Assembly (NCBI GenBank): GCA_965221455.1
Contig: OZ244890.1
Span: forward strand, 415,623-479,622
Source of the DNA: Gammaproteobacteria bacterium
GTDB taxonomy: Bacteria; Pseudomonadota; Gammaproteobacteria; Eutrophobiales; Eutrophobiaceae
Length of the DNA stretch: 64,000 nt
Direction: 5' to 3'
Shown: positions 1 to 64,000 of the stretch, piece after piece
Position numbering within the stretch: position 1 is the first letter of the stretch
How the letters are laid out: every line of letters begins with the position of its first letter
The notes under the pieces: model-generated
Told to the model about the DNA's origin: nothing
Database searches by the model: none
Seen by the model: only the letters and a program-made list of their open reading frames with translations
Made by a program: the position numbers and the translations under genes

Positions 1-15
1 AATCAAGAAGCAGGC

Positions 16-1203
16 ATGCCGCCCAAAGATAAAATGACAGCAATTGAATTAAAGGCAAGCCTGGGCCTGGCGGGTGTCTTATTCCTCAGGATGTCTGGCT
101 TGTTCCTGATCTTGCCGGTATTCACGCTCTACGCCAGAACACTCACCGAATCAACGCCTACCCTGATTGGGCTTGCATTCGGCATCTACGGCCTGACTCA
201 GGCTTCCTTGCAGATCCCCTTTGGTATGATGTCAGACAGGCTGGGCCGGAAACCCGTCATTGTTACGGGCTTACTAATATTTGCAGCGGGGAGTCTGATC
301 GCCAGCCAGGCGGATTCTATCTGGGTAATGATTCTAGGGCGCATATTACAAGGTGCCGGGGCAATTTCATCTGCACTCATGGCCCTGGCTGCCGATCTCA
401 CTCGTGATGAACAAAGAACCAAGGCGATGGCCATGATTGGGGTCAGTGTCGGTTTTACATTTTCCCTTTCATTCGTCGCGGGTCCGGTATTGGATGCCAT
501 GATTGGTGTCTCCGGAATATTTATCCTCAGTACGATACTGGCGGTACTCGCCATCATCGTGCTGTATCTACTGGTGCCAACACCTGAAAGTTCCCACTTC
601 CATAATGATACTGAAGTCTCATCCGCAGTGCTGGGAAATGTTTTGAAGGATCGTAATTTACTCAAACTAAATCTGGGTATCTTCATACTCCATGCGATCT
701 TGATATCAAACTTTATCGCTGTTCCGCTGGCGTTACAGGATCTCGCTGGATTGGCATCTTCCCGACATTGGCAGGTGTATCTGCCCGTTTTACTTGCTTC
801 CGTCGTATTTATGATGCCCGCAATCATCATCGGGGAGCGCACACAAACGTCCGGATTTTATTTCAGAGCCGCCGTGTTGATACTTCTGTTGTCGCAAATA
901 GGTTACTTTTTTTGTCACAACACGCTAATGGGATTGGCTACCATGCTTTTGCTGTTTTTCACAGCCTTTAATTATCTGGAAGCGTCCCTGCCCTCATTGA
1001 TTTCAACAGTATCGTCTAAAAACAGCAAGGGTACAGCGTTAGGTGTTTATGCCTCATCTCAATTTTTAGGGATGTTTACGGGAGGACTAATTGGTGGCAT
1101 TATCCATGAGCATTTCGGACTTTCAGCGGTGTTCATTTTTGGCAGCGTCATGACGCTGGTATGGCTCCTGGCAAGTTTACTTCCAACGGGCCGGACTCAG
1201 TGA
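16..1203 (+). CDS. MFS-family transporter
   Basis: The 395-aa ORF is hydrophobic throughout with about 12 predicted TM segments. It carries the MFS-type motif GMMSDRLGRKP after TM2. Confidence 0.75.
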   Translation: MPPKDKMTAIELKASLGLAGVLFLRMSGLFLILPVFTLYARTLTESTPTLIGLAFGIYGLTQASLQIPFGMMSDRLGRKPVIVTGLLIFAAGSLIASQADSIWVMILGRILQGAGAISSALMALAADLTRDEQRTKAMAMIGVSVGFTFSLSFVAGPVLDAMIGVSGIFILSTILAVLAIIVLYLLVPTPESSHFHNDTEVSSAVLGNVLKDRNLLKLNLGIFILHAILISNFIAVPLALQDLAGLASSRHWQVYLPVLLASVVFMMPAIIIGERTQTSGFYFRAAVLILLLSQIGYFFCHNTLMGLATMLLLFFTAFNYLEASLPSLISTVSSKNSKGTALGVYASSQFLGMFTGGLIGGIIHEHFGLSAVFIFGSVMTLVWLLASLLPTGRTQ

Positions 1204-1279
1204 ATAATATACTGACTAATAAACAACTTCAGCATAAAGACCGTGATAAGTTGATGGGGAAAATCAGGGGGAATTCAAG

Positions 1280-1729
1280 ATGGCTAGAGGTGTAAATAAA
1301 GCAATTATTTTGGGATCATTAGGACAAGATCCCGACATCAGATACACTGCCAGTGGTGCCGCAGTGGCAAATATCAGTATCGCGACCAACGAACAGTGGA
1401 AAGATAAAGAATCTGGTGAAATGCAGGAACGCACTGAGTGGCATCGTGTTGTATTTTTCGGGCGTCTGGCTGAAATCGTCGGTGAATATTTGCGTAAAGG
1501 CTCTCAGGTTTATATTGAAGGGCGCATACAAACGCGTAAATGGCAGGACAAAGAGGGACAGGATCGATATACAACAGAAATTGTCGCCAATGAAATGCAG
1601 ATGCTTGGAAGTAAAAGTGGTGGAACGACTGCAAGTTTTGACAAGACACCCGAACAGCAACAATCGGCACCTGCCACTACCGGTGAAAAAACTGCAAACG
1701 ATGACTTCGACGATGATATCCCGTTTTGA
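1280..1729 (+). CDS. ssb: single-stranded DNA-binding protein
   Basis: The N-terminal OB-fold region ([23 protein letters not shown]...[35 protein letters not shown]) is followed by a Gly/Gln-rich linker and the acidic tail DDDIPF. A purine-rich RBS (agggggaa) sits upstream of the ATG. Confidence 0.92.
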
Positions 1730-1790
1730 AAGCGCGGGAATTCGTCTGACTTGACACGAAATTTATTTTTGACGATACAAACCCGCCGGA

Positions 1791-4349
1791 TCAGTCCGTT
1801 CTTCTGGTGCGTTTATAACGTTGATGTTTCGCCATCCGCTCTATACCAACATCTTCCTGTTTATCAGTTTTAATCAATGGCACTTTGATCTCCCTTGGTT
1901 TGCCTATGTGATAACCCTGGGCATAATCAACACCGAGTTTTTTTAAACATCCTAGAATTTCTTCATTTTCAACAAATTCGGCGATAGTCTTTTTGCCCAT
2001 CAAGTGACCAATCTCATTGATTGATTTAACCATGGCTAAATCAATCGGATCGTCCACCATATCTCTGACAAACATCCCGTCAATCTTCAAAAAATCCACA
2101 GGTAAATTCTTTAAATACCCAAATGAAGAGACACCACTGCCAAAATCATCAAGTGCAAAGGAACAACCTTTCTTTTTTACTATATCAATGAATCGCGTTG
2201 CATTTGATAAACGGGATATCGCCACAGTTTCAGTTATTTCAAAACATATATCGGATGCCGGAACATTTCCGACATCCAATTTTCTATCGATATGATTGAG
2301 GAATGCTTCATCGCTTAATGAATGTCCAGATAAATTAATCGCGCAAGATATCAAACTTTTGCACTTATCAGAGAGATTTTCCATCCATGCATAGGCTGAA
2401 TCAAATACCCAACGATCAAGTTTAACAGAAAGATCATAACGCTCAGCTGCCGGCAAAAAAGCACCCGGAGGAATAATTGCGCCGTCTTCATCAACCATTC
2501 TTATCAAACATTCATAACGTTCTTGCTCACTATTGTTATCCTTTAGTGAAATAATAGGTTGCAAGTATAAACGTAGTCGGGCTTCGTCCAATGCGCGATT
2601 AATTTTACTCACCCATTGCATTTCACCCTGGAGAACCGCCAGGTCAGTATCCTGCGTATGATATGTGTGAACTCTATTTCGCCCTGCCTCCTTTGCTGCA
2701 TAGCAGGCTGCGTCCGCAGCGCTTAATATCTCGGAAGAACTGCCAGCGCTGTTATTGATAGGAACTAAACCAATACTGATACTGATAGAAAAGCGTTTAT
2801 CAGTCCAGACAAAATGAAATCTTTCAACTAATTTTCTTACATCTTGAGCGAGGCCTTCCGCCTGAGATAAGGAACAATTCTCTATTAACATGCCGAATTC
2901 ATCACCACCGAGTCGAGCAAGAGTATCCTTTTTACGTAGTTTTAACTTAAATAACTCTCCCAATTGTCTAAGTAGTTCATCCCCTGCCAAATGTCCGCAG
3001 GTGTCGTTAATCACCTTGAATTGATCGAGATCCATGTAGCATAAAGCATGTTCCTCACCTCCCACCATGTCATTGGCAATCAAATTTTCAAGTCGGAGTT
3101 CAAATTCCTGTCTGTTGAAGAGATCTGTTAATCTATCATGCTTCGCCTGATAAGATAACTGTTGAGAAAGTTTGTGAGCATCGGTAATATCTTCAGAAAC
3201 AATCAATAAATTTTCATCACCATCAATATTATTGATGACTCGTGCGGATTCCCTACCCCATATAATAGAACCGACTTTTTTAACCTTGCGAATTTCCCAG
3301 TCGTGCACATTATCCTGGTCAAGGAAACATGACTCAATATTGGCTTGATAGTTATCTCTATCTTCCCCAAGGATTATGTCCATCACTGAGCATCCAACAA
3401 GATCATCAACATGATAACCCAACTTCTCTGCACCAAACTTATTGACTGAGGTCATTACATTATTTTTATCGATGGTGAAAAACATCGCTGGAGTATTGTC
3501 ATATAGTGCACGGAACCGATTTTCACTTTCTTGCAGTCTCAAATCAGCCAATTTCTGCTGCGTTATATCTCTAATAAATGCGCTGAATGAAATAATTTCA
3601 TCACAATGAGAGTAAACGGGAGTAATTGTTAATTCGACCATAAAAGTATGGCCTGCTCGATTTTGCGCGTCGATTTCGATTCTTTTATTTAAAATACTCG
3701 ACGACTTGCCGGTTTTGACCAATCTACCTATACCATTCCTGTGCCCAGCCCTTTTCCCTTCAGGCACAATAAACTTTTCCAATAATTTTCCTATCACTTC
3801 ACTTTCAGTCCAACCGAATAATTTTTCTGCCTGTTTATTCCATCTGATTATTTCCCCCCTGGTATTAATTGCAACAAATGCGTCAAGTGAATTTTCAAGA
3901 ACATTTCTATTTAATACTTCCTGACCAGCAAGTGCTTTTATTCTCTGAACCCTTTCGAATCCTGAACTTGCCAATACTGCAAATGTTTGCATAATCGCGA
4001 TTAGCTTTTTCTTATCGTCAAACGGGGAGGTGTCAAAAATTGAAATATGACCAAGAACGAGGTTTGATGATGAGACAATAGAGCAAACAAGGTGGTTTTC
4101 CACTCCCATTCTCCTAACTTCAACTTCAGGAAATAGTTCTTGTGTGACTTCTACAACATATTGACATGAGGTTTCATGAACACTGCATTCGGTGCTCCTG
4201 TGCTCAAGGAAATCACTATTCGCACAAAAAGCCACTATGTCAACATGACCAGTTGGATTTTCATCGTTGATTAGGCTGATAAAAACATATTGTGCTTTTG
4301 TGAGAAAAGCCAGGTTTGACACTAACTCCCTAAAAAAAGAATCATCCAT
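1791..4349 (-). CDS. GAF/PAS/GGDEF/EAL c-di-GMP signalling protein
   Basis: The 852-aa protein has an N-terminal GAF-like region and PAS repeats. It contains the GGDEF motif (RLGGDEFGML) and a C-terminal EAL-type domain (ECLIRM...). Confidence 0.8.
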   Translation of the reverse strand: MDDSFFRELVSNLAFLTKAQYVFISLINDENPTGHVDIVAFCANSDFLEHRSTECSVHETSCQYVVEVTQELFPEVEVRRMGVENHLVCSIVSSSNLVLGHISIFDTSPFDDKKKLIAIMQTFAVLASSGFERVQRIKALAGQEVLNRNVLENSLDAFVAINTRGEIIRWNKQAEKLFGWTESEVIGKLLEKFIVPEGKRAGHRNGIGRLVKTGKSSSILNKRIEIDAQNRAGHTFMVELTITPVYSHCDEIISFSAFIRDITQQKLADLRLQESENRFRALYDNTPAMFFTIDKNNVMTSVNKFGAEKLGYHVDDLVGCSVMDIILGEDRDNYQANIESCFLDQDNVHDWEIRKVKKVGSIIWGRESARVINNIDGDENLLIVSEDITDAHKLSQQLSYQAKHDRLTDLFNRQEFELRLENLIANDMVGGEEHALCYMDLDQFKVINDTCGHLAGDELLRQLGELFKLKLRKKDTLARLGGDEFGMLIENCSLSQAEGLAQDVRKLVERFHFVWTDKRFSISISIGLVPINNSAGSSSEILSAADAACYAAKEAGRNRVHTYHTQDTDLAVLQGEMQWVSKINRALDEARLRLYLQPIISLKDNNSEQERYECLIRMVDEDGAIIPPGAFLPAAERYDLSVKLDRWVFDSAYAWMENLSDKCKSLISCAINLSGHSLSDEAFLNHIDRKLDVGNVPASDICFEITETVAISRLSNATRFIDIVKKKGCSFALDDFGSGVSSFGYLKNLPVDFLKIDGMFVRDMVDDPIDLAMVKSINEIGHLMGKKTIAEFVENEEILGCLKKLGVDYAQGYHIGKPREIKVPLIKTDKQEDVGIERMAKHQRYKRTRRTD

Positions 4350-4437
4350 AATTAATCATCCACAAGAGAGCCTCTAATCTTATCTTCCGTTGTTTCGCAT
4401 TTTAATGGAATAAGCTACGTTATTAGGGCACCTGATT

Positions 4438-5420
4438 TTACCGCATCAATGAATTTACACATTTAGTGAATTGAGCTAAAAATTCCAGCTCTTTGTTAAA
4501 GACAAACATCATCACGAAGAGATTTGTGATAGCAACAATCAAGAATACCACCGGGATCATGATTTCCACTGAAATTAGCACTATCATTGAAACGATGGAA
4601 ACCACCATGAAAAAAGCGTTGATAATATTATTCGCAGCAATGACCCTGGAACGATGACAGGGATCACTTCCTTTTTGTACCAGTTTATACAAAGGCACCA
4701 TATATAATCCTCCTGATTAATGCGATCATACTAAAGTCAATCAGAATGCGCCAGTGATTGGAATGGTCAAGGAACATACCAATCGTTGGTGACATATTGC
4801 TCTCTGATAATTCAATCACAGGCAATAAAATAAATGCCATATCTGTTGCAAATAAAATGCAAACCAATCGCACCGACAGGTACAGTCCCGGAACCATGAT
4901 ATTCCAATAATCGCCCGGAAAACCGGTTCAGGCGCACCAGCCTCAGGTATTAAACGACTGGCGATCCAACCCGCTGTTGCAAATAAAACAATCGCAATTG
5001 CAACATGAAGACCGCCGTTTGGATCCGCCGAGATTAAAATACCACCTAAAATAGTTCCTAACAAAATAACTGTGTAAGTTCCCATCTGACAAATGCTGCG
5101 GAAGAATACTGTATTGCAGTGGTCCAAATAATGTTGATTGTGTTCCCATGGAAAACAAAACTTATGAGTAACAAGGGCAAACTCATTAAGTAAAAACCGG
5201 TAATTGCCAGACACATTAATGACAATTTCAGCTATTTTTGACTTGGCGTATTAAAATCGACTTTCAAATTTATCAGCAAGCTATCCTGCTGTTGCTGAAA
5301 AGAGAAAGACAGGCAGTATAAATACACCAACAGCGACAAGCACCAGAATGCTGCCACTGACACCCATTGTACTGGCCAGGGAAAACGCTATTAAAATGAC
5401 AATGGCCATTCTTAAAATAC
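4438..5420 (-). pseudogene. fragmented membrane transporter remnant (MFS-like), frameshifted
   Basis: Four or five short minus-strand ORFs in different frames are each highly hydrophobic and TM-like (for example GGILISADPNGGLHVAIAIVLFATAGWIASRLIP). Together they cover a gene-sized block, and no single frame stays open. Confidence 0.35.
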
Positions 5421-5605
5421 GTTGTCATTCAACACTCCCGGGAATCAGGTGCAGAATACAGGCAGAAACCGATTGTTTTTTAGTAATGCAAACTGGTTCA
5501 TGATCAGTATGCCAGGATATTGAATGTTTCATTTCTGCCTGAGTGGTCCGCTGAATTGGAAATCATACTGACACAAAATCTAGAGAGAGGGAAACAGAGA
5601 CAATC

Positions 5606-6762
5606 ATGGGCATTGTTACTGACATCAAGTTATTGAAAAACAGACGCACTAAAATTCTGGCCACACCGGGACCCGCCTCTAATTCGGCAAAAGTCATCAC
5701 ACGATTAATCGAAACCGGTGTCAATTTATTTCGCTTAAACATGTCCCATGGCGAACCTGTTATTGTCACCACACGCGAAGTTGCAGGAGAAACCGGACTG
5801 ATTCCTTCTCAATACAAAGCCCTGACAAACGATGTCAAAGCCGAAAATCGTATACTGCTTGACGATGGTAATCTTGAGCTTAAAGTGGAAAGCGTTGACG
5901 GCACTGAAATTACATGCACCGTTGTCTGTGGCGGAATTTTAAAAAATAATAAAGGCATTAACCTGATTGGTGTTAACGTCTCAGCACCTTCACTGACAGA
6001 CAAAGATCGTGAAGATGCACAATTTGCATTGGGACTGGGTGTGGATTTTCTGGCATTATCTTTTGTCAGGTGTGCAAAAGATATGGATGATCCAGGCAGG
6101 TTCCAGTTGCCCAAAGTCAATTAATCGACAGGGCCAGACGCAAATTCAAGCCTGCCATCGTGGCTACCCAAATGCTGGAATCCATGATCGAAAACGCCAG
6201 ACCGACTCGCGCTGAAGTCACAGATATCGCTTATGCAGCCACACTTGGTGCTGATGCGGTGATGTTATCTGCTGAATCAGCCACCGGTAGTTTCCCCGTT
6301 GAATCTGTAGAAATGATGGATAGTATTTTGCGACAAACTGAAGCAGTGCTCTGGCAAACCGGCGCTTATGGCACTGCATTAAATACCCCGGATAAGTTAC
6401 CCGTCCCGATATGGGAATCTACGGCGAATGCAAGCAATAGTCTGGCACGAGACTTGATGGCACATGCGCTTATCGTTATTTCTCAGGAAGGCACGTCTGC
6501 TGCAACCATAAGTTCTGCACGACCTGCGGCACCGGTAATTGCGATTTCAAATCAGGTAAATACTTGCAGAAAAATGGCACTAATGTGGAGTATTATCCCC
6601 GTACTGGTTGAAGAAAAAGACATGGGTGATCATAACAACCTGGCAAGAAAAATTGCCAGAGATCTGGAACTGGCAAGTGCAGGAGATACCGTTTTGATGG
6701 TAAAGGGCTTGCACAAAGAGCCGGAATTGAACCGCCCGTCAATCACAATTGTGACTGTTTAA
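5606..6762 (+). pseudogene. pyk: pyruvate kinase, eroded (frameshift plus internal deletions)
   Basis: ORF1 (5606-6124) matches the PK N-terminus (RRTKILATPGPAS...LFRLNMSHG) and B-domain (ILLDDGNLELKVESVDGTEITCTV). ORF2 (6160-6762, GTG start) matches the PK C-terminal half (ATQMLESMI..PTRAEVTD...DAVMLSAESA). The ORF2 frame in fact extends back to 6091 (SRQVPVAQSQLIDRARRKFKPAIVATQML, matching the VEIPVEEV..RARKVVITATQML region). About 50 aa after SHG and about 45 aa (including the ARGDLG region) are missing, and the frame changes at about 6088. Confidence 0.7.
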
Positions 6763-6805
6763 AGTTTACCTGTACTTAACTTACTGCACTATTCCCGGGA
6801 AATAT

Positions 6806-7294
6806 TTAGCGGTATTTATACACCGGCTCGGCGCCATCTGCTGCGGTCTGATATTTTACAGACAGTTCGGTAAATGCGTTCAAGGCATCTTCCAGATTTT
6901 TGTCTTCTCTTAACTGAAAAGCGTTAATGCCACTGCGCTGCATATAGAAAAGTTGATCACGTAAAACATCACCGACTGCGCGTAGTTCACCTTTAAAGTT
7001 GTATCTGTCACGTAACAGACGTGCGTTTGAGTAGGAACGTCCATCAACAAATGCGGGAAAATCCAGCGCAATTAAATCAAAGTGTTCAATATCCTTTGCA
7101 ACTTCATACATGTCATCGTCACCGTTAATACAGATCCCTAATTTTCCTTCTCTACTCATCAAAGTATCCTTATGTTCTAGCCAATAAGCGCAAGGGATAA
7201 TGACATCACCTGCGGGCAAACTCGCATCCGGCTCTATTTCTGACAGTCTTTTCCAACCATCTTCAACAATGACCTGATCTTTAATAATTTTCAT
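6806..7294 (-). CDS. DUF934-family protein (sulfite-reductase-associated)
   Basis: The 162-aa ORF lies immediately downstream of, and overlapping by 4 nt with, the cysI-like gene. This is the usual DUF934 position next to sulfite reductase in proteobacteria. Confidence 0.55.
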   Translation of the reverse strand: MKIIKDQVIVEDGWKRLSEIEPDASLPAGDVIIPCAYWLEHKDTLMSREGKLGICINGDDDMYEVAKDIEHFDLIALDFPAFVDGRSYSNARLLRDRYNFKGELRAVGDVLRDQLFYMQRSGINAFQLREDKNLEDALNAFTELSVKYQTAADGAEPVYKYR

Positions 7295-8997
7295 TTCTCT
7301 GCCCTCGCCCTCCAGGCACCAACGGCCGTCTTTCCTTGCGCATATTTTTCCGGATAAACTCTCCGCCTGTAAGATTCAATGCCAATCCGACGGTAAGTGT
7401 TGAGAAAAGATTCATCTTCGTAGCGATGCTCAATATAAACATCAAGCAGTTGAGCTATTGTCTCAGCAACTTTCTCTTTCTCAATCCCGGGACCCAAACG
7501 ATCACCTAATATTGCATCATTTTCGGCAGATCCACCCAAGGTCAATTGATAGAACTCAACACCTTTTTTCTCCACGCCCAATATACCAATATGACCAACA
7601 TGATGATGGCCACAAGCATTCATACAACCCGACATTTTGATCTTGATTTCACCAATATCATGCAAATAATCCATATCATGGAATTTTTCATTGATCTGTT
7701 TCGCGATTGGAATGGAACCTGCGTTGGCAAGCGAGCAAAAATCCAGTCCCGGACAACAAATCATATCCGTTAGCAAACCGATGTTGGGCGTTGCCAATCC
7801 ATGTTCAGACAGCGATTCCCATAAGGGAAACAAATCCGATTTCTTGACATGGGGCATAACAAAATTCTGCTCATGAGTAGTCACAATCTCACCGAAACTA
7901 TATTTATCAATTAAGTCGGCAAGATGTTCCATTTGTACATCTGTAACATCGCCTGGGGCAACGGTCGGGGCTTTTAGTGAAATGACAACTGCACGATAAC
8001 CATCTATCTTATGTGAAACAATATTTCGACCGACCCATGCGGCGAAGGCCGGATTAGTGGATTGATGTTTATCGAAACTGGTATCTGCATCCGCATCAAC
8101 TTCATAATTCGGTAGCATAAATTGTGCACTCACACGATCAATTTCTTTCTGATCCAGTAACAATGCAGAATCTTTAATGTAAGACCATTCTTCTTCAACC
8201 ATTTCAGTAAATTTTTCAATGCCTGTTGCATTCACAAGAATCTTGATTCTTGCCTTGTATTTATTATCTCGCCTGCCAAACCGGTTGTAGATGCGCAAAA
8301 TGGCTTCCATGTAAGAAAGCAAATGTTTCTTTTCAAGAAATTCCCGAATAACTTTGCCGATGACAGGCGTACGACCAAGTCCACCACCAACGAGCACCTT
8401 GAATCCAATATCGCCCTCTTTATTTCTTACCAGGTATAGGCCTATGTCATGTACCTGTACCGCTGCACGATCATGTTCTGCACCTGATACCGCAAATTTA
8501 AATTTACGTGGAAGATAGGCAAACTCGGGATGAAGCGTTGACCATTGGCGTAAAATTTCACAATAAGGCCTTGGATCTTCTATTTCATCTTCAGCAATCC
8601 CGGAAAACTGATCAGAAGTAATATTTCGAATGCAGTTACCACTGGATTGAATGGCATGCATTTGTACGCTGGCTAAATCCGCCAAAATATCAGGGACAGT
8701 CTCAAGTTTCGGCCAATTGTATTGTATATTCTGACGCGTACTAATATGACCATAATTCTTGTCGTACTTACGTGAGATATGTGCAAGCATGCGCAGTTGT
8801 CTGGAAGACAACAGACCGTACGGAATGTCTACACGCAACATTGGCGCATGCGTCTGAATATATAGACCGTTCATCAGTCGCAATGGCCTGAATTCGTCCC
8901 CTGATAGTTCTCCCGCAAGAAAACGCCGAGTTTGATCCCGAAATTGCTCTACACGCTCGTCGACTATCTTCTGGTCATAATTATCATACTGATACAT
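7291..8997 (-). CDS. cysI: sulfite reductase hemoprotein (nitrite/sulfite reductase family, siroheme/4Fe-4S)
   Basis: The 568-aa protein starts MYQYDNYDQKIVDERVEQFRDQTRRFLAGELSGDEFRPLRLMNGLYIQ, typical of the Pseudomonas-type CysI N-terminus. It also carries the Cys cluster CCPGLDFC...GCMNACGHHHVGHIGILG. Confidence 0.85.
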   Translation of the reverse strand: MYQYDNYDQKIVDERVEQFRDQTRRFLAGELSGDEFRPLRLMNGLYIQTHAPMLRVDIPYGLLSSRQLRMLAHISRKYDKNYGHISTRQNIQYNWPKLETVPDILADLASVQMHAIQSSGNCIRNITSDQFSGIAEDEIEDPRPYCEILRQWSTLHPEFAYLPRKFKFAVSGAEHDRAAVQVHDIGLYLVRNKEGDIGFKVLVGGGLGRTPVIGKVIREFLEKKHLLSYMEAILRIYNRFGRRDNKYKARIKILVNATGIEKFTEMVEEEWSYIKDSALLLDQKEIDRVSAQFMLPNYEVDADADTSFDKHQSTNPAFAAWVGRNIVSHKIDGYRAVVISLKAPTVAPGDVTDVQMEHLADLIDKYSFGEIVTTHEQNFVMPHVKKSDLFPLWESLSEHGLATPNIGLLTDMICCPGLDFCSLANAGSIPIAKQINEKFHDMDYLHDIGEIKIKMSGCMNACGHHHVGHIGILGVEKKGVEFYQLTLGGSAENDAILGDRLGPGIEKEKVAETIAQLLDVYIEHRYEDESFLNTYRRIGIESYRRRVYPEKYAQGKTAVGAWRARAEK

Positions 8998-9200
8998 CTG
9001 TTCCTGCCATAATTAGGTAGCTGATTGTATTAGGGAGCCATATTCTAACGGGGGGAGGATATAGCAACAAGTCTTTAATCCTAAAAGAAATTAACTCGAC
9101 CAAGCCTGGTCCAATTCACCATTACAACAGTCCTTGTGTTGTTTAGTGAATGTGACAAGCCCAAGATTTCTGCACCATTTTCAAAGTTAGGGTTTCTGGT

Positions 9201-10049
9201 TTAAGCAACTTTTTGTTGTCTGTTTTCTTGCTCCCAGCGTTCCCTGAATAGCTGTGGTGTTAAACCTTTCAGCGACCCATGGGGACGGTAGGTATTATAC
9301 GCTTCCACCCATTGATGAATTATCATGGTAGCTTCACGGAGCGACCGGAATTGCCATTTGTTCAGGCAATCATCCCTGAAGATACCGTTGTAACTTTCGT
9401 TATAGCCGTTCTGCCAGGGACTACCGGGTTCAATGAAATGCGCCCGCACACCTGATTCAGATAAGAGTCCCCGCACTACCCTGGCCAGAAATTCGCTGCC
9501 GTTGTCGCTGCGTATAAACTCCGGCTGACCATGCAAGGCAAATAACCGCCGTAATTCCTGTTTCACATCACCCGAGGTAAACGAACAACGTGGAGCAACG
9601 GCATACGATTCCCGGGTAAATTCATCCACCACGGTCAGGATTTTCACCCGCCTACCACATTCAGTCGCATCCATGACAAAATCATAAGCCCACACATGAC
9701 TGGGATACTTTGCCTGTAGTAACGGCGCATCTGTTCCCAAATACCGCTTTTTACGCTGCTTCCTGCGTACCTGCAGCCCTTCACGTTGACGGATTAACCG
9801 CACCCGCTCCCGACCAATCTGCGCCCCATCCAACTTCATCCGCTCATGAACCTTCCGATACCCCCAGCGAGCCTGATGCTCCGAGAGTTCAATGACTCGC
9901 TGCTCCTTGTCACACAGCGACCTTGACCGTTTCAGACTCCGCTTCGTGTTCCGGTTCAGTCTCAACACCTTACATACCCGACGTTCACTCACCCGGTAAG
10001 CTTCCCACAGATATTCAGTCGCATGAGCCTTGTCAGATGGGGCTACCAT
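9201..10049 (-). CDS. IS3-family transposase OrfB (DDE integrase core)
   Basis: The 282-aa ORF has the DDE region WAYDFVMDATECGRRVKILTVVDEFTRE...IRSDNGSEF...PWQNGYNESYNG. Confidence 0.85.
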   Translation of the reverse strand: MVAPSDKAHATEYLWEAYRVSERRVCKVLRLNRNTKRSLKRSRSLCDKEQRVIELSEHQARWGYRKVHERMKLDGAQIGRERVRLIRQREGLQVRRKQRKKRYLGTDAPLLQAKYPSHVWAYDFVMDATECGRRVKILTVVDEFTRESYAVAPRCSFTSGDVKQELRRLFALHGQPEFIRSDNGSEFLARVVRGLLSESGVRAHFIEPGSPWQNGYNESYNGIFRDDCLNKWQFRSLREATMIIHQWVEAYNTYRPHGSLKGLTPQLFRERWEQENRQQKVA

Positions 10050-10306
10050 TTTTTTGCATTCACATCCTGCAACATCCGGATATCAAGAGCCTGTTCTGCC
10101 ACCATCTTCTTCAACTCGCTGTTTTCCTTCTCCAAGCCCTTCAGACGTCTGGCTTGTGAGATATCCATCCCCCCATACTTGTTACGCCAGCGATAAAAAC
10201 TCTGCTCCGTAATATTGTGTTTGCGGCACACATCACGAGTATTCCTTGACTGCTCCGCTTCATGCAGAATCCGAATAATCTGTTCTTCAGTAAATCGTTT
10301 CTTCAT
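10043..10306 (-). CDS. IS3-family transposase OrfA (HTH)
   Basis: The 87-aa ORF (MKKRFTEEQIIRILHEAEQ...) has the HTH and leucine-zipper-like region typical of IS3 OrfA. It ends ...NAKKW, overlapping orfB. Confidence 0.8.
   Translation of the reverse strand: MKKRFTEEQIIRILHEAEQSRNTRDVCRKHNITEQSFYRWRNKYGGMDISQARRLKGLEKENSELKKMVAEQALDIRMLQDVNAKKW
10049..10055 (-). promoter_or_regulatory. programmed -1 ribosomal frameshift site (A AAA AAA) in the orfA/orfB overlap
   Basis: On the minus strand the sequence reads gcA AAA AAA tgg tag in the orfA frame. A -1 slip gives ...KKMVAPSDKAH, which is the orfB N-terminus. Confidence 0.55.
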
Positions 10307-10620
10307 TGGTTACTCCTTCGTGTTGGAGAAACCCTAACATAATCTCTGGTGCAATTATCGCAGGGCGATCCAAATGTGTCCGTCATGGTTGCTATTTAGC
10401 AAAAATTCGACTTTTATCCATGGGATAACCTTCGGTATCCGATGTCGCTAACAACAAATGTATGTAACAACCATTATGTGTTCTGTTCCAGCGCAATACA
10501 CCATGCGATCACCAAAAGACATTCCAGTAATTCAACTATCCGCCGCCTCGCAATCTCGAGACCCATATCATTTGCATGCTCCATCTATCGACTATATAAC
10601 ATATTAACTCTTGCACATAT

Positions 10621-11718
10621 TTATGAAATATGTCGTCTGGCAAGATAGTCGCGAGTATGCATCTGTTCAAGACGACTAATGGTTCTGAGAAATGGTTTGG
10701 ACAGGCGCTTCCCGATGTAAAGTTTTGACGGTCGCTCTTCTGCAGTCACAATTAATTTAACATGCCGATCATAAAATTCATCGACCAAGTTTATAAATCG
10801 TTTAGCCTTATCATTCGCCATTTCATCCATGACCGGGATCCCGGAAATAAGAACGGTTTGAAATGATCTGGCGATTTCCATGTAGTCCGCAGGGCCTCTT
10901 GGACCGTCACATACGGCATCAAAATCAAACCACACGACACCATCGGCAAGACGTACAGTTTCTATCGTCCGTCCTTCAATCTCAATAGGCATGCCTTGCG
11001 TTGTCTCACTCGGTGCAATGTGATCAAAATAAATTTCAAGCATTTCCATTGCTTCATCATCTGAGGGGGAATGGTAAATCTCCGCCTTATCCAGATAACT
11101 TAAACGGTAATCAACACCCGAATCCACATTCACGACTTCGGTATATTGCTTTATCAAGTCAATGACAGGTAGAAATCGTTCTCTTTGCAAACCATCCCGG
11201 TACAACTCATCCGGCGCCTCGTTGGAGGTTGCAACTAATACAACGCCTCTTTCAAACAATGCTTTAAGCAATCCACCCAGCAACATGGCATCTGTGACAT
11301 CAGAGACATGAAACTCATCAAAACACAAGACTGTAGTTTCCGAGGCGATGTTGTCCGCCACAACCTGTAACGGATCAGACACCTTTTTGAGCTCCCTTAG
11401 TCGCCTGTGCATCATCTGCATAAAACGATGAAAATGTATACGTTGCTTTTCTTTAAATGGCAGGCTTTCATAAAAAGAATCAATCAGGTAAGTCTTGCCG
11501 CGACCGACGCCTCCCCAAAAATATAATCCCCTGGTAAAGTTTGTCTTGTCTTTTTGAAATTTTTGTCTTATTTTTTCAAAAAAACCGTCACCATCAGTTC
11601 GTTCAGCCAATAGCTTGTCGAAAAGGCGTTGTGTCCATTGCACCGCAGTCTCCTGAGCTGCATCTGCATGAAAATCTTCGCGTAATAAATCTGCCTGGTA
11701 TTTTTGTAGAGGTGTCAT
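10621..11718 (-). CDS. zapE: ZapE/AFG1-family ATPase
   Basis: The 365-aa ORF has the Walker A motif GLYFWGGVGRGKTYLIDSF and AFG1-like architecture. Confidence 0.8.
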   Translation of the reverse strand: MTPLQKYQADLLREDFHADAAQETAVQWTQRLFDKLLAERTDGDGFFEKIRQKFQKDKTNFTRGLYFWGGVGRGKTYLIDSFYESLPFKEKQRIHFHRFMQMMHRRLRELKKVSDPLQVVADNIASETTVLCFDEFHVSDVTDAMLLGGLLKALFERGVVLVATSNEAPDELYRDGLQRERFLPVIDLIKQYTEVVNVDSGVDYRLSYLDKAEIYHSPSDDEAMEMLEIYFDHIAPSETTQGMPIEIEGRTIETVRLADGVVWFDFDAVCDGPRGPADYMEIARSFQTVLISGIPVMDEMANDKAKRFINLVDEFYDRHVKLIVTAEERPSKLYIGKRLSKPFLRTISRLEQMHTRDYLARRHIS

Positions 11719-11827
11719 CGTTAACCGGTGTTATTATCAGCGTCTGTTGATTGTGGATAAGCCTTTATCATGTAGCAATAAAGTACAACCGAAAACAACA
11801 GAGCACAAGCCGGGAACGACATACATT

Positions 11828-12514
11828 ATGATATTTGCCATCGCGACAATACTGCTGGTATCGCTTATTTTCGGACCACAGATGTGGGCTAAACATGTGT
11901 TTAAAAAGTATGCGATGGAAATTGATGCGCTTCCGGGGACCGGTGGTGAACTTGCTGAACATTTAATCACCCGACTCAAACTTAAAGACGTACACGTTGA
12001 AGAGGGTGAACAAAACGAAAACTATTACGATCCCGAAAATAAGCTGGTAAAACTCTCATCAGGGAATTTCAATGGAAAATCACTGACGGCAATCACTGTC
12101 GCCGCTCATGAAATCGGTCATGCCATTCAAGATCAAATCGGCTACCAACCGCTATCTTTACGCTCTCGATTAGCCAGGCTGTCATGGTTTTTTGAAAAGA
12201 TTGGTGCTGTCTTATTAGTTGCATTTCCCTTCATTTCATTAATCACACATGTTCCTGCCGCAGGCATCCTGACATTCCTTTGTGGTATCACCATCCTGAT
12301 TTTTCCAGTCGTTGTAAACCTGATTACATTACCGGTAGAGTGGGATGCAAGCTTCAGGCGTGCACTCCCAATATTGGTCGCGGGAGAATATATTACGGAA
12401 GCAAACATCCCTATCGCCAAACAAATACTCACAGCCGCCGCACTCACTTATCTTGCCGCATCGCTTTCCAGTATTCTTAATTTTTATCGATGGTTGATTT
12501 TCCTGAGACGATAA
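11828..12514 (+). CDS. membrane Zn-metallopeptidase (Zn_peptidase_2-like, HExxH)
   Basis: The protein has an N-terminal TM segment followed by AAHEIGHAIQ. The ORF finder extended the frame to a TTG at 11747; the ATG at 11828 (MIFAIATILL) is the more likely start. Confidence 0.6.
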   Translation: MIFAIATILLVSLIFGPQMWAKHVFKKYAMEIDALPGTGGELAEHLITRLKLKDVHVEEGEQNENYYDPENKLVKLSSGNFNGKSLTAITVAAHEIGHAIQDQIGYQPLSLRSRLARLSWFFEKIGAVLLVAFPFISLITHVPAAGILTFLCGITILIFPVVVNLITLPVEWDASFRRALPILVAGEYITEANIPIAKQILTAAALTYLAASLSSILNFYRWLIFLRR

Positions 12515-13542
12515 TCACAAATAACTATAAAAACAGATATCCTGAATAATCATTGACATGTTTTTGGCGATAGGCCCGACTTGACCCATTATTAACAATG
12601 ACTGCCACGCAGGCGTAATCACAGACTGAATATCATCCTGTATATTCCGAGGCACATCAAGATTACCACTGGCAGGTGCAGAGAACTTGCCATCGTATCA
12701 GCTAATTATTGGACGTTACTTTCCGATAATGCGAGCTTGTACTCGTATTAAATAACTTGAAAAAATTCTATGGAGTAAAACTGTTTAATTTTTTGACGCT
12801 CTGAAGATACTCTATCAAGCTGCTTAGCTGTTCCAGTGCCATGCCACCACCATGGAGTGGCATAAGATGAGCAGGCATGACATCAAAAACCATCAATCGT
12901 CCACTGTTTCACCATCGTTATTCAAGAATGATTCCTGATATTGCTTACCCTGGAATTCACTTCCTTATATCAAGAGTACACACATGATCCGCCACTATGA
13001 CAACATCAGAACATTGAATTAAATACCGAGACAAGCCTTACGCACATGTTCATTATTCATAAATGATCCCTGGCTTCTCCATCCAAAACGATTGTTCTTG
13101 TTTCCAAAGTATAACCATACCACGCCAATTGCAATGCCAACTCTGCATTTTTTCAACCAGAATAATCCAAAATATTTCAACAAGCACGCATGCAATTTCC
13201 TATATGATAAAAGGTGCCGGCACCGTAGCACTAAACCAATCCTCGAATGTTCAATTCTATCTATAAAGTATAAATACACGTAAAGCGACAACGCTCAAAG
13301 CGAGATGGTAATAAGGTATGGGATCAAGAAAATCAATACTACCTATTAGTTGGTGGTTCCACTCTACTCAAACCGCCTGTGCCACCAAACGGTTTAATAA
13401 ATTCAATCCAAGTCAAAAGTAAGGATTATAATATTTTCGTTTTACTTTAAAATATCATGTTCCTGCATAATAAATATTTATTTACCGTGAGCAATTATTA
13501 AAAAACTGTTTTGGAAAATTCAGAATTAATTATCAATAAAAA

Positions 13543-13575
13543 AACGGCCCCTCAAGGCCGTCTTTATTTTAAAGA
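13543..13575. terminator. bidirectional rho-independent terminator
   Basis: The hairpin acggcc-cctcaa-ggccgt is flanked by an A-tract (5') and a T-tract (3'). It sits 15 nt downstream of the stop of the minus-strand OM gene. Confidence 0.6.
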
Positions 13576-13589
13576 TATGCCGGCACCAA

Positions 13590-14366
13590 CTAGAAGCTGC
13601 GTGAAACAGAAAACACCACCTCTTGATCCAGTGCAAAATTAGCACCGATGGTGGAGGCATCAAGGTTATCATGATAACGAAGATCAAAATCAAAACCCAA
13701 AGCTGATTTACTCAAACCTATTTCAATATGTGCATAGTCATCAGGAAAAAAATCGTTTCCGCCAACACCATCAACATCCTGATAACCATAGGCAAAATCA
13801 ATTCCAAAATCGTGAGGTAAAGCAAAGGCAATCGAAGGTTTAACGTAATAAGCATTTTCGCCGTTATCAAAATATTCCGGAGAATAATTGAAAGCAACAC
13901 TCACGTAAGGCGAGCCTGGAAAATATTCAAAACCACGTCCTATGGAGGTCCACAGTTCAAAGGTAAAATCATCACGTGCGTTAGGTGAATCCTGACCAGG
14001 GAAAGTGTAAATCAAGGGCATGATCATCAGATCAACGCCGCCAAGCGTATCGGCCCAGCCAACATAATAGTCAATCTCAAGCTCACCGCCACCAGCAATC
14101 TTCGCGAAGCCTTTATCCTGATTTTGATTGTCCAGACTAGTGCCCCACATACCAGCAAAAAAAGGACCATAAGCCCAATCAAAGCTACCCTGAATTGCAG
14201 GCTCTTGAACACTGAATGTGGTACCACGAAATGTATAATCCGTGGTAAAAGTCAAGGTTGCACTAAAATTCTCTGCTGCAAAAACGCTCCCGTCTTCAGC
14301 CGACGCACTCCCAATACCACCTATTGATATTAATCCCGCTATAAAAATACTTTTAATTTTTTTCAT
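13590..14366 (-). CDS. small outer-membrane beta-barrel protein (secreted)
   Basis: There is a signal peptide MKKIKSIFIAGLISIGGIGSASA with an AEDG cleavage context. The body has alternating aromatic/Gly-rich beta-strand pattern and a C-terminal Phe (VSRSF). Confidence 0.6.
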   Translation of the reverse strand: MKKIKSIFIAGLISIGGIGSASAEDGSVFAAENFSATLTFTTDYTFRGTTFSVQEPAIQGSFDWAYGPFFAGMWGTSLDNQNQDKGFAKIAGGGELEIDYYVGWADTLGGVDLMIMPLIYTFPGQDSPNARDDFTFELWTSIGRGFEYFPGSPYVSVAFNYSPEYFDNGENAYYVKPSIAFALPHDFGIDFAYGYQDVDGVGGNDFFPDDYAHIEIGLSKSALGFDFDLRYHDNLDASTIGANFALDQEVVFSVSRSF

Positions 14367-14750
14367 AATTATTTCCCCAACTCTCTCCCAATATTTAAAA
14401 CATCCAAAATTATTTAAATGACAGCCGCCTCCAGATTTATGAAGATCCAGAGTTAAACCCGATATATATACACTAACTTAATGATCTGAAAAAATGGTAA
14501 CTCCCCTCACCAAGCAACCCAGGACGGATAGTAACAAAATACTTGTACTATTTACACTCGCACGCAGATTTTTCGCCTTGCAGGAAAAATCGTCAATTCC
14601 CTAATAGGAGTACCACTTAAGTGATAGTATATAATACATTGTCACCAGGTTGGAAAACACTACACTTAATATTCAAGATTTCTTTACAGGTTAAGTCAGG
14701 CTATGGTACGACGCGATACCCTTTAAATTTTGCAGTAGTTAAAATACACT

Positions 14751-16379
14751 TTGGTGTTTATGGTTGCATATGTGCAAAAAAATGCTCTGAATGCTCTGAG
14801 GATAGTAATACTTCTTTTCGCTGCCACTATACTATGCGCAATCAGCTTTTTATGGTGGGAGAGCCGAACCAGTCAGTCTAATCTGAATATCAAAAAAAAA
14901 CTGAACCAGATTAATGTCACCTGCGAAAAACTTTATTCAAAAAGTGATTTGAATAAAACATCATCTAATACAGTTCTTGACAAACTGGATTATCTTTGCA
15001 GCGAAATTGAACAAACGCCATATTCAATAAATCGCTCTGTCAAATTTAGACTCTTGATTAATGATTATATCTATGTCCTTTCAGTCATCTTTTTGTTACC
15101 ACTATTATATCTAACATATCGAAAATCATGTTCAGATTTAATGTTATACAAAACAAGGCCTGGCTACATGGATAACCAGCTAAATACCGATCCTGTTCAC
15201 AAGAATGAAAAAAACAGAGTCGCAATAAACACCTGTACGGATGTACAACAATATACATACTCCCTTGATGTTGCCCATAAATCGCTCTTGCAGTTGGTGG
15301 AAGAACCTGAGTCTAATGAACCTTTCACATTATTCTTGAATGAAATAGAAAAACTAACGCATGCAAAATCGAGTGCCATATTCATGACACCGAAACCAGC
15401 CTGTCAATTTACCTTATTAAAATGCACTGATAAAAAAGATCAAGACTGGACCAAGTTGGTTCCATTAAGTATTTTACCAAAAATATTTTCTTTTGAATCT
15501 AGAGAAAAAAAGATAGCTATTTTTGAAGAAGCAGAACAGTCAAAACATACATTTATATGCATTCGATTACATGATGGCTCTCAAGATTGCTCTTTACTGG
15601 TTATAAAACTTGTACCATTTCACGAAATAACCGATGCAACAACCATGACTTTACTGGAACATGCAAACCGTCTGGCAAATATTGTCTCAAGCGTTCGTCT
15701 GGCACGATTGAAGCTTCGTCGTGCCCAGTACGAAGAACGGGCAGTCATTGCCCGGGAACTACATGATTCACTGGCACAATCACTTTCATATTTAAAAATT
15801 CAAACCAGTCGCTTGCAAAATATACTCACTGACAGCGATATACAGGCATACAGTAAATCTATGGAAATAGATTCCATGATGCAGGATTTACGTTCAAATC
15901 TTAATATTGCCTACCGTCATCTTAGAGAACTCATTTCAACGTTCCGTTTGACTATAGGCGGTAAAAATTTTTCTCAAGCCCTGACAGATTCAGTAGAAGA
16001 GTTTTCAAAGCGCAGTGGTATTGCATTCGATATTGATAAAAGATTGCCGGAAGATAGTTTAACGGTAACAGAAGAAACTCAGTTACTGCATATTATTCGT
16101 GAGTCTTTATCCAATGTTGTCCGTCACTCTCAGGCAAAGTTTTCATTAATATCAATCTATTATGATGTTTCCGGGCAAATAGTCACCATAATAGAGGATG
16201 ATGGCATAGGTCTTCTGGATATATCTGATCCGGAACAACATTTTGGCATCATAATCATGCAGGAACGAGCACACTCTATTGGTGGAAACATTAGTTTAAC
16301 AGAGCGGCCAAATGGCGGGACTTGTTTAAAAATAGTTTTTCAGGCGAGTAAATATATTGAAATCACATCAAACTCATAG
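14751..16379 (+). CDS. sensor histidine kinase (NarX/UhpB-type HisKA_3 with HATPase)
   Basis: Two N-terminal TM segments bracket a roughly 80-aa periplasmic loop. The H-box ELHDSLAQSLSYLKIQTSRL is NarX-like, and the C-terminal ATPase motifs DDGIG...GGTC are present. Confidence 0.75.
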   Translation: MVFMVAYVQKNALNALRIVILLFAATILCAISFLWWESRTSQSNLNIKKKLNQINVTCEKLYSKSDLNKTSSNTVLDKLDYLCSEIEQTPYSINRSVKFRLLINDYIYVLSVIFLLPLLYLTYRKSCSDLMLYKTRPGYMDNQLNTDPVHKNEKNRVAINTCTDVQQYTYSLDVAHKSLLQLVEEPESNEPFTLFLNEIEKLTHAKSSAIFMTPKPACQFTLLKCTDKKDQDWTKLVPLSILPKIFSFESREKKIAIFEEAEQSKHTFICIRLHDGSQDCSLLVIKLVPFHEITDATTMTLLEHANRLANIVSSVRLARLKLRRAQYEERAVIARELHDSLAQSLSYLKIQTSRLQNILTDSDIQAYSKSMEIDSMMQDLRSNLNIAYRHLRELISTFRLTIGGKNFSQALTDSVEEFSKRSGIAFDIDKRLPEDSLTVTEETQLLHIIRESLSNVVRHSQAKFSLISIYYDVSGQIVTIIEDDGIGLLDISDPEQHFGIIIMQERAHSIGGNISLTERPNGGTCLKIVFQASKYIEITSNS

Positions 16380-16394
16380 CGACAGGCATAGAAA

Positions 16395-17048
16395 ATGAAA
16401 GCAAAGCAGTCTTGTACCGTTATCGTCATTGATGATCATCCCTTGTTTCGTAAAGGTGTTACTGAACTCTTGAACAGTGAAACTGATTTTGAAGTTATTG
16501 GCGAAGCAGCATCAGGAAAAGAAGGACTTGAACTAGCACTTGAATCAAGACCGGATATCATATTGCTCGATTTGAATATGAAAGACATGAACGGTATTCA
16601 GGTACTAACATCCTTGAAAAAAACCGATCTGGAATCTATTAACATCATGTTGACAGTTTCTGACACGGAAAATAATTTTTTAACAGCGCTTAGAAGTGGC
16701 ATTGATGGATATTTACTAAAAGATACAGAACCGGAATTAATCATTGAAAAATTGAGAAGTGCCATAAATGGAGAAGTTGTCATTGATGATAACCTGACCA
16801 ACCTCCTGACGAGTTCGATTCGTGATAATAAGCCGCAGACACCTGACGACTATAGCATGCTATCTGAACGAGAAATCGAAATAATTAAACTCATTGTCAA
16901 AGGGATGAGTAACAAGTTAATTGCAAAAACACTGGGTATCACAGAAGGTACTGTTAAAGTCCACGTGAAAAACATGCTCAGAAAATTAAACCTGAGTTCT
17001 CGTCTTGAAACCGCTTTATGGGCTATTGCACATGGTTGTACAGACTAG
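16395..17048 (+). CDS. response regulator, NarL/FixJ (LuxR HTH) family
   Basis: The receiver domain (VIVIDDHPLFRKG...ILLDLNM) precedes a LuxR HTH (LSEREIEIIKLIVKGMSNKLIAKTLGITEGTVKVHVKNMLRKL). The gene starts 16 nt after the kinase gene. Confidence 0.88.
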   Translation: MKAKQSCTVIVIDDHPLFRKGVTELLNSETDFEVIGEAASGKEGLELALESRPDIILLDLNMKDMNGIQVLTSLKKTDLESINIMLTVSDTENNFLTALRSGIDGYLLKDTEPELIIEKLRSAINGEVVIDDNLTNLLTSSIRDNKPQTPDDYSMLSEREIEIIKLIVKGMSNKLIAKTLGITEGTVKVHVKNMLRKLNLSSRLETALWAIAHGCTD

Positions 17049-17054
17049 TTCTGA

Positions 17055-19178
17055 ATGCACTCTTTATATAAAAAATTAGGAACTATTGTTGGCAACTTAA
17101 CTGAATCTGGTAAAAATATTATCTCTCTGGATAAAAATAGTGGTATCCCCGCTTTAATTAATGGAATTAACCAGACGATTTTTCAGATTAACAATCTTGG
17201 TCAATGGATCTACCTTAATGCTGAATGGGAAAAGCTAACAGGGTTTCCTGTTACAGAAACACTGGGTACGGACGTGATACATCATGTTCATCCTGATGAT
17301 AAAAAACAATGCGCCGAGTTTATACAGAGTATATATAACAATGCCTCATTATCTTCTTCAAGAAGAATCCGTTTTTTAACCAGGGACGCTCACCTTTGCT
17401 GGGTGAATATGCGTGCTAACAGTTTTACCAATCCAGTAAATAATCAAACCTGTCTGGTCGGCGTCATTTCTGATATAACCGAGCGTGTACGTGAATACGG
17501 ATTACATCAGGCAAATTATCGTACATTACATACGTTACTTAATAACTTGTGCGGACTGGTTTACCGTGGGCGTAATGATCGCGACTGGACCATGGAATAT
17601 GTTAGTGAGGGCAGCTTCGAGTTAACCGGTTATCATCCCTCGGAACTCATTAACCAAACAGTGACATTTGGCAGCCTTATCAAACCGAATGATCAAGAGT
17701 TGGTCTGGACCAATGTTCAATCTGCACTAAGAGAAAACCGTGAATACGACATCAATTATCGAATTAGAACCAGTAATGGTCAGGAAAAATGGGTTTGGGA
17801 AAGAGGTAAGGGTAATTTTTCCAGTAATGGCGAGTTATTGGGTATCGAGGGTTTAATTGTTGATATTACTGACTATAAAAGAAACAGGCTCAGGGAAAAT
17901 GAAGAGGTTCTTTATCGAACAAGAACGACATTACCTCAAAAACATTTGTTTCTGGATCGTCTGAGTATGGCAATCGCGAAAACTAAATTAGTTGACAATT
18001 ACAGTTTTGCTTTATTGTTCATATACATTGACCGATTCAAAAACCTGCAAGATAGATTTTCTGCAGAAATTATTGATCAAATCATTATTGATGTGAGTGA
18101 AAAAATCAATGGCATAGTCAATCCTGCTGATTCACTATGCCTCTTTGGTGATGGCGAATTTGGTCTATTACTTGAACATACCGAATCAATTCACGCTGTA
18201 CGAACAGTCACAAAAAATATCCGTAATGTATTACTTGCGCCTATTAAAATTAACGATGCAGATACTTTTTTAACAATTAGTATCGGTATAAGTTTAAGCT
18301 CGGATAATATAAAGGATAGAAAATCTGTGATTAAAGAAGCTTATACCGCCCTGAACCAGGCAAAATCACTGGGAGGTTCACGTTTTGAGATTCACGGAAC
18401 TGCTACCAATGCCAAAGTTTATGCATTGGATAGAATGGAAAAGGAAATCCGGTATGCCCTGAAAAACAATGAATTACTGCTTTGCTACCATCCCCTGATT
18501 TCAAGAGAAGATAATCTTGCCAACCATTACGAATGTCGACTTTACTGGAATCACCCCAGAAGAGGCAAAATATCTTCCGACTTTTTTTCACTGCTTAACA
18601 CATGCGATGAAATCGTAAACCGGCTAAATATCTGGATTATCGAATCTATTATCAAGCAAGCTAAAACCCTGGAGTCACAAGCTGATTTCGAAAAGAATTT
18701 AAATTTAACTATTCAGTTTTTTGGCGAGAATATTTTTACGGAGAAATTTTTACTTAAAATTGAGCAGCAGCTCCTAAACATCAAATTTAATAACATTAAA
18801 TTCTCAATTAATATATCTGTAAACAATATCCATACATTATCAAAAAATAGTATTGAAATATTGGATCGATTTCATAATCAGGGTATCGATTTAACCATGA
18901 ATACCGATGCATCCATCTTACCTTCAAGCGAGGATTTATTTGCGCTGGCAATAAATACAATAAAGATTGATAGTGCATGCTTGACAGCAAGTGTTGCAAT
19001 GCCTCGACTCACTCAAAAAGCAGCTATGGCGCAAATAGGATATATTCATGCTTTGGGGGGGAAAGTGATTATCAGCGATATCAATACAAAAGAAAGACTC
19101 GACTCGATGAAAGAATTTGATTGCGATTATCTCATGGGAGATTCAGTTTCACTGCCTGTTAATATTGACGAAATATAA
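17055..19178 (+). CDS. PAS-domain protein with degenerate GGDEF-like and EAL-like domains
   Basis: PAS repeats are followed by a GDGEF variant of GGDEF (LFGDGEFGLLL). The C-terminal region resembles an EAL domain but lacks a clean EAL motif (ECRLYW). It starts 7 nt after the response regulator gene. Confidence 0.6.
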   Translation: MHSLYKKLGTIVGNLTESGKNIISLDKNSGIPALINGINQTIFQINNLGQWIYLNAEWEKLTGFPVTETLGTDVIHHVHPDDKKQCAEFIQSIYNNASLSSSRRIRFLTRDAHLCWVNMRANSFTNPVNNQTCLVGVISDITERVREYGLHQANYRTLHTLLNNLCGLVYRGRNDRDWTMEYVSEGSFELTGYHPSELINQTVTFGSLIKPNDQELVWTNVQSALRENREYDINYRIRTSNGQEKWVWERGKGNFSSNGELLGIEGLIVDITDYKRNRLRENEEVLYRTRTTLPQKHLFLDRLSMAIAKTKLVDNYSFALLFIYIDRFKNLQDRFSAEIIDQIIIDVSEKINGIVNPADSLCLFGDGEFGLLLEHTESIHAVRTVTKNIRNVLLAPIKINDADTFLTISIGISLSSDNIKDRKSVIKEAYTALNQAKSLGGSRFEIHGTATNAKVYALDRMEKEIRYALKNNELLLCYHPLISREDNLANHYECRLYWNHPRRGKISSDFFSLLNTCDEIVNRLNIWIIESIIKQAKTLESQADFEKNLNLTIQFFGENIFTEKFLLKIEQQLLNIKFNNIKFSINISVNNIHTLSKNSIEILDRFHNQGIDLTMNTDASILPSSEDLFALAINTIKIDSACLTASVAMPRLTQKAAMAQIGYIHALGGKVIISDINTKERLDSMKEFDCDYLMGDSVSLPVNIDEI

Positions 19179-19233
19179 AAAAACATTATGGAAAATTGAG
19201 CAGGTTTTTACTGAAGCAGTAATCTATTCTCTT

Positions 19234-19875
19234 CTATATTGCTTCTTCCACTTGATAACCATACTCTGCAGCAGCATGTGTGATCACTTCAAAAAAACTC
19301 TGCCCAAAGGAACGTGCAACATAAACATCAAGGCTATCTTCATTTAAACAATGTATCAGAACATTTGTATGAAATAGACTCGTGACCTTTGCTTCGTCCA
19401 CCTTGAAATGAGAAACATCCATATCAAGCATTGTGCCTTTACGCAGTACGTTGCGCACGTCTTTACCGGAAATACGAATAACACAACGACTATGACTTTG
19501 ATCAGTGATTGCTGCCTGCTCCTCATGTACCGCATTCCTGATAAGCATGTCCAATTCACGATTTTCTTTTTCAACAATCAACCAACGTTCGGGACCCATC
19601 CAGATTGCAGTAGTTTCACCGAATTGAATCGCACTACATGCGGTTCGTGAGGGTTTAACACCCGCTGCCTGCTCAATCGCAATTGCAACTGCATCAGCCT
19701 GCTCTTCCCATGCGGCTACCTGAATAATGGATAAGGCACGGCGCTCGTTAAATATAACGCCCGGATCATTATTCTTAATTTCACCGAAGTTACCGGTTTG
19801 GTAGATTTCGTGTAATGCCGCACGGCGTGTTGGTGTTGCTTCAGCCACGAAGTCTTTCTCCCTCTGGATCGACAA
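19234..19875 (-). CDS. sarcosine oxidase gamma-like subunit (SoxG/MgdD-like)
   Basis: The 213-aa ORF is the last gene of the four-gene soxBDAG-type block and overlaps the alpha subunit gene. Confidence 0.6.
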   Translation of the reverse strand: MSIQREKDFVAEATPTRRAALHEIYQTGNFGEIKNNDPGVIFNERRALSIIQVAAWEEQADAVAIAIEQAAGVKPSRTACSAIQFGETTAIWMGPERWLIVEKENRELDMLIRNAVHEEQAAITDQSHSRCVIRISGKDVRNVLRKGTMLDMDVSHFKVDEAKVTSLFHTNVLIHCLNEDSLDVYVARSFGQSFFEVITHAAAEYGYQVEEAI

Positions 19876-22837
19876 ATACCGGATTTACCACTTTCATCGG
19901 TACCGTCCGGTTTCTTAACGGATAACTCATGTAAACGGTTTTGTTTTCCCAGGCCTCGAGTCCACCCTTAATAAAACCCAAAGCAATCGGATGATCCTTT
20001 TCCACACAATATCCGGTTGACGTGACATGACCTATCATTTCAACAGGTGGTGCTGCATGAGCATTGGTCACGATCTGTGAACCAGCTGTTAAATATGTTC
20101 TACCATCCAGTGGCACAAAACCTGCAATTTTTTCTCGATCAACTGATGTTAAAGCTTCACGATAGGCAAGACGTTTGCCAATAAACTCTTTCTTCTTCGA
20201 CATCATCATACCCAGACCCAGATCGTCCGCAATCGTACGCCCATCCAGCTCTGGGCCTGCAACATGACCCTTTTCCATGCGCATATTACCGAGTGTTTCC
20301 GTTCCGTAGGGCACGATATTGTATTCCTGACCTGTTGCGTAAATCTTTTCCCAGACATAACGTCCGTAATCGCAGGGCACATTAACTTCAAAAGCCAACT
20401 CACCTGAAAAAGAGATACGAAATAAACGGCACCTGGAAATTCCGGCAACAACACATTCAGAAGCACCCATAAATGGAAATACTGCGTTAGACATATCAAT
20501 GTCTATAAGCTCTTGTAATACCTTGCGCGAATCAGGACCGGCAACGGCTATCGCTGACCACTGCTCGGTAACACTTGTAACCTGAACACGCAGATCCGGC
20601 CAGATAGCCTGTAGGTAAAACTCAAGGTTGGACATTACCTTGACGGCATTAGCCGTTGTTGTTGTCATGACAAAGTGATTTTCAGCCAGGCGCGATGTTG
20701 TACCATCGTCATATACAATACCATCTTCACGTAACATCGCGCCGTAACGTGCTTTTCCAACGGCCAGTTTTTTCCAGTGATTAATATAAACGCGTTCCAA
20801 AAATTCCGCAGTGTCCGCACCCTGAAGATCAATCTTGCCCAGGGTGGTTACATCGCACATACCGACTGAACTACGTGTCATCCCTGTTTCACGAAGAAAT
20901 GCATCACGAATAGTTTCACCTGTTTTCGGGTAATAACGCGGACGTCGCCAAATACCGGCATCTATCCATACACATCCCTGTTCTCCATGCCAGGAATCTA
21001 TAGCTGTACGACGGATCGGCATAAAATGTTCACCAACTTCCGCCCCGCCAAGCGCACCCAAAGATACTGGTGTATAGGGAGGACGAAAAGTCGTCAATCC
21101 GGCCTGAGGTATTGAACAACTGCGGGCAGCCGCCATGATTCCAAGCCCGGACAAATTAGATGTTTTACCCTGATCTGTTCCCATGCCCAAGGTGGTATAA
21201 CGTTTGAGATGTTCAACTGAAACATAGCCTTCACGATGAGCGAGCCGCACATCACTGGCGGCGACATCATCTTGATGATCGACAAATTTCTTCGGTCGGC
21301 CAGACACAGGATCCGGTGCTTCCCACAAAGGTTGATAAGCCGTTTCATGCAAGTCATCCGTCACAGGAAGCGCCATGGCATCGGTGGGGAAACCGGCGCT
21401 TGTTGCCGCTTCCACACCGGCAAATGATCCGTCCGCAAAACAGGTCTTGAGGTCAAAACTGCCCCGAGCGGCACCGACAGATCGTTCGGCCTGCCTTGAA
21501 TCACCCGAAACAAAAATATGACGTTCTTCATTCCAGACCACTTTGCCCCCTGACTGACTAAACAGATGCAAGGCGGGTGCCCAACCATTCGACATGGCTA
21601 CCAAATCACAATTTATACGTCGTGATTTTTTACTTGACAGGGATTGCACATCCACCGCGTGGACACCGTCAGCATTACCATGTGTATCAACAATTGCATG
21701 GCCTTGCAGTATTTCCATGTTACGACTACGACATTCTTGCGCATAACAAGATTCAGTCAGACGTGAATCGATAACTGCTTCTATTTTTGCACCCGCGTCA
21801 CTTAAATCGATGGCAGTTCGATAGGCATCATCACATGATGTAAAAACAACCGCATGTTTACCCGGCAATACGCCGTATTCATTAATGTAGGCCCTCACTG
21901 CATTTGCCAACATAACATTAGGTCGATCATTATTACCAAATACCATGGGTTGTTCATGTGCACCCGTGGCAAGTACGACCTGATCTGCCTGAATATTCCA
22001 TATACGCTGTCGTGGTTTATGCTCTGTTGGTATGGGAAGATGATCACAGACGCGCTCGACACAAGCTATAAAATTATGATCGTAGTAGCCAAATGCAGTA
22101 GTACGATCAAGCATAAAAACATTTTCCATTGCTTCCAGTCCAGCAACGATTTCCTTGATCCAGTCTACTGCAGGACGACCATCAATTGCATATCGTTCAA
22201 AACGTAATTGACCACCTAAATTTGCACGTTCGTCGATTAGCATCACGCGTGCGCCACTGGCCGCAGCAGATTTTGCTGCCATTAGGCCCGCAGGACCACC
22301 ACCAATGACTAACACCTCGCAATGACGACTCATACAGTCATACGTATCTGGATCGGGAAGTATTGATGCTGTTCCCATACCCGCTGCCTTGCGGATAAAT
22401 GCTTCAAAGATCATCCATATTCTGGTACTACGGAATGATCCCATGAATGTTTTGTAGTAAAAACCGGCAGGGAGAAAACTCTTGAATAAATCATTAATGC
22501 ATTGTGGATCACTACGCAAGCTACCACCGCGGTTTTGACTTTCCGCGACCAAACCATCATAAAGTTCGACGACTGTAGCGCGTGTATTCGGTTCCCGACG
22601 CGCACCTTCACGCAGATGTACCATTGCATTTGGCTCTTCCGAACCCGCAGAAAAAACACCGCGTGGACGATGATACTTAAAACTACGTGCAACCAGCTTA
22701 ACTCCATTCGCTAATAAAGCTGAGGCTAATGTATCGCCCTGATAGCCCGTATAGTTTTTTCCATCGAAACTGAATGATATCGATTTCGTGCGATCAATAG
22801 ATCCACCTTGTGCCAATCTATTAACTTGCATCGTCAT
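19841..22837 (-). CDS. sarcosine oxidase alpha-like subunit (SoxA/MgdC-like)
   Basis: The 998-aa ORF has an N-terminal FAD/NAD Rossmann motif (VLVIGGGPAGLMAAKSAAASG) and a C-terminal aminomethyltransferase (GcvT-like) folate-binding domain. The size is typical of SoxA. Confidence 0.8.
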   Translation of the reverse strand: MTMQVNRLAQGGSIDRTKSISFSFDGKNYTGYQGDTLASALLANGVKLVARSFKYHRPRGVFSAGSEEPNAMVHLREGARREPNTRATVVELYDGLVAESQNRGGSLRSDPQCINDLFKSFLPAGFYYKTFMGSFRSTRIWMIFEAFIRKAAGMGTASILPDPDTYDCMSRHCEVLVIGGGPAGLMAAKSAAASGARVMLIDERANLGGQLRFERYAIDGRPAVDWIKEIVAGLEAMENVFMLDRTTAFGYYDHNFIACVERVCDHLPIPTEHKPRQRIWNIQADQVVLATGAHEQPMVFGNNDRPNVMLANAVRAYINEYGVLPGKHAVVFTSCDDAYRTAIDLSDAGAKIEAVIDSRLTESCYAQECRSRNMEILQGHAIVDTHGNADGVHAVDVQSLSSKKSRRINCDLVAMSNGWAPALHLFSQSGGKVVWNEERHIFVSGDSRQAERSVGAARGSFDLKTCFADGSFAGVEAATSAGFPTDAMALPVTDDLHETAYQPLWEAPDPVSGRPKKFVDHQDDVAASDVRLAHREGYVSVEHLKRYTTLGMGTDQGKTSNLSGLGIMAAARSCSIPQAGLTTFRPPYTPVSLGALGGAEVGEHFMPIRRTAIDSWHGEQGCVWIDAGIWRRPRYYPKTGETIRDAFLRETGMTRSSVGMCDVTTLGKIDLQGADTAEFLERVYINHWKKLAVGKARYGAMLREDGIVYDDGTTSRLAENHFVMTTTTANAVKVMSNLEFYLQAIWPDLRVQVTSVTEQWSAIAVAGPDSRKVLQELIDIDMSNAVFPFMGASECVVAGISRCRLFRISFSGELAFEVNVPCDYGRYVWEKIYATGQEYNIVPYGTETLGNMRMEKGHVAGPELDGRTIADDLGLGMMMSKKKEFIGKRLAYREALTSVDREKIAGFVPLDGRTYLTAGSQIVTNAHAAPPVEMIGHVTSTGYCVEKDHPIALGFIKGGLEAWENKTVYMSYPLRNRTVPMKVVNPVFVDPEGERLRG

Positions 22838-23115
22838 GCCTGTTCTCCTCCGAGTGACTTATCAGCCGGAGCCGTCGCCAACACTTCATGCGTTAGCGTG
22901 TCGCGTTTAACTTTCAACCATTGCCGACAGCCGTTAACATGATGCCAATATTCAAGGTGTGGTCCACAGGAATTATTGCGCAGATAAACATAATCGTAAT
23001 ACTGTGCTGCACTTGTATCTGCAGAGAGATCAGGATGTTTATTTATGGCATCGCCGCCATAGCTAAATTCCTCCATATTGCGCTCACCACACCAGGGACA
23101 ATTAATTCGAATCAT
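22834..23115 (-). CDS. sarcosine oxidase delta-like subunit (SoxD/MgdB-like)
   Basis: The 93-aa protein begins MIRINCPWCGERNMEEF (SoxD-type Zn-ribbon-like N-terminus). It overlaps the alpha subunit start by 4 nt. Confidence 0.8.
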   Translation of the reverse strand: MIRINCPWCGERNMEEFSYGGDAINKHPDLSADTSAAQYYDYVYLRNNSCGPHLEYWHHVNGCRQWLKVKRDTLTHEVLATAPADKSLGGEQA

Positions 23116-23127
23116 TATGCAATTCCT

Positions 23128-24387
23128 CTAGTGTGCCCCGGGAACGGGACCCATGCCCTTTTCATCAATGGTGTAACCGTGTTCAAAGCGGGTCAGCGTA
23201 AAATTTTCATTTAGTTTATGCGGCTGATTATTTGCTATAGTATGGGCGAAACACCAGCCTGCAGCCGGAGTCGCCTTAAAGCCGCCGTAACACCAGCCAC
23301 CATTAAGATAAAGGCCTTTAATCGGTGTTGTACTAATGATCGGACTACCGTCCATAGACATATCCATGATACCGGCCCAGTGCCGTAATAGTCGAATACG
23401 TCCTATTGTCGGCATTAAAGCCATGCCCGCTTGCGATACATGATTCACCATAGGAAAATTACCGCGCTGTGCATAAGAATTATAGCCATCCAGATCACCA
23501 CCAAATACGAGACCACCTTTGTCTGATTGGCTAACATAAAAATGTCCAGCACCGAATGTACAAACTGTATCAATAAAAGGTTTTAAAGGCTCTGATACCA
23601 TGGCCTGCAAGCTATGACTTTCGATAGGCAAACGATTTAAGCCTGCCATTGCACATAATCGAGAGGTATTTCCGGCAACAGCAATGCCTACTTTCCCTGC
23701 CTTGATTGCTCCGCGAGAAGTTTGCAATCCTTCAACTTGTCCATTCTGTATATCAAAACCGGTTACTTCACAATTTTGAATTATATCGATACCCAAACTA
23801 TCTGCCGCACGAGCGTAGCCCCAGGCAACCGCATCATGTCGTGCCGTTCCGGCACGTGGCTGTCGCAAGCCACCATAAACCGGAAAGCGAGCTCTATCTG
23901 AGTAATCCAGCATTTGCAAGTGTTCTTTAACTTGATCACGAGTCAATAACTCGGCATCAATGCCATTCAAACGCATGGCATTACCACGGCGAGCAAAACT
24001 GTCCATCTGTGCATCGGAATGAGCAACATTAATGATGCCGCGCTGGGAAAACATGACGTTGTAATTTAATTCTTGCGCCAATTCTTCCCATAGCTTCATG
24101 GCATATTCATAAAAATGCGCATTATCCTCCAGCATATAATTGGAACGAATGATGGTCGTATTTCGACCGACATTGCCACTGCCTAACCAGCCTTTTTCGC
24201 AGACTGCAATATTAGTCATGCCGTGTAGCCTGGCAAGGTAATACGCTGCTGCCAAACCATGTCCACCGCCGCCAATAATGATAGCGTCATATTCCCGTTT
24301 CGGTTCCGGGTCGCGCCAGGCACGCTGCCAGTGCTTTTGCCCGGTTAGCCCTCCCCTGATAACTTCCAAAACTGAATATCGATTCAT
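23128..24387 (-). CDS. sarcosine oxidase beta-like subunit (SoxB/MgdA-like), FAD-dependent
   Basis: The FAD motif AIIIGGGGHGLAAAYYLA is present. The start is placed at 24387 (MNRYSVL), which is preceded by a strong RBS aaaggag; the ORF finder extended the frame to 24426. Confidence 0.8.
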   Translation of the reverse strand: MNRYSVLEVIRGGLTGQKHWQRAWRDPEPKREYDAIIIGGGGHGLAAAYYLARLHGMTNIAVCEKGWLGSGNVGRNTTIIRSNYMLEDNAHFYEYAMKLWEELAQELNYNVMFSQRGIINVAHSDAQMDSFARRGNAMRLNGIDAELLTRDQVKEHLQMLDYSDRARFPVYGGLRQPRAGTARHDAVAWGYARAADSLGIDIIQNCEVTGFDIQNGQVEGLQTSRGAIKAGKVGIAVAGNTSRLCAMAGLNRLPIESHSLQAMVSEPLKPFIDTVCTFGAGHFYVSQSDKGGLVFGGDLDGYNSYAQRGNFPMVNHVSQAGMALMPTIGRIRLLRHWAGIMDMSMDGSPIISTTPIKGLYLNGGWCYGGFKATPAAGWCFAHTIANNQPHKLNENFTLTRFEHGYTIDEKGMGPVPGAH

Positions 24388-25577
24388 AATAAATTCCGCT
24401 CCTTTTGATTTAGCCTGACTCGCCAATTTACAGCAGCTTCAACATAATCCGCGATTATAAATAAGTGGGGACATATTATGTAATCGTGTGAAGTATTTAT
24501 ATACCCTGAAAGTAATATTCCTATCGTGTACTCTGCACATCGCTTGATGTGGACAAGGTCAACTATCGGTATGTTCTTGATGCTTAAAAAGCAACCAGAT
24601 ACCAGGCTATTTACAGTTTCCTTTTACCCGTTCTTTTTATGGGTCGAAACGGGGAAATGCGACCACAGTTCTCGGTAACCGCTTTTGATGTCCATCCAAT
24701 TTTCCACCTTACTACCGATCACGGAACATCCTGTTTTCATTTTACAAAGGGCGATATTTTTGCCGATAACAGGTGAAAAGTTGCACTAGCTGTTGTACCA
24801 ATCTGCTCTTTACCAATATAAACACCGTCATCATGAGATACCCACTTCCTCACCCGCAACCGAAAGCTCCAGGCCGGTGAGTTTTATCTATGGATTTTCC
24901 TTATTTCTGACAATGGCCAGAGGCATACGCACCTTAAGCAATACCAGCATAATTGAGAATATAAATCCTTAACACCAAACCATTCATTGAACGTAACGGA
25001 ATATTCGGGCTTCAGCCTAAAGTTTTCCTATGATGGCAAAGTCACGGTATTCAACATTTTCACATAAGTTAGAAGCGGAATCATCCGGATAGACATAGGA
25101 CCAACACTAAAGAATCCAGGCTAAACCCAGTCTTGAGGATAGAGCCACTCCAGCCGACACAGGGACCAACGATGGCATTGATCTTGTTATTTAGTATCAC
25201 AGGTACCCAGCTGAGTACCCGTTCCCCTCGTAACACAGTCATTGGGATCGCAGTTGAAGTGTAGGAAATAAATTATTCGCCGCATAAAAACCCACACAGG
25301 CACCAGCATTATGAGTCCAGGTAACGGTTGCTTCCGGAAACGGGAACTCGCCATCGTTTAGTTTCCGACTCACCTCCAAAAACTTAACCAGTGGGCGAAC
25401 TCTACCCAAGTACTGATTGTGCCATCAAGGACATCACTATGGATCCGCTTCTTCTTCATGAACCCACACATAACCCAAAAAAAACTATTCATTCCAGACC
25501 CCTATATGGTAAACATTAAAGAATACCTGTACCGCAGAAAACTCTAACCTACCCAGAAATCTCCCTTAAAAAAGTTA

Positions 25578-25967
25578 CTAACTGAATTTTTCATACGCTT
25601 TTCTCAAATCAACCATCGGATGATTTGTTGACATCTGAAACTTTACTAACAACTCGCGTGCAATCATATCGCGATCCTGTTGGTTATCAGGCATCTCCAT
25701 ATCTTCCGGCACAGTAACCCAGCCATTATTGTTACGATCAAATACTGCTGCACGACCTTCTTCATAACCCATGTGTACATCTTCCAGCCAATTCAGATCC
25801 TTCCAGCCCATAACCTCGATATATTTTTTAAGGAATGGCGTTATCCTGCCCAGATCAGGCACAAGGTTCACATCATAGCGATAACCGATATGTTGGCCGA
25901 TAATCTTCTCACGCTCCTCATCAAGACCATCACCCTCTAAAAAATGATTAATATCTTTCTTGCTCAT
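25578..25967 (-). CDS. hypothetical protein (129 aa), likely co-transcribed with mgsC-like gene
   Basis: The ORF lies 23 nt downstream of the mgsC-like stop. It has no recognisable motif. Confidence 0.45.
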   Translation of the reverse strand: MSKKDINHFLEGDGLDEEREKIIGQHIGYRYDVNLVPDLGRITPFLKKYIEVMGWKDLNWLEDVHMGYEEGRAAVFDRNNNGWVTVPEDMEMPDNQQDRDMIARELLVKFQMSTNHPMVDLRKAYEKFS

Positions 25968-25990
25968 GATTTTCCCCCAACAAAATTATT

Positions 25991-27337
25991 CTAGAAACGT
26001 GTCATATCCGGACGACCAACTGTGTATTGTGATCCGGCCAATGGAACCTGCGCTATCGCAGAAGCTTCCATGGTTAAGGCAGCCAAATCTTCCGGTTCCA
26101 ATGAATGAATGTCGGTCTTGCCACAAGCGCGGGCAAACAATTGAGCTTCAATCGTCAGTGTATGCAAGAAATTGTAAACACGAATAGCTGCTTCATCCGG
26201 ATTCAATCGAGCACGCAATTTCGGATCCTGTGTGGCCACACCCACTGGACAACGACCTGTATGACAGTGATAACAAGAACCAGCCGGGACACCCATCTCT
26301 TCTTCATAATCTGCTTCAGGAATATCTTTATTACAGTTCAATGCCATCAATGCTGAATGACCTATTGCAACTGCATCTGCACCCAACGCAATCGCTTTCG
26401 CCAAATCAGCACCGTTACGTATACCACCGGCATAGACCAACGTAATTTTGCCATCCATACCAACGTCCTGAATAGCCCGGCGTGCCTGGCGAATCGCACC
26501 AATACCGGGAACACCTGTATCTTCCGTAGCTAAATGTGGCCCGGCACCGGTACCTCCTTCCATACCGTCGATGTAAATAGAATCAGGATCGGTTTTAGCA
26601 GCCATACGTACATCGTCATAAACACGTGCCGCACCCAGTTTCAACTGAATCGGGATCTGACCATCCGTTGCCTGCCGTATTTCCTGAATTTTCAGAGCCA
26701 GATCATCCGGTCCCATCCAGTCAGGATGACGTGCAGGCGAACGCTGATCAATACCAGCCGGTAATGAACGCATTTCGGCAACCTGATCGGTCACTTTTTG
26801 ACCCATTAAGTGTCCACCTAAACCAACCTTACAACCCTGACCAATGAAAAATTCAATCGCATCCGCCAGGCGCAAATGTTGCGGGTTAAAACCGTAGCGA
26901 GACTGAATGCATTGATAAAACCATTTTTCTGAATAACGACGTTCATCAGGAATCATGCCGCCCTCACCAGAGCAAGTGGCAGTACCAGCCATAGTTGCTC
27001 CACGTGCCAGTGCTGTTTTGGCTTCATAGCTTAAGGCACCAAAACTCATGCCGGTAATATAAACCGGGATATCCAGTTCCAGTGGGCGTTTGGCACATGG
27101 ACCAATAACGGTTTTTGTTGTACATTTTTCTCGATAACCTTCAATTACAAAACGGGTTAATGTACCCGGCATAAAAGTGAGATCATCCCATGTCGGAATT
27201 TTCTTGAATAATGAAAAACCACGCATCCGATATCGACCGAGTTCAGCCTTAACGTGGATATCATTAATAACTTCGGGTGGAAATATAAAACTATCACCCA
27301 AATGATATTTTTTGGCATCATCTTTTACTGAAGACAT
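25991..27337 (-). CDS. glutamate synthase FMN-binding domain-like protein (N-methylglutamate synthase subunit C-like)
   Basis: The protein is homologous to the GltB FMN/Fe-S domain (GIDQRSPARHPDW...LVYAGGIRNGADLAKAIALGADAVAIG, with a C-terminal Cys cluster). The start chosen at 27337 (MSSVKDD...) has an RBS and leaves a 25-nt gap to the upstream gene. Confidence 0.8.
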   Translation of the reverse strand: MSSVKDDAKKYHLGDSFIFPPEVINDIHVKAELGRYRMRGFSLFKKIPTWDDLTFMPGTLTRFVIEGYREKCTTKTVIGPCAKRPLELDIPVYITGMSFGALSYEAKTALARGATMAGTATCSGEGGMIPDERRYSEKWFYQCIQSRYGFNPQHLRLADAIEFFIGQGCKVGLGGHLMGQKVTDQVAEMRSLPAGIDQRSPARHPDWMGPDDLALKIQEIRQATDGQIPIQLKLGAARVYDDVRMAAKTDPDSIYIDGMEGGTGAGPHLATEDTGVPGIGAIRQARRAIQDVGMDGKITLVYAGGIRNGADLAKAIALGADAVAIGHSALMALNCNKDIPEADYEEEMGVPAGSCYHCHTGRCPVGVATQDPKLRARLNPDEAAIRVYNFLHTLTIEAQLFARACGKTDIHSLEPEDLAALTMEASAIAQVPLAGSQYTVGRPDMTRF

Positions 27338-27362
27338 TTTTTGATCCTCTATTCTCTTTCTG

Positions 27363-28208
27363 TTAAAGCACCAGTTTCTTTTCGGTCGGTTCAAGGTTGT
27401 CATAATTCCACAACTGTTTACCGGATTCAATTTTAGTTATATTTTCAACACCGTTGGGTGCTTCCATATCGTATAACGCTAATTTGCCTTTTAGATATTC
27501 AATATCCAGTTCAGTCAATTCACCTTCAACAGCATCGACACCCAGACTTTTGGCCTTACCGGCAAGATAGATTGTACCGTCATACATGGAATCGCCCAGA
27601 TTCTCATCGGCGTCACCGAGGATGATCATGCGACCGCGTTGCATCATAAAACCGGTGAAAGCACCCACACTGTCACCCACAATGATCGTGCCACCCTTCT
27701 GATCGATGCCAACACGTGCACCTGCACGTCCTTTACAAACCAAATCGCCACCACGAATTGCAGCTCCAAAAAGTGAGCCGGCATTTTTTTCGATAACAAG
27801 AGTGCCTGCCATCATGTTTTCTGCGCAGGACCAACCGACCCGACCGTTAATACGTACATTTGGTCCATCAATAAGACCACAGGCAAAATAACCCAGACTG
27901 CCCTGAAAATTTAGATTGAGACGATTAAGAATACCGACACCCAGGGCATGCTTACCCATTGGATTTTTAACTGTGATCGTGCCATAACCCTCTTTCACCA
28001 ATTCACGAATTTTGATGTTGATTTCAGTATTTTCCATATCAGCACAATCAAATTCTGTTGCCTTGTCAAAATCGACTTCATCGGCATAAGCATGAACATA
28101 GTTCTCTTCTTCGGCAGCAGAAAAATACATTTGCTGAGTACGCCCCGCTAACTGCTCCTCGTGCAGACCCATTTCATATGACTTATGATCTTTATTTACG
28201 TTTGCCAT
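27363..28208 (-). CDS. GXGXG-motif glutamate synthase domain-3-like protein (MgsB-like)
   Basis: The GltB C-terminal domain signature is present (GVGILNRLNLNFQGSLGYFACGLIDG...). The start is uncertain: the acidic N-terminal roughly 55 aa has no counterpart in the paralog at 40129, so 28037 is an alternative start. Confidence 0.75.
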   Translation of the reverse strand: MANVNKDHKSYEMGLHEEQLAGRTQQMYFSAAEEENYVHAYADEVDFDKATEFDCADMENTEINIKIRELVKEGYGTITVKNPMGKHALGVGILNRLNLNFQGSLGYFACGLIDGPNVRINGRVGWSCAENMMAGTLVIEKNAGSLFGAAIRGGDLVCKGRAGARVGIDQKGGTIIVGDSVGAFTGFMMQRGRMIILGDADENLGDSMYDGTIYLAGKAKSLGVDAVEGELTELDIEYLKGKLALYDMEAPNGVENITKIESGKQLWNYDNLEPTEKKLVL

Positions 28209-29134
28209 ACTAAAACCTCCCCCTGATATGGATCGAATGTATCAATTTCTCTCGGGAAAATACTGCGAATGGCGATCTCTTCCGATGCTAAACCAACAAA
28301 CTCATCACTTTCATATATCACCATCGGTTTCGCCGACATGGTATCTTTAGCCATACCCAGCTGATCTTTGGTTGCAACCAGGTAGGAAAACACACCGTCC
28401 AGATAGCTAACAGAACTTTGCATGGCTTCTTCCAGACTATCTCCATGGTCTATTCGATCAGCGATGTACACGGCGATTAATTCCGAGTCGCAATTGGACA
28501 TAAAGCGATGTCCCCGACGTTCCAAATCACGACGATGCGTCCAGTAATTAGTCAACTGACCGTTATGCACTACGGATACATCACTAAACGGGTAAGCCCA
28601 ATAAGGATGAGCAGAACGTATGTCAACGTCCGATTCGGTTGCCATACGCGTATGACCAATTGCATGCGTTCCTTCAAAGTCATCCAAACCGTACTGTTCT
28701 GTTACCATCATGGAATCGCCCATGTCTTTAATTAATTCCAAAGCATTACCAACGGACAAAACTTCAACACCATCAACATCCTCTATATAATCAATCAATC
28801 GCCGCAAATCGCCATCAAAACCAAAAACATAACGATGTGCATACGCTGTTGACGCTTTTTGATCCCTGATTTTGGCACCCATCTCCTGCATACGTGCCTC
28901 AACCTGTTCCTCCCGTTCCTTAACCTGTTTGTTAATATCAAAACCGGTATTCATTTCTTCCTGCTCGGCAGTTTTAAACCGCATCACAAAATCATCTGAA
29001 TTTGCATTGCCATAAAGTGCAAACCCGGTTGAATCCGGCCCCCTATGTCTCAAAGCCTGAAGCATGGAAGACATTTCTGCACCAATGTTCGAACTTTGTC
29101 CTCCTTTCCAGATAAGTCCTGCAATACCACACAT
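28196..29134 (-). CDS. class II (Ntn) glutamine amidotransferase (MgsA-like)
   Basis: The N-terminus MCGIAGL has the catalytic Cys2. The body has the GltB domain-1-like/PurF-like fold motifs (THAIGHTRMATES). Confidence 0.8.
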   Translation of the reverse strand: MCGIAGLIWKGGQSSNIGAEMSSMLQALRHRGPDSTGFALYGNANSDDFVMRFKTAEQEEMNTGFDINKQVKEREEQVEARMQEMGAKIRDQKASTAYAHRYVFGFDGDLRRLIDYIEDVDGVEVLSVGNALELIKDMGDSMMVTEQYGLDDFEGTHAIGHTRMATESDVDIRSAHPYWAYPFSDVSVVHNGQLTNYWTHRRDLERRGHRFMSNCDSELIAVYIADRIDHGDSLEEAMQSSVSYLDGVFSYLVATKDQLGMAKDTMSAKPMVIYESDEFVGLASEEIAIRSIFPREIDTFDPYQGEVLVWQT

Positions 29135-29241
29135 AAGCTTTTCCTCAATAAAAAATTAAAAACATTGCTGTATCAGCAAACAGCTACAACGTCCAAACGT
29201 CAGATACCCACCCGAAAAAAATATCGGATGAGCAATTTAAC

Positions 29242-30711
29242 TTACGGCAAACAGTCCATATAGGTCTCTTGATCCCAATCTGTAACAGTCGCGTTATATT
29301 TTTCCCATTCATCACGTTTGTAATGTTCGTACACCTTATACATCTCACCTGGCATGGCAGACTTGATAACTTCGTCATTACCAAGTTCTGCAAGCGCTTC
29401 ACCCAAAGACATCGGTAATTTTTTCACATCCTTGCCTTCTTCCATTGCCAAATAGATATTCCGTTCTTCAGCTTCGCCTGGATCAATCCTGTTCTCAATA
29501 CCATCATCAAAGGCTTTAAGCAGGGCAGAACCCATAAGATATGGATTCACCATTGAATCCACTGAACGGTATTCGAAGCGACCCGGAGCAGAGACACGTA
29601 AGGCACAGGTGCGATTCTGGTAACCCCAATCGGCAAAGATGGGGGCCCAAAAACCGGTATCCCATAGACGACGATAAGAATTAACAGTGGAAGAACCAAT
29701 CGAGGTCAACGCGCCCAGGTGTTTGAGCACGCCACCGATTGAATACAGACCTATAGGACCAGGAGCTCGTTCGTCAATGGAAGGATCCGGCATGAATTTA
29801 TTTTCACCACCTTCAATATAACTAAAGACACCGTCCATACCTGGAAGAGAATCAAAGCCCAGATTATTAACAACATCTGCACCACCTTCCCATAAAGACA
29901 TATTATGATGACAACCTGAAGCTGACACACCCATGAACGGTTTGGACATAAAACAGGCTATCAAACCATCTTCACGTGCGACCTGAGCACATATTTGACG
30001 ATAAGTCGTCAAACGATCTGCGTTACGCAACACGTCATCATATTGTGTATTGAGTTCCAACTGACCCGGGGCATCTTCATGGTCACCCTGAATGATATCA
30101 AGACCCATCTGCTGAGCGTATTCAATCACCTTCATAAAGGTCGGGCGTAATTCTTCAAATTGGTCTATGTGATAGCAGTTAGGTTTGGTCACTCCACCAT
30201 CAGGTTTGCCATCTGCATCACGCTTTAACCACATCATTTCCGGTTCGGTTCCACAACGCATATTTAAACCATGCTTGTCCTGAAATGCCTGATGGATGCG
30301 ACGTAAATTACCTCGACAGTCTGCACTTAAAATGCCACCCGGATTTTCACGTTCTTCACGATTACGAAATAAGGTACAGAACACACGACCAACACGCTTA
30401 TCCCATGGTAATTGACAGAATGTCTCTGGATCAGGAATACCAACCAGTTCCGATGCCTCCGGACCATAACCAATGTAGTCACCATGACGATCTATGAATA
30501 AGTTTGCAGTCGAGCCGTAAACCAATTGAAAACCTTTTTCGGCAAGACGTTCCCAGTGTACAGCAGGGATCCCTTTACCCACTATCCGTCCGGTGACAGA
30601 AATAAATTGATAATAAATATAATCGACGCCTGTCTTTTTTATTTTTTCACTGACCTGTTTCACCAACTCGGCACGACCAGCCGCTTCCACATGTGCTTGA
30701 AGGTCTGTCAT
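29242..30711 (-). CDS. type III glutamine synthetase-like (gamma-glutamylmethylamide synthetase GmaS-like)
   Basis: The 489-aa ORF has a GS catalytic domain (HHNMSLW, NRTCALRVS...RFEYRSVDSMVNPYL). It is positioned directly upstream of the mgsABC-like trio. Confidence 0.75.
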   Translation of the reverse strand: MTDLQAHVEAAGRAELVKQVSEKIKKTGVDYIYYQFISVTGRIVGKGIPAVHWERLAEKGFQLVYGSTANLFIDRHGDYIGYGPEASELVGIPDPETFCQLPWDKRVGRVFCTLFRNREERENPGGILSADCRGNLRRIHQAFQDKHGLNMRCGTEPEMMWLKRDADGKPDGGVTKPNCYHIDQFEELRPTFMKVIEYAQQMGLDIIQGDHEDAPGQLELNTQYDDVLRNADRLTTYRQICAQVAREDGLIACFMSKPFMGVSASGCHHNMSLWEGGADVVNNLGFDSLPGMDGVFSYIEGGENKFMPDPSIDERAPGPIGLYSIGGVLKHLGALTSIGSSTVNSYRRLWDTGFWAPIFADWGYQNRTCALRVSAPGRFEYRSVDSMVNPYLMGSALLKAFDDGIENRIDPGEAEERNIYLAMEEGKDVKKLPMSLGEALAELGNDEVIKSAMPGEMYKVYEHYKRDEWEKYNATVTDWDQETYMDCLP

Positions 30712-30824
30712 TTTTTACCCCTCTCTTAATATATTAAGTTGTCATTAATCTATCGCAATAAAACCGACAGTGGTAATTCATCACTACCTTAAAAAGTCAA
30801 CTGTGACAAATTAATTACTTGTTC

Positions 30825-32168
30825 CTAACTCCAGGGGAATGGACTATTTGACACGGGATGTAACTTGCCTTCTGCATACCTTGAAAACCTGAACGGTTCA
30901 AGAATACTGGAAGTATTACCTGCAATCTCGCTTGCAACGAGTTTGCCTACACCCAACATCTTGTAGCCATGATTGGAATCAGCAATGAAATAACAATTTT
31001 CGCGAAACACATCGAAGACAGGAAAACTATCTGGTGTAAAAGCACCGATACCACCGGAAGCCTCTTTCTTATATACACCTGTTTGTCCCTCGAAACGTTT
31101 CTGACAATGAGCTAATGCCGAACACCACATATGTGCAAACTCATCACCCATAACATAATCCGGTGAATCAGGACCATAAGGATCAACAGCAACAGCATCC
31201 GGATCTGTATCAATCGGATCAGGGGCTGCGCCACCCTGAACACCGCCAAAATTAAAATCAGGCTTATAATAAATGCCCCACATCCTGTCTGTTACCAGCG
31301 TTCCATCCACATCGGAATAAAGCGGAGCATCACTATCGACATGAATCACCGGCGGCATATTGCCATCATTGGTTTTTAGATAATCGGGATTAACACCCAG
31401 AGTGCCTTCTTGCAATGACCAATAGATCCACATATTGACATTGTCGTGCACATTTCCATCCGTGCCTTTAATACTGATCGTTTTTGGCAACTCCAGCATG
31501 TCCCAGAAAATCTTGGCCCATGGACCGACACCAATAACAACATAATCACATTCGATCATCCCCTGGTCCGTTTCAACGGCTGCAATTGCATCAGAGCCAC
31601 CGGCATTTTTAAATCCGGTCACAGTGACACCGGATTGTATCTTTACACCTTCGGCTTCCGCCTTGGCAGCCAAACCATACATGGATTTTCGATTATTTGC
31701 ATAACCACCTCGCTTCTCATGGAGTACAGAAGTAATATCCCTGGCCTGCCAATCATCAAAGAACCCTTTCATATAGTTTGCACTATCATCCACACCTTCA
31801 ATAAAGACTGATTCGTAGGCAATCTCTTTTTGCTGCGCTGCTATTGTCGCCACATCGGCATGCATCGACTCCGGACTGATCTGCATATAACCAACCGCAT
31901 GGTAACTGTATGCTTCCGGATCGGATTCCCATACATCAACACTGTGTGCCATCAATTCACGCATCGCGGGTTGGTAGTAATTATTTCGAACAACACCACA
32001 CGCAATACCTGATGCACCCGCCGCAATTCCGCTCTTGTCAATGACCAGAACATCCTCACCGCCACCTTTACCACTTGCTTTCAATTCAAGAGCAAGATGA
32101 TATGCTGTACTGAGTCCATGAATGCCGGCACCAATAATCAAATACTTGCTGTGTGTTGGGAGTGTCAT
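30825..32168 (-). CDS. FAD-dependent oxidoreductase (DadA/SoxB superfamily)
   Basis: The N-terminal dinucleotide-binding motif YLIIGAGIHGLSTAYHLA is present. It is the first gene of the minus-strand block. Confidence 0.65.
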   Translation of the reverse strand: MTLPTHSKYLIIGAGIHGLSTAYHLALELKASGKGGGEDVLVIDKSGIAAGASGIACGVVRNNYYQPAMRELMAHSVDVWESDPEAYSYHAVGYMQISPESMHADVATIAAQQKEIAYESVFIEGVDDSANYMKGFFDDWQARDITSVLHEKRGGYANNRKSMYGLAAKAEAEGVKIQSGVTVTGFKNAGGSDAIAAVETDQGMIECDYVVIGVGPWAKIFWDMLELPKTISIKGTDGNVHDNVNMWIYWSLQEGTLGVNPDYLKTNDGNMPPVIHVDSDAPLYSDVDGTLVTDRMWGIYYKPDFNFGGVQGGAAPDPIDTDPDAVAVDPYGPDSPDYVMGDEFAHMWCSALAHCQKRFEGQTGVYKKEASGGIGAFTPDSFPVFDVFRENCYFIADSNHGYKMLGVGKLVASEIAGNTSSILEPFRFSRYAEGKLHPVSNSPFPWS

Positions 32169-32382
32169 AAGCTAATTGCTCCGAATAAAAAAGGTGGACA
32201 AATTACCAGGCTTTTTTAAAATTTTAGAATAACGATATCTGCATAGTCGATTCTTATGCAGCAAGAATCAATTCATCCGTAGAGATACCTCTGAAGTGAT
32301 AGATTTGGACATCTTGGCCATCGGATTTATGTGAAGTCCTTTACACCATTCACAATCGCACACCTCTTAAACATGTCGGATT

Positions 32383-32418
32383 TTCAGTTTTTTTGTTTTG
32401 ATAAAAAAACTGAAAAAT
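32383..32418. promoter_or_regulatory. perfect 14-bp inverted repeat (ttttcagttttttt-N8-aaaaaaactgaaaa)
   Basis: This is a direct sequence observation. It lies about 215 nt upstream of the oxidoreductase/gmaS operon start and about 135 nt downstream of the neighbouring minus-strand gene. Confidence 0.3.
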
Positions 32419-32551
32419 ATTTCCATCTAAATCAAGTCTATCCGTTTTTTACCCTGGTACGCCGTATCCCGGATACGGCAATCCTTCGCGAAAAGATTTG
32501 CGCACCTGGACGGTATTGCCTAAATAATGAAGCTTTAATATTTTCAGAAGA

Positions 32552-33043
32552 TTATTTGATCTGTCGCAGCAAATAACCACCGTTTTCAAGGTTTTGTCCC
32601 GCAATGTGAAACTTTGCGGAATCAGGCGTAATTATGGTGTCTACCAGTTCAAAATCAATCGTCTCCTGACTGAAATCAACGACTGTATTAATATTTTTTC
32701 TGGCAAATGCTATTACATTTAACTGACCATTTGCCATTAATTGCCTACGCTGTTTCTGAGTCCAGTCCCACCCGAATGGACAATCCAGCACCTTACCTGC
32801 GCTTTGATGATTAATAATTACCCTTGCTTTTTCCCACTCAAATGGTGTCATGTCCGCCAGGTTTATAATTGTACCGGCATTTTTCCGTATACCTTCACTC
32901 AGCATGGAACGCAAAGAAGCGATATCTGTACAGGACTTGTATTGTTTAAAATAGAAAACAGATAACACGATGATACCTGCGATAACCGCAAAAACGACAC
33001 CCGGTTTACCGGGAATGCTACTTAATGCGCGTCTAATTGACAT
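32552..33043 (-). CDS. hypothetical membrane-anchored protein
   Basis: The ORF has a signal-anchor (MSIRRALSSIPGKPGVVFAVIAGIIVLSVFYF) after the likely start at 33043. The ORF finder extended the frame to 33166. Confidence 0.5.
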   Translation of the reverse strand: MSIRRALSSIPGKPGVVFAVIAGIIVLSVFYFKQYKSCTDIASLRSMLSEGIRKNAGTIINLADMTPFEWEKARVIINHQSAGKVLDCPFGWDWTQKQRRQLMANGQLNVIAFARKNINTVVDFSQETIDFELVDTIITPDSAKFHIAGQNLENGGYLLRQIK

Positions 33044-33214
33044 AGTTAATTTAGAAAGAATAATTTTTCCGGGACAATCAGGTACTGACCAGAACTCTAC
33101 AATAACAACTAAAAAACTTTCCCAAGAAAAAATCCCCTGATCACTGATAGTGAACAGGGGATTCATTTACCACTCACTTCACGTCAGCTATGACGTTTTA
33201 GCTTTGTACCAGGC

Positions 33215-33424
33215 TCAACGATCAAGTGCCTTATTGACCTCTGCCTTGCCCTTGATTTCCTTGATTTCAATATTGCATTCATCGGACTCACTCTTGAGTT
33301 GCCATATATGCCAGGCAAGCCAAAATGCGGTACAAAGTATAACCAACAATCCTTCACTGCCCTGAAATGGATAAAGTGCACCCATCTCCGCCAGCTTGGC
33401 AAAACTTTCAACACCATTTGACAT
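33215..33424 (-). CDS. small hypothetical protein (69 aa) downstream of amt
   Basis: It has one hydrophobic helix (LLVILCTAFWLAWHIW). Its position 35 nt after amt suggests co-transcription. Confidence 0.3.
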   Translation of the reverse strand: MSNGVESFAKLAEMGALYPFQGSEGLLVILCTAFWLAWHIWQLKSESDECNIEIKEIKGKAEVNKALDR

Positions 33425-33458
33425 AACAATGTCCTCCTGCTTGAAAAATTAATCTGAT

Positions 33459-34895
33459 TTACAGTAAGCCAACCTTTTTCGCTTCCGCCCGGACAGCAGC
33501 ATTCAGATCGGCAGCAGCGTTTTCATCTTCAATGTCATAATCCAGATCAAGACCCGCTATCTCAATTTCCTTCGGAATGCGCAGCAGACCCATACCGTTC
33601 AGGATCTTTGCAGCGATCAGACCGGGGATGAAACCCAACACAAAGAACATGATGATTGCGCCGGCAAACTGACCTAGCGGATTAATAGTTGACTCCATAA
33701 ACGGTGAAGCCGGATATCCCCAAAGCATGAAACCCGCAACAACGACACCGTAAAAACCGGCGTAACCATGAACAGCAACAGCACCAACGGCATCATCGAT
33801 CTTGAACGTACGTTCTACCCAATAATGCAACTTGTAAATAATACAAACACCAACCGCACCAATAATCATGGATTGAATCGGATGGTAAAGATCATTACCC
33901 GCTGATGCCGCAATGACGCCTGCAAGTCCGCCGGAGTATGTCCAGAAAGGATCGCCTTTGGACATGAAATATCCAGCCATTAAACCACCTGACAATGACA
34001 TCAAGAAAGCAAAGGTAATACCTGATAAAGATGTGGGACTAAGATAGATATTAGTTGCTGTAAAATAACTACCATCAACATCCAGCATATCAGGACCATA
34101 AAAATCAATTATCGGAACATTACATGCCGCATAAAAACCCCAAAAACCGGTATAGATTAGAAACAGACCGATCGTAACCAACCATGGATTTGTCGGTCGA
34201 ATGTCTCGAGGAGTGCCATCCTCTTTAAATTTACCAATACGCGGTCCAAGCACTATTAACACCGCCAAAGCAAAACCACCCGCAATCGCATGGACGACAC
34301 CGGATGCGTAGGCATCATGATAACCCAGCTTGTGAACCATCCATCCGTCCCAATGCCAGCCCCATGCTGCGTCAGTGATCCACAATACTGAACCGATTAA
34401 CACGGCCAATATCCAGAAAGCACCGGAACGAATCCGTTCAATTACGGCACCTGACACGATTGAACCAGTGGTCCATGAGAACAGCAGGAAGGCTGCCCAG
34501 AATACACCGTTAATGCGTGCCCAGAACCCTGTATCATCAACAGACACGCCTTCCTGAAAAGCGGCACCACCCATATGCGTACCCATTAATTCACTCCAGG
34601 GATAGGCATTCACGGCAGTAACCAAACCACCACCTTCTTGTTGCAAACCTGCCATATTCAGGAAAGGGCCATTTGGCAAGGCAAAATATATCCACCAACC
34701 GAACAGAAAAAAAGCGACCGTGATTAACGGTATAAGCATCGTATTTTTCATTAGTGTATGCAGTTGGTTTTTACGTCTCGATACACCGACTTCATACATA
34801 CAGAACCCAACATGGATCAAAAACATCATTACAACTGTGACCCAATAATAGAATTCAGTGAATATGACGACTAATGATGATATTTCACTATCCAT
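33459..34895 (-). CDS. amt: ammonium/methylammonium transporter (Amt/MEP family)
   Basis: The 478-aa protein has 11 TM segments and Amt signatures (VHAIAGGFALAVLIVLGPRIGKF, twin-His region). Confidence 0.85.
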   Translation of the reverse strand: MDSEISSLVVIFTEFYYWVTVVMMFLIHVGFCMYEVGVSRRKNQLHTLMKNTMLIPLITVAFFLFGWWIYFALPNGPFLNMAGLQQEGGGLVTAVNAYPWSELMGTHMGGAAFQEGVSVDDTGFWARINGVFWAAFLLFSWTTGSIVSGAVIERIRSGAFWILAVLIGSVLWITDAAWGWHWDGWMVHKLGYHDAYASGVVHAIAGGFALAVLIVLGPRIGKFKEDGTPRDIRPTNPWLVTIGLFLIYTGFWGFYAACNVPIIDFYGPDMLDVDGSYFTATNIYLSPTSLSGITFAFLMSLSGGLMAGYFMSKGDPFWTYSGGLAGVIAASAGNDLYHPIQSMIIGAVGVCIIYKLHYWVERTFKIDDAVGAVAVHGYAGFYGVVVAGFMLWGYPASPFMESTINPLGQFAGAIIMFFVLGFIPGLIAAKILNGMGLLRIPKEIEIAGLDLDYDIEDENAAADLNAAVRAEAKKVGLL

Positions 34896-35257
34896 TACTC
34901 CACCCCCCTATCGCATATTTTAGATAATCCGGCTGGTCTCTGATCTTTAGATACATTACGACCAAGCCATGATTCATGGCCTTATTCTTATTGATTTTCA
35001 GACAACTCCAAAACCCCATCAAACTTTGAAGCTCTGCTTACCCTAGCATAGCAATCTTCCGTTTTATATATCCATTTAGTGGTACTTCCCAATAAGTAAC
35101 GCTATGACAGTCGTACTTAAATTAAAAATTTAATTCCCTTTAATTTCATATAGATATGATGATATTTATTTTAAGTGCCTGTAACGCCAAGCATCAGCCA
35201 CGAGCATGAAGCGTAGCGGAATGGTTATCGGCTGCATGCAAATGCTATACGTCGCCA

Positions 35258-35680
35258 CTATTGCTTGTTCCCGATAATGCGACCAGTGACAAAAACGGCG
35301 ACCAAGCCGGTGACGGTAGTGCCACCCAGAAGCATGGCTGCGTACTCATATCCAGGCACCAAGGCAGTAATTGATGCTGATAACGCAGCGATACCGATAC
35401 CAAAACCGAAAAATTGCCCCAAGCGTTGCTGTTTTCGGAATGCGTCTAGCGTCTTGTTTTCAATGTCTATCTGGTGTTGGGCATTTTTCTCAGCCATAAC
35501 GAGTATGCGCTCGGCTGCACCCGGAACGGTTTGATCATATCCAGCAAGTACTTGTGGGTGTGGGAGAGGTCCAGAGTATCCTTCAATACGCTGGTGGGTG
35601 GCAGTAACTCGCTGAGTTGGTCCCTGGTTTTGGCTTTTTGCAGGAGTGTTACGATTGTTTTTCTTTCGCTTGTTGCTCAT
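35258..35680 (-). CDS. DUF2335-family membrane protein
   Basis: A basic N-terminus is followed by the conserved LPHPQVLAGYDQTVPGAAERILVMAEKNAQHQ segment and two C-terminal TM helices. Confidence 0.5.
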   Translation of the reverse strand: MSNKRKKNNRNTPAKSQNQGPTQRVTATHQRIEGYSGPLPHPQVLAGYDQTVPGAAERILVMAEKNAQHQIDIENKTLDAFRKQQRLGQFFGFGIGIAALSASITALVPGYEYAAMLLGGTTVTGLVAVFVTGRIIGNKQ

Positions 35681-35849
35681 CAGAGTAGTGGTCCAGTGCG
35701 TTTCTTAGGTAAGTACCGGTACGCTCCCAATGGTCTCTCATGCGCTGTTCAGGCGAATATTCCGACACAAAACGAGAAAAGTCCTCGCACGGAGCAATGT
35801 CAACAACGCTGCCTGCACCAGCCAAAAAGTTTTTGAGGGCTTCATTCAT
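35649..35849 (-). CDS. hypothetical small protein (66 aa)
   Basis: This ORF overlaps the DUF2335 gene start by 32 nt. There is no motif. Confidence 0.3.
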   Translation of the reverse strand: MNEALKNFLAGAGSVVDIAPCEDFSRFVSEYSPEQRMRDHWERTGTYLRNALDHYSDEQQAKEKQS

Positions 35850-35979
35850 GATGATCCGAGTATAGCATCAAAAGCGTATCAGCATGAGTAAGAAAATGGT
35901 AGCTTCCGTACTCGTAAATTGACTACGTAATAAGCTGTTTTGAAGATAGAAATACTCACTTGAATTAAGAATTTAATTA

Positions 35980-36843
35980 ATGAATGCAGGTTTATATGGT
36001 TTATTGGCGGCTTTTGGTTGGGGTGGCGCGGATTTCATAGCACGTTTTACCGGTCGCGCTATCGGACATCAACAAGCGTTGCTTGGAATGTTGACCGTTG
36101 GAGCTATTGTAATAAGTCTGATCATTTTCCTGTTCGACATCCCTATCGTATTTACAATGACTGCCTGGTGGTTATTACTTGTAACCGGGATCGGCACCAT
36201 GGTCGCAACACTATTACTTTACCAGGGATTGGCCAGAGGTCCGGTAACAGTCGTTGCGCCTATTGTAGGTAGCTTTCCAATATTCAATATCATGCTCGCC
36301 GTCATTCTCGGCGCTCGCCTGAATAATATTCAATGGATGGCAATATTTGCTGTATTTACCGGCGTATGGCTGGTTGCCCGTGCTTCCTCACACTTTGCAT
36401 CACAGCCTGACTATAATCGACAACACTTACGTCAAACGATAATTATCGCATTGGCCTCTTCATTATTCTTTGGCATTACTATCGCTGCCGCCCAGGCAGC
36501 AAGCCTTGTTTATGGTGAATTGCAAACCGTTTGTATTGCACGCTGGATTAGTTTGCTGGCACTTGCATTGGTATTTATATGGAGAAGGCAGGTGCCTGTT
36601 ATTAATTTAAGTTGCTGGCCATTGATAGGTCTGCAAGGATTTATGGATACAGGTGCCTATGCCGCACTGGCCTGGAGTGCTCAAGCAGAGAATGCCGAGA
36701 TTGCCGTCGTGACTGCTTCCGGATTCAGTATTGTGACTGTTTTGCTGGCAAGCGTTTTTTTAAAAGAAAAAATGAGTTGGATCCAATGGTGTGGTGTTCT
36801 ATTGATCGTTATCGGTGTTATCGTACTTTCAATCTTCGAGTAA
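35980..36843 (+). CDS. EamA/DMT-family transporter
   Basis: The 287-aa protein has 10 TM segments arranged as two EamA-like halves. Confidence 0.75.
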   Translation: MNAGLYGLLAAFGWGGADFIARFTGRAIGHQQALLGMLTVGAIVISLIIFLFDIPIVFTMTAWWLLLVTGIGTMVATLLLYQGLARGPVTVVAPIVGSFPIFNIMLAVILGARLNNIQWMAIFAVFTGVWLVARASSHFASQPDYNRQHLRQTIIIALASSLFFGITIAAAQAASLVYGELQTVCIARWISLLALALVFIWRRQVPVINLSCWPLIGLQGFMDTGAYAALAWSAQAENAEIAVVTASGFSIVTVLLASVFLKEKMSWIQWCGVLLIVIGVIVLSIFE

Positions 36844-36925
36844 CTACAATCAAAAAAACGAAACTGACATTACCCGCCACCCCGTTAGTCACCGGGGACA
36901 GCGAGTAAACTTCTTTTTTTTAAAT

Positions 36926-37174
36926 TCATTCAACAATATTTTTTTCGCGCTCAAGCATCCAACATCGTGGATTATTTTCAAAGCCGATATGTTGGTAACA
37001 GGAATTGGCAGCAGGTGCAGCAAGCAAAACAGGTTTGCACCTGCCTCCCAGTTGTTCCTGAGTCAGAATTTGCAAACGTTTTCCGATTCCACGACCTTGC
37101 ACAGTCTTGTCAACCGCCAGATCGGAAAGATAACAAACATAATGAAAATCCGTTATTGAACGAGCGACTGCCAT
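36926..37174 (-). pseudogene. GNAT acetyltransferase C-terminal fragment
   Basis: The acetyl-CoA motif A VDKTVQGRGIGKRL is present, but the ORF is only 82 aa and lacks the N-terminal half of the GNAT fold. Confidence 0.4.
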
Positions 37175-37344
37175 GCCGTGATAATGAGATTGCTGTTATC
37201 AACGACACCCTGCATACAATTCAGATCATCAACGGGCCGACGTTCCGCCAAACCTGATCGATGAAGAACATCAATAAACTCATCGCGGCTGACAGGGGCA
37301 TTGATTTTGTACTGAATATCCACCTGCAAATGCAGCCAACGCTA

Positions 37345-38652
37345 TTAACAATCGAGCGTGTGTTGTCTTTCCCACTCGGTAAGCTGATGACAGTACTGGT
37401 TCCATTCGACATTTTTCAGCTTGAGGTAGGCATCAATGAGCTCATCGCCCATCGCTTCACGAACGAACTTACTCTTCTCGGTCAAACGAATCGCATCCAG
37501 TAGATTCAACGGTAGTTTTTTGGCACCGCGAACCTTGTCACCTTCGGTATACATATCCAGGTCGCAACGTTTACCGGGATCGACCTTGTTTTTAACACCT
37601 TGCAAACCACAGGCCAGTAAAGCAGCCGGTGCCAGATATGGATTCATCGCGCCATCAGCAAGACGGAATTCAATACGGTTACCTTCCGGGATACGAACCA
37701 TATTGGTTCGGTTATTGCCCCCCCAGGTAATTGTGTTCGGTGCCCAGGTTGCACCGGAAACCGTAACCGGCGCATTAATACGCTTGTAACTGTTTACGGT
37801 CGAATTGAAAATGGAGGTCAAGGCATCAACGTTCTTGATTACACCACCGAGAAAATTGTAGGCAAGTTTGCTCAGGCCCAATTCACCTTTCGCATCCATA
37901 AACATGTTCTTGTTGCCGGTTTTATCCCACAAAGACGCATTTATATGACAGCCATTTCCAGTCAAATTCACAAATGGCTTGGGCATGAAGGTAGCACGCA
38001 GACCGTGATTTTCTGCAATTTGTTTTACCATATATTTGAAGAAAACGTGGCGATCACAGGTTTTCAAAACGTGATCATATTCCCAGTTCATTTCCCACTG
38101 TCCATTGGCATCTTCATGATCATTTTGATAAGCACCCCAACCAAACTCGACCATGGCATCACAAATTTCAGAAATAACATCATAGCGACGCATCAGACAG
38201 CTCTGATCATAACAGGGCTTTTCCTGGGTATCGCGATCATCATAAATATTCGAACCGTCTTCCTTGATAAGGTGAAATTCGCCTTCAACACCGGTTTTGA
38301 AGGTATATCCCATTTTAGCCGCTTTCTTGATCTGCTGCTTCAGGGCAACTCGGGGAGAAGCAGCGATTGCTTTACCGTCCATGTACAGATCACTGGCAAG
38401 CCAACCGACTTCACGCCGCCACGGAAGAATAATCAGACTGTCCGGATCCGGCACGGCAAACATGTCGGCATCAGCCGGGGTTAAATCCAGCCAGGTGGCA
38501 AAACCTGCAAAACCGGCACCATCTTTTTGCATGCCTTTAATCGCGCCAGCCGGAACCAACTTGGAACGCAGAACACCAAACAAATCAACAAAACTGATCA
38601 GAAAATATTTTAAACCCTTGTCTTTTGCAACTTTTGCCAAATCAGTAGCCAT
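37345..38652 (-). CDS. type III glutamine synthetase-like protein (GmaS-like paralog)
   Basis: The 435-aa ORF has a GS catalytic domain (NGCHINASLW, NRTNMVRIPEGNRIEFRLADGAMNPYL). It is the last gene of the second module. Confidence 0.75.
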   Translation of the reverse strand: MATDLAKVAKDKGLKYFLISFVDLFGVLRSKLVPAGAIKGMQKDGAGFAGFATWLDLTPADADMFAVPDPDSLIILPWRREVGWLASDLYMDGKAIAASPRVALKQQIKKAAKMGYTFKTGVEGEFHLIKEDGSNIYDDRDTQEKPCYDQSCLMRRYDVISEICDAMVEFGWGAYQNDHEDANGQWEMNWEYDHVLKTCDRHVFFKYMVKQIAENHGLRATFMPKPFVNLTGNGCHINASLWDKTGNKNMFMDAKGELGLSKLAYNFLGGVIKNVDALTSIFNSTVNSYKRINAPVTVSGATWAPNTITWGGNNRTNMVRIPEGNRIEFRLADGAMNPYLAPAALLACGLQGVKNKVDPGKRCDLDMYTEGDKVRGAKKLPLNLLDAIRLTEKSKFVREAMGDELIDAYLKLKNVEWNQYCHQLTEWERQHTLDC

Positions 38653-38734
38653 TGCTTTGCCCCCTTCTCTATAATATTACCTTCTGCTGATTTATTAATA
38701 GCTGATGTGATAGTCCAATTAACAGATAAATCTG

Positions 38735-40090
38735 TTATTTGTAAGCATCCGCTCCCGGCACCCAATCTGTTCCGGCTAAAGGCACTTTGGCCATTGCTGC
38801 CGCCTCAACCGTTAACGCAACCAGGTCTTCCGGTTCAAGATTATGCAGGTGTGATTTGCCGCAGGCACGTGCTAATGTTTGTGCTTCCAGTGTCATGGTT
38901 TGCAATAAATTTTTAACTCGACGACCACCTAATTCAGGATCAAGTCGTTTTGCCAATTCGGGTTCCTGAGTCGATATTCCCGCAGGACATTGACCTATAT
39001 GGTAAGCATCATAATAGCCTGCCGCTGATCCCAGCTTACGATATTCATCATCATACTCAGGTGAGTTGCAACCCAGGGCATAAAGTGCTGCCATGCCAAT
39101 AGAAACAGCATCGGCACCCAAAGCCATACACTTGGCCACATCGGCGCCATTACGAATACCACCGGAAACAATCAACTGTACCTTACGGTGCATCCCCATT
39201 TCCTGCAATGCTTCAACCGCAATTCTTACCGCAGGTAAAGTGGGGATCCCCACATGTTCTATAAAAATATCCTGAGTTGCGGCGGTACCACCTTGCATAC
39301 CATCAACAACAATTACATCCGCACCCGCCTTACATGCAAGTTGCACATCATAACGGGTACGTGTTGCACCAACCTTTATATAAACAGGTTTTTCCCAATC
39401 TGTTATTTCACGAATTTCACCGATTTTAATTTCCAGATCATCCGGGCCAGTCCAGTCAGGATGACGGCAAGCACTACGTTGATCGATACCCTGCGGCAAG
39501 GTACGCATTTGTGCGACACGATCACTAATCTTATGTCCAAGCAACATACCACCACCGCCTGGCTTGGCACCCTGACCACAAACAATTTCAATGGCGTCGG
39601 CTTTACGCAGATCATCCGGGTTCATGCCATAACGCGAAGGCAACATTTGATAAACAAGTGTTTTGGAAGACTCCCTTTCTTCCGGTGTCATACCACCATC
39701 GCCGGTCGTGGTCGATGTCCCCATTGCAGCGGCACCTTTACCAAGCGCATCCTTTGCTTGTGCCGATAAAGCGCCAAAACTCATACCTGCGATGGTGATG
39801 GGTATATCCAGATGCAAGGGCTTTTTCGCAAAACGGGTACCCAGCGTTACACCGGTATCACATTTTTCACGGTAACCTTCGAGTGGGTAACGCGACATAC
39901 TGGCACCAAGAAACAGCAAATCATCAAAATGTGGTACATGGCGTTTTGCACCACCGCCACGAATACCATAAATGCCTTCTGTTGCAGCACGTTGAATTTC
40001 CCGAATGGTTTGTTTATTCCAGGTATACGATTCCTGTAATACAGACTCTTCATTCATATTGGCTTGCTGTGTAGTGGTTGCATCATTCAT
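38735..40090 (-). CDS. glutamate synthase FMN-binding domain-like protein (MgsC-like paralog)
   Basis: The sequence parallels the mgsC-like gene at 25991 (GIDQRSACRHPDW...LIVSGGIRNGADVAKCMALGADAVSIG). The start at 40090 (MNDATTT) has an RBS gaggaaag. Confidence 0.8.
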   Translation of the reverse strand: MNDATTTQQANMNEESVLQESYTWNKQTIREIQRAATEGIYGIRGGGAKRHVPHFDDLLFLGASMSRYPLEGYREKCDTGVTLGTRFAKKPLHLDIPITIAGMSFGALSAQAKDALGKGAAAMGTSTTTGDGGMTPEERESSKTLVYQMLPSRYGMNPDDLRKADAIEIVCGQGAKPGGGGMLLGHKISDRVAQMRTLPQGIDQRSACRHPDWTGPDDLEIKIGEIREITDWEKPVYIKVGATRTRYDVQLACKAGADVIVVDGMQGGTAATQDIFIEHVGIPTLPAVRIAVEALQEMGMHRKVQLIVSGGIRNGADVAKCMALGADAVSIGMAALYALGCNSPEYDDEYRKLGSAAGYYDAYHIGQCPAGISTQEPELAKRLDPELGGRRVKNLLQTMTLEAQTLARACGKSHLHNLEPEDLVALTVEAAAMAKVPLAGTDWVPGADAYK

Positions 40091-40128
40091 TTTCTTTCCT
40101 CGCCTGACCTCTATCATGACACCTGATT

Positions 40129-40818
40129 TTAATCGTTCTGCAAAACAGCATTGTCGATCCTGAAGTTATACAGGTTTCTCGCCGGACCATAGAGTTTGAA
40201 TTTTTTCGGATCAGCCATAATTGCAGCTTTATCAAGCAATTCCTTTAACTTATCCATTTGTTCTTTTCCCATTACCTTTTCTTCACAATCATGCCCCAGG
40301 CTTTTCACCTTGCCTTGTACATAGATGTGCATCTCAAAGATGGAATCCCCCAAAGCATCACCTGCATCGCCACAGATAACAACATTCCCGGACTGCCCCA
40401 GGAAAGCACACATGTGTCCGACCGAACCGCCGACAACAATATCCACGCCTTTCATGGAAATACCACAACGCGCAGCAGCGTTACCTTCCACAACGATTAA
40501 TCCACCACGACCTGTGGCACCGGTATATTGTGATGAATTACCCTTTACACGCACAACACCAGACATGATATTTTCAGCAAGCCCGGCACCCGCATTACCC
40601 GTAACAGTGATATTCGCATGTTTGTTCATGCCACCAACATAGTGTCCCGCATGACCATCAATCGTAATATCAAGCTCTGCATCAACACCCACCGCAATGT
40701 TATGCTTGCCATTGGGATTTGTTATCTGAAAACCTGACTGACCTTTTTTCCCATCCGCTTTATGTAACAGTGAATTTAGCTCACGAACCTCCTGCTTATC
40801 CAGATCAATTTTACTCAT
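40129..40818 (-). CDS. GXGXG-motif glutamate synthase domain-3-like protein (MgsB-like paralog)
   Basis: The 229-aa ORF contains GGMNKHANITVTGNAGAGLAENIMSGVVRVKGNSSQYTGATGRGGLIVVEGNAAARCG. Confidence 0.8.
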   Translation of the reverse strand: MSKIDLDKQEVRELNSLLHKADGKKGQSGFQITNPNGKHNIAVGVDAELDITIDGHAGHYVGGMNKHANITVTGNAGAGLAENIMSGVVRVKGNSSQYTGATGRGGLIVVEGNAAARCGISMKGVDIVVGGSVGHMCAFLGQSGNVVICGDAGDALGDSIFEMHIYVQGKVKSLGHDCEEKVMGKEQMDKLKELLDKAAIMADPKKFKLYGPARNLYNFRIDNAVLQND

Positions 40819-41101
40819 TATCCCTGGACCTCAGACCGTATTGTTTATTCATGATCACGCCGAGTGCCATCAAAGCCACTTCCAGACGTGAACGTACCCG
40901 TAACTTACGCATTAAATTCTTAACGTGGATTTTTACAGTACCTTCACAAATACCGAGTTCTCCAGCAATCATCTTGTTTGTCATCCCTGTAGTGATCAGT
41001 CTTTGTATTTCCTGCTCTCGTGTAGTCAATGCAAGGACCTTGCCATCACCCGGTTTTTCTTCAGTGCTGTGTTTAATATTAATCAAGGCTGGATTATTCA
41101 T
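40811..41101 (-). CDS. standalone LuxR/GerE-type HTH protein (no receiver domain)
   Basis: The 96-aa protein has an HTH (TTREQEIQRLITTGMTNKMIAGELGICEGTVKIHVKNLMRKLRVRSRLEVALMA) closely resembling the DNA-binding domain of the response regulator at 16395-17048. It is wedged between the mgsA-like and mgsB-like genes with short overlaps. Confidence 0.75.
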   Translation of the reverse strand: MNNPALINIKHSTEEKPGDGKVLALTTREQEIQRLITTGMTNKMIAGELGICEGTVKIHVKNLMRKLRVRSRLEVALMALGVIMNKQYGLRSRDNE

Positions 41102-41107
41102 AAATCA

Positions 41108-42004
41108 TTACCTCTGCCAACTATAGATTGTCGCTGGTTCAGGCTCCCAGATATTTGCATTCTGTACGCCGGGTAAACAGGCCATTGAACGAAATTCAGA
41201 TGCCATTGCAACCCAATCATCTGTTTCCGCAAGAATTGCGGGCTTGGCACCAATCGGATCCCTGACAACGGCAAACCCGTCATACGTACCCACTGCAAAT
41301 GTGTAAAAACCATCCAGGTCTGCAAAACCCGCCTGCAAAGCTTCATCAAGACTTGCTCCATTTTGTAATTTCCATGTCAGATAACCTGCTGCAACTTCAC
41401 TATCGTTATCAGTCTGGAATTCCACACCCTCTCTTTGTAAAGAACGACGTAAACGATTGTGATTGGATAGTGAACCATTATGTACAAGACAGAGATCTTC
41501 CCCGGTTGAAAAAGGATGAGAAGCGGACGTTGTCACTGCGCTTTCGGTTGCCATACGCGTATGTCCCAATGCATGTGTGCCCGACATACCCGCAATGCCA
41601 AATCTATCAATAACGTCTTTTGGTAATCCCTGTTCCTTAAAGATAGTGATGTTGGTTCCTGAACTGGTCATGTACAGATCAGGATGCACATCATGCAACC
41701 AGAGTTGCAGATCTTTTGTATCAGCACTGACCGTCAGCACAGCATGATTACTGTTAAGCTCCAGTTTTGAATTTTCACCAAAGACTTCTTTTAGATCAGA
41801 AGCTAATTTGTCCCATAAATAAACCGGATCGATTGAAAGTACCGTGGTTCGGGTCATACCTTTCTCTACAGCATCACCGTACACAGCTATCCCGGCACTA
41901 TCAGGACCACGCTCGGTCATTTCGACGAGCATTGGTGATAATAAAGCACCCAGTTTATTTTCAAGTTCAGGTGCCTTTATAAAAAGCCCAACAATGCCAC
42001 ACAT
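41108..42004 (-). CDS. class II (Ntn) glutamine amidotransferase (MgsA-like paralog)
   Basis: The start at 42004 gives MCGIVGLF (catalytic Cys2) and is preceded by an RBS gggaggggg. The ORF finder extended the frame to 42022. Confidence 0.8.
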   Translation of the reverse strand: MCGIVGLFIKAPELENKLGALLSPMLVEMTERGPDSAGIAVYGDAVEKGMTRTTVLSIDPVYLWDKLASDLKEVFGENSKLELNSNHAVLTVSADTKDLQLWLHDVHPDLYMTSSGTNITIFKEQGLPKDVIDRFGIAGMSGTHALGHTRMATESAVTTSASHPFSTGEDLCLVHNGSLSNHNRLRRSLQREGVEFQTDNDSEVAAGYLTWKLQNGASLDEALQAGFADLDGFYTFAVGTYDGFAVVRDPIGAKPAILAETDDWVAMASEFRSMACLPGVQNANIWEPEPATIYSWQR

Positions 42005-42316
42005 AACCCCCCTCCCTTGCAAATATATAAATATAATTAGTTACTATAGTATCTCATCAGCTACAGCCAATAAATCCTTTCAATAATATATTATTCCTTA
42101 TATGAATAAATTTACGGACTTAGGTACTAATTTTAACCTGATTTCACGATACATTCGGTAACAGATATACTCGGTTAACGTTGTAAAACATAATACGAAA
42201 AGGGATAACATAATGTCAACTTTTAAGTAATAAAATATTACTATAAAGAATATTTTATTACGCACGAAAGACTTTTTATCGATAATTGAAATTGAATGTT
42301 CTCACCGGTCAGGCCA

Positions 42317-42970
42317 TTAATCATCGTTTCCAGCACGATAAATACAGGCAATCATTCGGATAGGCACTTGTATTAATTCCTCAGGGCCATGCGGCGCGTC
42401 CGAATCAAAAAAAAGTGAATCGCCAGGTAACATCAAGTAGGTATCGTTACCGTGTCGATAAACAACCTCTCCTTCCAACATATAGACGAACTCAATCCCG
42501 TTATGTTGAAATAAAGGAAAAACTTCGGACTCATCAGTTAAAGTGATCAGATAAGGCTCCATAGAGATCAACTTGCCAATATTATGACCCAAAAGTTGAT
42601 ATTGATGACCGGCGCGAGTGCCACGCCGCTCAATCAGTAAACCTTCTCCGGATTTTACAAAGCTGCAATCACGCTGTTCCTCATACTTACGAAACAATGA
42701 AGTCACCGGAACATTCAAGGCGCTGGCTAACGCATAGAGTGTCCCTAACGATGGTGCGGTTACACCTCTTTCAATCTTGGACAACATCCCTTGCGATAAA
42801 CCCGCCTGCTTGGCAAGCTCATCAACTGTCATTTTAAGTTGTACACGGAAAGTACGGATTTGCGAACCGACCGCAATTTCCAGTTGCTTTTCACCTTTAT
42901 CAGCAGTCACTGAATCAGGTAAATTGCTTATCTTCTCATCTGCATATTCAGATCCGGTGTTATTGGTCAT
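42317..42970 (-). CDS. XRE-family HTH plus cupin-domain transcriptional regulator (PuuR-like architecture)
   Basis: An HTH_XRE (MTVDELAKQAGLSQGMLSKIERG) precedes a C-terminal cupin barrel (GIEFVYMLEGEVVYRHGNDTYLMLPGDSLFFDSDAPHG). Confidence 0.75.
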   Translation of the reverse strand: MTNNTGSEYADEKISNLPDSVTADKGEKQLEIAVGSQIRTFRVQLKMTVDELAKQAGLSQGMLSKIERGVTAPSLGTLYALASALNVPVTSLFRKYEEQRDCSFVKSGEGLLIERRGTRAGHQYQLLGHNIGKLISMEPYLITLTDESEVFPLFQHNGIEFVYMLEGEVVYRHGNDTYLMLPGDSLFFDSDAPHGPEELIQVPIRMIACIYRAGNDD

Positions 42971-43082
42971 TCACAAAGCCCTGATAATTATTTACAGTTA
43001 TCATAATAAATATACTGTCATGGTCTTAATCCAGTCTAGTCACTTTTTACCTGAATACTTGTACCTACCTGGAGATATAGGG

Positions 43083-43128
43083 TTTACATTGTATGGCGTT
43101 TACATTGTATGGCGTTTACACTGCATTC
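43083..43128. promoter_or_regulatory. tandem 16-bp direct repeat (tttacattgtatggcg x2 plus a partial third) in a divergent promoter region
   Basis: The repeat is seen directly in the sequence. It lies between the minus-strand XRE-cupin gene (start 42970) and the plus-strand GATase1 gene (start 43156). Confidence 0.45.
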
Positions 43129-43155
43129 TTCATCTTAACAGGTCATGAAAACACT

Positions 43156-43881
43156 ATGAAAGCACTTGTGTTTCAACATATCGATATTGAACACCCCGGA
43201 ATCTTTCGAGACTTTATGCAGGAAGATGATATTGGCTGGGATACTGTTGAACTGGACCAGGGAGAGACTATCCCGGATTTCAGTCATTACGATGCATTGA
43301 TTGTGATGGGAGGACCGATGGATGTTTGGGAGGAAAATAAACATCCCTGGCTAGTCAGGGAAAAGCTCGCTATTCGACAAGCAATTGTTAACTTAAAGTT
43401 ACCTTTCCTGGGCTTTTGTCTTGGGCATCAACTGATGGCTGATGCACTTGGTGGCAAGGTTGAAAAAATGACTCAACCGGAAGTCGGTATTCTGGATATC
43501 GAACTCACTACAGACGGTGAAGCTTCCAGTCTATTTTCAGGCTCACGCAAAAAAATTAAAAGTTTGCAATGGCATGGGGCTGCGGTTACCGAAGCACCAC
43601 CTGACAGTCTTGTTCTTGCACAGTCTCCTGTTTGCGCGATACAAGCACTGCAATATGGTGAATCTGCCTTTAGTATGCAATGTCATATTGAACTGATTGA
43701 TTCCACTGTCTCGGATTGGGGAGGAATACCCGAGTATAAACAATCTCTCGAAAAAACATTGGGACCGGGTTCTTTGGATAAATTAAATAGTGCAGCTGAA
43801 AAATACATGTCCGACTTTAATCAAACAGCCGGATTGATATACAATAATTTTATCGACCAACTGAAAAAACGAACCGCATGA
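43156..43881 (+). CDS. class I glutamine amidotransferase-like protein
   Basis: The GATase1 nucleophile elbow LPFLGFCLGHQL is present. The start is taken as MKALVFQHIDIEHPG; the upstream extension to 43093 runs through the repeats. Confidence 0.7.
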   Translation: MKALVFQHIDIEHPGIFRDFMQEDDIGWDTVELDQGETIPDFSHYDALIVMGGPMDVWEENKHPWLVREKLAIRQAIVNLKLPFLGFCLGHQLMADALGGKVEKMTQPEVGILDIELTTDGEASSLFSGSRKKIKSLQWHGAAVTEAPPDSLVLAQSPVCAIQALQYGESAFSMQCHIELIDSTVSDWGGIPEYKQSLEKTLGPGSLDKLNSAAEKYMSDFNQTAGLIYNNFIDQLKKRTA

Positions 43882-44063
43882 AACCAGTCACGGCAAATTT
43901 AATATTATTTATTGTTATCGTGCTTTGTGGTTATGTCGTCGCAAACAGTACCGGAATATATAAAATTTCAGGTTTTGTTCTGGGTATACTTGCAACTTCA
44001 ACGACTATTTACATCCATTGGAAAAGCAGAAATAAAAATAATATTTAGTCGGCGTGTTTAATA

Positions 44064-44957
44064 TTATACGTGAGCAGCAAGCTGATTTTTATAATATTCC
44101 TTCTGCCGTTTGACTGCGATAACTGTATTACGCATTAAAATTGAAACTGTTACCGGACCTACACCACCCGGTACCGGAGTGATCCAGCCGGCTACCTGAC
44201 TGCAAGACTCATAATCACTATCACCAACAATCCCTGGTTTGCCATCTGGACTTTTTACCTGGTTAATACCAATATCAATCAGTGCCGCGCCGGATCCAAT
44301 AATATCCGCTGTTACCAGGCCCGGTTTTCCAACCGCAACAAATACTGCATCGGCGTGTTTGGAATGTTTCGTCACATCTCGTGTCATGTGATGACATACG
44401 GTTACCGTCGCACCTGCAGCCATTAACATGAATGCGATGGGCTTACCGACAATTTCCGAATGCCCAATGACTGTAACCTCCAAACCTTCAAGTTCAAGAT
44501 TTGTCCTGCGCAAGAGTTCTACTGCGGCAAGTGCAGTACACGGCCCTATGTCCAATTCGTTATAAACGATATTACCAATAGATGCCGGGTGCATGCCTTC
44601 TACATCTTTTAATGGATGAATCGCACTTTGCAGAACCTTGACCGGCAATTTATCCGGCACCGGCCGTTGAAGAATAATACCCGTAATACGTGGATCGGCA
44701 TTGTAGGTAAATATGACTGTTCGTATTTCCTCCAATGAAATATCTTTTGCAAAATGTCGCTCTATAAATTCAATCCCTGTTTTTTCAGCTTTATTTTTCT
44801 GGTTGCGGACATATAAATCCACAGCAGGATTATCCCCGATCTTGATTGAGACCAATCTCGGTGTCCAACCTTCCTTCTTTAAACCAATAACATCGTTAGT
44901 AAGTTCGTCAATAATGTCATTACTAATTGCTTTACCATCGAGAATTTTTGCGACCAT
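44064..44957 (-). CDS. folD: bifunctional methylenetetrahydrofolate dehydrogenase/methenyl-THF cyclohydrolase
   Basis: The 297-aa protein starts MVAKILDGKAIS.. and has the conserved FolD core (VIGHSEIVGKPIAFML, PVPGGVGPVTVSILMRNT). Confidence 0.9.
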   Translation of the reverse strand: MVAKILDGKAISNDIIDELTNDVIGLKKEGWTPRLVSIKIGDNPAVDLYVRNQKNKAEKTGIEFIERHFAKDISLEEIRTVIFTYNADPRITGIILQRPVPDKLPVKVLQSAIHPLKDVEGMHPASIGNIVYNELDIGPCTALAAVELLRRTNLELEGLEVTVIGHSEIVGKPIAFMLMAAGATVTVCHHMTRDVTKHSKHADAVFVAVGKPGLVTADIIGSGAALIDIGINQVKSPDGKPGIVGDSDYESCSQVAGWITPVPGGVGPVTVSILMRNTVIAVKRQKEYYKNQLAAHV

Positions 44958-45128
44958 ACCAAAAGTTCACTTACATGTATAAAATAGCAGCAGCACACTA
45001 TCACAAAGCCCTGGTGCGCCGATATATACTTCAAGATATATTTCTAAATGAGTATTTTCCTTTTCCGGGATTAAATTTTATAAATTGCAGATCCCGGATA
45101 AATTTTTACCGGCACCGGTGCAATAGTC

Positions 45129-45251
45129 ATGAATATTGTTGTCTGCGTTAAACAAATTCCGGATATTCGCTCTACAATAAAACCGAATGTCCAGCGCGGC
45201 TATATCGAAACAGAACGTTTCCACCGGTTTATCAACCCCGAAGATGAATGA
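45129..45251 (+). pseudogene. N-terminal fragment of ETF beta/FixA (about 40 codons), truncated
   Basis: The fragment translates to MNIVVCVKQIPDIRSTIKPNVQRGYIETERFHRFINPEDE then a stop. This matches the FixA/EtfB N-terminus (MKIVVCIKQVPD...INPYD). The rest of the gene is absent and is replaced by the repeat region. Confidence 0.5.
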
Positions 45252-45690
45252 GCTGTTGCACAGGCATTCTCCTTTCCAGTTTCCTTTGCGGGTGCGGTGA
45301 CTTTCCAGCTTCCTGTGCGTTTATGGCTTTGATCACTGCTTGTTGTCCGGTTCATGGCATACAAATGCAAGATCACTTTCACACGTTCTGCATAGCATTC
45401 GCACACCACCTGCAGCAAATCCATGATGTGTCCTCGTTGTAACCGCAGTCTCCAACGCTGTGCCATCATCATTAGTGCACCCATCGCACTTATATATTTA
45501 TGGGTATGCGTACAGCCGTTTGTGTAGTGAGTGAATCGCCCCTGATTTTGTAGACAGCAACGGTTCAGTCTATATGAGTAAAGGAGGTGTGCATGAATAA
45601 CAAAATCTATAAAGAATTTTCCGCACCAAAAGCGCTCCCCCTGCCAGGGGGAGTCCTCCGCAGGGGGTGGGGGCATATGAGTAAATCATC

Positions 45691-45894
45691 TGAACATCGT
45701 CATTCCCGCGAAAAATATGTCCTCGCAGAAGTTGTGTATTTTTTTGCGTCTTATAGATTCCCGCTTGCGCGGGAATGACGGGGTAGTGGTGCAGGAAGCG
45801 CGGAGCTTGAAAAGCAACCACCCCACCCCTGCGGGGCACCCCTCCTTGACAAGGAGGGGAGTGAGTTAGCCGACAAAGTTGAGTGACAGTAAAA
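45691..45894. repeat. 204-bp direct repeat, copy 1 (contains internal 13-bp inverted repeat cgtcattcccgcg...cgcgggaatgacg and the palindrome cccctccttgacaaggagggg)
   Basis: It is about 95% identical to 46010-46213. Confidence 0.85.
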
Positions 45895-45924
45895 TCGTCA
45901 TTCCCGCGAAAGCGGGGATCCAGA
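45895..45924. repeat. short palindromic element, variant A (tcgtcATTCCCgcgaaagcGGGgATccag)
   Basis: It is a member of the family cgtcatt-stem-aaa-stem'-aatccag. It has the same 5' half as the long inverted repeat inside the 204-bp units. Confidence 0.6.
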
Positions 45925-45940
45925 AAAACGAAGGCCTGGT

Positions 45941-45995
45941 GCCTGCCTTACGCTTTCCTGAGTTTAGTAGTGCACATGGGTGGAAAGAAAAGCCG
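45941..45995. repeat. about 55-bp repeat, copy 1 (gcctgccttacgctttcctgagtttagtagtgcacatgggtggaaagaaaagcc)
   Basis: A second copy at 47412-47477 is about 85% identical. The two copies bracket the degraded IS. Confidence 0.55.
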
Positions 45996-46009
45996 CTTAA
46001 TAAAATGAC

Positions 46010-46213
46010 TGAACATCGTCATTCCCGCGAAAAATATGTCCTCGCAGAAGTTGTGTATTTTTTTGCGTCTTATAGATTCCCGCTTGCGCGGGAATGACGG
46101 GGTAGTGGTGCAGAAAGCGCGGAGCTTGAAAAACAACCACCCCGCCCCTGCGGGGCACCCCTCCTTGACAAGGAGGGGAGTTAAGTAGCTGGCAAAGTTG
46201 AGTGACAGTAAAA
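46010..46213. repeat. 204-bp direct repeat, copy 2
   Basis: It is about 95% identical to 45691-45894, with a few point differences (g/a at three sites and the tail gtgagttagccgac versus gttaagtagctggc). Confidence 0.85.
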
Positions 46214-46500
46214 GCATTTCCCGCCCTAAAAGCTCTCCCCCTGCCAAGGGGGAGTGTAGTGGTCTAATAAATCCGTACCAGGTGATAGGTGATGAAATCA
46301 CATACTCATGGAGGTACGGCTCATGACAAAAGAACGAAAACACTTTACACCTGAGTTTAAACAAGATGCTGCCTTGTCTGGTAGTAGACCAGGACTACAG
46401 CATCAAAGAAGCCTGTCCAGTTGAGCAATTAAGCACGCACTATCGTCAAAGTGACGGCGATGATTGTCAGTAGCCAGCAGGGCTTATCGCAACAGTCACC

Positions 46501-46529
46501 TCGTCATTCCTGCGGAAGCAGGAATCCAG
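46501..46529. repeat. short palindromic element, variant B (tcgtcATTCCTGCggaaGCAGGAATccag)
   Basis: The flanks match variant A, but the stem has compensatory changes (cccgcg/cggg becomes cctgcg/cagg). Confidence 0.6.
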
Positions 46530-46701
46530 GTGCTGATTGCAACTCGTCTGAATTGCTTCGCTAAAGCTCTCCCCCTGCCAAGGGGGAGGGGGTTGCAGGG
46601 GGGAGGGAATGACGACTTACAACATCACCACAAACAATACAGACATTACCGCAACCAGCTTCCAGCATTCCATGTGACCGCCTGAAAGCATCAACCCCTG
46701 C

Positions 46702-46731
46702 CGTCATTGCGAGCAAAGCGAAGCAATCCAG
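46702..46731. repeat. short palindromic element, variant C (cgtcATTGCGAGCaaaGCgAAGCAATccag)
   Basis: The flanks are the same and the stem sequence is a third version. A reverse-orientation copy lies at 46894-46924. Confidence 0.55.
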
Positions 46732-46892
46732 TAAACTTTAAAGATAAGTCAGGATACCTTGAAATATTTGAAGATATGCAAAATGCCATTGCCAGAGAAA
46801 AATAAATTAAAGCTGACTCCCGCAAAAAGAAACCTGCCCTGATTGAAAAACACAATCCGGAATGGAACAATTTATATGAAGATATTGTTTAA

Positions 46893-47345
<453 letters not shown>

Positions 47346-47411
47346 TGAAAACAACCTATCGACTGGTACGGAAATACCGGACCACTTTAAGTACCCCGCA
47401 GGGGGGAGGGG

Positions 47412-47477
47412 GTTGTTAGTGCCTGTGCCCTGCGCTTTCCCGAGTTTAGCCATGCACATGGGTGGCAAGAAAAGCCG
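47412..47477. repeat. about 55-bp repeat, copy 2
   Basis: The sequence gcctgtgccctgcgctttcccgagtttagccatgcacatgggtggcaagaaaagcc is preceded by a gggggagggggttg motif that is also present at 46584. Confidence 0.55.
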
Positions 47478-47510
47478 GTGCAGTGAGCGTCCATGCTGTC
47501 CATGCAGCCA

Positions 47511-50500
47511 CTACTGCAAGAGTGCCTCGATATTCGTCCTGACCGCATTGAACGATGGATTGCCCGGAATGGTATCAAGCAGGCCCACCGCATCACGAAT
47601 ACCAAACAGGTAGCGACCCAGCAAGAGTCCGTCACTCTGGTTGGGATCACCGCCGCTGCCATCCACATCAAGACGACCGCTGGCGAAAGCCCCCGCAATA
47701 TTCGCCGTGACCGCACTGGCCGAGGGACTCCCGGGAATCGTATCAAGCAAGCCCGCCGCATCACGAATACCAAACAGGTAGCGGCCCAGCAAGAGTCCGT
47801 CACTCTGGTTAGGATCACCACCGCTGCCATCGACATCAAGACTTACCGCCGCTATCTCCGTCACCGTCACGGTCACGGTGGCCGCCGTGACGGTACGATA
47901 GGTGGTGTCGGTACTGGTCACCGTATGCGTGAGTCGCACGGTCTCGTCGTCTGTATCAGCGTCTTCCACTCCCGTCACGGTGATGGTTTTGGCGGTATTC
48001 CAGTCGGTGGTGCCAAACATCAGTGAGGTGGGACTCACCGTCACAGCAGCGGCATTGGAATGGGTCACGCTAATCGTCACTGCTTCCGTCGGTGGGGTAT
48101 TCAAGCGCAGCGTATACATGCCAGTCCCGCCACGTTCATGGACTGTCAGCGTCGTGGAACTCACGAACACGCCCGGGCCGTCGTTATCATTCAAGGTCAC
48201 AGCCACGGAGTCTATCGTCACGGCAGCCCCATTGTAGCCAGGGTCCGTACTTGTCGCTGTATGCGTGAGTTGCACGGTCTCGTGGTCTGTATCCGTGTCC
48301 TCAACACTACTCACCGTCACCGTCCGGGCACTGTTCCAGTTGTCTGTGGTAAACGTCAGTGAGGTGGCACTGAGGGTCACTGCAGTGGCATCGGGATTGG
48401 TCACGGTCAGCGTTACCGGCCCTGTCGGCCGGCTGCTCAGCATCAGGGTATAGCTGGTGCTGTCACCCCCTTCGGTGACATTCAGCGCGGTCGGCGACAC
48501 CCGCACACCCGCTACCGCCACCGGGTCGGAGGTCAGGCTATCGCCTCCCGCATTCGGATAACTCGCCATCACGCGCAACCACGTGCCTATCTGTGATTGG
48601 TCTGATGCAATCGTGTACGTGGCGGTATTATTGGTCCCCGGTGCGGCGGTAAACGGTCCCGCCGAGGCGGTCGCTGTCTGCCATTCATGGGTAATGGTGC
48701 CGACATCGGTAGTCGGTGAGGCGTCCGCATCGGTGACCGCGCCCGCTGTCAGCGTGCCGCCTGCTCTGGCAATGCCGGTGATGGGTCCGATGGCACCGCG
48801 ACGGTCAACCTGTACGCTATTGGAGAACAGGGTGTCGTTGAAATCCCCGCCCTGGGTCACCTGCACCCGCAGCCAGTGAGCATGGTCCGCCGCTTGCACC
48901 GTGTAGGTCGCGCTGGTGCCGTTCGTGCTGATATCTGTTGCGTTGCTACAGTCTTGAGTGGTACAGCGTTGCCATTGATGGGCGTTGATATTGACGGTCA
49001 ACGTGGGATGGCTCAGCGCACCGGCGGTCAAGATATCATCGACCCTGGCCGGGGTGTTGGGGGTACTGTCCTGGATGGCACCTAATGTCGCGGGCACCGC
49101 ATAAATATAGTTGTCGGTGGCACTCAGTTCACCGATGACTTGCCTGGTGATGGCTGCGACACTCGCTCCGATATTGCACAGCGGCGAGTTGGCTTGTGCG
49201 GTTTGTTCGGTGTTGGTCGTGGTCCCCGAGCGCACTCTTAAATCACCGCTGGCGGTACATGAACTGTCCAATAAGCGCACCCTGTTGCTGCCGGATGGTC
49301 GGTAAAACACGATTCCCGGTCCCGGGATAGCGGTCCATGAGAGGTTCGGACGGGACAGGTTGGACTTCAGGACTATATTGGTAGGGCCTGTCACGAACAG
49401 TGTTCCGCTATTCGGGGTCTCTCGCCCAGTTGTGATGAATCGAGGGGTTGTAAACGTGACTGTGCCGCCAGTGGTATCAATGTCCGTTAATTGCAGCCGA
49501 CCATCGCTGTTATTGCGGGTGAGTACCACGCTTGTGATGTCATCACTACCGTAGTTTGTCGCATCGGTATGCCCGGCCGGGCCGTTGACGAGATAGTTAT
49601 TCCAGAAGGTCGCACTCGGGCGGGCCTCGGTTTGCCCGTGGTTGGTGATGTCGGTGCCGTAGGCATTGGCACAATGGCCGCCCGTCCCGGCATTACAGGT
49701 GCGTGTCTGGTTCTTGTCGGTGATATTGCCCGCACTCCAGGCGCCCCAGCCGTCGTTGTAGTTTAGAATACCCACTGCCGTAGCCACAGACTGCTTGGTG
49801 ATGTCGTAAGGGGTGGATTGACACAGGGTACGCAGAGCCTGAGAATCTGATATGTTGGGGGTCACGCCGCCTGAGCTGCGTACCCTTGCGTCCCCGGTTC
49901 TACAATGAATCTCCACTATGTTGTCTACCCCAGGGAGAAATATCCGTCCCGGTCCCGGAATAGCGGCGAAGCCCCCGGTAAACGGGTTGTGCCAGTCGTT
50001 GTCGCCCGCATTCCAGGCGGCGAGGAAGTTGGCGAAGGCCGGGAACGCCCCGAGTAGGGTGGTTCGGAAAGGGAACGACAAGTTGAGGGGCCCTGACTGC
50101 CGGTCATACCACACCTTCAGCGTGGTCGGGCTGATAATCTCCGACATGCCTATCTGAGTCCACCCGCCGGTCGGAATCCCGGAATTCGGGTATAGGACCG
50201 GATTGGTGCCTTCCGGGCAGGGGGTGTTCGGGCCGGGAGTGCCGACGACGTTGACACTGCACGTCCGCCGGGTCGTCAGCGTCTCATTATTGATTGTCCC
50301 GGTGTAGGTGTACGATGCCGTATCCGGTACCGGTACGTCTGCGGACATCGGGGCATTGAACGCGGTATTTAGACTGGCTGCGGCAATCTTGTTGGCGTTG
50401 TATGAGTTGGTTATCTCTAGCGGGGTCGAGCAAAAGTTGGTGTTGCCTTCCAGCGTGTCCATCATCCCCGTCTTTATCAGGCTGGTGCCGGAGGTGGCGG

Positions 50501-51092
50501 GAGTGACAAAGGCAAGTCCGCTGGTACTGTTTCTTTGGCAGCGTACCTCGAATGCCTCCCCGTCCCGGTCATAGACGGTGGACGTGACATCCAATAGCGG
50601 ATTGAGCACCCGCCGAGCCACGGCAACATCAAAGCTGACACCTGTCGCAGTAGCTATGCACAATTCGTTTACGACATTGCTCATAGTATTGCCAACTCCG
50701 CTACCTGTACGGGAGGTGTTAGATGATATTAAGCATGTTCGGATGCCCGAAAGGACCGACTGGTCGGTCACGCCACTCGCGAAAGGACCACCACTGTGAT
50801 TTGTATGGACGTGGCGCCGAAGCACAAACCACGGCACGCTGACCCGATTCGCGTTGGGGTTCCCTGCCACGGTGGTGGCAAAAGTGGTGGTGCCGTCACC
50901 ATCCTCGGAGGTGGTGGTGACGGCGGGATCGCCGCCCAGATTATACTCGTAGCCGTCACCGCCCCCATCCGGGATGACGTAAAAGTCGACCAACCCGCGC
51001 GCATGGAAACTGTCCGAAAGTGGCGCCTGCGCCCGTGCCGCCGGGCTTGCCCATGCCGTCATCAGGGCAACAACGACCATAACCGCCGTCAT
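47511..51092 (-). CDS. large secreted Thr/Gly/Asn-rich repeat protein with C-terminal tandem dockerin-like Ca-binding repeats
   Basis: The likely start is at 51092 (MTAVMVVVALMTAWASPAARAQA, a signal peptide with an AxA cleavage site); the ORF finder gives 51263. The body has tandem roughly 95-aa beta-sandwich-like repeats (..LTFTTDNWNSARTVTVSSVEDTDTDHETVQLTHTATSTD..). The C-terminus has two nearly identical roughly 55-aa repeats (LDVDGSGGDPNQSDGLLLGRYLFGIRDA.GLLDTIPG). The GC content of this gene is far higher than the flanks. Confidence 0.7.
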   Translation of the reverse strand: MTAVMVVVALMTAWASPAARAQAPLSDSFHARGLVDFYVIPDGGGDGYEYNLGGDPAVTTTSEDGDGTTTFATTVAGNPNANRVSVPWFVLRRHVHTNHSGGPFASGVTDQSVLSGIRTCLISSNTSRTGSGVGNTMSNVVNELCIATATGVSFDVAVARRVLNPLLDVTSTVYDRDGEAFEVRCQRNSTSGLAFVTPATSGTSLIKTGMMDTLEGNTNFCSTPLEITNSYNANKIAAASLNTAFNAPMSADVPVPDTASYTYTGTINNETLTTRRTCSVNVVGTPGPNTPCPEGTNPVLYPNSGIPTGGWTQIGMSEIISPTTLKVWYDRQSGPLNLSFPFRTTLLGAFPAFANFLAAWNAGDNDWHNPFTGGFAAIPGPGRIFLPGVDNIVEIHCRTGDARVRSSGGVTPNISDSQALRTLCQSTPYDITKQSVATAVGILNYNDGWGAWSAGNITDKNQTRTCNAGTGGHCANAYGTDITNHGQTEARPSATFWNNYLVNGPAGHTDATNYGSDDITSVVLTRNNSDGRLQLTDIDTTGGTVTFTTPRFITTGRETPNSGTLFVTGPTNIVLKSNLSRPNLSWTAIPGPGIVFYRPSGSNRVRLLDSSCTASGDLRVRSGTTTNTEQTAQANSPLCNIGASVAAITRQVIGELSATDNYIYAVPATLGAIQDSTPNTPARVDDILTAGALSHPTLTVNINAHQWQRCTTQDCSNATDISTNGTSATYTVQAADHAHWLRVQVTQGGDFNDTLFSNSVQVDRRGAIGPITGIARAGGTLTAGAVTDADASPTTDVGTITHEWQTATASAGPFTAAPGTNNTATYTIASDQSQIGTWLRVMASYPNAGGDSLTSDPVAVAGVRVSPTALNVTEGGDSTSYTLMLSSRPTGPVTLTVTNPDATAVTLSATSLTFTTDNWNSARTVTVSSVEDTDTDHETVQLTHTATSTDPGYNGAAVTIDSVAVTLNDNDGPGVFVSSTTLTVHERGGTGMYTLRLNTPPTEAVTISVTHSNAAAVTVSPTSLMFGTTDWNTAKTITVTGVEDADTDDETVRLTHTVTSTDTTYRTVTAATVTVTVTEIAAVSLDVDGSGGDPNQSDGLLLGRYLFGIRDAAGLLDTIPGSPSASAVTANIAGAFASGRLDVDGSGGDPNQSDGLLLGRYLFGIRDAVGLLDTIPGNPSFNAVRTNIEALLQ

Positions 51093-51318
51093 GCCCGCGC
51101 AACGATAAACTCGTGCATCATCATGCAACCCGTGCAATAGCCCGTTCCGCCTCTCGCCGTCCACACAACCCACAATGCCACCCAACTGACACCTCAAACG
51201 CCGCAAAAGACCAAATTGCACACCCAACACATCCGCAGTAAGCTGCGCTTCGTATTCGGTCATAGCAATGTTGCGCCTGGTGGCGGCGCGGTCTGCGCCA
51301 GTGTTGCGGTCTACCGAG

Positions 51319-51358
51319 GGTGCTGTGGTGCTGTGGTGCTGTGGTGCTGTGGTGCTGG
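51319..51358. repeat. octanucleotide simple-sequence repeat (GGTGCTGT)x4 plus one imperfect unit
   Basis: The repeat is seen directly in the sequence. It lies about 230 nt upstream of the predicted start of the secreted repeat protein. Confidence 0.8.
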
Positions 51359-51718
51359 CACTTGCCGCGCAAGTGCCAGCGTGGTGGTGTGTTTACGTGA
51401 TTTTATCAACATATGTCAGTTCCTCTCCCGCGAGCTATTCAGATTGCCCACGTGCCCCTCTCACTCGGCACTGTACATTATCGTACTGACTGCCTCAACC
51501 TCAACCACTGTTCCATGGCAATCTGGCGCCGATGTTGCAGTGCTGCCACTTTTGGCGTAATACCAGCGTGATGGTCCGTTTACGTGGTTTTGTCGGTATC
51601 TGATGCTCTCTCCATGTCCAGTAGAGTGCAACGGGTTTTTGCCATCACTTCCCTTGCTTACCCGGTGTAACACATTCACCACGCTTGAAGTGGCTCGAAG
51701 ATCGGGGGCAGGTCACTC

Positions 51719-52171
51719 TCATTCAGCAATCAGTGCCTTCATCTTTGCCACGGAATCCTCATCCAATTCTTTCTCGACAGGTGTTCCCGCGGTTGCATCA
51801 CGAAATTCCTTCTCTGCAACCGCGTCTTCGCTCTCCGCTCTTGCTGCTTCGTTGGCATTCTTTTGTAGCGCCATTTTTAATTTCGCAACTTTATCTAACT
51901 TTTCTCTTGCCGCAAGCCGGTCTTTTTCAGCACTCATAAAAGCCTTTAGCCGTAATTTTATTCCTTGATCATCAGAAATTTGAATACCGGTATCATCAAC
52001 GACCTTGCCACGATTGAAGACAAATATTCGTGGTCCACCTTCAGCACCACGATACCAGGGAGGCGGCTTACCGGATAATTGTGTTGTCCCGGTTTCAGGA
52101 TCAATCCATTGATACATCTGTGCCTGAACAGATTGCATGAATACACACTGGCCAAGCAACAGAAAAAACAT
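51719..52171 (-). CDS. DUF4124-domain periplasmic protein
   Basis: A signal peptide (MFFLLLGQCVFMQSVQA) precedes the DUF4124 signature MYQWIDPETGTTQLSGKPPPWYR. The C-terminal region is charged and coiled-coil-like. Confidence 0.6.
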   Translation of the reverse strand: MFFLLLGQCVFMQSVQAQMYQWIDPETGTTQLSGKPPPWYRGAEGGPRIFVFNRGKVVDDTGIQISDDQGIKLRLKAFMSAEKDRLAAREKLDKVAKLKMALQKNANEAARAESEDAVAEKEFRDATAGTPVEKELDEDSVAKMKALIAE

Positions 52172-52411
52172 TAAGCAATCAATTAAGCGATAACAATGCA
52201 CTCTGTGATCCTCCATACGTACTGTCGGAATTATGGCATTTGATTAATCATCAAGTTCGACTCACTTGTCAGGCAGGGTGAACGGGAATTTCGGGAACGA
52301 TATCCGGAACATCACGATGTTGTCCAGGTTAACCATAACGGACAGATCAAACTGATTTGATCGACATGATACATTTTTAAATTGCAAAACCCTATCAGTG
52401 ATCCAGTGCAT

Positions 52412-55400
52412 TCAAATATTCAGCGCCTGTAATTTATTCTTGCTGAAAGCCTCTTGCAGAGACTCATATGTGACACATTCGTAATTATCCATGCGTGCTA
52501 TCAGTTGACCGTTCTGATCGATGAACTCAATAGTGGCCAGGACCCGGTTTTTTGAATGTCCAATGACATTGACATTGATCATGCAATCATCCTTTGGAAA
52601 GGTTTTTTGGAATTGTCTATATTCGCCAATTGCTGTGGGTAAAGAACCCACACCCGATACCTCGAAGCACCAGAGGATCATCAGTTGAAAACCACTATCC
52701 AATACCAGTGGATCGGCAAGCCATGAAGAGCGTATTGGTTTTACCATCCAGTTTGCGGGTGCGCTCGCGGTTTTAACCTGTGCCGAAATACCTTCAGCAC
52801 TACATGCGTCTATGGTGACGATCCCCTGTAACAGTGTGTCGTGGAACAGTCTGTTTGAAGAATAGATTTCGTTTGTCGCCTGCGAATATTCACCGTTAAT
52901 CGCTTGAGTACCCGGGGCTTCTTGCTGAATTTTATCTGTGGTTAAAATAATTTCTGCACGGGCATGTCGTACTTTACCGCTGCGTAACTCGACAAGGATG
53001 ATATTTCCGTCTTCATGTTTGCGCGGACTTCCGGCGAGAATATCAAGTTCAATCGTCTCGTCCATATCCAGAGTGATGCCTTTGAGGATACGGAGATTTC
53101 TAAAGCCGAGATAGTTCAGGCCGGGATTATTATGTATTGCACCATGGGCAAGCCATTCGCATATCATTGCCACAGGTAATACGGCTTGACTATTGATCAC
53201 ATGTGATTTCAGAAAATCATGATCCGCCACATTCAGGTTCCTTGTAAAGGACGCCTGCATATTGTCCACAGGAATTTCTTCTACATATCCCTTTGCATTG
53301 ATATTTTTCTCCGGGACTTCTGTGGCACCTGACACGACAACTTCAACAGGACCCTGGTGTGTGATCTCTTGCATGAGATAGTCAGCACCCGCTTTCAGGT
53401 CAATGATACCAATCCCTTCATTTTTAAAGATTTTCTTTAATGCGGGGGTGACCATGCCGCCGTCCCACGGCCCCCAATTAACACTGATGATCCGACAATC
53501 TTTACGCAAGGTTGCCTGTTGTTGTGCGATTTTATTCAAGGCTTCATTGGCAACCGCATAATCACACTGGCCTTTTCTGCCAAAACGTCCTGTCGTTGAT
53601 GAGAACAGGACCATGATCTTTAATTGATCATTTTCAGTTGCTGCAAGTAAGGAATCCAGTCCTTTAACTTTAGTCGCATAAACTTCTGAAAATTGTTCTC
53701 TGGTTTTATCTGCGATGAGTTTGTCCGCCAATACGCCTGCACCATGAACAAAACCGGCAATATGACCAAGGGTTTTCCTGGCTTCGTCAATTGCCGCGAT
53801 AACTCCAGTTTTATCTTGTACATCGACTGCGCGATACATTACTTTTACACCAGTCGCTGCAATGCGTTGTAGATTGTTGCGGATTTCTCTAGCAGTGAGT
53901 ATTTTGTTACAGGCTGCATTTAATTCTTTCGGCTTTATTGCCGTGGGCGTGGCACTTTTGCTGTCTTGCGCAAGCAGTGCTTTTTTAATTTCAGCTTCTG
54001 TGCCGAGTTCCGCCAACCATGCAGCTTCCGGTTCAGGTTGCTCACTACGTCCCAGTAGTAACAAATTCGTTTGACAGGTTTCCGCCAATGCCAACGCAGT
54101 CCTGGCTGTAACGCCGCGTGCGCCGCCAGTCACGACAACAACATCCTGTGCATTCAGTGGTGCAGAAATTTTATTTCCATCAATCACCGCTTCGTTGAGG
54201 TCGAGTATGTAACGTTGATTATTCACGATCCCAACTTCCAATACGCCCTCTGACAAGCATTCATCAACGACATTATTCGCCAATTTCCTGATGTTATTGC
54301 TCATTTTAACATCAATGGCTTTGCATGAGACTCCCGGCCATTCTTTATCAGCTGTTTTAATCAGGCCTGCGATACCACCGGAAATCGGGCAAGTCTTGCC
54401 AACCCCGTTTAGTCCAAACCTGCCGCCCATTCGGGTGACGCTGGCGAGCAGCGCTGCCCCGGATTTTCCTGCCAGGCGTAATGACTCGCCGATGCGTTGA
54501 ACCAGCATAAAACTTTCCTGCATAAAGGTCTGTTCCGGAGTCTCGGGGGTCAAGATGATCAAGCCTGCCGGCGTTTCATCATATTCGCCGGGCACAGCAG
54601 CAAGCGATATCATCCTGGGCTTGAGACCTTTTACCTTGAGTGATTCACAAATCGCCTGAGTGAATACGGGAGTGTCTGTCGTTACCCAAACAATCGCATT
54701 CTCTTGCAGAGATAGTTTTTCCTGTGCTTGTGTTAATGGCACTGAAGACAAAACTTGTCTATTAATTGTCGTCACGGCTTTTTGGTTCCCGGAACCCATT
54801 TCAGTTACATTTTCCCGGGATGTTATTGCATGCGTCGTTGCAGGTGAACTTGCCAGCATGTGATCAACAATTTGTTGCAGGGTTTGTAATGTCCCTAAAT
54901 CTTCAGGTTTTACTGCAGGTATTGCCGGAATATTTTCCTGCAGGGCAGATAAAATTTCCACGCGCTTGATTGAATCAATGCCAAGATCTGCTTCAAGATT
55001 CATATCCAGATTGAGCATATCCACCGGGTAACAGGTCTTGTCTGCAACCACCTCAAGTATGACTTCAGCCAGTTGTTCCCTATCTGCAGCGGCAGTTGCG
55101 GACGACATTGTTTGTGCAAACCTGCCGCCACTACCTGCGGCAAGGAAATCGACGATTTGTTGTAACGTTTGTAAATTAGCCAAATCTTCCGGACTGACCA
55201 TCGGCGCTTCCGGCAATCGCTCTTGCAGCGCTGATAAAATCTCCACGCGCTTGATCGAGTCTATACCTAAATCGGTATCCAGACTCATCTCCAGACTCAA
55301 CATATCCATGGGATAACCGGTTTTATCACTCACGACTTCCAGTAATACGTCGGCAAACAAGTCTTTATTTGGTATCGCATTTTTAGAACCCGGGACTGCA

Positions 55401-58400
55401 CCCGGAATAATCGCCGGTGCTGTCGTTACCACTTTTGGCGTGGCGGCGACAATGAATTCAACAATATTTTGCAAGAACTGGAATGTGCCCAACTCTTCCG
55501 GATTTACCGTTGGTGCGCTGGGTAACTTTTCCTGTAATGCAGATAAAATTTCCACGCGCTTGATTGAGTCGATACCCAGATCGGTATCCAGACTCATGTC
55601 CAGACTTAGCATTTCCAGCGGATAACCCGTCTTCTCTGCGACTACTTCCAGTAAAATGCTATGGACTTCTTCATCCGCATGAATGGTTTTTTCTGTTTCT
55701 ACAATTTCAATCGTGGGCTTGTCCTGTTCAATGAGCCGAGATGTCGCGGCAGGCACTCCGGGGGATAACTGCTCCGGCGATGCCGGTGCCTCTTGCATCT
55801 CTGGAGATCGTGTTGTGATTGGTTGTGCTTGTACTGAATCGAGACCTGATAACTCTTGTTGTTGTCGCAGAAATTGGGAAATCGTTAGCTGCGCTGTTTC
55901 CTGTCCCTGCAAATATTGCTGATGTAGTTTCGCAGTTTGTTCCTGCATCTTCTGCAGGGCAAGTATACTTTCACGGGTAGTCTCTAATGCGTTTTGTCTC
56001 TGCAGGCCTGTGGTTGTGACAGCAGGTGTTTTTTGTGTCGCAGTGGTACTGTTCGGAACCGGATTTTTCATTTTTGCGTCTGCTGACATTGGCTGTGGTA
56101 TCGGCGTTTGCGATATTGGCGTTTGGATTCGTGGTTTTATTTGTGGAGTTCTTGCCGGACGTTTTTCCACAGGCTTCATGTAGTTTGTGCCGGATAATGA
56201 CATTGTCATCGCCGGTTTTTTATCAACGGCGTTTTGATTTTCTTCGGCTGCTAACGAATGCAGATAACCTGCATCCCACTGCGATAGATCAATACCCTTA
56301 TCCAGCACTGCAAGGCCAGCGAGTAAATTGGCGAGATCAACTTGACCATGTCGTTTACCGGAAGAGTTATCCAGTGACAGGATTTGAAATTCATTCACAT
56401 CATTTTTATCGCTTATGATCGCTGTCACCAAACCGCTCAAACGACTCCCCGGACCAACTTCGACAAAAGTGCGGACGCCTGCGGCGACCATTTTCCCAAC
56501 TTGTTCAACAAACCTGACAGGATGCGCAAGTTGTCCTGCAAGTAGGCGTCTGATCTCATCTTGATTACCAGGGTATGCATCAGCCGTTGTATTCGCCAGC
56601 ACGGTCATCACACTTTTGTGCAATTCAATCCCCGCCAATGCCTCTGCAAAAGGACGTTCTGCATCGGCAACAAACTTACTGTGGAACGCTGCCGAGACAG
56701 GTAATTGTGTCACACGTAACTTGCGACGTTTACAAAGTTTGATGGCTTTTTCTATTTGGTCGGTGGCACCGGATAAAACAATTTGTTTGGGTGCATTATG
56801 GTTGGCAATCACCAAATCGAGTTTTTCTGCCTGAATCAAGGATTCAACAACGCCTGGCTCAGCCAGTACCGCCAGCATTGAACCTCGATCCCCTTCGCCT
56901 TCCGCCATTAGACGGCCGCGTAGCAGAGATAATTTATGTAATGCTGTTTCATCGAATACGCCCGCAGCACACAAGGCAACCAGTTCGCCGTAACTGTGAC
57001 CTGCGGCAATATCCGCCTTGAAACCAAAACTCTCAAGTATACGCAAACCAGACAAACTTACGGCACCAATCGCTGGTTGTGCATGATATGTGTGCCGCAG
57101 AGTCTCTTCCTGAGCTTGTCTTGCCGTATCGTTGAATACAGGAATCGGGTAGATGATATCAGTCAGTCGGGAACCGTGTTTGCTTTCGCCTTTACAGGCG
57201 TTGGCGTTACTCAGGATATTATTAAACTGTGGAAACTGGCAGGCTAAATCGCGCAGCATGCCGACATACTGTGCGCCTTGTCCCGGGAATAATAATCCTG
57301 TTTTGTGTTTGTGTGCACCGCAGGCATAGCTGGCGCCTACAGGTAATTGCCAGAACTTTTTCGATGGTTCTTCTGCCAGCATCTTACTGATATTTTTGAT
57401 CAGTAGTTGTAAATCTGTTTTATCTTTTTCCATGATAAGTATCAGTCGATGTTTTTTCTTCGCATCAAACTTTGCACACGTGCTTGCCGCCAGTGCTCGA
57501 TATGCAGACCATGATTGTTTATCGTCGATTGCATTTAGCCGTTCTGTCAACGCTGTTTGCGAATCCTCGCTCAAGGCAATGAGCAATACGCGACCGTCCC
57601 AATCCATTTCTGCATTATTATCTTCAGCCTCTTCAAGCACGCAGTGGAAATTACTGCCGCCAAAACCAAATGCACTCAATGCTGCACGTCGTCGATGTGA
57701 ATCACTGGAAACCCAGGGGCGTTTCACTGTGTTGATATAGATTGGTGCTTTCCCCGGTTCCAGGGGTATCAGTGGTTGATCGACCTTGAGCGTTGGTGGT
57801 AATACTCTATGCTTCAGCGCCATGATTGCCTTGATCATCCCGGCAACACCTGCCGCAGATTTGGTATGACCAATCATTGACTTCACCGAACCCACAGCAC
57901 ACCAGGTATCTTCTGCATTCGCTTTGCGGTAAACCTGATCAAGCGCGTTTACTTCAACCGCATCCCCGACAGCGGTGCCTGTGCCATGCGCTTCAACGAG
58001 TTCTATTGACTCAGGAGAAATACCGGCTTGTACGTAGGCATCTTCCAATGCTTTAATCTGGCCTGCGCTACTTGGTGCGTAAATGGCATTGCCACGACCG
58101 TCACTTGAAGTACCAATACCTTTAATCACGGCATAAACTTGATCGCCATCCCGTTCAGCATCCGCAAGACGTTTTAATATAACCACTCCCATACCTTCAC
58201 CGAGGACAGTACCATCGCCATTCAATGCAAATGGACGGCTATCGCCTGTCGGTGAAAGCGCAGGTGTTTTACTAAAACACATATACATAAAAATATCGTT
58301 GAAAGTGTCCAGACCGCCAGCAATGACCATATCAGAACGACCGGCAGCGAGTTCCAGTGATGCCAGATGTATCGCACCTAATGAGCTTGCACACGCGGCA

Positions 58401-59077
58401 TCCACTACGCAATTGGTGCCACCGAGATCAAATCTATTCGCAATACGGCCCGCAGCGACATTGCCTAACAAACCGGGAAACGAATTTTCTTGCCAGGGAA
58501 CATAACTATCGGAAATTCTCTGCACAACATCTTCCGCAGTTTCCGGATCAACACCGGCTTTCGCTAAAGCGTCGCGCCAGACCGGATGTCCCAGTCTCGC
58601 CCCAAGCGGTATTACCAATTCGAGTGTGCCGGTCACTCCCAGTATGACGCTGGTACGATCACGGTCAAATTCTTTACCATCACCAACATCTCTGCCGGTG
58701 GCATAACCGGCATCAAGTAAAGCTTGTCTGGCAACTACCATACCGAGTAATTGTGTGGTGTCGGTGGCCTCAATATTATTCGGACTTATGCCGTACTGCA
58801 GTGGATTGAAATTTACCGGATCAATAAAACCACCACGTCGACAGTAAGTCATATCGGGAGTCTTTTGATTGGCATCAAAATAATCCTCAGGATTCCAGTG
58901 TGAATCGGGAATGTCTGTGATGGCATCAACTCCCTCTCGAACATTCGACCAATATTCACTGACATCACCTGCCTTCGGGAAAAGACAGCCGATACCAATG
59001 ACGGCTAATGGAGAGGCCTGATTCCTGTTTTCCTGTTTCTTTTCCATAGTCATTTGATCATGATAAATTTTGTTCAA
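52412..59077 (-). CDS. PfaA-like polyketide/PUFA-type synthase: KS-AT-ACPx3-KR-DH
   Basis: The 2221-aa protein has, in order: a KS N-terminus (AVIGIGCLFPKAGD, with the active Cys in a DAACASSLGA context), an AT domain (GHSYGE), three tandem ACPs (each LGIDSIKRVEILSALQE), a KR domain (VVVTGGARGVTA), and a C-terminal PKS-type DH domain (HDFLKSHVINSQAVLPVAMICEWL). Its start overlaps the enoyl reductase gene stop. An alternative start at 59053 (MTMEKK) removes the overlap. Confidence 0.85.
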   Translation of the reverse strand: MNKIYHDQMTMEKKQENRNQASPLAVIGIGCLFPKAGDVSEYWSNVREGVDAITDIPDSHWNPEDYFDANQKTPDMTYCRRGGFIDPVNFNPLQYGISPNNIEATDTTQLLGMVVARQALLDAGYATGRDVGDGKEFDRDRTSVILGVTGTLELVIPLGARLGHPVWRDALAKAGVDPETAEDVVQRISDSYVPWQENSFPGLLGNVAAGRIANRFDLGGTNCVVDAACASSLGAIHLASLELAAGRSDMVIAGGLDTFNDIFMYMCFSKTPALSPTGDSRPFALNGDGTVLGEGMGVVILKRLADAERDGDQVYAVIKGIGTSSDGRGNAIYAPSSAGQIKALEDAYVQAGISPESIELVEAHGTGTAVGDAVEVNALDQVYRKANAEDTWCAVGSVKSMIGHTKSAAGVAGMIKAIMALKHRVLPPTLKVDQPLIPLEPGKAPIYINTVKRPWVSSDSHRRRAALSAFGFGGSNFHCVLEEAEDNNAEMDWDGRVLLIALSEDSQTALTERLNAIDDKQSWSAYRALAASTCAKFDAKKKHRLILIMEKDKTDLQLLIKNISKMLAEEPSKKFWQLPVGASYACGAHKHKTGLLFPGQGAQYVGMLRDLACQFPQFNNILSNANACKGESKHGSRLTDIIYPIPVFNDTARQAQEETLRHTYHAQPAIGAVSLSGLRILESFGFKADIAAGHSYGELVALCAAGVFDETALHKLSLLRGRLMAEGEGDRGSMLAVLAEPGVVESLIQAEKLDLVIANHNAPKQIVLSGATDQIEKAIKLCKRRKLRVTQLPVSAAFHSKFVADAERPFAEALAGIELHKSVMTVLANTTADAYPGNQDEIRRLLAGQLAHPVRFVEQVGKMVAAGVRTFVEVGPGSRLSGLVTAIISDKNDVNEFQILSLDNSSGKRHGQVDLANLLAGLAVLDKGIDLSQWDAGYLHSLAAEENQNAVDKKPAMTMSLSGTNYMKPVEKRPARTPQIKPRIQTPISQTPIPQPMSADAKMKNPVPNSTTATQKTPAVTTTGLQRQNALETTRESILALQKMQEQTAKLHQQYLQGQETAQLTISQFLRQQQELSGLDSVQAQPITTRSPEMQEAPASPEQLSPGVPAATSRLIEQDKPTIEIVETEKTIHADEEVHSILLEVVAEKTGYPLEMLSLDMSLDTDLGIDSIKRVEILSALQEKLPSAPTVNPEELGTFQFLQNIVEFIVAATPKVVTTAPAIIPGAVPGSKNAIPNKDLFADVLLEVVSDKTGYPMDMLSLEMSLDTDLGIDSIKRVEILSALQERLPEAPMVSPEDLANLQTLQQIVDFLAAGSGGRFAQTMSSATAAADREQLAEVILEVVADKTCYPVDMLNLDMNLEADLGIDSIKRVEILSALQENIPAIPAVKPEDLGTLQTLQQIVDHMLASSPATTHAITSRENVTEMGSGNQKAVTTINRQVLSSVPLTQAQEKLSLQENAIVWVTTDTPVFTQAICESLKVKGLKPRMISLAAVPGEYDETPAGLIILTPETPEQTFMQESFMLVQRIGESLRLAGKSGAALLASVTRMGGRFGLNGVGKTCPISGGIAGLIKTADKEWPGVSCKAIDVKMSNNIRKLANNVVDECLSEGVLEVGIVNNQRYILDLNEAVIDGNKISAPLNAQDVVVVTGGARGVTARTALALAETCQTNLLLLGRSEQPEPEAAWLAELGTEAEIKKALLAQDSKSATPTAIKPKELNAACNKILTAREIRNNLQRIAATGVKVMYRAVDVQDKTGVIAAIDEARKTLGHIAGFVHGAGVLADKLIADKTREQFSEVYATKVKGLDSLLAATENDQLKIMVLFSSTTGRFGRKGQCDYAVANEALNKIAQQQATLRKDCRIISVNWGPWDGGMVTPALKKIFKNEGIGIIDLKAGADYLMQEITHQGPVEVVVSGATEVPEKNINAKGYVEEIPVDNMQASFTRNLNVADHDFLKSHVINSQAVLPVAMICEWLAHGAIHNNPGLNYLGFRNLRILKGITLDMDETIELDILAGSPRKHEDGNIILVELRSGKVRHARAEIILTTDKIQQEAPGTQAINGEYSQATNEIYSSNRLFHDTLLQGIVTIDACSAEGISAQVKTASAPANWMVKPIRSSWLADPLVLDSGFQLMILWCFEVSGVGSLPTAIGEYRQFQKTFPKDDCMINVNVIGHSKNRVLATIEFIDQNGQLIARMDNYECVTYESLQEAFSKNKLQALNI
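54860..55680. repeat. three tandem roughly 300-bp repeats encoding the ACP domains of the PfaA-like gene
   Basis: Nucleotide-level repeats (for example cgcgcttgattgagtc.atacc.agatc.gtatccagactcat) recur at about 54961, 55247 and 55557. Confidence 0.8.
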
Positions 59078-60734
59078 TCACATTGGTTTTGAGCGGTGTT
59101 ACACGAGTTAACTGGTCAGGGAGTTTTACACCCTGATTACGTAAAGTATTCGTACGTGTCACCACAGTCGCACCATAAAGAATATTCATGGCGACTGTAT
59201 CAACCGTTCTATTGGTCGGCTCTGCCAACCAGGAATCCTTGCTCCATTCATTGAATGCACCCATCGAGGGACCACACCAAACCTGGTAATCCACTTGTCT
59301 TGATTCTTCGCCTGAGTTGGCCCATCGTGACGAGAGTCCCAGGTACCAGCGGAAGATCAGTGCCATTTTATGTTTAGGGTCTTGATCGGCTTTAATAATT
59401 TGTTCCGGATCACGTTCATCGAAAAAATCTCGCGTCAGTTGCCAAATGTCTGTCAGGGGTGCCTTGAAAATTGTTCCTTCCAATGAGTTCCTTTCTTTTT
59501 CCGGAATAGCATCAATGGAATCGTGGGTCTGATAGAGTTCATAAAGTTTGTTACCACGCATGGCAAACATGGTGCCGCGTTTTAGGACTTGTAACTTCAC
59601 ACCCATTTCAAACATATCAACCGCAGGTGCCATTATGACATCGGCTTGTTGTGCGTCGGCCAACATTCTGCGCACGATGTCACTGCTACCTGATTCAACG
59701 CAGGCTTGATTGACCGTGCCGGTAACAATGTACGCAGCCCCCATCGAAAAAGCCGCCGCCGCAGATGCCGGCGTCGCGATACCGCCTGCAGCTCCGACTC
59801 TGAGTGGTTTAGCGTAATTGAATTCTTTTTGTAAACGATCACGCAGTGCCATCATGGTCGGTAATAACGTAATTGCAGGTCGGTTATCGGTATGCCCTCC
59901 GGAATCCGCTTCTACTGTAAGATCCTGTGCCATTGGTATTTGCGCAGCAAGCGATGCCTGTTCTTCCGTAATGTCTCCGGACGCAACCAATTGTAACAAC
60001 ATTTCTTCCGGCGGTGGGCTGAACCATTTGCTGGCAATTTCAACACGAGAGGCTTTGGCAATAATTTTGTTTGGGGTTTCTATATCGCCGGATGTGTTTC
60101 TGTGAATATCATGAACACGATAACGAACAGTGGGTAAAGTGAGTTTCATGTAGGCTGATGTTTCAATAAGCCGGATCCCATACTTCAGATACAGGGAAAC
60201 AACAGCGTCTTCGTGTCCCTTTTCATTAGGGGAAAAAATAAGGTTTAAACAATAAGGCTTTGGCGATACAGTTTCTGTGAGATATTGCACTGCTTTTTCA
60301 ATTTCACTGAGCGTCAAACCTGCCGCACCGAAAGAAGCCAATAACTTTGCATTTGCTGCTGCTTCAACGAGTTTGGTCGAGGCGATCCCGTTCGCCATGG
60401 AACCACACATATAGGGGAAACGTAGATGATGATCTTCACAAAAGCTGACATCACCCAATTGACGCGGTGAACTGGCAGGAGAAAATCCAGTTAATGACAG
60501 GCCGTCTGAATCAATTCGTCCGCCGATGTTTATTTGGCCTTGCTGGCTTACCATAAGCTGTTGGTTTTGATCTTGTAATACATAAATAGCCTGGCTCAAA
60601 TTACCAATAGCCTTGCGTATGTCTGTGTCTTGCTTGATAAGTGTTGAGGTATCGCCAAACCAATAACCCAACGCTGCATTTGTCCTGCTGATAGCCTTGT
60701 TTTTTGCCAGTGGTATTTGTGTTATTTGAGTCAT
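59058..60734 (-). CDS. PfaD-type enoyl reductase (FMN-dependent, 2-nitropropane dioxygenase/FabK-like TIM barrel)
   Basis: The conserved AAGGIATPASAAAAFSMGAAYIVTGTVNQACVESGSS segment is present. The start is taken at 60734 (MTQITQIPL), which has an RBS aggaa; the ORF finder gives 60788. Confidence 0.8.
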   Translation of the reverse strand: MTQITQIPLAKNKAISRTNAALGYWFGDTSTLIKQDTDIRKAIGNLSQAIYVLQDQNQQLMVSQQGQINIGGRIDSDGLSLTGFSPASSPRQLGDVSFCEDHHLRFPYMCGSMANGIASTKLVEAAANAKLLASFGAAGLTLSEIEKAVQYLTETVSPKPYCLNLIFSPNEKGHEDAVVSLYLKYGIRLIETSAYMKLTLPTVRYRVHDIHRNTSGDIETPNKIIAKASRVEIASKWFSPPPEEMLLQLVASGDITEEQASLAAQIPMAQDLTVEADSGGHTDNRPAITLLPTMMALRDRLQKEFNYAKPLRVGAAGGIATPASAAAAFSMGAAYIVTGTVNQACVESGSSDIVRRMLADAQQADVIMAPAVDMFEMGVKLQVLKRGTMFAMRGNKLYELYQTHDSIDAIPEKERNSLEGTIFKAPLTDIWQLTRDFFDERDPEQIIKADQDPKHKMALIFRWYLGLSSRWANSGEESRQVDYQVWCGPSMGAFNEWSKDSWLAEPTNRTVDTVAMNILYGATVVTRTNTLRNQGVKLPDQLTRVTPLKTNVIEQNLS

Positions 60735-60943
60735 CTTGATATTCCTGCGAAACTTAAATACATTCCTCCCCAAAACCGGATAAATCAAGGATCTGGTAAA
60801 GAAACCGGGTCGACCATTATATATGAATTTACCCTGGCAGAGGCGCTCTTCAGCAGTCTTAATCCGCAGGCGGAAACAAGTTCCATCCCAAAACTCCAGT
60901 GTAATGAGGATGTTATTTATTAGTTGTTGATTAATATAATAAG

Positions 60944-61789
60944 TTATTTTTCCGCGACAATATAAGCGATCCAGCCAGCATCAGCTTCGCCTACGGTCGA
61001 AGCAGTAAAGATTCCATCGCCCTCGTTTGTGTCTTCGTCTGTTCCTTCCCAGTATACGGTTGCCTTGAAACCCGCTTCAGTCAGCATTTCAGTGAGTTCA
61101 GGTAAACTCCACAATCGCCACCCATAAGTGAAAGCCTTGTTTATTTTCGAGCCATCCCTGAATTTGAAATGAATATGACAGACACAATGTCCGGTGACGG
61201 GGTTATAGCTTGCCTGATCCCAAATATAGGTAAATTTGTCGTGCTCGGTGGATTCCTTCATTTCCTGATAGGCTTCATAGCCACCAAACGCATCAAGAAA
61301 CAGGATCCCGTCATCAAACAAACTGTCATGAATTTTTTTGAAATATTGAATCATGACCGGGCGCTCTTTAAAAAACCAGTAACTGAAATTCATCGCCAAT
61401 ATGATATCCACCTTGCCGGTATCTACCGATATAACATCGCTATTAACGAGTGTGATACGTTGAATTTGCTCCCCGGTTAATTTACTGACCTTGTGTTCTT
61501 GCCCCCACGCCAATACTTTTTCGTCTAAATCGACGGCAATGGCTTTATTTGTTTCACGACGACGAACCCACTCGCAAGAGGTATTTGCAGTACCGCAAAA
61601 ATCTTCTCTAAGAACCCCGGCCTTGCGACCTCTCAGCTTTTGAAATGTTTCATCAACAAAATCAATTTCGGATTCGACACACTGTACGGACTTCTCATAA
61701 AGAACATTAACATCGGCTTTATCCGCCATTGTTTTCCCATTGCCGGATTTTTGATGTTTATTGAAACGATGCTTTTTCTTATGTGCCAT
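60944..61789 (-). CDS. class I SAM-dependent methyltransferase
   Basis: Motif I (LREDFCGTA) and motif II (AIAVDLDEKVL) are present. The N-terminus is Lys-rich. The gene is on the same strand as the PfaD/PfaA-like genes, 155 nt upstream of them. Confidence 0.6.
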   Translation of the reverse strand: MAHKKKHRFNKHQKSGNGKTMADKADVNVLYEKSVQCVESEIDFVDETFQKLRGRKAGVLREDFCGTANTSCEWVRRRETNKAIAVDLDEKVLAWGQEHKVSKLTGEQIQRITLVNSDVISVDTGKVDIILAMNFSYWFFKERPVMIQYFKKIHDSLFDDGILFLDAFGGYEAYQEMKESTEHDKFTYIWDQASYNPVTGHCVCHIHFKFRDGSKINKAFTYGWRLWSLPELTEMLTEAGFKATVYWEGTDEDTNEGDGIFTASTVGEADAGWIAYIVAEK

Positions 61790-61921
61790 GATCCACGAGC
61801 CGACGCTGTTTGATTGTTATATTTATTCGAAATCGCGGGGATTATAAACTTTTAGGCACATTGAACAATAGCTTGCCAGGCCAGTCCAACCTCGCATTGT
61901 TATTTATTTTGGCATGGTCAA

Positions 61922-62671
61922 ATGTTTAAATTTACACTACTGTTCCTTGCACTCGTCTTTTACACGGATGCCTCAGTTCAAGCTGAAGTGATTATTACCA
62001 GTCCCAATACCCGCGTAAATTTACTTGAACTATATACCTCTGAAGGTTGTAGCAGTTGTCCACCGGCTGATATATGGGTAAGCAAACTCAAATTACATCC
62101 GGGTTTATGGAAATCAATCGTGCCCGTGGTTTTCCACGTCGACTATTGGAATTACATCGGCTGGAAGGACAGGTTCTCATCAGCAGAGTATTCATCCCGA
62201 CAACGTGGTTACGCACGATCAAAAAAATTGCAAACAGTTTACACGCCCGGGTTTCTACTCAATGGTCAAGAGTGGCGATCTTTTTTCGGTTTAAAAAAAC
62301 CGCCGGCCAAATCAAATGAACAGGTCGGTTCTCTGGAATTGATAGTAAACAACAGAGAAGTTGCAACTGTTTTTATGCCTGCTGGAGGATTGGATGAATC
62401 AGGGTATGTATTAAATATTGCGGTACTGGGTTTGGGTATCAAGACTGATGTGAAAGCCGGAGAGAATATTAACAAGGAGCTAAAACATGATTTCACGGTA
62501 TTGGGGTACAAGAAGATTTCCATGAACAGGAATGATTCCGGGCATACGATCAAAACCGGACTTCCGGATATCGTGGAAACAGCACCAAAAATGGCGGTAT
62601 CTGCCTGGGTGAATAAATACGATGATCCAACACCGATTCAGGCTGCAGGTGGTTGGCTGGAAAAAGATTGA
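61922..62671 (+). CDS. DUF1223-family secreted protein (thioredoxin-like)
   Basis: A signal peptide precedes the DUF1223 signature LELYTSEGCSSCPPAD. Confidence 0.65.
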   Translation: MFKFTLLFLALVFYTDASVQAEVIITSPNTRVNLLELYTSEGCSSCPPADIWVSKLKLHPGLWKSIVPVVFHVDYWNYIGWKDRFSSAEYSSRQRGYARSKKLQTVYTPGFLLNGQEWRSFFGLKKPPAKSNEQVGSLELIVNNREVATVFMPAGGLDESGYVLNIAVLGLGIKTDVKAGENINKELKHDFTVLGYKKISMNRNDSGHTIKTGLPDIVETAPKMAVSAWVNKYDDPTPIQAAGGWLEKD

Positions 62672-62758
62672 GATTGCTCTTGCGCTTCACGGTGTTTCAA
62701 ATCAGCGCGTTTCCGGATTCTTTTGATAGATCCTCGTTATAGACATTGAAGAAATAAT

Positions 62759-62777
62759 CCGCACATCTCATGTGCGG
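62759..62777. terminator. hairpin ccgcacat-ctc-atgtgcgg between convergent genes (likely ilvA terminator)
   Basis: The stem is a perfect 8 bp. On the minus strand the hairpin is followed by a T-rich run (attatttcttc). Confidence 0.5.
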
Positions 62778-62929
62778 CAGCCTGATAATCCTCTATTTTC
62801 TTCGCCAGGGCACGGTGCCGTTTTATCTGTCCAGGGCAATATTTTACAGCGTTCTAATGTGATCCATTATAGCCTCGCCCGACTCATCACATTTATGTAG
62901 TCGTCACAATGATAAACATCACCAGGCCG

Positions 62930-64000
62930 CTAACTCAGGAATATCTCATAAGCAGCATTATCCCTCTCATCCCAATACTGTATCCCCAATCCATCCAGAA
63001 ACTCCTGGAATTCGGGACGTTCTTCAACAGGCACCTGAATCCCCATCAACACGCGCCCATAGGCAGCGCCATGGTTGCGATAATGAAACAGACTGATATT
63101 CCAGCGTTCACCCATTTTTCCGAGAAAATGCAAAAGGGCACCTGAACGCTCTGGAAATTCAAAACGATAAAGTAATTCGTTGTCTACCTGCATCGTATGG
63201 CCACCGACCATATAACGCACGTGCATCTTTGCGACCTCATCATTACTGAGATCGACGACTTCATAGCCCTTGTCCTGCAAACTGTTAATCAAGTTGTCCT
63301 TTTCCCCGATACCATGGCGTAACTGCAGGCCCACAAACACATGAGCGGTTTTTGCATCACTGTAGCGATAGTTAAACTCAGTAATTAATCCTGGACCCAA
63401 ATCACGACAATACTCAAGAAAGCTACCGGGCTTTTCCGGAATTGTCGTGCTGATAAGCGCCTCCCTGTTTTCCCCTAAAGCAGCCAGCTCCGCAATATGA
63501 CGCAGGCGATCAAAATTCACATTGGCACCACTGAAGATCGCCACCAGTTCTTTATTTGTAATGCCTGCTCTGGCGACATATTGTTTGAGTCCGGCCAAAG
63601 CCAGGGCCCCCGCCGGTTCCGGAATCGAACGGGTATCTTCGAAAATATCCTTGATGGCGGCACAGATTTCATCAACATTGACCAACAGGATTTCATCAAC
63701 AACATCCTTGATAAGTCGAAACGGCTCGGCACCAGCCCGACGCACAGCCGCACCATCGGCAAATATGCCAATATGTTCCAATTCAACAAGCTCTCCTGCT
63801 GCGAGTGCTGCGTGCATACAGGGGGCTTCGTCAGGCTCAACGCCGATAATGGTGATATCCGGCGCAACATCCTGCATATGAGCAACAATACCCGCAATCA
63901 GTCCACCACCACCCACGGGTACAAAAATAACATCCGGTTGCGTCGGATGTTGCTCTAATATTTCAACGGCGACCGTGGCTTGTCCGGCAATCACCACAGG
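62930..64000 (-). CDS. ilvA: threonine dehydratase (biosynthetic), partial; N-terminus lies beyond the window end
   Basis: The fragment contains a PLP-fold region (VIFVPVGGGGLIAGIVAHM) and two C-terminal ACT-like regulatory repeats. The ORF runs off the end of the window. Confidence 0.85.
   Translation of the reverse strand, partial: PVVIAGQATVAVEILEQHPTQPDVIFVPVGGGGLIAGIVAHMQDVAPDITIIGVEPDEAPCMHAALAAGELVELEHIGIFADGAAVRRAGAEPFRLIKDVVDEILLVNVDEICAAIKDIFEDTRSIPEPAGALALAGLKQYVARAGITNKELVAIFSGANVNFDRLRHIAELAALGENREALISTTIPEKPGSFLEYCRDLGPGLITEFNYRYSDAKTAHVFVGLQLRHGIGEKDNLINSLQDKGYEVVDLSNDEVAKMHVRYMVGGHTMQVDNELLYRFEFPERSGALLHFLGKMGERWNISLFHYRNHGAAYGRVLMGIQVPVEERPEFQEFLDGLGIQYWDERDNAAYEIFLS

Follow-up and report, generated by a model that had tools for sequence, protein, structure and literature searches.

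A pyruvate kinase pseudogene with two 49-codon deletions in a locally decaying region of a gammaproteobacterial genome

The pyruvate kinase gene (pyk) at positions 5606-6762 of the window (the whole 64-kb stretch of DNA analyzed here) was a unitary (orthologous) pseudogene of an ordinary kind that is unsurprising to specialists. It was very probable that we observed a genuine, recent and lineage-specific inactivation, in which a frameshift and two losses of about 147 nt, one or both of which were mediated by slippage, disabled the gene in a lineage under weakened purifying selection.

No single uninterrupted ORF of about 470-490 codons was present at this locus, which carried two ORFs in different frames (see the table). 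The first of them, ORF1, matched the Pfam family PF00224 at profile positions 104-205 (E=7.9e-36), and the second, ORF2, matched the same family at positions 280-328 (E=6.2e-19) as well as positions 1-103 of the 114 positions of PF02887, the C-terminal alpha/beta domain (E=7.4e-21). Additionally, pyruvate kinases from the PDB matched ORF1 at about 1e-33. Judged by these scores, both ORFs matched pyruvate kinase far above the chance level, and the proposal of the earlier note that the two together represented this enzyme was borne out. According to the alignment with the solved structure, residues 12-50 of ORF1 corresponded to residues 5-43 of the Mycobacterium tuberculosis enzyme, and residues 46-161 to residues 88-203, which implied an internal gap of about 45 residues. 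The barrel domain of PF00224, which has 328 positions, was incomplete in the window copy and was represented only by positions 104-205 and 280-328 and a weak N-terminal piece, while the PF02887 domain was complete. The NCBIfam equivalog model for pyruvate kinase, TIGR01064, has a cut-off of 306.4 bits. ORF1 scored 143 and ORF2 161.5 bits, each about half of this cut-off, in comparison to 525 bits for the intact orthologue P0001.

Features of the pyk locus and its decayed surroundings (window coordinates)
Feature	Coordinates	Strand	Description
MFS_3-family transporter pseudogene	4438..5501	-	438 aa and intact in relatives
Intergenic region between the divergent MFS_3 and pyk remnants	5502..5605	.	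DNA alignment with L001, L004 and L005
ORF1, pyruvate kinase	5606-6124	+	172 aa
pyk segment 1 (codons 1-50)	5606..5755	+	N-terminal barrel strands; RLNMSHG substrate/K+-site motif kept
Deletion 1 junction	5755..5756	+	exactly 147 nt (49 codons) lost, in frame
pyk segment 2	5756..6094	+	remaining lid (B) domain; following helix and strand of the barrel, to FVRCAKDMDDP
Deletion 2 junction	6094..6097	+	148 nt lost between 6094 and 6095
pyk segment 3, other frame	6097..6762	+	QVPVAQSQLID...ATQMLESM, barrel end, whole C-terminal alpha/beta domain, original stop
Premature TAA	6122..6124	+	ends ORF1 in the shifted frame, 28 nt downstream of deletion 2
ORF2, pyruvate kinase	6160-6762	+	200 aa; frame differs from that of ORF1
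IS3-family element	9171..10353	-	orfA 10043-10306 and orfB 9201-10049, frameshift-type arrangement
orf68 remnant (conserved 68-aa ORF)	10354..10620	-	1-nt deletion; 5' part and upstream region gone

The joined translation of the locus was searched against 5.8 billion proteins. All of the best 33 matches were 483-484 aa long, and the nearest of them, P0001 and P0002, were 85% identical to the joined translation over the aligned columns. The relatives from which the matches came were uncultured Gammaproteobacteria with chromosomes of 1.7-2.4 Mb. Moreover, the window and four independent contigs from relatives had a common gene order, namely MFS_1, ssb, PAS/GGDEF/EAL, MFS_3, pyk, DUF934, sulfite/nitrite reductase, orf68, AFG1 ATPase and Zn-peptidase. 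By similarity and position, the plus-strand locus at 5606-6762 was orthologous to a pyruvate kinase of 483 aa, which was intact in every relative found. The earlier note had thought it unlikely that close relatives naturally lacked the segments missing here, and its expectation was right: the close orthologues all had 483 aa and contained DLCGPKIR, IAKIEKPEA and MVARGDLGVE. No orthologue with either deletion was seen among the matches listed from the protein databases, from 185,579 species-representative genomes and from the JGI metagenomes. Exact-sequence look-ups of the DUF934, SSB, pyk ORF1 and AFG1 proteins likewise led to no genome with the locus of the window and to no strain with its deletions. 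One protein of 389 aa (P0035) was considered as a similarly shortened relative and rejected, since it was cut by the end of its contig and its region corresponding to deletion 2 was intact. A unitary pseudogene is recognized by intact syntenic homologues in relatives together with disabling lesions such as a frameshift, a premature stop or the disappearance of essential residues, and the pyk locus showed both.

In a protein alignment with seven intact homologues of 483-484 aa, the window copy had two gaps of exactly 49 columns each, and the residues missing from it were 50-98 and 212-260 in the numbering of the intact protein. The exact sizes of the lesions were obtained from a DNA alignment of the window with three orthologous loci (L001, L004 and L005). 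In the same alignment, the leader of pyk, a Shine-Dalgarno-like GGGAAAC and the ATG start codon still matched the relatives. The earlier note had described a loss of about 50 residues after the SHG motif, which corresponded to the 49 residues of deletion 1. The lost stretch ran from EHASHENTY through ILADLCGPKIRTGRFK to LVNG and included DLCGPKIR. In the intact relatives, this block was flanked by the 7-nt direct repeat ATGGTGA (CCCATGGTGAA...GTCAATGGTGAT), which argued for replication slippage or a microhomology-mediated event as the origin of the deletion.

The second deletion was best read as a loss of 49 codons (LKAIV...IIAKIEKPEAL...MVARGDLGVELK; LKAIV...GVELK) plus one nucleotide of the next GAG codon, and it removed both IIAKIEKPEAL and MVARGDLGVE. 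At the DNA level, the ancestral GAT followed by CCTGAGCAAGTT was turned into GATCCAGGCAGGTT. Since deletion 2 took one extra base, the reading frame was shifted at 6094-6096, and the premature TAA that ended ORF1 was a consequence of this shift. The frame of ORF2 was open back to about 6091, where it read SRQVPVAQSQLIDRARRKFKPAIVATQML. Thus, the missing segment with ARGDLG, which had been put at about 45 residues, amounted to 49 residues and 1 nt, and the frameshift previously located near 6088 could be placed a few bases further on; all three figures of the earlier note were very nearly correct. The sequence at the junction, CCAGGCAGG, was not homopolymeric, and a search for flanking microhomology around deletion 2 gave nothing convincing. 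With 49 codons each, the deletions of 147 and 148 nt were nearly equal, a coincidence for which no mechanism was apparent; more speculatively, a common non-random deletion mechanism might have been behind both of them.

The intact orthologue P0001 aligned along its whole length with solved pyruvate kinases and had the motifs DLCGPKIR, IIAKIEKPEA and MVARGDLGVE. The first of these fell inside deletion 1, and IAKIEKPEA and MVARGDLGVE fell inside deletion 2. In pyruvate kinases, the I-A-K-I-E sequence is the PROSITE active-site signature, where the Lys is catalytic and the Glu is a ligand of Mg2+; the Asp of A-R-G-D-L-G is another Mg2+ ligand, and D-x-x-G-P-x-I-R is a part of the monovalent-cation/phosphate site. 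Structurally, deletion 1 took the second barrel helix and the third strand (with DLCGPKIR), together with the beginning of the lid domain. Deletion 2 took the part of the barrel from alpha4 to beta6, which is home to the catalytic Lys and to the Mg-ligand Glu and Asp. Since no more than five of the eight barrel strands were left and the polypeptide was split, no pyruvate kinase could be made from this locus. The analysis supported the view that the window pyk is probably a genuine non-functional pseudogene.

With respect to the bacterial PykA-like pyruvate kinases (TIGR01064/NF004491; PF00224 and PF02887), the remnant was orthologous, had an equal genomic position and was 85% identical over the retained residues. 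Similar to the intact enzymes, it kept RLNMSHG, the lid domain, the ATQMLESM...MLSAESA strands and the complete C-terminal domain. In contrast to them, it had lost the catalytic motifs, its frame was broken, and both of its pieces stayed under the family cut-off, as befits a relic.

It was possible, at somewhat below an even chance, that the loss of this gene had no metabolic effect, since another pyruvate kinase isozyme was encoded elsewhere in the genome, in which case the inactivation would be a pruning of redundancy and not a rewiring of the pathway. Many Gammaproteobacteria have two isozymes (PykF and PykA in Escherichia coli), and the dead copy was of the PykA type: NF004491 reached 536 bits and passed its cut-off, whereas for PykF the equivalog model remained below its own. 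If a PykF-type isozyme was present elsewhere, the loss of pyk would be neutral. The visible part of the genome was also limited to 64 kb. On the other hand, neither a second pyk nor genes for PPDK, PEP synthase or a PTS were found within the window, which covered about 3% of the genome, and the relatives with their 1.7-2.4-Mb chromosomes each gave one pyk match among the best 120 matches, a comparison that barely covered distant paralogues and was weak in that respect. A KDPG aldolase would be a reasonable source of pyruvate in a methylotroph of the RuMP/ED type on general grounds and rested on no gene of the window. The literature on pyk loss in methylotrophic symbionts served as context only.

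The immediate surroundings of pyk were also decaying. The earlier note had referred to other pseudogenes in the window, and two such remnants, MFS_3 and orf68, were identified. The MFS_3 remnant was spread over three frames, and base substitutions had given it in-frame stops. It had also gained 2 nt at one site, carried four or more indels of 1 nt and lacked stretches of 35, 72 and 161 nt. Its DNA identity to L004 was 78%, in comparison to 85% for pyk, and its decay was clearly older than the pyk lesion. Thus, the syntenic block of 12.5 kb had lost three (MFS_3, pyk and orf68) of its ten ancestral genes to inactivation. The IS3-family element was located between the sulfite reductase and AFG1 genes, at a site where the relatives had only the 68-codon ORF and no IS. 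It had 27-nt imperfect terminal inverted repeats and looked complete; a target-site duplication was not obvious at 9171-10353. A transposase identical to that of this element was present on other public contigs (L041).

Further signs of mobile elements were seen at a distance from the block. A truncated transposase at 46899-47348 (+) consisted of the C-terminal half of an rve integrase core and was 25% identical to orfB of the IS3 element, so it was a second, degraded IS of another type. Two direct repeats of 205 nt, 96% identical to each other, were found near it at 45690-45894 and 46009-46213. Moreover, two regions of about 1.1 kb each, 12515-13589 and 24427-25577, had no notable ORF and contained 16-24 stops per frame. 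Pfam scans recovered nothing in all six frames of 24427-25577 or in the minus-strand frames of 12515-13589, and tRNA and Rfam scans found no RNA genes in the window. These regions might have been genes that decayed completely, or they might be intergenic stretches of unusual length. Two other genes were tried as candidate pseudogenes and rejected: the genes at 29242-30711 (glutamine-synthetase-like) and 30825-32168 (DAO-like) were full-length and showed no sign of being broken, and they were divergent paralogues that shared 29% and 22% identity, respectively, with their counterparts in the window. The former was also under the cut-off for type III glutamine synthetase.

There were no stops in the 384 retained codons of pyk. 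According to the Nei-Gojobori method, the remnant had a dN/dS of 0.15-0.18 relative to L001 or L004, a mild rise over the 0.11 between these two intact relatives. At sites where the outgroups agreed, the window lineage had 15 private amino acid changes in pyk and the sister lineage about 3, a 5-fold difference. The intact neighbours had a similar excess, namely 2.5-fold in MFS_1, 3.3-fold in SSB, 2.2-fold in sulfite reductase, 3.5-fold in AFG1 and 7.3-fold in Zn-peptidase, and DUF934 had 5 private changes in the window lineage and none in the sister lineage. Calculated per conserved site, there were 0.061 private replacements in pyk and 0.039-0.070 in the intact neighbours. Since these neighbours shared the excess, we read the acceleration as a trait of the lineage and not of pyk. 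A pyk-specific acceleration had been considered as a proof of neutrality, and it was dropped because the excess in the intact neighbours was equal. Across the syntenic block (1-12514), every intact gene had 2-7 times more private changes at conserved sites than its counterpart in the sister lineage (L001/L004), which suggested that selection was relaxed throughout the genome of the source organism or that its protein clock ran faster.

Because the remnant contained no further stops and had diverged no more than its intact neighbours, the inactivation of pyk was likely to be recent, and in our reading the gene probably lost constraint only a short time ago. For the same reasons, the claim of the earlier note that this was an eroded pseudogene could be kept in part: the gene was a pseudogene with lost catalytic motifs, and the word eroded was overstated and suited the adjacent MFS_3 gene better.

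A remnant that was still under some constraint would likewise be expected to show a low dN/dS and no additional stops. It was very improbable, nevertheless, that the locus still gave rise to a shortened but functional product, in one or two polypeptides, that had acquired a non-catalytic (for example, regulatory) role. Such a role would agree with the lengths of both deletions, which were multiples of three if the extra nucleotide was counted apart, as well as with the conserved start codon and leader and the complete C-terminal domain. However, the frame was split, and the 5' end of ORF2 was without an ATG or an obvious ribosome-binding site, its first candidate start being the GTG at 6160. 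Three of the eight barrel strands were lost, and the replacement excess that was shared by intact neighbours meant that recency could explain the low divergence. Additionally, the remnant had substitutions at four positions that are near-invariant in pyruvate kinases (P121I, V184A, V212A and F369L), where the median homologue had none, although such changes were not unique to it, and its architecture was shared by no relative among the matches listed.

Even less credible was a sequencing or assembly artefact hiding an intact pyk, since, although a 1-nt frameshift alone would be a typical long-read consensus error, the frameshift site was not a homopolymer, two clean losses of 147-148 nt in a unique and non-repetitive gene corresponded to no known error mode (a repeat search found none), the protein with its frame restored would still be 98 residues short and devoid of the catalytic Lys, Glu and Asp, the flanking genes aligned base for base with no such gaps, and the stops in the adjacent MFS_3 were substitutional and not indel errors.

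We therefore returned to a recent, genuine inactivation, for which the following course of events can be proposed. An in-frame deletion of 147 nt arose between direct repeats, probably by slippage or microhomology, and the loss of 148 nt removed the catalytic residues, shifted the frame and split the polypeptide. The inactivation would occupy a small and recent fraction of the branch that separates the window lineage from its nearest sampled relatives. The loss may have been tolerated under weakened purifying selection, under which two neighbouring genes may also have been killed and IS elements may have settled. The cell would then have to obtain its pyruvate through some other enzyme or pathway with genes outside the window, unless a second pyk isozyme supplied it. 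Clear flanking microhomology was found at deletion 1 only, and this counted against the proposed scheme, as did the nearly equal lengths of the two deletions.

The conclusion of the earlier note that the genome was undergoing decay held at least locally, with three of ten block genes dead, an IS3 element inserted and replacement accelerated across the lineage. Textbook examples of lineages under relaxed selection, where pseudogenes accompany IS expansion, are the recently host-restricted or bottlenecked Sodalis, Mycobacterium leprae and Yersinia pestis. Similar to them, the window had a cluster of gene deaths (three of ten), mixed lesions (stops, small indels and losses of tens to hundreds of nt), an IS insertion together with an IS fragment, and a lineage-wide excess of replacements. 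Unlike in them, the remainder of the 64 kb was mostly intact, with about 87% in ORFs. The source genome can thus be put forward as a candidate for decay at an early stage.

Other parts of the window gave some information about the metabolism of the organism. On the minus strand, 19234-24426, 25991-30711 and 37345-42022 encoded a sarcosine-oxidase-like four-subunit dehydrogenase (of the soxBDAG type) and two sets of glutamate-synthase-like subunits. Each of these sets (GATase/GXGXG/Glu_synthase) was located beside a glutamine-synthetase-like gene. Such an arrangement is expected for methylamine use through the N-methylglutamate pathway, and it was apparently duplicated. FolD, an ammonium transporter and a PUFA-synthase-like megasynthase were also encoded in the window, and together with the two N-methylglutamate-pathway-like clusters they pointed to a user of methylated amines. 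The region 47511-60788 (-) contained an ORF of 1250 aa with almost no family match and with internal 150-nt repeats, located beside a PfaA-like polyketide/PUFA synthase of 2221 aa (KS-AT-3xACP-KR-DH) and a PfaD-like enoyl reductase. These three genes were predicted to belong to a gene cluster for a polyunsaturated fatty acid synthase.

These observations have direct consequences for annotation, where ORF1 and ORF2 should be merged as one pyk pseudogene and not listed as two short pyruvate kinases, and for metabolic reconstructions, which should assume no flux from PEP to pyruvate through the locus at 5606-6762. The finding of three gene deaths and one IS insertion within 12.5 kb, together with the lineage-wide excess of protein changes, would be unsurprising alone but merits a pseudogene census of the whole genome. 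A bolder idea, which we considered rather unlikely, is that the inactivation of pyk was not passive. It would then be a part of a recent and ongoing shift of an uncultured gammaproteobacterium that uses methylated amines to a restricted, possibly host-associated, lifestyle, where the step from PEP to pyruvate became dispensable or was even selected against and pyruvate was supplied by KDPG aldolase or by the environment. If this were true, the window would be a snapshot of early genome decay in which a rewiring of central metabolism was caught nearly as it happened.

Follow-up and report, generated by a model that had tools for sequence, protein, structure and literature searches.

The methylated-amine genes of this gammaproteobacterial DNA comprise an N-methylglutamate (NMG) pathway together with an additional, paralogous gene module; this describes the window as a whole, that is, the entire stretch of 64,000 nucleotides that was analysed. 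The first-pass annotation had read the block at 19234-32168 as a complete NMG-pathway cluster. All ten open reading frames of this block are present, every one on the minus strand, and its sox-like genes are of the NMG dehydrogenase (Mgd) type, but its GS- and GOGAT-like genes are not gmaS and mgsABC, the orthologues of which lie at 37345-42022. Since the canonical gmaS and mgsABC stand outside the block, the block alone is not a complete NMG pathway. Judged by sequence relationships, its GS/GOGAT-like set is an ancient paralogue of the canonical set and a distinct, conserved module. We propose that the methylated-amine island consists of three units, soxBDAG, the canonical mgsABC-gmaS and the paralogous module. 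Three features had been missed at first: the second GATase/GXGXG/FMN/GS set at 37345-42022, a pseudogene remnant of tdm (TMAO demethylase) inside the longest gap of the block, and the true small gene that follows amt.

The canonical N-methylglutamate pathway and its surroundings

The canonical set is found on the minus strand, 5-10 kb upstream of the block. Its gmaS (37345-38652) encodes a protein that scores 645.5 bits on TIGR03105 (cut-off 469.6) and aligns end to end with RhGmaS (7CQL) at 607 bits. The synthase genes mgsC (38735-40117; PF01645), mgsB (40129-40818; PF01493) and mgsA (41108-42022; GATase_6 and GATase_7) encode proteins that are 73%, 55% and 53% identical, respectively, to their Paracoccus aminophilus counterparts; the true start of MgsA reads MCGIVG and lies at codon seven of the listed frame. 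Overall, the canonical set shares 53-73% identity with P. aminophilus MgsABC/GmaS, against 30-52% for the set in the block, which on this measure (30%, 38% and 52% to MgsA, MgsB and MgsC) does not qualify as MgsABC. Both sets conform to the three-polypeptide layout of an Ntn-type amidotransferase with Cys1, a GXGXG protein and an FMN-binding Glu_synthase protein.

The sox-like run, likewise on the minus strand, begins with the soxB-like putative mgdA for the catalytic beta subunit (23128-24426; TIGR01373, 684 bits, above cut-off), continues with the soxD-like putative mgdB (22834-23115; PF04267, 110 bits) and the soxA-like putative mgdC for the alpha subunit with its GcvT-type folate domain (19841-22837; TIGR01372, 1345 bits, above cut-off), and ends with the soxG-like putative mgdD for the gamma subunit (19234-19875; TIGR01375, 99.6 bits; PF04268). 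The sarcosine oxidases of the TSOX type (2GAG, 1VRQ) have the same four subunits, gene order and domains; however, the beta and alpha subunits of the window fall outside the TSOX clade. The initial proposal that these genes encode NMG dehydrogenase rather than sarcosine oxidase is supported by the SoxA/SoxB phylogeny that had been suggested alongside it. In the SoxB tree, the window protein lies inside the mgs/gmaS-linked clade with 100% bootstrap support and is left out of the TSOX clade (92% support); in the neighbour-joining tree of SoxA, the mgs/gmaS-linked clade holds the window protein in 97% of 200 bootstraps. Identities point the same way for SoxB, which is 67-69% identical to the beta subunits encoded next to mgsABC-gmaS in Aminobacter aminovorans, P. 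aminophilus pAMI6 and Rhizobium leguminosarum, and 54% identical to the crystallised 2GAG_B and 1VRQ_B; the sox-like genes of pAMI6 have been published as mgdABCD. Raw SoxA identity was discarded as a discriminator, because at 46-49% to both contexts only the tree separated them. Unlike in the TSOX contexts compared, no glyA, sdaA, creatininase or betaine-catabolism genes were found near the sox genes of the window. Mgd-type soxB genes also occur, at 63-66% identity, in dmm/tdm loci. The grouping of SoxB and SoxA with mgsABC-gmaS-linked operons, apart from the crystallised sarcosine oxidases, thus supports an assignment of soxBDAG as mgdABCD. Together with folD (44064-44957, minus strand; THF_DHG_CYH domains), mgsABC-gmaS and mgdABCD would convert methylamine by the known route, first to gamma-glutamylmethylamide, then to N-methylglutamate and finally into glutamate and methylene-THF.

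The early placement of folD and amt in this neighbourhood is confirmed. The latter (33459-34895, minus strand; PF00909) encodes a divergent Amt-family transporter that stays below the TIGR00836 cut-off, is 65% identical to the SAR11 copy and is the counterpart of SAR11_1310. It is followed on the same strand by the gene of a 69-aa hydrophobic protein, its partner (33215-33424), which is 44% identical to the small ORF after amt in SAR11 and other loci; an 81-aa ORF in another frame was rejected as the small gene. Next comes a conserved hypothetical 204-aa protein of cluster c43 (32552-33166, minus strand) without a Pfam match, 30% identical to the protein encoded next after amt and the small ORF in locus L045; counterparts also occur in L049 and L022. 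A riboswitch-like element reportedly lies upstream of SAR11_1310; a permissive Rfam scan around the amt of the window gave no match, and the element therefore has no detectable counterpart here. Beyond the canonical set lie an HTH-cupin regulator (42317-42970, minus strand; HTH_3 and Cupin_2, with a weak match to PuuR), the family of which adjoins the module in 13 loci, and a class-I GATase of the peptidase C26-like type (43093-43881, plus strand; PF00117, PF07722), possibly a gamma-glutamyl-amide hydrolase. Searches of the window for Rfam families and tRNAs returned no match, and promoter- and terminator-like sites came close to shuffled-sequence counts, the former being fewer and the latter modestly more frequent.

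The 129-aa reading frame is indeed followed by a gap of about 1.15 kb, a stretch of 1151 bp (24427-25577) that holds no ORF of more than 59 aa and is the longer of the two intergenic stretches above 400 bp in the ORF set of the window. At 24622-24914 on the minus strand, blastx and a Tdm HMM reveal the degraded 3′ end of a TMAO demethylase gene, which matches positions 683-780 of the 781 in the profile (i-E 1e-10 and 1e-8) and carries in-frame stops and a frameshift. The remainder of the gap (24915-25577, no strand assigned) has no recognisable content, and blastx, blastn and Rfam searches of it gave no match. The position of the remnant directly downstream of the 129-aa gene, between the module and the sox genes, indicates that the module of the window was once linked to tdm.

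Proteins of the paralogous module

The module occupies 25578-32168 on the minus strand. Its genes encode, in order, DAO1 (30825-32168), GS1 (29242-30711), GAT1 (28196-29134), GXG1 (27363-28208), FMN1 (25991-27430) and o129 (25578-25967). The similarity of the four GS/GOGAT-like proteins to their canonical paralogues in the window is limited, with identities of 29% for GS1, 31% for GAT1, 38% for GXG1 and 50% for FMN1.

GS1, a GS-like protein of 489 aa and a paralogue of GmaS, matches PF00120 in two stretches; its score on TIGR03105, likewise in two stretches, is 299.8 bits and thus below the cut-off, and it aligns with RhGmaS at 180 bits. It differs from GmaS by an insert of about 35 aa and a GS-like N-terminal loop: a Val replaces Ala48 of GmaS, and the longer loop (STANLFIDRHGDYIGY) stands in place of the shortened Asp50′ loop. 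The amine pocket, by contrast, is that of GmaS. RhGmaS residues K30′, Y147, Q175, D177, E179, E186, N188, W300 and R312 recur unchanged in GS1 and in all 63 homologues compared, and GS1 has, as GmaS does, a Trp where GS has the glutamate of the Glu-flap; the GS of M. thermolithotrophicus departs from the pocket and catalytic residues of RhGmaS at six positions. GS1 thus looks like a small-amine ligase of the gamma-glutamyl-amine type.

GAT1, a class-II (Ntn) amidotransferase (GATase_6 and GATase_7), begins with MCGIAG and so keeps Cys1, like 44 homologues, and GXG1 is a GXGXG beta-helix protein (PF01493). FMN1 carries the Glu_synthase FMN domain (PF01645, 300 bits), and its true start is probably an ATG 31 codons further in. 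All 45 family members share C366 and the motif C386-x2-C389-x4-C394, the latter directly before PVGVATQ; alphaproteobacterial and SAR324 MgsC proteins are without it. The motif is GOGAT-like and its cysteines are candidate Fe-S ligands; in GltB the cluster ligands near the FMN site lie in the C-x-C-x4-C-P-V-G-V-A-T-Q region. The module contains no GltD-type partner.

The two remaining proteins are additions to the canonical architecture. DAO1, a divergent DAO-family FAD oxidoreductase of 447 aa and the counterpart of SAR11_1304, matches PF01266 in its N-terminal half only (residues 9-226), and its best PDB match reaches only 47 bits. It has more than 8000 homologues, nearly all of 447 aa among the matches listed, and is 63% identical to the copy in SAR11 HIMB1427. 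The conserved orphan protein o129, product of the last gene of the module, has no Pfam or NCBIfam match, and an exhaustive search for it yielded no distant relatives and no informative domain fusions.

Distribution and relation to known systems

At least 576 GTDB species genomes encode a GS1 relative at 74-91% identity, and the ligase, the flavoenzyme and the orphan protein of the module have thousands of homologues each. A sample of 85 GS1-related loci, mostly from Gammaproteobacteria, SAR11 and SAR324, was examined over 10 kb on either side: 39 contain the divergent amt, 33 tdm, 33 a GntR regulator and 13 canonical gmaS, the TMAO ABC transporter and tmm are recurrent, and DAO1 adjoins GS1 in 32. 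The gene order in SUP05 is GS1-GAT1-GXG1-FMN1-o129-tdm-tmoXVW with an intact tdm and no DAO1 nearby, in SAR11 the module lies between tdm and mgsABC-gmaS, and in cyanobacteria GS1 stands alone beside tmm and tdm. In locus L054, GS1 and gmaS flank a single canonical mgsABC. Because of this arrangement and the lone cyanobacterial GS1, the substrate of GS1 is probably different from that of GmaS. Several SAR11 loci (L066, L083 and L084) have within 10 kb only the synthase of the module together with both ligases, and the synthase there may simply be an NMG synthase. Cultured carriers include HTCC1062, Ca. Thioglobus singularis, UBA868 strain IMCC57338 and Virgifigura deserti SYSU D60014 (L046).

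The module corresponds by gene order to SAR11_1304-1309 of Ca. Pelagibacter ubique HTCC1062, annotated as sox, glnT, gltB2 and others, and SAR11 locus L075 (HIMB1427) has the same order at 59-81% identity to the module of the window. The neighbours of SAR11_1304-1309 are those of the module islands, namely tdm, tmoX, the divergent amt and glxBCD-glnT; the window differs in that amt and its small partner ORF are upstream instead of downstream, tdm has decayed and the Mgd-type sox genes follow directly. The NMG pathway known from Methyloversatilis, Methylobacterium, Aminobacter, P. aminophilus and Ruegeria pomeroyi is represented in the window by true orthologues, gmaS-mgsCBA and the Mgd-type soxBDAG. 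The module shares with it the ligase/GATase/GXGXG/FMN architecture and the amine pocket of the ligase, but the identity of its proteins to their canonical counterparts is just 29-50%, and DAO1 and o129 are extra.

DmmDABC, the dimethylamine (DMA) monooxygenase, is composed of a DUF3445 heme-PAS subunit, a PDR-type reductase, DmmA and the GcvT-like DmmD, and has no homology to the module. It takes the same position in methylated-amine islands, with tdm, tmm and gmaS/mgs/mgd as neighbours, and a DmmD-like GcvT protein adjoins the module in L001, L043 and L080; its O2- and NADPH-dependent mono-oxygenation is, however, unlike the ATP-dependent glutamylation proposed for the module. Homologues of DmmA, DmmB and DmmC were found in none of the 85 module loci and nowhere in the window. 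Conversely, 80 dmmC-centred loci (at least 70% identical to the Paracoccus query) include none with a GS1-type ligase, o129 or DAO1; these loci contain tdm, tmm, gmaS/mgsABC and Mgd-type soxB. This mutual exclusion is confounded by phylogeny, as the dmmC sample is Paracoccus-like and the GS1 sample stems mostly from Gammaproteobacteria, SAR11 and SAR324.

Systems for putrescine (Puu) and isopropylamine (Ipu) resemble the module in having a GS-like ligase as the first enzyme and a DAO-family flavoenzyme as partner, but the module has an Mgs/GOGAT-type synthase instead of a hydrolase with P450 or aldehyde dehydrogenase. The closest GS1 relatives from cultured organisms (54% identity) are found in Ipu-like clusters with P450, ferredoxin, class-I GATase hydrolase and aldehyde dehydrogenase.

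Candidate substrates of the module

Our preferred reading, tentative and judged to fall somewhat short of probable, is that the module may serve as a glutamate-mediated route for DMA released by TMAO demethylase where a DMA monooxygenase is absent; we infer its substrate and every reaction. GS1 would ligate DMA to glutamate at the expense of ATP to yield gamma-glutamyl-dimethylamide, which GAT1 would hydrolyse. FMN1 with GXG1 and o129 would then combine the amine reductively with 2-oxoglutarate to form N,N-dimethylglutamate, with electrons entering via a putative Fe-S cluster. DAO1 would take off one methyl group to leave N-methylglutamate, and MgdABCD would remove the second. The wider claim is more doubtful still: the six genes DAO1-GS1-GAT1-GXG1-FMN1-o129 could be the DMA catabolic route of SAR11, SAR324, SUP05, Arenicellales and relatives, ATP-driven and monooxygenase-free, in place of DmmDABC.

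The DMA reading draws on the observed gene content, paralogy, conservation, linkage to tdm, GmaS-type pocket and Cys motif, and on the absence of the module from dmm loci. It also meets a gap in SAR11 physiology. DmmDABC is absent from all SAR11 (PMC5520151), and HTCC1062 grows with TMAO as sole nitrogen source, for which the authors suggest an unknown replacement of Dmm (PMC8918994). In a study that describes the DMA route as unknown, nitrogen limitation induced only one protein more strongly than SAR11_1304 (PMC3870248). In the same experiments with HTCC1062, SAR11_1304 went up and SAR11_1305 and SAR11_1308 went slightly down (PMC3870248), and these opposite responses mean that DAO1 may not work together with the other module proteins. 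A literature search for gamma-glutamyl-dimethylamide, for N,N-dimethylglutamate and for a function of SAR11_1305-1309 came back empty. Three side observations sit uneasily with a role in DMA turnover: the SUP05 module without a nearby DAO1, the Ipu-like relatives of GS1 and the loss of the adjacent tdm in the window.

With a pocket identical to that of GmaS, monomethylamine is an equally natural substrate for GS1. The module could then be a second monomethylamine pathway that does the same job as the canonical one with a different affinity, regulation or electron coupling: GS1 would form gamma-glutamylmethylamide, GAT1/GXG1/FMN1/o129 would form N-methylglutamate and DAO1 would oxidise it. Such duplication seems unlikely, if worth serious weighing. 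The SAR11 loci in which the synthase of the module is alone with both ligases, and the frequent proximity to gmaS, argue in its favour. Against it, streamlined SAR11, SAR324 and the present genome would each maintain two complete adjacent sets of five or six genes in parallel, GS1 and gmaS flank a single mgsABC in L054, the operon link to tdm in SUP05 would make DMA a dead end, and the nitrogen gain from TMAO by dmm-less SAR11 (PMC8918994) would be left unexplained. We consider it distinctly less likely that the module handles another small amine in the manner of Puu or Ipu (ethylamine, isopropylamine, ethanolamine or a methylated amino alcohol) and shares with TMAO genes no more than a nitrogen-scavenging regulon. 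The Ipu-like clusters of the nearest cultured relatives, and the PuuR-like regulator and class-I GATase of the window, fit this idea; yet the recurrent and specific neighbours of the subfamily at 74-91% identity are tdm, tmoXVW and tmm rather than genes for P450 or aldehyde dehydrogenase, and GS1 is partnered by an Mgs-type synthase and no hydrolase.

Two further readings take the genes at face value. The order of a GS-like gene, GATase, GXGXG and FMN ahead of soxBDAG resembles that of published NMG clusters, and the original interpretation of 19234-32168 as a complete gmaS-mgsABC-mgdABCD is understandable in this light, but it is contradicted on orthology and has only a slim chance of being right: the true orthologues lie upstream, GS1 stays under the TIGR03105 cut-off, DAO1 and o129 are surplus, the Cys motif is foreign to alphaproteobacterial and SAR324 MgsC, and the tdm remnant parts the module from the sox genes. 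An archaeal-style split GS/GOGAT that assimilates ammonia is suggested by the GOGAT-like Cys motif of FMN1, the best PDB match of GS1 by score (an archaeal GS) and the linked Amt-family gene. This we regard as highly improbable, given the Trp that occupies the position of the Glu-flap glutamate and the GmaS-type pocket residues where true GS differs; moreover, when nitrogen is limiting, GlnA and GltBD of HTCC1062 increase and the counterparts of the module proteins decrease (PMC3870248).

An NMG pathway, being well known, is no surprise in this DNA; what stands out is the extra module, one of the most conserved and widespread gene sets of marine metagenomes, which lies within TMAO/methylamine islands in SAR11, SAR324 and SUP05. 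The literature since 2013-2017 has treated these lineages as devoid of a DMA monooxygenase; in that view DMA should accumulate, escape to the atmosphere and form aerosols. If the module turns over DMA, this 'metabolic bottleneck' and the marker genes for marine DMA and monomethylamine cycling would need revision. Even if its substrate is not DMA, current annotations as gmaS, mgsABC or 'glutamine synthetase III' would merge two functionally distinct paralogues.

Gene content of the block and of the set upstream

The ten ORFs of the block, which the first-pass annotation had read as a complete N-methylglutamate (NMG) pathway, are all present at 19234-32168 on the minus strand, and their domain calls are correct. 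They encode a DAO-family FAD protein (DAO1, 30825-32168; 447 aa, with a PF01266 match confined to the N-terminal half), a GS-like protein (GS1, 29242-30711; 489 aa), a class-II amidotransferase with the N-terminus MCGIAG (GAT1, 28196-29134), a GXGXG protein (GXG1, 27363-28208), a Glu_synthase FMN-domain protein (FMN1, 25991-27430), a 129-aa protein without family match (o129, 25578-25967), and SoxB, SoxD, SoxA and SoxG (19234-24426), of which SoxB and SoxA exceed curated NCBIfam cut-offs. The first six are referred to here as the module. The folD and Amt-family genes reported nearby were found in their places as well.

The same window carries a second GATase, GXGXG, FMN and GS set in the canonical order mgsA (41108-42022), mgsB (40129-40818), mgsC (38735-40117) and gmaS (37345-38652). 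The GS of this upstream set scores 645 bits over the full length of TIGR03105 (cut-off 470) and 607 bits against crystallised Rhodovulum GmaS (PDB 7CQL), and is the true GmaS orthologue. GS1 reaches only 300 bits on TIGR03105, split over two stretches, and 180 bits against 7CQL; it has an insert of ~35 residues, and its top PDB match is an archaeal GS (202 bits). Identity between the two sets is 29% (GS), 31% (GATase), 38% (GXGXG) and 50% (FMN). Compared with MgsA, MgsB, MgsC and GmaS of Paracoccus aminophilus, the upstream set is 53%, 55%, 73% and 58% identical and the block set 30%, 38%, 52% and 30%. Given these low identities, the block genes are ancient paralogues and not gmaS/mgsABC, as had been proposed. 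The NMG pathway is encoded in the window, with its ligase and synthase outside the reported block; the ligase and synthase genes of the block itself are members of a module that is paralogous, widespread and uncharacterised.

The proposal that the sox-like genes encode NMG dehydrogenase (Mgd) rather than heterotetrameric sarcosine oxidase (TSOX) fared better. In a tblastn search of plasmids, SoxB matches fall into two identity bands: at 63-69%, sox-like operons adjoin mgsABC-gmaS (Aminobacter aminovorans pAA01, Rhizobium leguminosarum and P. aminophilus pAMI6, where they have been published as mgdABCD; PMC4543880), and at 53-57% they have a sarcosine context (Ralstonia: sdaB-soxBDAG; Salipiger: soxBDAG-glyA-sdaA-purU and a BCCT transporter; Mesorhizobium: creatininase and soxBDAG-glyA-sdaA). 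Window SoxB shares 54% identity with beta subunits from sarcosine oxidase crystal structures (2GAG_B and 1VRQ_B). Neighbour-joining trees place SoxB (100% of 100 bootstraps; TSOX clade 92%) and SoxA (97% of 200 bootstraps) in the mgs/gmaS-linked clade, and together with the identity bands they support an assignment as putative NMG dehydrogenase; raw SoxA identities did not discriminate between Mgd and TSOX contexts.

The 1151-bp gap at 24427-25577 holds no ORF longer than 59 aa. By blastx and with a profile HMM of TMAO demethylase (Tdm), 24622-24914 on the minus strand was found to encode positions 683-780 of the 781 of the profile, in a match broken by a frameshift and in-frame stops (i-E 1e-10 and 1e-8); nothing was recognisable in the other 660 bp. 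What is left in the gap is therefore a ruined tdm gene, formerly located next after o129 as it still is in SUP05 (below), and this copy of the module is thereby tied historically to TMAO demethylation.

Several other features of the window were recorded. A mechanically called 81-aa ORF at 33184-33429 is probably spurious; the conserved gene lies in another frame (33215-33424, minus strand) and encodes a 69-aa hydrophobic protein homologous to the small ORF that SAR11 and other loci carry after the same divergent type of Amt. Between mgsA and folD lie a PuuR-like HTH-cupin regulator (42317-42970, minus strand) and a class-I GATase/peptidase C26-like protein (43093-43881, plus strand) that could be a candidate gamma-glutamyl-amide hydrolase. 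Pyruvate kinase is split over two short plus-strand ORFs, 5606-6124 (barrel residues ~104-205) and 6160-6762 (~280-328 and the C-terminal domain), probably a disrupted gene, with an IS-type integrase (rve) gene nearby at 9201-10049. A truncated rve transposase fragment (46899-47348) adjoins a 1250-aa ORF (47511-51263) that has a G+C content of 56-59% (elsewhere ~44%) and matches fn3 only faintly; this ORF looks horizontally acquired. At 52412-60788 (minus strand), part of a polyunsaturated fatty-acid synthase cluster encodes a 2221-aa PfaA-like synthase with several domains (KS-AT-ACP repeats-KR-DH) together with a PfaD-like enoyl reductase. Two PAS-GGDEF-EAL proteins and a histidine kinase/LuxR-type response-regulator pair are encoded at 1791-4349 (minus strand) and 14751-19178 (plus strand), the latter group lying immediately downstream of soxG, on the other strand.

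The module in other genomes

The best 120 of 3792 GS1 homologues are 82-88% identical; the best 120 of 8000 scored candidates are nearly all 447 aa and 75-89% identical for DAO1, and 79-100% identical for o129, the few named ones being called hypothetical. At least 576 GS1 relatives came up when one genome per GTDB species was scanned, and the 80 retained are 73-91% identical. They range from Gammaproteobacteria (SUP05/Thioglobus, Arenicellales, Piscirickettsiaceae) to Alphaproteobacteria including Pelagibacteraceae, cyanobacteria, Acidimicrobiia and others; SAR324 also carries copies. More distantly, 54% identical GS1 relatives on Paracoccus sp. TOH p2 (L096) and a Ruegeria sp. SCSIO 43209 plasmid (L097) lie beside a second GS-like gene in a layout resembling the isopropylamine (ipu) pathway, with different neighbours: aldehyde dehydrogenases, class-I GATase and a gamma-glutamyl-GABA hydrolase-family protein in L096, and cytochrome P450, 2Fe-2S ferredoxin and class-I GATase in L097.

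ORFs were called and clustered in 85 module loci, in which the order DAO1-GS1-GAT1-GXG1-FMN1-o129 is conserved. Recurrent neighbours are tdm (33/85; DUF1989 plus GCV_T, sharing 55-58% identity with Tdm of P. aminophilus), a GntR regulator (33/85), a divergent Amt (39/85, often with a small ORF of ~70 aa), the TMAO ABC transporter (tmoXVW), tmm (6/85) and, in up to 13 loci, canonical mgsABC-gmaS (gmaS 13, mgsA 10, mgsB 8). SUP05 loci read GS1-GAT1-GXG1-FMN1-o129-tdm-tmoXVW, with DAO1 absent nearby; in SAR324, tdm directly precedes GS1 and the canonical set adjoins; cyanobacterial GS1 is solitary, with tmm and tdm, or a copper amine oxidase, next to it. Pelagibacter HIMB1427 (L075) has tmoXVW, tdm, the six module genes, amt, the small ORF, mgsABC and gmaS, in agreement with the locus tags of strain HTCC1062, where SAR11_1303 is tdm, SAR11_1304 "monomeric sarcosine oxidase", SAR11_1305 glnT, SAR11_1308 gltB2, SAR11_1310 amt, SAR11_1313-1315 glxBCD and SAR11_1316 glnT/gmaS (PMC3160333, PMC3870248). 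No function for SAR11_1305-1309 was found in the literature.

Eleven module loci (L027, L031, L046, L047, L050, L053, L054, L058, L060, L064 and L081) contain a third, heterotetrameric sox-like clade (99% support), distinct from the Mgd-type and TSOX clades, with beta subunits 40-46% identical to window SoxB. In L001 (19953-21059), L043 and L080 the module has as a neighbour, without DmmABC, a DmmD-like protein of the GcvT family that shares 40% identity with DmmD of P. aminophilus; it might serve as a formaldehyde trap on tetrahydrofolate for DAO1.

Protein features and candidate substrates of the module

GS1 was aligned with Rhodovulum GmaS in the verified numbering of its structure paper, which assigned the methylamine-pocket and catalytic residues (PMC7948447). 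All are retained (K30', Y147, Q175, D177, E179, E186, N188, R312 and Trp300, the last replacing the GS Glu-flap glutamate as in Rhodovulum GmaS) and do not vary among 63 homologues; the true GS used for comparison, from M. thermolithotrophicus, has other residues at six of these positions. Relative to GmaS, GS1 has a longer N-terminal loop of GS-like form (A48 -> V) and the substitutions Y174I, G231A and H237N. GAT1 keeps the Cys1 nucleophile. In FMN1, C366 and C386-x2-C389-x4-C394-PVGVATQ are invariant in 45/45 members, at the site that holds the 3Fe-4S cluster in GltB; this location suggests that electrons are exchanged with a partner protein. In SAR324, the gene after o129 is a Fer2 gene. 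At the same site MgsC of Alphaproteobacteria and SAR324 has YDDWHEGKDPAG, without Cys, and window MgsC a single Cys. The C-x2-C-x4-C motif is present in an MgsC-type gene of SAR11 HIMB1427 (L075:18675-19991; 77% identical to window MgsC), so that it is no strict marker of the paralogous set. For o129, no distant relatives were found among 1.84 billion proteins (289 clusters at 50% identity), and no fold match. DAO1 is a very divergent DAO-family member (top PDB match 47 bits), whose structure model is of too low confidence.

The aerobic route leads from TMA via TMAO, DMA, monomethylamine, gamma-glutamylmethylamide and N-methylglutamate to glutamate and methylene-THF. These islands have a gene for each step except DMA to monomethylamine. 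All SAR11 lack the DMA monooxygenase genes dmmDABC, as do abundant marine Gamma- and Deltaproteobacteria (Lidbury et al., PMC5520151); HTCC1062 grows weakly on TMAO as sole N source, and an unknown Dmm isoenzyme has been suggested for it (PMC8918994). The module loci (85, totalling 1.36 Mb) and the window gave no homologue of DmmA, DmmB or DmmC; conversely, neither a GS1-type ligase nor o129 nor DAO1 was found in 80 metagenomic loci centred on dmmC (0.99 Mb). The latter resemble the R. pomeroyi TMA cluster and carry tdm (26), tmm (17), gmaS/mgsABC (26-29) and Mgd-type soxB (24), their soxB being 63-66% identical to window SoxB. Module and dmm are mutually exclusive at locus level, a pattern confounded by phylogeny and seen within 10 kb on each side.

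As the best-supported reading, we tentatively propose that the module is a glutamate-mediated DMA route, all of whose reaction steps we infer. GS1 would form gamma-glutamyl-dimethylamide, a GAT1/GXG1/FMN1 complex (possibly with o129) would convert it to N,N-dimethylglutamate, DAO1 would yield N-methylglutamate and Mgd would carry out the last demethylation. DAO1 and third-clade sox-like genes both accompany the module in other genomes, which would fit two successive N-demethylations. A serious rival, if a rather unlikely one, is a second, isofunctional NMG pathway for monomethylamine, which the GmaS-type pocket of GS1 would suit equally well; streamlined genomes with complete copies of both sets side by side, and L054, in which a single mgsABC is flanked by GS1 and gmaS, point instead to another substrate. 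A further, still less likely reading is another small amine, suggested by the nearest cultured relatives of GS1 (54% identity; Paracoccus sp. TOH, Ruegeria plasmid), which lie in isopropylamine-type clusters with P450, ferredoxin, class-I GATase and aldehyde dehydrogenase.

Ammonia assimilation is unlikely, both because the Glu flap is replaced in GS1 and on proteomic grounds: in N-limited HTCC1062, SAR11_1305 and SAR11_1308 are slightly down (PMC3870248). SAR11_1304 is strongly induced under the same limitation, and because of this opposite behaviour DAO1 may act independently of the rest of the module. In the module, the question of how dominant marine bacteria break down DMA gains a candidate answer that can be tested directly.

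Follow-up and report, generated by a model that had tools for sequence, protein, structure and literature searches.

The second gene set in the window (the whole analysed stretch of 64,000 nt), here termed module 2, probably encodes the canonical first steps of monomethylamine (MMA) use through the N-methylglutamate (NMG) pathway, as judged from orthology, residue conservation, and synteny. Its gene content at 37345–44048 was confirmed, with strong domain matches for every gene described in the sequence-only reading (Table 1). That reading had taken module 1 for the methylamine set, had proposed another primary amine or N-alkylglutamate for module 2, and had found no described pathway of this composition. 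Our analysis largely inverted this interpretation, with module 2 as the canonical set, orthologous to the known glxBCD-glnT / mgsABC-gmaS operon, and module 1 as the outlier. Module 2 itself is ordinary; the interest lies in its conserved pairing with an uncharacterised paralog, module 1.

Table 1. Features of both modules and their surroundings (positions refer to the window).
Feature	Position	Strand	Basis or remark
mgdABCD, putative soxBDAG-type N-methylglutamate dehydrogenase	19234–24426	-	soxB TIGR01373 684 bits; SoxD and SoxG identified
Remnant of tdm-like (TMAO demethylase-type) gene, 3' end	24619–24776	-	tblastn
Module 1	25578–32168	-	order DAO, GS1, A1, B1, C1, p129
p129, 129-aa partner	25578–25967	-	
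C1, FMN subunit	25991–27430	-	GOGAT Cys motif kept
B1	27363–28208	-	
A1	28196–29134	-	
GS1, 489 aa	29242–30711	-	TIGR03105 300 bits, below cutoff
DAO oxidoreductase	30825–32168	-	
EamA-family transporter	35980–36843	+	PF00892; convergent with gmaS
gmaS (GS2), predicted gamma-glutamylmethylamide synthetase, alpha/GlnT type, 435 aa	37345–38652	-	TIGR03105, RhGmaS identity, pocket residues, tree
mgsC (C2), FMN subunit of predicted N-methylglutamate synthase	38735–40117	-	Glu_synthase PF01645 E=3e-89
mgsB (B2), GXGXG subunit, 229 aa	40129–40818	-	PF01493; 55% identity to Agrobacterium GlxC
Stand-alone LuxR/GerE helix-turn-helix gene, 96 aa, between mgsA and mgsB	40811–41101	-	GerE E=5e-20
mgsA (A2), Ntn amidotransferase subunit	41108–42022	-	GATase_6/7; 56% identity to Agrobacterium GlxB
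Candidate operon promoter, TTGACA-18-TATTAT	42219–42190	-	11/12 consensus positions
Perfect 13-nt inverted repeat, candidate operator	42227–42239 / 42249–42261		just upstream of candidate promoter
XRE-HTH + cupin transcription regulator, 217 aa	42317–42970	-	HTH_3 and Cupin_2
Three direct repeats, 16-nt period, GTTTACATTGTATGGC-like	43076–43126	.	upstream of amidotransferase start
Stand-alone class I glutamine amidotransferase-like protein, 241 aa	43156–43881	+	PF00117 E=1e-22
Conserved 56-aa two-helix membrane protein	43878–44048	+	overlaps amidotransferase stop codon; absent from earlier reading
folD, methylene-THF dehydrogenase/cyclohydrolase	44064–44957	-	same position in L174

The ligase GS2 revealed a Gln-synt_C domain (E=8e-97) and a TIGR03105 score of 645 bits, above the cutoff of 470 bits, and shares 62% identity (607 bits) with the crystallised RhGmaS of Rhodovulum (PDB 7CQL). 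Sixteen of the 17 functional RhGmaS residues named in PMC7948447 are identical in GS2; catalytic R312 is identical, and all seven methylamine-pocket residues (K30', Y147, Q175, D177, E179, E186, and N188) are kept. As had been suspected, the alignment showed that GS2 lacks the ammonium-site residues of GlnA: Asp50, Ser53, and Glu327 of glutamine synthetase (GS) are exchanged for Ala, Ala, and Trp, the same as in GmaS, with Ala49 and Trp303 standing for Asp50 and the flap residue Glu327. In an NJ tree, GS2 fell within the GmaS/GlnT clade together with RhGmaS and the GlnT proteins of Agrobacterium and Methylobacterium. Since ethylamine is nearly as good a substrate of RhGmaS as MMA (Km of 58 uM versus 27 uM), the physiological amine cannot be fixed from sequence identity.

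The subunit A2 likely starts at ATG 42004, preceded by the Shine-Dalgarno sequence GGGAGGGG, so that the product begins with MCGIVG (N-terminal Met-Cys), and a start at about 40090 is likely for C2, giving 451 aa. C2 is 74% identical to both Agrobacterium GlxD and Cupriavidus MgsC and is placed inside the NMGS clade; the trio is no bona fide GOGAT. Its GOGAT Fe-S motif reads C-Y-C, with the middle Cys absent and two of three ligand cysteines present, while most canonical MgsC proteins show D-W/Y-D at these positions. As a member of a subclade with two Fe-S-ligand cysteines, C2 is therefore not a textbook MgsC copy.

Gene for gene, module 2 is 55–74% identical to the XRE-GlxB-GlxC-GlxD-GlnT cluster of Agrobacterium, and glxBCD-glnT has been equated with NMGS and GMAS (PMC3160333). 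Like module 2, this operon type (representatives in Agrobacterium tumefaciens, Methylobacterium, Ruegeria pomeroyi, and SAR11; GmaS structure from Rhodovulum sp. 12E13) comprises an XRE regulator, Ntn amidotransferase, GXGXG, and FMN proteins, and a GS-like ligase in identical order. Agrobacterium, Roseibium, and many MAGs have XRE-A-B-C-GS as their standard order; it was detected in about 30 loci and, by another count, in about 40 other genomes, often adjoining mgdABCD. Locus L174 displays the whole Amt-EamA-GS2-C2-B2-A2-XRE / GATase1 plus small ORF / FolD arrangement, without the LuxR gene. Compared to the known operon, module 2 has an MgsC with Cys at two of three GOGAT cluster positions, and the mgdABCD of the window is not adjacent but lies 13 kb off, behind the divergent module 1; in gene content, only the LuxR insertion between mgsA and mgsB and the divergent pair of class I amidotransferase and 56-aa membrane protein go beyond it.

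The beta-proteobacterial GMAS-NMGS cluster (Methyloversatilis/Methylovorus type; PDB 9QUR, 'glutamate--methylamine ligase'; Cupriavidus plasmid locus L172) shares the enzyme set and the XRE regulator with module 2, but its GS gene comes first and its ligase is only 41–43% identical to GS2. In Cupriavidus, dmmABCD follows this cluster, whereas no dmmABC homolog was found in the window. The E. coli Puu system (the ligase PuuA, the gamma-glutamyl-GABA hydrolase PuuD, and the XRE-cupin repressor PuuR) resembles module 2 in combining a gamma-glutamyl ligase, a class I amidotransferase fold, and an XRE-cupin protein with divergent transcription, but PuuA shows 28% identity and the system has no GOGAT-like trio. 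With respect to E. coli GltB/GltD, the three GltB domains (Ntn, FMN, and GXGXG) correspond to separate module 2 genes beside a GS-fold ligase; unlike GS-GOGAT, module 2 has an incomplete [3Fe-4S] Cys motif, no GltD, and a ligase without the ammonium site.

Based on these orthologies, GmaS would use ATP to join MMA and the gamma-carboxyl group of glutamate, yielding gamma-glutamylmethylamide (GMA), and MgsA, MgsB, and MgsC would together convert GMA to NMG. MgdABCD would then oxidise NMG to glutamate and methylene-THF, and FolD, encoded by the next gene over, may further process the latter. The earlier statement that module 2 has no cognate mgd holds for its immediate flank. The mgdABCD genes of the window are physically linked to module 1 and not to module 2; however, MgdA is 61–65% identical to the mgd adjoining module-2-type sets in Roseibium and Albimonas, and MgdABCD likely consumes the NMG made by module 2. 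In the nearest relative, a PuuB-like oxidase follows module 2, which leaves a different downstream route open.

Both modules are located on the minus strand and, as transcribed, module 2 comes before module 1, whereas it had been described as lying downstream. A shared internal order had been noted as well, which applies to A-B-C alone: GS comes last in module 2 (A-LuxR-B-C-GS) and first in module 1 (GS-A-B-C). Identities between the modules of 29% (GS), 50% (FMN), 38% (GXGXG), and 31% (Ntn) mark them as old paralogs rather than a recent duplication; near identity (>90%) was not seen. In the NJ tree, GS1 branches deeply as a third clade, separate from the two characterised GmaS clades, and it reached only 175–202 bits against any PDB GS or GmaS. 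C1 retains the full GOGAT Cys motif known from GltB, which canonical MgsC and module 2 do not have. For p129, the domain search gave no family match. Judged by its sequences, module 1 is a predicted amine-type GS of a third clade with a GOGAT-like trio retaining Fe-S ligands. Among 77 marine loci, it is adjoined by a Tdm-like TMAO demethylase gene in 42 and never by dmmABC. This widely conserved marine relative may serve a different step of methylated-amine breakdown. In SAR324 and other Gammaproteobacteria, it likewise occurs together with module 2.

Alternatively, though with clearly lower probability, the modules could be isozymes that both turn MMA into NMG and differ in regulation or kinetics; module 1 could, for example, be a high-affinity, reductive, nitrogen-assimilating form (Fe-S cluster and external reductant) and module 2 a redox-neutral, dissimilatory one. 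Consistent with this, every RhGmaS pocket and catalytic residue is kept in 187–188 of the 188 members of the GS1 family, and the regulator contexts are separate, with the XRE-cupin protein at module 2 and GntR- or XRE-type regulator genes at module 1 in other loci. Furthermore, module 1 is in many loci the sole GS/GOGAT-like set within 10 kb of Tdm-like and TMAO-transporter-like genes, and the Fe-S ligands of C1, together with the GltD-like partner that type-3 loci have, point to reductive versions of a shared chemistry. However, L084 carries both modules in one co-directional array, and SAR324, L023, L042, and L043 have them as direct neighbours; redundant genes are not usually arranged like this in small marine genomes. 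Their deep divergence, the family-wide substitutions Y174I, N176G, and W189T next to the amine pocket of GS1, and the conserved module 1 partners p129 and DAO, which are absent from module 2, also argue against isozymes.

The assignment of methylamine to module 1 and of another primary amine or N-alkylglutamate to module 2 appears unlikely. It draws on the Amt-type transporter and mgdABCD attached to module 1 in the window, on the extra regulators and the class I amidotransferase of module 2, and on the good acceptance of ethylamine by RhGmaS-type enzymes, but GS2 is the ortholog of a characterised GmaS with the full MMA pocket in a standard NMG operon, while GS1 scores below the TIGR03105 cutoff. 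That module 2 is a true ammonium-assimilating GS ('GSIII', GlnT) with a split glutamate synthase, as in the historical annotations of its proteins ('type III glutamate--ammonia ligase' and 'glutamate synthase'), is very improbable, since it is contradicted by the residue comparisons on GS2 and by the RhGmaS Km of 8.7 mM for NH4Cl against 27 uM for MMA, and the incomplete Fe-S motif of C2 is accompanied by no GltD-like or ferredoxin partner among the module 2 genes.

With module 2 read as the MMA front end, its XRE-cupin protein appears to be the cognate regulator, and a conserved one: it shares 55% identity with the XRE protein encoded ahead of glxB in Agrobacterium, and about 30 loci have a homolog upstream of the gene for subunit A. 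Its description as PuuR-like was right in architecture and in its belonging to the module, but identity to E. coli PuuR is only 22%. Its probable target is the dyad next to the candidate operon promoter; a similar AT-rich dyad containing AATAAAATATTC is found at the same place in L001. The LuxR-type gene, confirmed at its reported place, encodes a protein in which the domain search found no receiver domain and which shares 51% identity with the output domain of a NarL-type regulator at 16395–17048. The gene starts 6 nt past the mgsA stop, runs 8 nt into the start of mgsB, and is thus translationally coupled to both. It was identified only in the window and the closest MAG (L001/L002), a 95% relative, and is absent from L004, L005, L174, and all other loci compared, making it a recent, lineage-specific insertion. 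Its position suggests that it probably relays induction of the operon to other promoters.

The class I amidotransferase ORF reaches back to 43093, but a start at 43156 is likely, as 241 aa is the length of its homologs. Its sequence shows a G-F-C-L-G-H nucleophile elbow and an H-x-E pair, and the best PDB match was TM1158 (82 bits); the plant gamma-glutamyl peptidase GGP1 reached 40 bits. A PuuD-like identity was rejected, with a match of only 42 residues and 25 bits. Homologs occur near NMG-pathway genes in four arrangements, and the 56-aa ORF has equally placed homologs of 58 aa in L174 and 51 aa in L173. Both genes appear to form a conserved accessory, transcribed divergently from module 2, and their position points to gamma-glutamyl-amide hydrolysis as the most likely role. 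The direct repeats upstream are a possible regulator binding site.

In the 1.15-kb gap holding the tdm-like remnant no ORF was found, but tblastn matched the last 28–55 residues of Tdm-like proteins with up to 75% identity. The EamA-family transporter also neighbours GS2 in L174, L043, L055, L077, and L080.

The two sets of genes for a glutamine synthetase (GS)-like protein and a split glutamate synthase, here called modules 1 and 2, were confirmed as paralogous, as the sequence-only reading had observed, and all genes are present. Pairwise comparison between the modules revealed identities of 29% for the GS-like proteins (GS1, GS2), 31% for the Ntn amidotransferase subunits (A1, A2), 38% for the GXGXG subunits (B1, B2), and 50% for the FMN subunits (C1, C2), so that the observation is real and the duplication old. 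The shared internal order described before holds for A-B-C, while the GS-like gene is the last of the set in module 2 and the first in module 1. For A2, the likely start gives MCGIVG after a GGGAGGGG Shine-Dalgarno sequence, leaving the N-terminal catalytic Cys in place, and the likely start of the class I amidotransferase leads to a product of 241 aa, which matches the length of its homologs.

Genes and other features of the window discussed in the text
Feature	Position	Strand	Remark
HisKA_3 histidine kinase, NarL-type response regulator, PAS-GGDEF-EAL protein	14751-19178	+	adjoining mgdD
NarL-type regulator	16395-17048		beside mgdD
Module-1 region	19234-34895		Amt, DAO-type oxidoreductase, 489-aa GS-like protein, Ntn, GXGXG, FMN, 129-aa ORF, 1.15-kb gap, soxBDAG-type mgdABCD
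Non-coding gap between p129 and mgdA	24427-25577
Decayed tdm-like 3' end	24619-24776	-
129-aa protein (p129)	25578-25967	-	after the module-1 FMN subunit
FMN subunit C1	25991-27430	-
GS-like gene (GS2)	37345-38652	-
Glu_synthase/FMN gene (C2)	38735-40117	-
GXGXG gene (B2)	40129-40818	-
GerE/LuxR gene	40811-41101	-	96 aa
Ntn amidotransferase gene (A2)	41108-42022	-	likely start 42004
13-nt dyad	42227-42261		perfect
HTH_3 + Cupin_2 (XRE-cupin) regulator	42317-42970	-
Three direct repeats	43076-43126		16-nt period
Class I amidotransferase	43093-43881	+	divergent; likely start 43156
56-aa ORF	43878-44048	+	two predicted membrane helices; overlaps amidotransferase stop codon
folD	44064-44957		beyond the class I amidotransferase
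1250-aa protein	45200-51263		coordinates of the stretch that encodes it, in part G+C-rich
Transposase fragment	46899-47348		flanks the 1250-aa protein
Pfa-type synthase layout	52412-60788	-	2221-aa synthase and 576-aa enoyl-reductase-like protein

GS2 passed the cutoff of the family model TIGR03105 (645.5 bits, cutoff 469.6), which GS1 failed with 299.8 bits. Among solved structures, GS2 matched best the gamma-glutamylmethylamide synthetase of Rhodovulum sp. 12E13 (RhGmaS, 7CQL, 607 bits), followed by 9QUR, a 'glutamate--methylamine ligase' (349 bits). We mapped the 17 residues listed for RhGmaS as involved in binding of ATP, glutamate, Mg, or methylamine (Wang et al., PMC7948447) onto GS2 and found 16 of them identical, the sole change being H237 to N. 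Thus, K30', Y147, Q175, D177, E179, E186, N188, and R312 of RhGmaS correspond to K31, Y148, Q176, D178, E180, E187, N189, and R315 of GS2, and the whole methylamine pocket as well as the catalytic Asp, Glu, and Arg are kept. Alignment with E. coli GlnA revealed, as in GmaS, replacement of Asp50 by Ala (Ala49), of Ser53 by Ala, and of the flap residue Glu327 by Trp (Trp303), which bears out the loss of the GS ammonium site noted earlier, while the metal, ATP, and glutamate ligands of GlnA are all retained. In a distance (neighbor-joining) tree calculated without bootstrap support, GS2 fell within a clade that comprises RhGmaS as well as GlnT from Agrobacterium and Methylobacterium, with 9QUR as sister and GS1 on a separate deep branch. 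Based on family cutoff, pocket residues, lost ammonium site, and tree placement, GS2 is predicted to be a GmaS-type ligase.

The other subunits led to the same assignment. The Ntn, GXGXG, and FMN proteins of module 2 are encoded by three separate genes beside gmaS, in a canonical order broken only by the LuxR gene, and are 56%, 55%, and 74% identical to their counterparts in the XRE-GlxB-GlxC-GlxD-GlnT cluster of an Agrobacterium tumefaciens plasmid, whose XRE protein shares 55% with that of the window. In an FMN-subunit tree that contained no archaeal split glutamate synthases (GOGATs), C2 was placed within the clade uniting MgsC of the alpha and beta types. According to alignment-based counts, the three Cys positions of GOGAT read D-W/Y-D in 42 of 44 canonical MgsC sequences and C-Y-C in all five of the subclade of C2, which therefore has two of the three Cys and lacks the middle ligand, so that the complete C-x5-C-x4-C motif was not found in C2. 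No GltD-like or Fer2 gene was detected in or beside module 2. The search with GS2 recovered 80 genome loci, which as a rule show the order XRE-A-B-C-GS; this set is directly adjoined by mgdABCD in Roseibium, Albimonas, Dongia, and several MAGs of Gammaproteobacteria. Since glxBCD-glnT has already been equated with N-methylglutamate synthase and GMAS (PMC3160333), the tests on GS2, the orthology of the subunits, the synteny, and the literature together argue that module 2 represents the canonical mgsABC-gmaS operon in slightly modified form, including the usual regulator, and no new pathway; the statement that no described pathway has this composition thus falls away. Module 2 can confidently be annotated as gmaS-mgsABC with an XRE-cupin regulator.

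A third arrangement was seen in L003, L006, L008, L033, L035, L037-L039, L044, L045, L049, L052, L053, and L056 (e.g., L037, 3677-11317), where a GS2-type GmaS and an XRE gene are accompanied by an Ntn gene, a fused GXGXG+FMN protein of 658 aa with the full Cys motif, and a 649-aa Pyr_redox_2 protein resembling GltD. This set has the look of a GOGAT-style partner of GmaS that is linked to NAD(P)H. The closest MAG (GS 95% identical; L001, 11350-12684) has, directly after gmaS, a gene for a 444-aa FAD oxidoreductase with 30% identity to E. coli PuuB (gamma-glutamylputrescine oxidase), a hint that a gamma-glutamyl amide is oxidised directly; this gene is absent from the window.

The LuxR gene is tightly packed between mgsA and mgsB, starting 6 nt past the former and overlapping the latter by 8 nt. 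This insertion was seen only in the window and in the closest MAG, where the protein comprises 152-175 aa, and was absent from relatives with 88-90% GS identity as well as from L174, a locus with otherwise the same neighbourhood. Its product consists of a GerE domain only (residues 24-79 of 96) without a receiver domain, so that it was not assigned to the NarL/LuxR response regulators, and it shares 51% identity with the output domain of the NarL-type regulator encoded beside mgdD. We infer that the gene is a recent insertion, putatively coupling expression of the operon to other promoters. The kinase and response regulator adjoining mgdD are encoded together with a PAS-GGDEF-EAL protein; this NarL-type two-component system was considered as a conserved partner of N-methylglutamate (NMG) clusters, but its matches in other loci were only 27-32% identical.

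Upstream of mgsA, a near-consensus candidate promoter (11/12 match) was identified, the only one cited here from promoter and terminator scans whose counts were at chance level, with a perfect dyad just upstream; the closest MAG has a related dyad in the corresponding position. The amidotransferase start is closely preceded by three direct repeats, each with TACAnTGTA-like half-palindromes, which are a possible regulator binding site. The XRE-cupin regulator does belong to the module, as had been proposed, but its designation as PuuR-like did not hold at the sequence level (22% identity; 43.8 bits on NF007408, cutoff 211). Nor is it TmaR, a master regulator described recently in Ruegeria, since TmaR is of the AraC type. 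Scanning the entire window against Rfam and for tRNA genes gave no matches.

The class I amidotransferase displays a nucleophile elbow and the His/Glu pair; it is similar to uncharacterised proteins of the TM1158 type and, to a lesser degree, to plant gamma-glutamyl peptidase. PuuD gave only a partial 25-bit match, and with PuuR at 22% the analogy to Puu (PuuA/PuuD/PuuR) was rejected at the sequence level. Homologs of the amidotransferase were found near NMG genes in four arrangements, namely divergent from the XRE gene (window and L174), beside mgdD (95% MAG), 3-5 kb beyond gmaS (13 gammaproteobacterial loci), and downstream of gmaS (L023). This recurrence supports a functional link and upholds the connection to the module made before; a gamma-glutamyl-amide hydrolase is the most economical guess for its function. 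In L043 (14634-16424, minus strand), the one locus of the third arrangement that was checked, the homolog has the same orientation as an AIG2/GGACT-type gamma-glutamylcyclotransferase-like gene and is separated from gmaS by genes for an EamA transporter and a formate-THF ligase. The small membrane ORF following the amidotransferase gene is conserved, with counterparts of 58 aa in L174 and 51 aa in L173 that also follow the amidotransferase homolog.

Module 1 turned out to be the divergent paralog. GS1 is about 30% identical to each of the references RhGmaS, 9QUR, GlnA, and PuuA and scored no higher against GmaS structures than against archaeal GS. With Asp50 and Glu327 lost and all pocket and catalytic residues of RhGmaS kept, it is nevertheless classified by its residues as amine-type. 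Family-wide changes, which place smaller residues next to the pocket, affect flanking positions (Y174I, N176G, and W189T). In glutamate synthases, the C-x5-C-x4-C motif of GltB ligates a [3Fe-4S] cluster. C1 and its homologs in loci L082-L169 have all three of these Cys and a fourth one in 56 of 56 distinct sequences, which suggests an electron-transferring, GOGAT-like enzyme.

The GS1 family is strongly conserved, with identities of 76-90% across 80 recovered loci, and is annotated merely as 'glutamine synthetase (family protein)'; in the clusters to which ten of the GS1 homologs belong, labels of members include Arenicellales, Candidatus Thioglobus/Pseudothioglobus, Oceanospirillaceae, SAR324, and Rhodospirillaceae. 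The p129 gene was found at the same position in 45 of 77 module-1 loci (median identity 75%, up to 84% in genome MAG loci); its product has no match in Pfam or NCBIfam and may be an extra subunit. A gene for a DAO oxidoreductase precedes GS1 in 21/77 loci. In 42/77, module 1 lies beside a gene for a Tdm-like protein of about 767 aa with DUF1989 and GCV_T domains, the architecture of trimethylamine N-oxide (TMAO) demethylase, usually accompanied by an OpuAC-type ABC transporter. Homologs of DmmA, DmmB, and DmmC were detected neither in these 77 loci nor in the window, while dmmABC adjoins the canonical module on a Methylobacterium and a Cupriavidus plasmid, at the equivalent position. In the window, the gap between p129 and mgdA contains a decayed tdm-like 3' end, of which the last 28-55 codons match with up to 75% identity and a frame shift, so that the locus formerly had the layout GS1-A1-B1-C1-p129-tdm known from many marine contigs. 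The nearest annotated plasmid relative of GS1 (54% identity) is located on a plasmid of Ruegeria sp. SCSIO 43209 (L171, 7449-16489), in a cluster also encoding a cytochrome P450, a second GS, an ABC transporter, a type 1 glutamine amidotransferase, and a 2Fe-2S ferredoxin, a layout which we take to resemble the isopropylamine (Ipu) gamma-glutamylation pathway.

Both modules occur together in other genomes as well. They flank the tdm-like gene in SAR324 contigs, form a single co-directional array (DAO-GS1-A1-B1-C1-p128-A2-B2-C2-GS2-DmmD-like) on a gammaproteobacterial contig of 1.7 Mb, and are also neighbours in L023, L042, and L043; in the 95% MAG they lie about 125 kb apart, so that linkage is frequent, not obligatory. 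A search of the available literature yielded no description of two such modules or of the GS1 family and nothing relevant on a second gmaS, on gmaS in SAR324/Thioglobus, on gamma-glutamyl-dimethylamide, or on dimethylglutamate, and a preprint on the related UBA868 group mentioned the generic GMA/NMG pathway alone. What deserves further attention is the conserved pairing of module 2 with an uncharacterised paralog that retains the Fe-S motif and is tied to TMAO-demethylase islands.

In the best-supported scheme, module 2 would convert monomethylamine (MMA) via gamma-glutamylmethylamide (GMA) to NMG, MgdABCD and then FolD would oxidise the methyl group, and module 1 would have a distinct role. 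For the latter, judging from its gene neighbourhood, we suggest only tentatively, and regard as rather unlikely, a division of labour, reflected in the conserved pairing, in which module 2 acts on MMA and module 1 provides a gamma-glutamyl route for dimethylamine (DMA) or a reductive, Fe-S-dependent variant. The circumstantial basis comprises the recurrent Tdm-like neighbour, the constant lack of dmmABC beside module 1, the tdm remnant, and the equivalent position of dmmABC at canonical modules, together with the smaller near-pocket residues of GS1 and the kinetics of the canonical enzyme. RhGmaS has a Km of 27 µM for MMA vs 8.7 mM for ammonium. It can ligate DMA, but with a Km of 16 mM, which makes a dedicated DMA paralog chemically plausible. 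Simple redundancy of two isozyme sets is a possible alternative, as the pocket residues of GS1 and GS2 are identical, but it fits poorly with the co-directional tandem arrays, the extra partners of module 1, and the Fe-S motif. The earlier assignment of module 1 to methylamine and module 2 to another amine is contradicted by the orthology data and has to be inverted, module 2 being the ortholog of the canonical operon. A true GS/GOGAT function of module 2 is contradicted by the residue tests and by the preference of RhGmaS for MMA over ammonium.

If the division of labour held, a DMA route through module 1 would fill the missing dmmDABC step in marine bacteria, many of which lack these genes (PMC5520151), as has been reported for many carrying tmm, tdm, and gmaS. 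Processing of DMA by module 1, or its being a reductive, nitrogen-assimilating variant, would bear directly on the reported bottleneck of marine DMA degradation and thereby on estimates of marine methylated-amine turnover. The module-1 family is embedded in catabolic islands for TMAO/TMA and often paired with the canonical module, and surveys of methylamine use with gmaS as a marker may lump the GS1 and GS2 families or miss one.

Two further regions of the window were recorded. The 1250-aa protein has no Pfam match, contains Thr/Ser-rich repeats and two dockerin-like C-terminal repeats, and is flanked by a transposase fragment; its region displays a G+C content of 56-59% (about 48-52 kb) compared to a window mean of 45% and was probably acquired horizontally. 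Further on, genes for a multidomain synthase (KS-AT-ACP repeats-KR-DH) and an enoyl-reductase-like protein of 576 aa adjoin each other, a layout that corresponds to the Pfa type of synthases for polyunsaturated fatty acids.

Follow-up and report, generated by a model that had tools for sequence, protein, structure and literature searches.

The gene at positions 40811–41101 (minus strand) of the window, the whole 64-kb stretch of DNA analysed here, encodes a real stand-alone LuxR/NarL-type helix-turn-helix (HTH) protein of 96 amino acids, and it arose from a NarL-type response regulator by receiver loss. Purifying selection acts on the gene, synteny around it is conserved, and the DNA-contact residues are kept. 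With moderate confidence we propose that the protein is the liberated output domain of a NarL-type regulator, which would bind DNA constitutively, have its activity set by expression of the operon in which it lies, and relay to sites elsewhere.

The gene product

The ORF starts with ATG, and the sole domain of its product is Pfam GerE (PF00196; residues 24–79, E-value 5e-20, 71.2 bits against a cut-off of 23.5). The initial annotation described the gene as essentially a DNA-binding domain without a receiver, and the domain search agrees: Response_reg gave no Pfam match in the 96-aa protein, and the predicted structure contains no receiver fold. The autoinducer-binding N-terminal domain of quorum-sensing LuxR proteins and LuxR solos is also absent, GerE being the only domain that Pfam reports. 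In the AlphaFold (AF2) model four helices are predicted (residues 27–37, 42–49, 53–67 and 72–79; pLDDT >90) and the tails (1–21 and 88–96) appear disordered; the modelled core is the four-helix bundle of LuxR/GerE-type HTH domains, in which helices 2 and 3 form the HTH and the C-terminal helix is that of dimerisation. The top Foldseek matches are the C-terminal domains of LiaR, NarL and VraR (TM-score to target 0.8–0.87 for these three) and GerE, and NarL is the best NCBIfam match.

The same four-helix LuxR-type HTH is found in the C-terminal domain of Escherichia coli NarL (PDB 1JE8/1ZG5) and in NarL/FixJ regulators. The base contacts of NarL are made by K188, V189 and K192, and its contacts with alphaCTD include K174 and R178 (PMC10853779). 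The three base-contacting residues correspond to K57, I58 and K61 of the 96-aa protein; K57 and K61 do not vary across the 34 short homologues that were found, and conservation of I58 among them is 90% or higher. With these equivalents kept, the protein probably binds DNA in a sequence-specific manner. K174 corresponds to K43, which is invariant in the short family, and the equivalent of R178 is an arginine in most family members and a glycine in the window protein. The alpha10 Trp is kept in full-length regulators and in intermediate forms (see below), whereas the short family has M, I or L instead. Because of the glycine and the replaced Trp, dimerisation or activation may differ from that of NarL.

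The short gene is flanked by mgsA and mgsB and has no cognate HisKA_3 kinase gene beside it; the kinase gene closest to it (14751–16379) is about 24 kb away. In contrast to NarL/FixJ regulators, the protein lacks both a receiver and a phospho-acceptor Asp, and no kinase is encoded next to it, so it cannot be a two-component response regulator. A frameshifted regulator gene, of which the ORF would be the tail, was also considered and, in agreement with the initial annotation, rejected: no receiver similarity is present in any frame of positions 40700–42100, and the short form is conserved in orthologues.

Receiver-less or receiver-degenerate FixJ/NarL-type proteins are established partners of RcsB (RcsA, GadE and BglJ). 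By analogy, the 96-aa protein might act through protein–protein contacts, either as a heterodimer with a full-length NarL-type regulator via alpha10 or by binding MgsABC. The disordered N-terminal tail of the short proteins carries a conserved MNNxSFxHT motif and the gene is placed between enzyme-subunit genes, both of which fit such a role; however, pure protein binding would not need the strong constraint seen on all DNA-contact residues, and we regard this explanation as very unlikely.

Operon and gene junctions

The gene is embedded in a metabolic operon, as had been claimed, with the GATase_6 and GXGXG subunit genes as its flanks. The gene order is mgsA-X-mgsB-mgsC-gmaS, where X is the short HTH gene, and all genes are on the minus strand. 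The mgsA-like gene for a class-II glutamine amidotransferase subunit (Pfam GATase_6/7) was called as an ORF at 41108–42022, but translation probably begins at the ATG at 42004 (41108–42004), which gives MCGIVGL; 11 loci share a conserved MCGIVG start. It is followed, beyond the short gene, by the mgsB-like GXGXG subunit gene (40129–40818), the mgsC-like gene for an FMN glutamate-synthase-type subunit (38735–40117; Pfam Glu_synthase, 3e-89) and gmaS, for a gamma-glutamylmethylamide synthetase/type III GS (37345–38652). The last matches TIGR03105 (GmaS) with 645 bits against a cut-off of 470, and the PDB entries 7CQL with 607 bits and 9QUR, a glutamate–methylamine ligase, with 349 bits. All three split glutamate-synthase-like subunits (GATase_6, GXGXG and Glu_synthase in Pfam) are present. 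Judged by its sequence, the locus is an operon of the N-methylglutamate (NMG) pathway type, mgsABC-gmaS, for which methylamine-dependent enzyme activity and induction are predicted only.

Canonical mgsABC-gmaS operons, such as that of Paracoccus aminophilus (PMC4543880), contain these four enzyme genes, likewise arranged, but their mgsA and mgsB are adjacent, whereas the window operon has a regulator gene inserted between them. In 23 metagenomic operons that are more distant, mgsA and mgsB are separated by −13 to +23 nt, and the two genes are also adjacent in the second mgs set of the window (27363–29134).

An XRE-family HTH gene with a cupin domain (42317–42970, minus strand; Pfam HTH_3 and Cupin_2) adjoins mgsA in all related loci; its product is PuuR-like, with a match to PuuR below the cut-off, and is the probable primary regulator of the operon. 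Beyond it is a divergent class-I glutamine amidotransferase/Peptidase_C26-like gene (43093–43881, plus strand; Pfam), a neighbour that is conserved in L001, L003, L004, L083–L086, L088 and L089. Genes that are dmm-like, folD, amtB and sox/mgd-like are also neighbours in the window and in related loci.

The initial annotation had the gene overlapping both flanking genes. This holds downstream, where the luxR stop and the mgsB start share an 8-nt overlap (ATGAGTAA, 40811–40818, minus strand), but not upstream, where a 6-nt spacer follows the mgsA stop. At this mgsA–luxR junction (41102–41118, minus strand) the GAGG Shine-Dalgarno motif of the luxR gene (41111–41114) sits within the last mgsA codons, ahead of the TAA stop (41108–41110). 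Either this layout (TGGCAGAGG, stop, 6 nt, ATG) or an ATGA overlap is conserved across orthologous loci, and the orthologues of L001, L003, L085 and L086 overlap the upstream gene by the 4 nt of ATGA. The co-translation that had been suggested therefore stands as tight coupling, and the arrangement indicates that the short gene shares a transcript with the mgs genes and is tightly coupled to them.

Conservation and origin by receiver loss

Short orthologues (80–98 aa) occupy the slot between mgsA and mgsB in 13 out of 13 short-form loci examined, those named being the window, L001–L004, L083–L087 and L090/L091; in the two sister lineages L005 and L089 a 152-aa form is found in the same slot. 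A profile search of 1.84 billion representatives returned mostly multi-repeat GerE proteins and is informative only for the scarcity of short clusters and for the intermediate forms. Over the whole short gene dN/dS is about 0.2; the HTH has a much lower value, with a dN of 0.06–0.23 and a dS that exceeds 1.1 or is saturated. Members of the short family are 54–71% identical and their synonymous sites are saturated, which shows that the family is old.

The intermediate forms (143–183 aa), among them the 152-aa form of the two sister lineages, carry a degenerate receiver fragment, which aligns to receiver residues 55–97 of the NarL-type regulator encoded elsewhere in the window. They align to both the receiver and the HTH of NarL-type regulators, as expected for descent from the NarL clade. 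Median HTH identity is 81% among short proteins, 62% between short proteins and intermediates, 66% between intermediates and full-length regulators, and 57% between short proteins and full-length regulators. In a tree of MgsA and MgsB, the clade of lineages with an intermediate, a short gene or a spacer is supported at 200/200, as is the clade with a short gene or a spacer; the tree gives a single acquisition, followed by reduction and at least two later losses. The loss lineages are nested and keep the mgs operon, with only a 45–129-nt spacer that retains the same mgsB Shine-Dalgarno motif, so the gene is dispensable there. Together these loci form a natural series (full length, truncated receiver, HTH only, loss), which is useful for thinking about the origin of single-domain LuxR/GerE-type regulators.

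Progressive reduction and repeated complete loss are also what would be seen if the gene were a decaying remnant without a regulatory role of its own, kept mainly as a translation coupler between mgsA and mgsB, and the spacer of the loss lineages with its Shine-Dalgarno motif agrees with this. The low dN/dS values and the invariance of DNA-contact residues in the 34 homologues speak against it, as does L088, where the regulator gene is kept behind the XRE gene although the locus has none of the enzyme genes mgsA, mgsB, mgsC and gmaS. A decaying remnant is thus highly improbable, and the retention in L088 points to a role independent of the enzyme genes.

Relation to the two-component module

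The window contains a two-component module on the plus strand, made up of a HisKA_3 histidine kinase gene (14751–16379), a full-length NarL-type response regulator gene (16395–17048) and, as the third gene, one for a PAS-GGDEF-EAL protein (17055–19178). The kinase had been labelled ‘NarX-like’; its kinase core fits the label, but Pfam reports nothing that corresponds to the NarX sensor domain, and scores with the NarQ/NarX models fall far short of the cut-offs. The same HK–RR–GGDEF/EAL module is found in L088, L127 and L128, and it flanks methylated-amine genes in four lineages including the window (14.7–19.2 kb).

The 96-aa protein and the local regulator are 51% identical over 74 aa by BLASTP (E-value 4e-22). 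The resemblance of the HTH to the C-terminal domain of this regulator was pointed out in the initial annotation, whose quoted motif is correct, and a pairwise alignment gives 62.5% identity over 56 aa. It had further been suggested that the short gene is a paralog tied to the two-component system. At the family level this is supported, by the intermediates and by the modules of the closest full-length relatives (P0186 and P0187), which are HK–RR–PAS/GGDEF/EAL modules like that at 14751–19178 and adjoin sox/mgd-like, amtB and TMADH-like genes. A specific or recent relationship is not: the local regulator ranks only 11th–14th of 51 regulators by HTH identity to the short family, and it groups with the short family in 8 of 200 bootstraps. 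A recent duplication of the local NarL-type gene is ruled out by this ranking and these bootstraps.

As a close paralog, the short protein would compete for the same operators as the local regulator, as a phosphorylation-independent antagonist or surrogate, and would wire the amine operon to that two-component system. This explanation draws on the HTH identity, on the nearly identical recognition helices (GTVKIHVKNLMRKL vs GTVKVHVKNMLRKL), on the conserved position of the module beside methylated-amine genes, seen in four lineages, and on 7-2-7 palindromes upstream of both the kinase gene and the second amine cluster. We nevertheless consider it unlikely, since the ranking and the grouping are poor, the divergence is ancient, the short family does not keep the alpha10 Trp and the two upstream regions have no common motif beyond shuffled sequences.

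Promoter and operator search

The best sigma-70-like promoter predicted for the operon is TTGACA-18-TATTAT (42190–42219, minus strand), and its TTGAC(A/G) box is conserved with matching spacing in the group-A loci. A palindrome, AGTAATA-N3-TATTACT (42226–42242, minus strand), lies just upstream of the −35 box; this type occurs twice in the window, both times at the mgs promoter. The 5′ UTR contains the palindromes AATAATATATTATT and TATTC-N7-GAATA (42082–42109, minus strand), and all of these are probable operators of the XRE-cupin regulator. TATTC-N7-GAATA is common to the window, L001, L005 and L085, whereas loci with the other XRE type lack it and have TTGCAT-N3-ATGCAA instead. The long 5′ UTR has no Rfam match to a riboswitch or other known RNA, and there is no tRNA in the window.

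An autoregulatory function, with positive or negative feedback of the short protein on the mgs–gmaS promoter, possibly together with the XRE-cupin protein, would suit a gene that sits within the operon to be controlled, and several palindromes are indeed found around the promoter and in the 5′ UTR. However, the promoter groups have no palindrome in common despite the invariant LuxR recognition helix, and the palindrome class (TATTC-N7-GAATA and AT-rich forms vs TTGCAT-N3-ATGCAA) switches exactly with the XRE-cupin type (78% vs 35–43% identity). A LuxR site in the mgs promoter was accordingly rejected by phylogenetic footprinting, as the only conserved palindromes are split by XRE type. NarL-type heptamers (TACYYMT) are absent from the mgs promoter and from the xre and gmaS upstream regions. 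Autoregulation is therefore quite improbable.

The shared inverted repeats that the initial annotation proposed to look for in both upstream regions were not found beyond shuffled controls, and an operator common to the mgs and kinase upstream regions was rejected (4 shared 12–14-mers against shuffle means of 2.3–3.7). The mgsC–gmaS intergenic regions have no common motif either. A 7-2-7 motif, TACNNCT-N2-AGNNGTA, was derived from the kinase promoters of L127 and L128, which contain exact sites upstream of the kinase gene; near-matches in the window are located at 14611 and 32286. The former is TACCACT-TA-AGTGATA (14611–14626, plus strand), upstream of the kinase gene, a candidate NarL-type site that serves as a lead only. 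Enrichment of the motif is weak (13 vs 7.4 ± 2.6 at no more than one mismatch, founding sites included) and is not significant once the two founding sites are discounted; the motif is absent from the mgs promoter. In all, motif comparison of the mgs, xre, gmaS and kinase upstream regions identified no binding site for the 96-aa protein.

Proposed role and comparison with known regulators

In the liberated-output-domain explanation that we favour, an ancestor of this gammaproteobacterial lineage would have gained a copy of the NarL-type regulator found alongside methylated-amine islands, placed between mgsA and mgsB, and the receiver of this copy would have decayed, as in the 143–183-aa intermediates, and then vanished, as in the 80–98-aa form of the window. 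In apo-NarL the receiver blocks alpha9 and alpha10, the recognition and dimerisation helices (PMC10853779), so constitutive DNA binding is expected of a protein without a receiver. How active it is would then depend only on how much of it is made, i.e. on transcription of mgsA-X-mgsBC-gmaS, which is probably controlled by the adjacent XRE-cupin regulator through the operator-like palindromes that surround the promoter; translation of the short gene would be coupled to that of mgsA and mgsB. The protein may thus relay the state ‘methylamine operon on’, independently of phosphorylation, to NarL-type sites elsewhere, candidate targets being the sites served by the island kinase–regulator pair (NMG dehydrogenase-like genes, the second amine cluster and transport genes). 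From the retention in L088, and from palindromes that co-vary with the XRE type and not with the LuxR helix, we infer that the targets lie outside the mgs promoter. That the protein binds constitutively, that it acts as a relay and which targets it has are all parts of the proposal that are reasoned from these comparisons.

The closest architectural precedent is GerE of Bacillus subtilis (74 aa; PDB 1FSE), a stand-alone LuxR-type regulator whose activity is set by expression and which likewise consists of a single HTH without a sensor domain. GerE is distant in sequence (36 bits, E-value 6e-8), and the window family is much closer to NarL-type regulators; the window gene also differs in lying inside an enzyme operon and in its traceable origin by receiver loss. 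SecR and ScyR of Alphaproteobacteria are atypical, phosphorylation-independent NarL/FixJ-type regulators of growth on methylamine; their expression is methylamine-induced and relayed to downstream one-carbon genes, and XRE-family regulators are associated with methylamine clusters there too (PMC13199381). SecR retains a complete, if atypical, receiver fold, is a member of the RcsB clade and adjoins serine-cycle genes, whereas the 96-aa protein has no receiver fold, belongs to the NarL clade and is encoded between mgsA and mgsB in Gammaproteobacteria; neither the atypical receiver fold nor serine-cycle neighbours are seen here, the neighbours being mgs/gmaS genes. The short gene adds to a known class of regulators and reveals no new mechanism.

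Little is understood of how the N-methylglutamate pathway is regulated, and according to a detailed recent study the primary sensor of methylamine has yet to be identified (PMC13199381). For little-studied aquatic Gammaproteobacteria the locus offers three regulator candidates: the XRE-cupin regulator with recognisable operators, the conserved kinase–regulator–GGDEF/EAL module, and the receiver-less derivative in the enzyme operon. More speculatively, and with a low probability in our view, the short protein could be a receiver-deleted, always-on copy of the regulator of a methylated-amine-sensing HisKA_3/NarL-type/PAS-GGDEF-EAL system, made stoichiometrically with MgsABC/GmaS and occupying or co-occupying the 7-2-7 sites. 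If this were true, flux through the first steps of methylamine assimilation would be hard-wired to the regulon of those that follow (NMG dehydrogenase-like genes, the second amine cluster and the ammonium transporter) and possibly to c-di-GMP signalling, in a two-input circuit that combines phosphorylation with the gene dosage of a liberated output domain.

Genomic context of the short gene

On the minus strand of the window, a gene for an XRE-HTH + cupin regulator (42317–42970) is followed by those for an mgsA-like class-II amidotransferase subunit (41108–42004/42022), the 96-aa receiver-less LuxR/NarL-type HTH protein (the short gene, 40811–41101), an mgsB-like GXGXG subunit (40129–40818), an mgsC-like FMN glutamate-synthase-type subunit (38735–40117) and a type III glutamine synthetase (37345–38652). 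The synthetase matches the solved GmaS structure 7CQL at 607 bits and, at 349 bits, a chain that was deposited as glutamate–methylamine ligase; the operon is therefore mgsABC–gmaS of the N-methylglutamate pathway, carrying one additional gene. Canonical operons are mgsABC–gmaS (PMC4543880), and full-text literature searches on LuxR together with mgsA, gmaS or N-methylglutamate turned up no account of a regulator gene within mgsABC.

The mgsA stop codon TAA (41108–41110) is followed by 6 nt and the ATG of the short gene, whose GAGG Shine–Dalgarno motif sits within the final mgsA codons; at its 3' end the gene shares 8 nt with the start of mgsB. The overlap with both neighbours described in the initial annotation is therefore found downstream but not upstream, and the predicted tight coupling to both flanking mgs genes still holds. 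Across orthologous loci the upstream junction is kept, either as TGGCAGAGG-stop-6 nt-ATG or as a 4-nt ATGA overlap. Lineage-specific insertions are seen in two related operons: in L002 a 59-aa ORF separates the short gene from mgsB (8267–8446), and in L083 a GFA (glutathione-dependent formaldehyde-activating) gene separates mgsC from gmaS (10457–10840). The class-I amidotransferase gene has a small hydrophobic ORF of 51–60 aa directly 3' of it, both in the window (43878–44048, plus strand) and in the related loci L001 (4992–5174), L083 (5361–5516), L084 (4985–5149), L088 (3897–4052) and L089 (3820–3975).

Conservation of the short protein

The GerE/LuxR HTH is the sole domain of the short protein (71 bits). 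Its AlphaFold model has four confident helices (27–79) and disordered tails, and the nearest solved folds are the DNA-binding domains of LiaR, NarL and VraR, and GerE. Among 5.8 billion proteins searched, 34 homologues were found, all of 80–98 aa and 54–71% identical overall, with the invariant residues clustered in the HTH. In the disordered N-terminal tail, residues 1–9 form a conserved MNNxSFxHT motif, and Cys52 in GICEGTVK is conserved in most members of the family, not all. In all 13 short-form loci (window, L001–L004, L083–L087, L090/L091) the short gene is flanked on one side by the GATase_6 gene and on the other by the GXGXG gene. Compared with seven orthologues, dN/dS is ~0.2; in the HTH, dN is 0.06–0.23 and synonymous sites are saturated. 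The gene is thus real and conserved. The initial annotation had judged that it is not the tail of a frameshifted response regulator, and this is borne out, since no receiver-like sequence occurs in any frame of 40700–42100; a broken regulator is ruled out by that absence together with the conserved short homologues.

The short form is rare, with only four representatives at 50% clustering among 1.84 billion proteins. A pattern-limited scan of 185,579 species-representative genomes gave three matches in mgs context (L003 and L004, short; L005, 152 aa), all in Gammaproteobacteria MAGs.

Relation to the NarL-type regulator and its module

The HTH of the short protein is 62.5% identical in pairwise alignment to that of the full-length NarL-type regulator at 16395–17048 (plus strand), 24 kb away, with nearly the same recognition helix, so the striking similarity noted earlier is confirmed. 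The proposed paralogy stands at family level, but a specific or recent one is not supported: among 51 NarL-type regulators ranked by their similarity to the short family, this one comes only 11th–14th, and it groups with that family in only 8/200 bootstraps. The closest full-length relatives of the intermediate forms described below are P0186 and P0187 (79–84% in the HTH), encoded in HisKA_3 kinase/regulator/PAS-GGDEF-EAL modules which adjoin soxBDAG/mgd-like, GCV_T, class-I amidotransferase, amtB, Gcw_chp, ETF and TMADH-like genes. As these relatives sit in amine-gene modules, the suggested link to a two-component system is right at the level of the family: the short gene comes from the family of regulators found with methylated-amine islands.

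As a conserved neighbour, the module accompanies methylated-amine catabolic genes in four lineages (window 14751–19178; L088 13681–16471; L127 8742–12825; L128 8804–12842), abutting sox/mgd-like genes in the window. It is a candidate for a two-component system that responds to amines and is coupled to c-di-GMP. NCBIfam calls the window regulator NarL (272 bits, cut-off 250), a name which is probably misleading. The kinase resembles NarX in its catalytic core only: no NarX sensor domain is detected with Pfam, and scores for the NarQ/NarX models fall far short of the cut-offs.

Truncated-receiver intermediates and operon history

A profile search of 1.84 billion proteins recovered proteins of 129–183 aa that share this HTH and are extended at the N-terminus. 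One of these, P0117 (183 aa), can be aligned with the window regulator over everything from receiver residue 55 onwards (39% identity, E 3e-29). Taken by themselves, the first 62 residues of P0117 match receiver residues 55–97 in 47/51 regulators and also yield a Pfam Response_reg match that is weak but in the right place; the remaining extensions connect to P0117 by transitive similarity. The intermediates are therefore regulators whose receiver is truncated and degenerate. Those of L005 and L089 (both 152 aa) lie exactly between mgsA and mgsB. The L088 intermediate (156 aa) lies behind an XRE gene (pair at 7048–8471), in a 16-kb locus from which mgsA, mgsB, mgsC and gmaS are all absent. Median HTH identity is graded: 81% within the short family, 62% short–intermediate, 66% intermediate–regulator (maximum 84%) and 57% short–regulator; the short family is monophyletic in 157/200 NJ bootstraps. 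Descent by receiver loss is well supported.

Scanning metagenomes with MgsB yielded 37 loci. Two have the short gene; 12 lack it (MgsB 78–84% identical) and have spacers of 45–129 nt with a hairpin and the same AATCTGAGGTC Shine–Dalgarno motif; the other 23, more distant (49–61%), have mgsA and mgsB adjacent (gap -13 to +23 nt). In the NJ tree of MgsA+MgsB, all operons that have either the gene or a spacer fall into one clade (200/200), and the intermediate-form operons are sister to the remainder (both sides 200/200). Inside the short-form clade lie the spacer lineages, which do not form a single group (monophyly 0/200; main spacer clade 193/200). The simplest reading of the tree is one acquisition, receiver reduction and at least two independent losses. 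In several spacers of the gene-loss operons (L092–L101, L104, L123; e.g. L092 2911–3000), such as those of L092 and L123, a hairpin such as GGGACTGTTT...AAACAGTCC precedes T-rich sequence, perhaps serving as an attenuator or in mRNA processing.

Promoter and operators

The best mgs promoter is TTGACA-18-TATTAT (42219–42190), flanked by the palindrome AGTAATA-N3-TATTACT (42226–42242) and by AATAATATATTATT and TATTC-N7-GAATA (42082–42109); palindromes of this type occur nowhere else in the 64-kb window. Two XRE-cupin classes, 35–43% identical to each other, are seen, one divergent from the operon and one co-oriented. Upstream of mgsA, loci with the co-oriented, ~78%-identical XRE have TATTC-N7-GAATA and AT-rich palindromes in common, whereas those with the divergent XRE have two TTGCAT-N3-ATGCAA palindromes instead (L004, L083, L084, L087 vs window, L001, L002, L005, L085). 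Since the palindromes co-vary with XRE type while the LuxR recognition helix is constant in both groups, they are best assigned as putative XRE-cupin operators; the LuxR target is probably away from the mgs promoter. No inverted repeats shared by both operons emerged: no motif common to the mgs and kinase upstream regions exceeds shuffled controls, and the mgs promoter has no NarL heptamer. An exact 7-2-7 palindrome of the form TACNNCT-N2-AGNNGTA precedes the kinase gene in L127 (8544–8559) and L128 (8630–8645); copies with one mismatch lie upstream of the window kinase (14611–14626) and of the second amine cluster (32286–32301). The motif's enrichment over shuffles is weak after discounting the defining sites; these well-placed but statistically weak palindromes are a lead, not a finding.

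Other features of the window

A second, paralogous amine gene set occupies 19234–34895 (minus strand): an ammonium-transporter-family gene (33459–34895), a DAO oxidoreductase (30825–32168), a divergent GS-like protein of 489 aa (29242–30711), GATase_6 (28196–29134), GXGXG (27363–28208), Glu_synthase (25991–27430) and soxB/D/A/G-like (mgdABCD-like) genes (19234–24426). Its A- and B-subunit genes have no regulator gene between them. The GS-like protein is distant from GmaS (180 vs 607 bits to 7CQL) and may therefore have a different substrate. Upstream of folD, a 205-nt direct repeat (96% identical; 45690–45894 and 46009–46213) and shorter GC-rich units (45611–45651, 46211–46251, 46545–46585) look like interspersed repeat elements and give rise to spurious ORFs. 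A pyruvate-kinase fragment (6160–6762; barrel end and C-terminal domain only), which could be a disrupted gene, lies ~2.4 kb from an rve-type integrase gene (9201–10049), with a nitrite/sulfite-reductase-type gene (7291–8997) between them.

Proposed role of the short protein

In NarL, Lys188, Val189 and Lys192 read bases, Lys174 and Arg178 contact the alpha C-terminal domain of RNA polymerase, and helices alpha9 and alpha10 are covered by the receiver when it is unphosphorylated (PMC10853779). In the short family the base-contact residues are K, I and K, and position 174 is also K; the Arg178 equivalent is kept in most members and is Gly in the window protein, while the alpha10 Trp of NarL-type regulators is replaced by M/I/L. 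Since the base-contact residues are kept and the covering receiver is gone, the domain should bind DNA independently of phosphorylation. Its activity would then be set by the strength of operon transcription, and its sites may be common to the island's regulator. That the short protein is a DNA-binding regulator is well supported; its targets we infer. Most likely, though with only about even confidence in the statement as a whole, it acts as an expression-gated relay from the mgs–gmaS operon to NarL-type sites elsewhere, maybe shared with the island regulator. In Aminobacter, SecR is a NarL/FixJ-type regulator that is induced by methylamine and, independently of phosphorylation, switches on downstream C1 genes (PMC13199381); this cascade, from another class, is a functional analogue and not a relative by membership. 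Stand-alone LuxR/GerE-type regulators are a known kind, of which the short gene is an uncharacterised, lineage-restricted member, and for such a regulator its origin is unusually clear.
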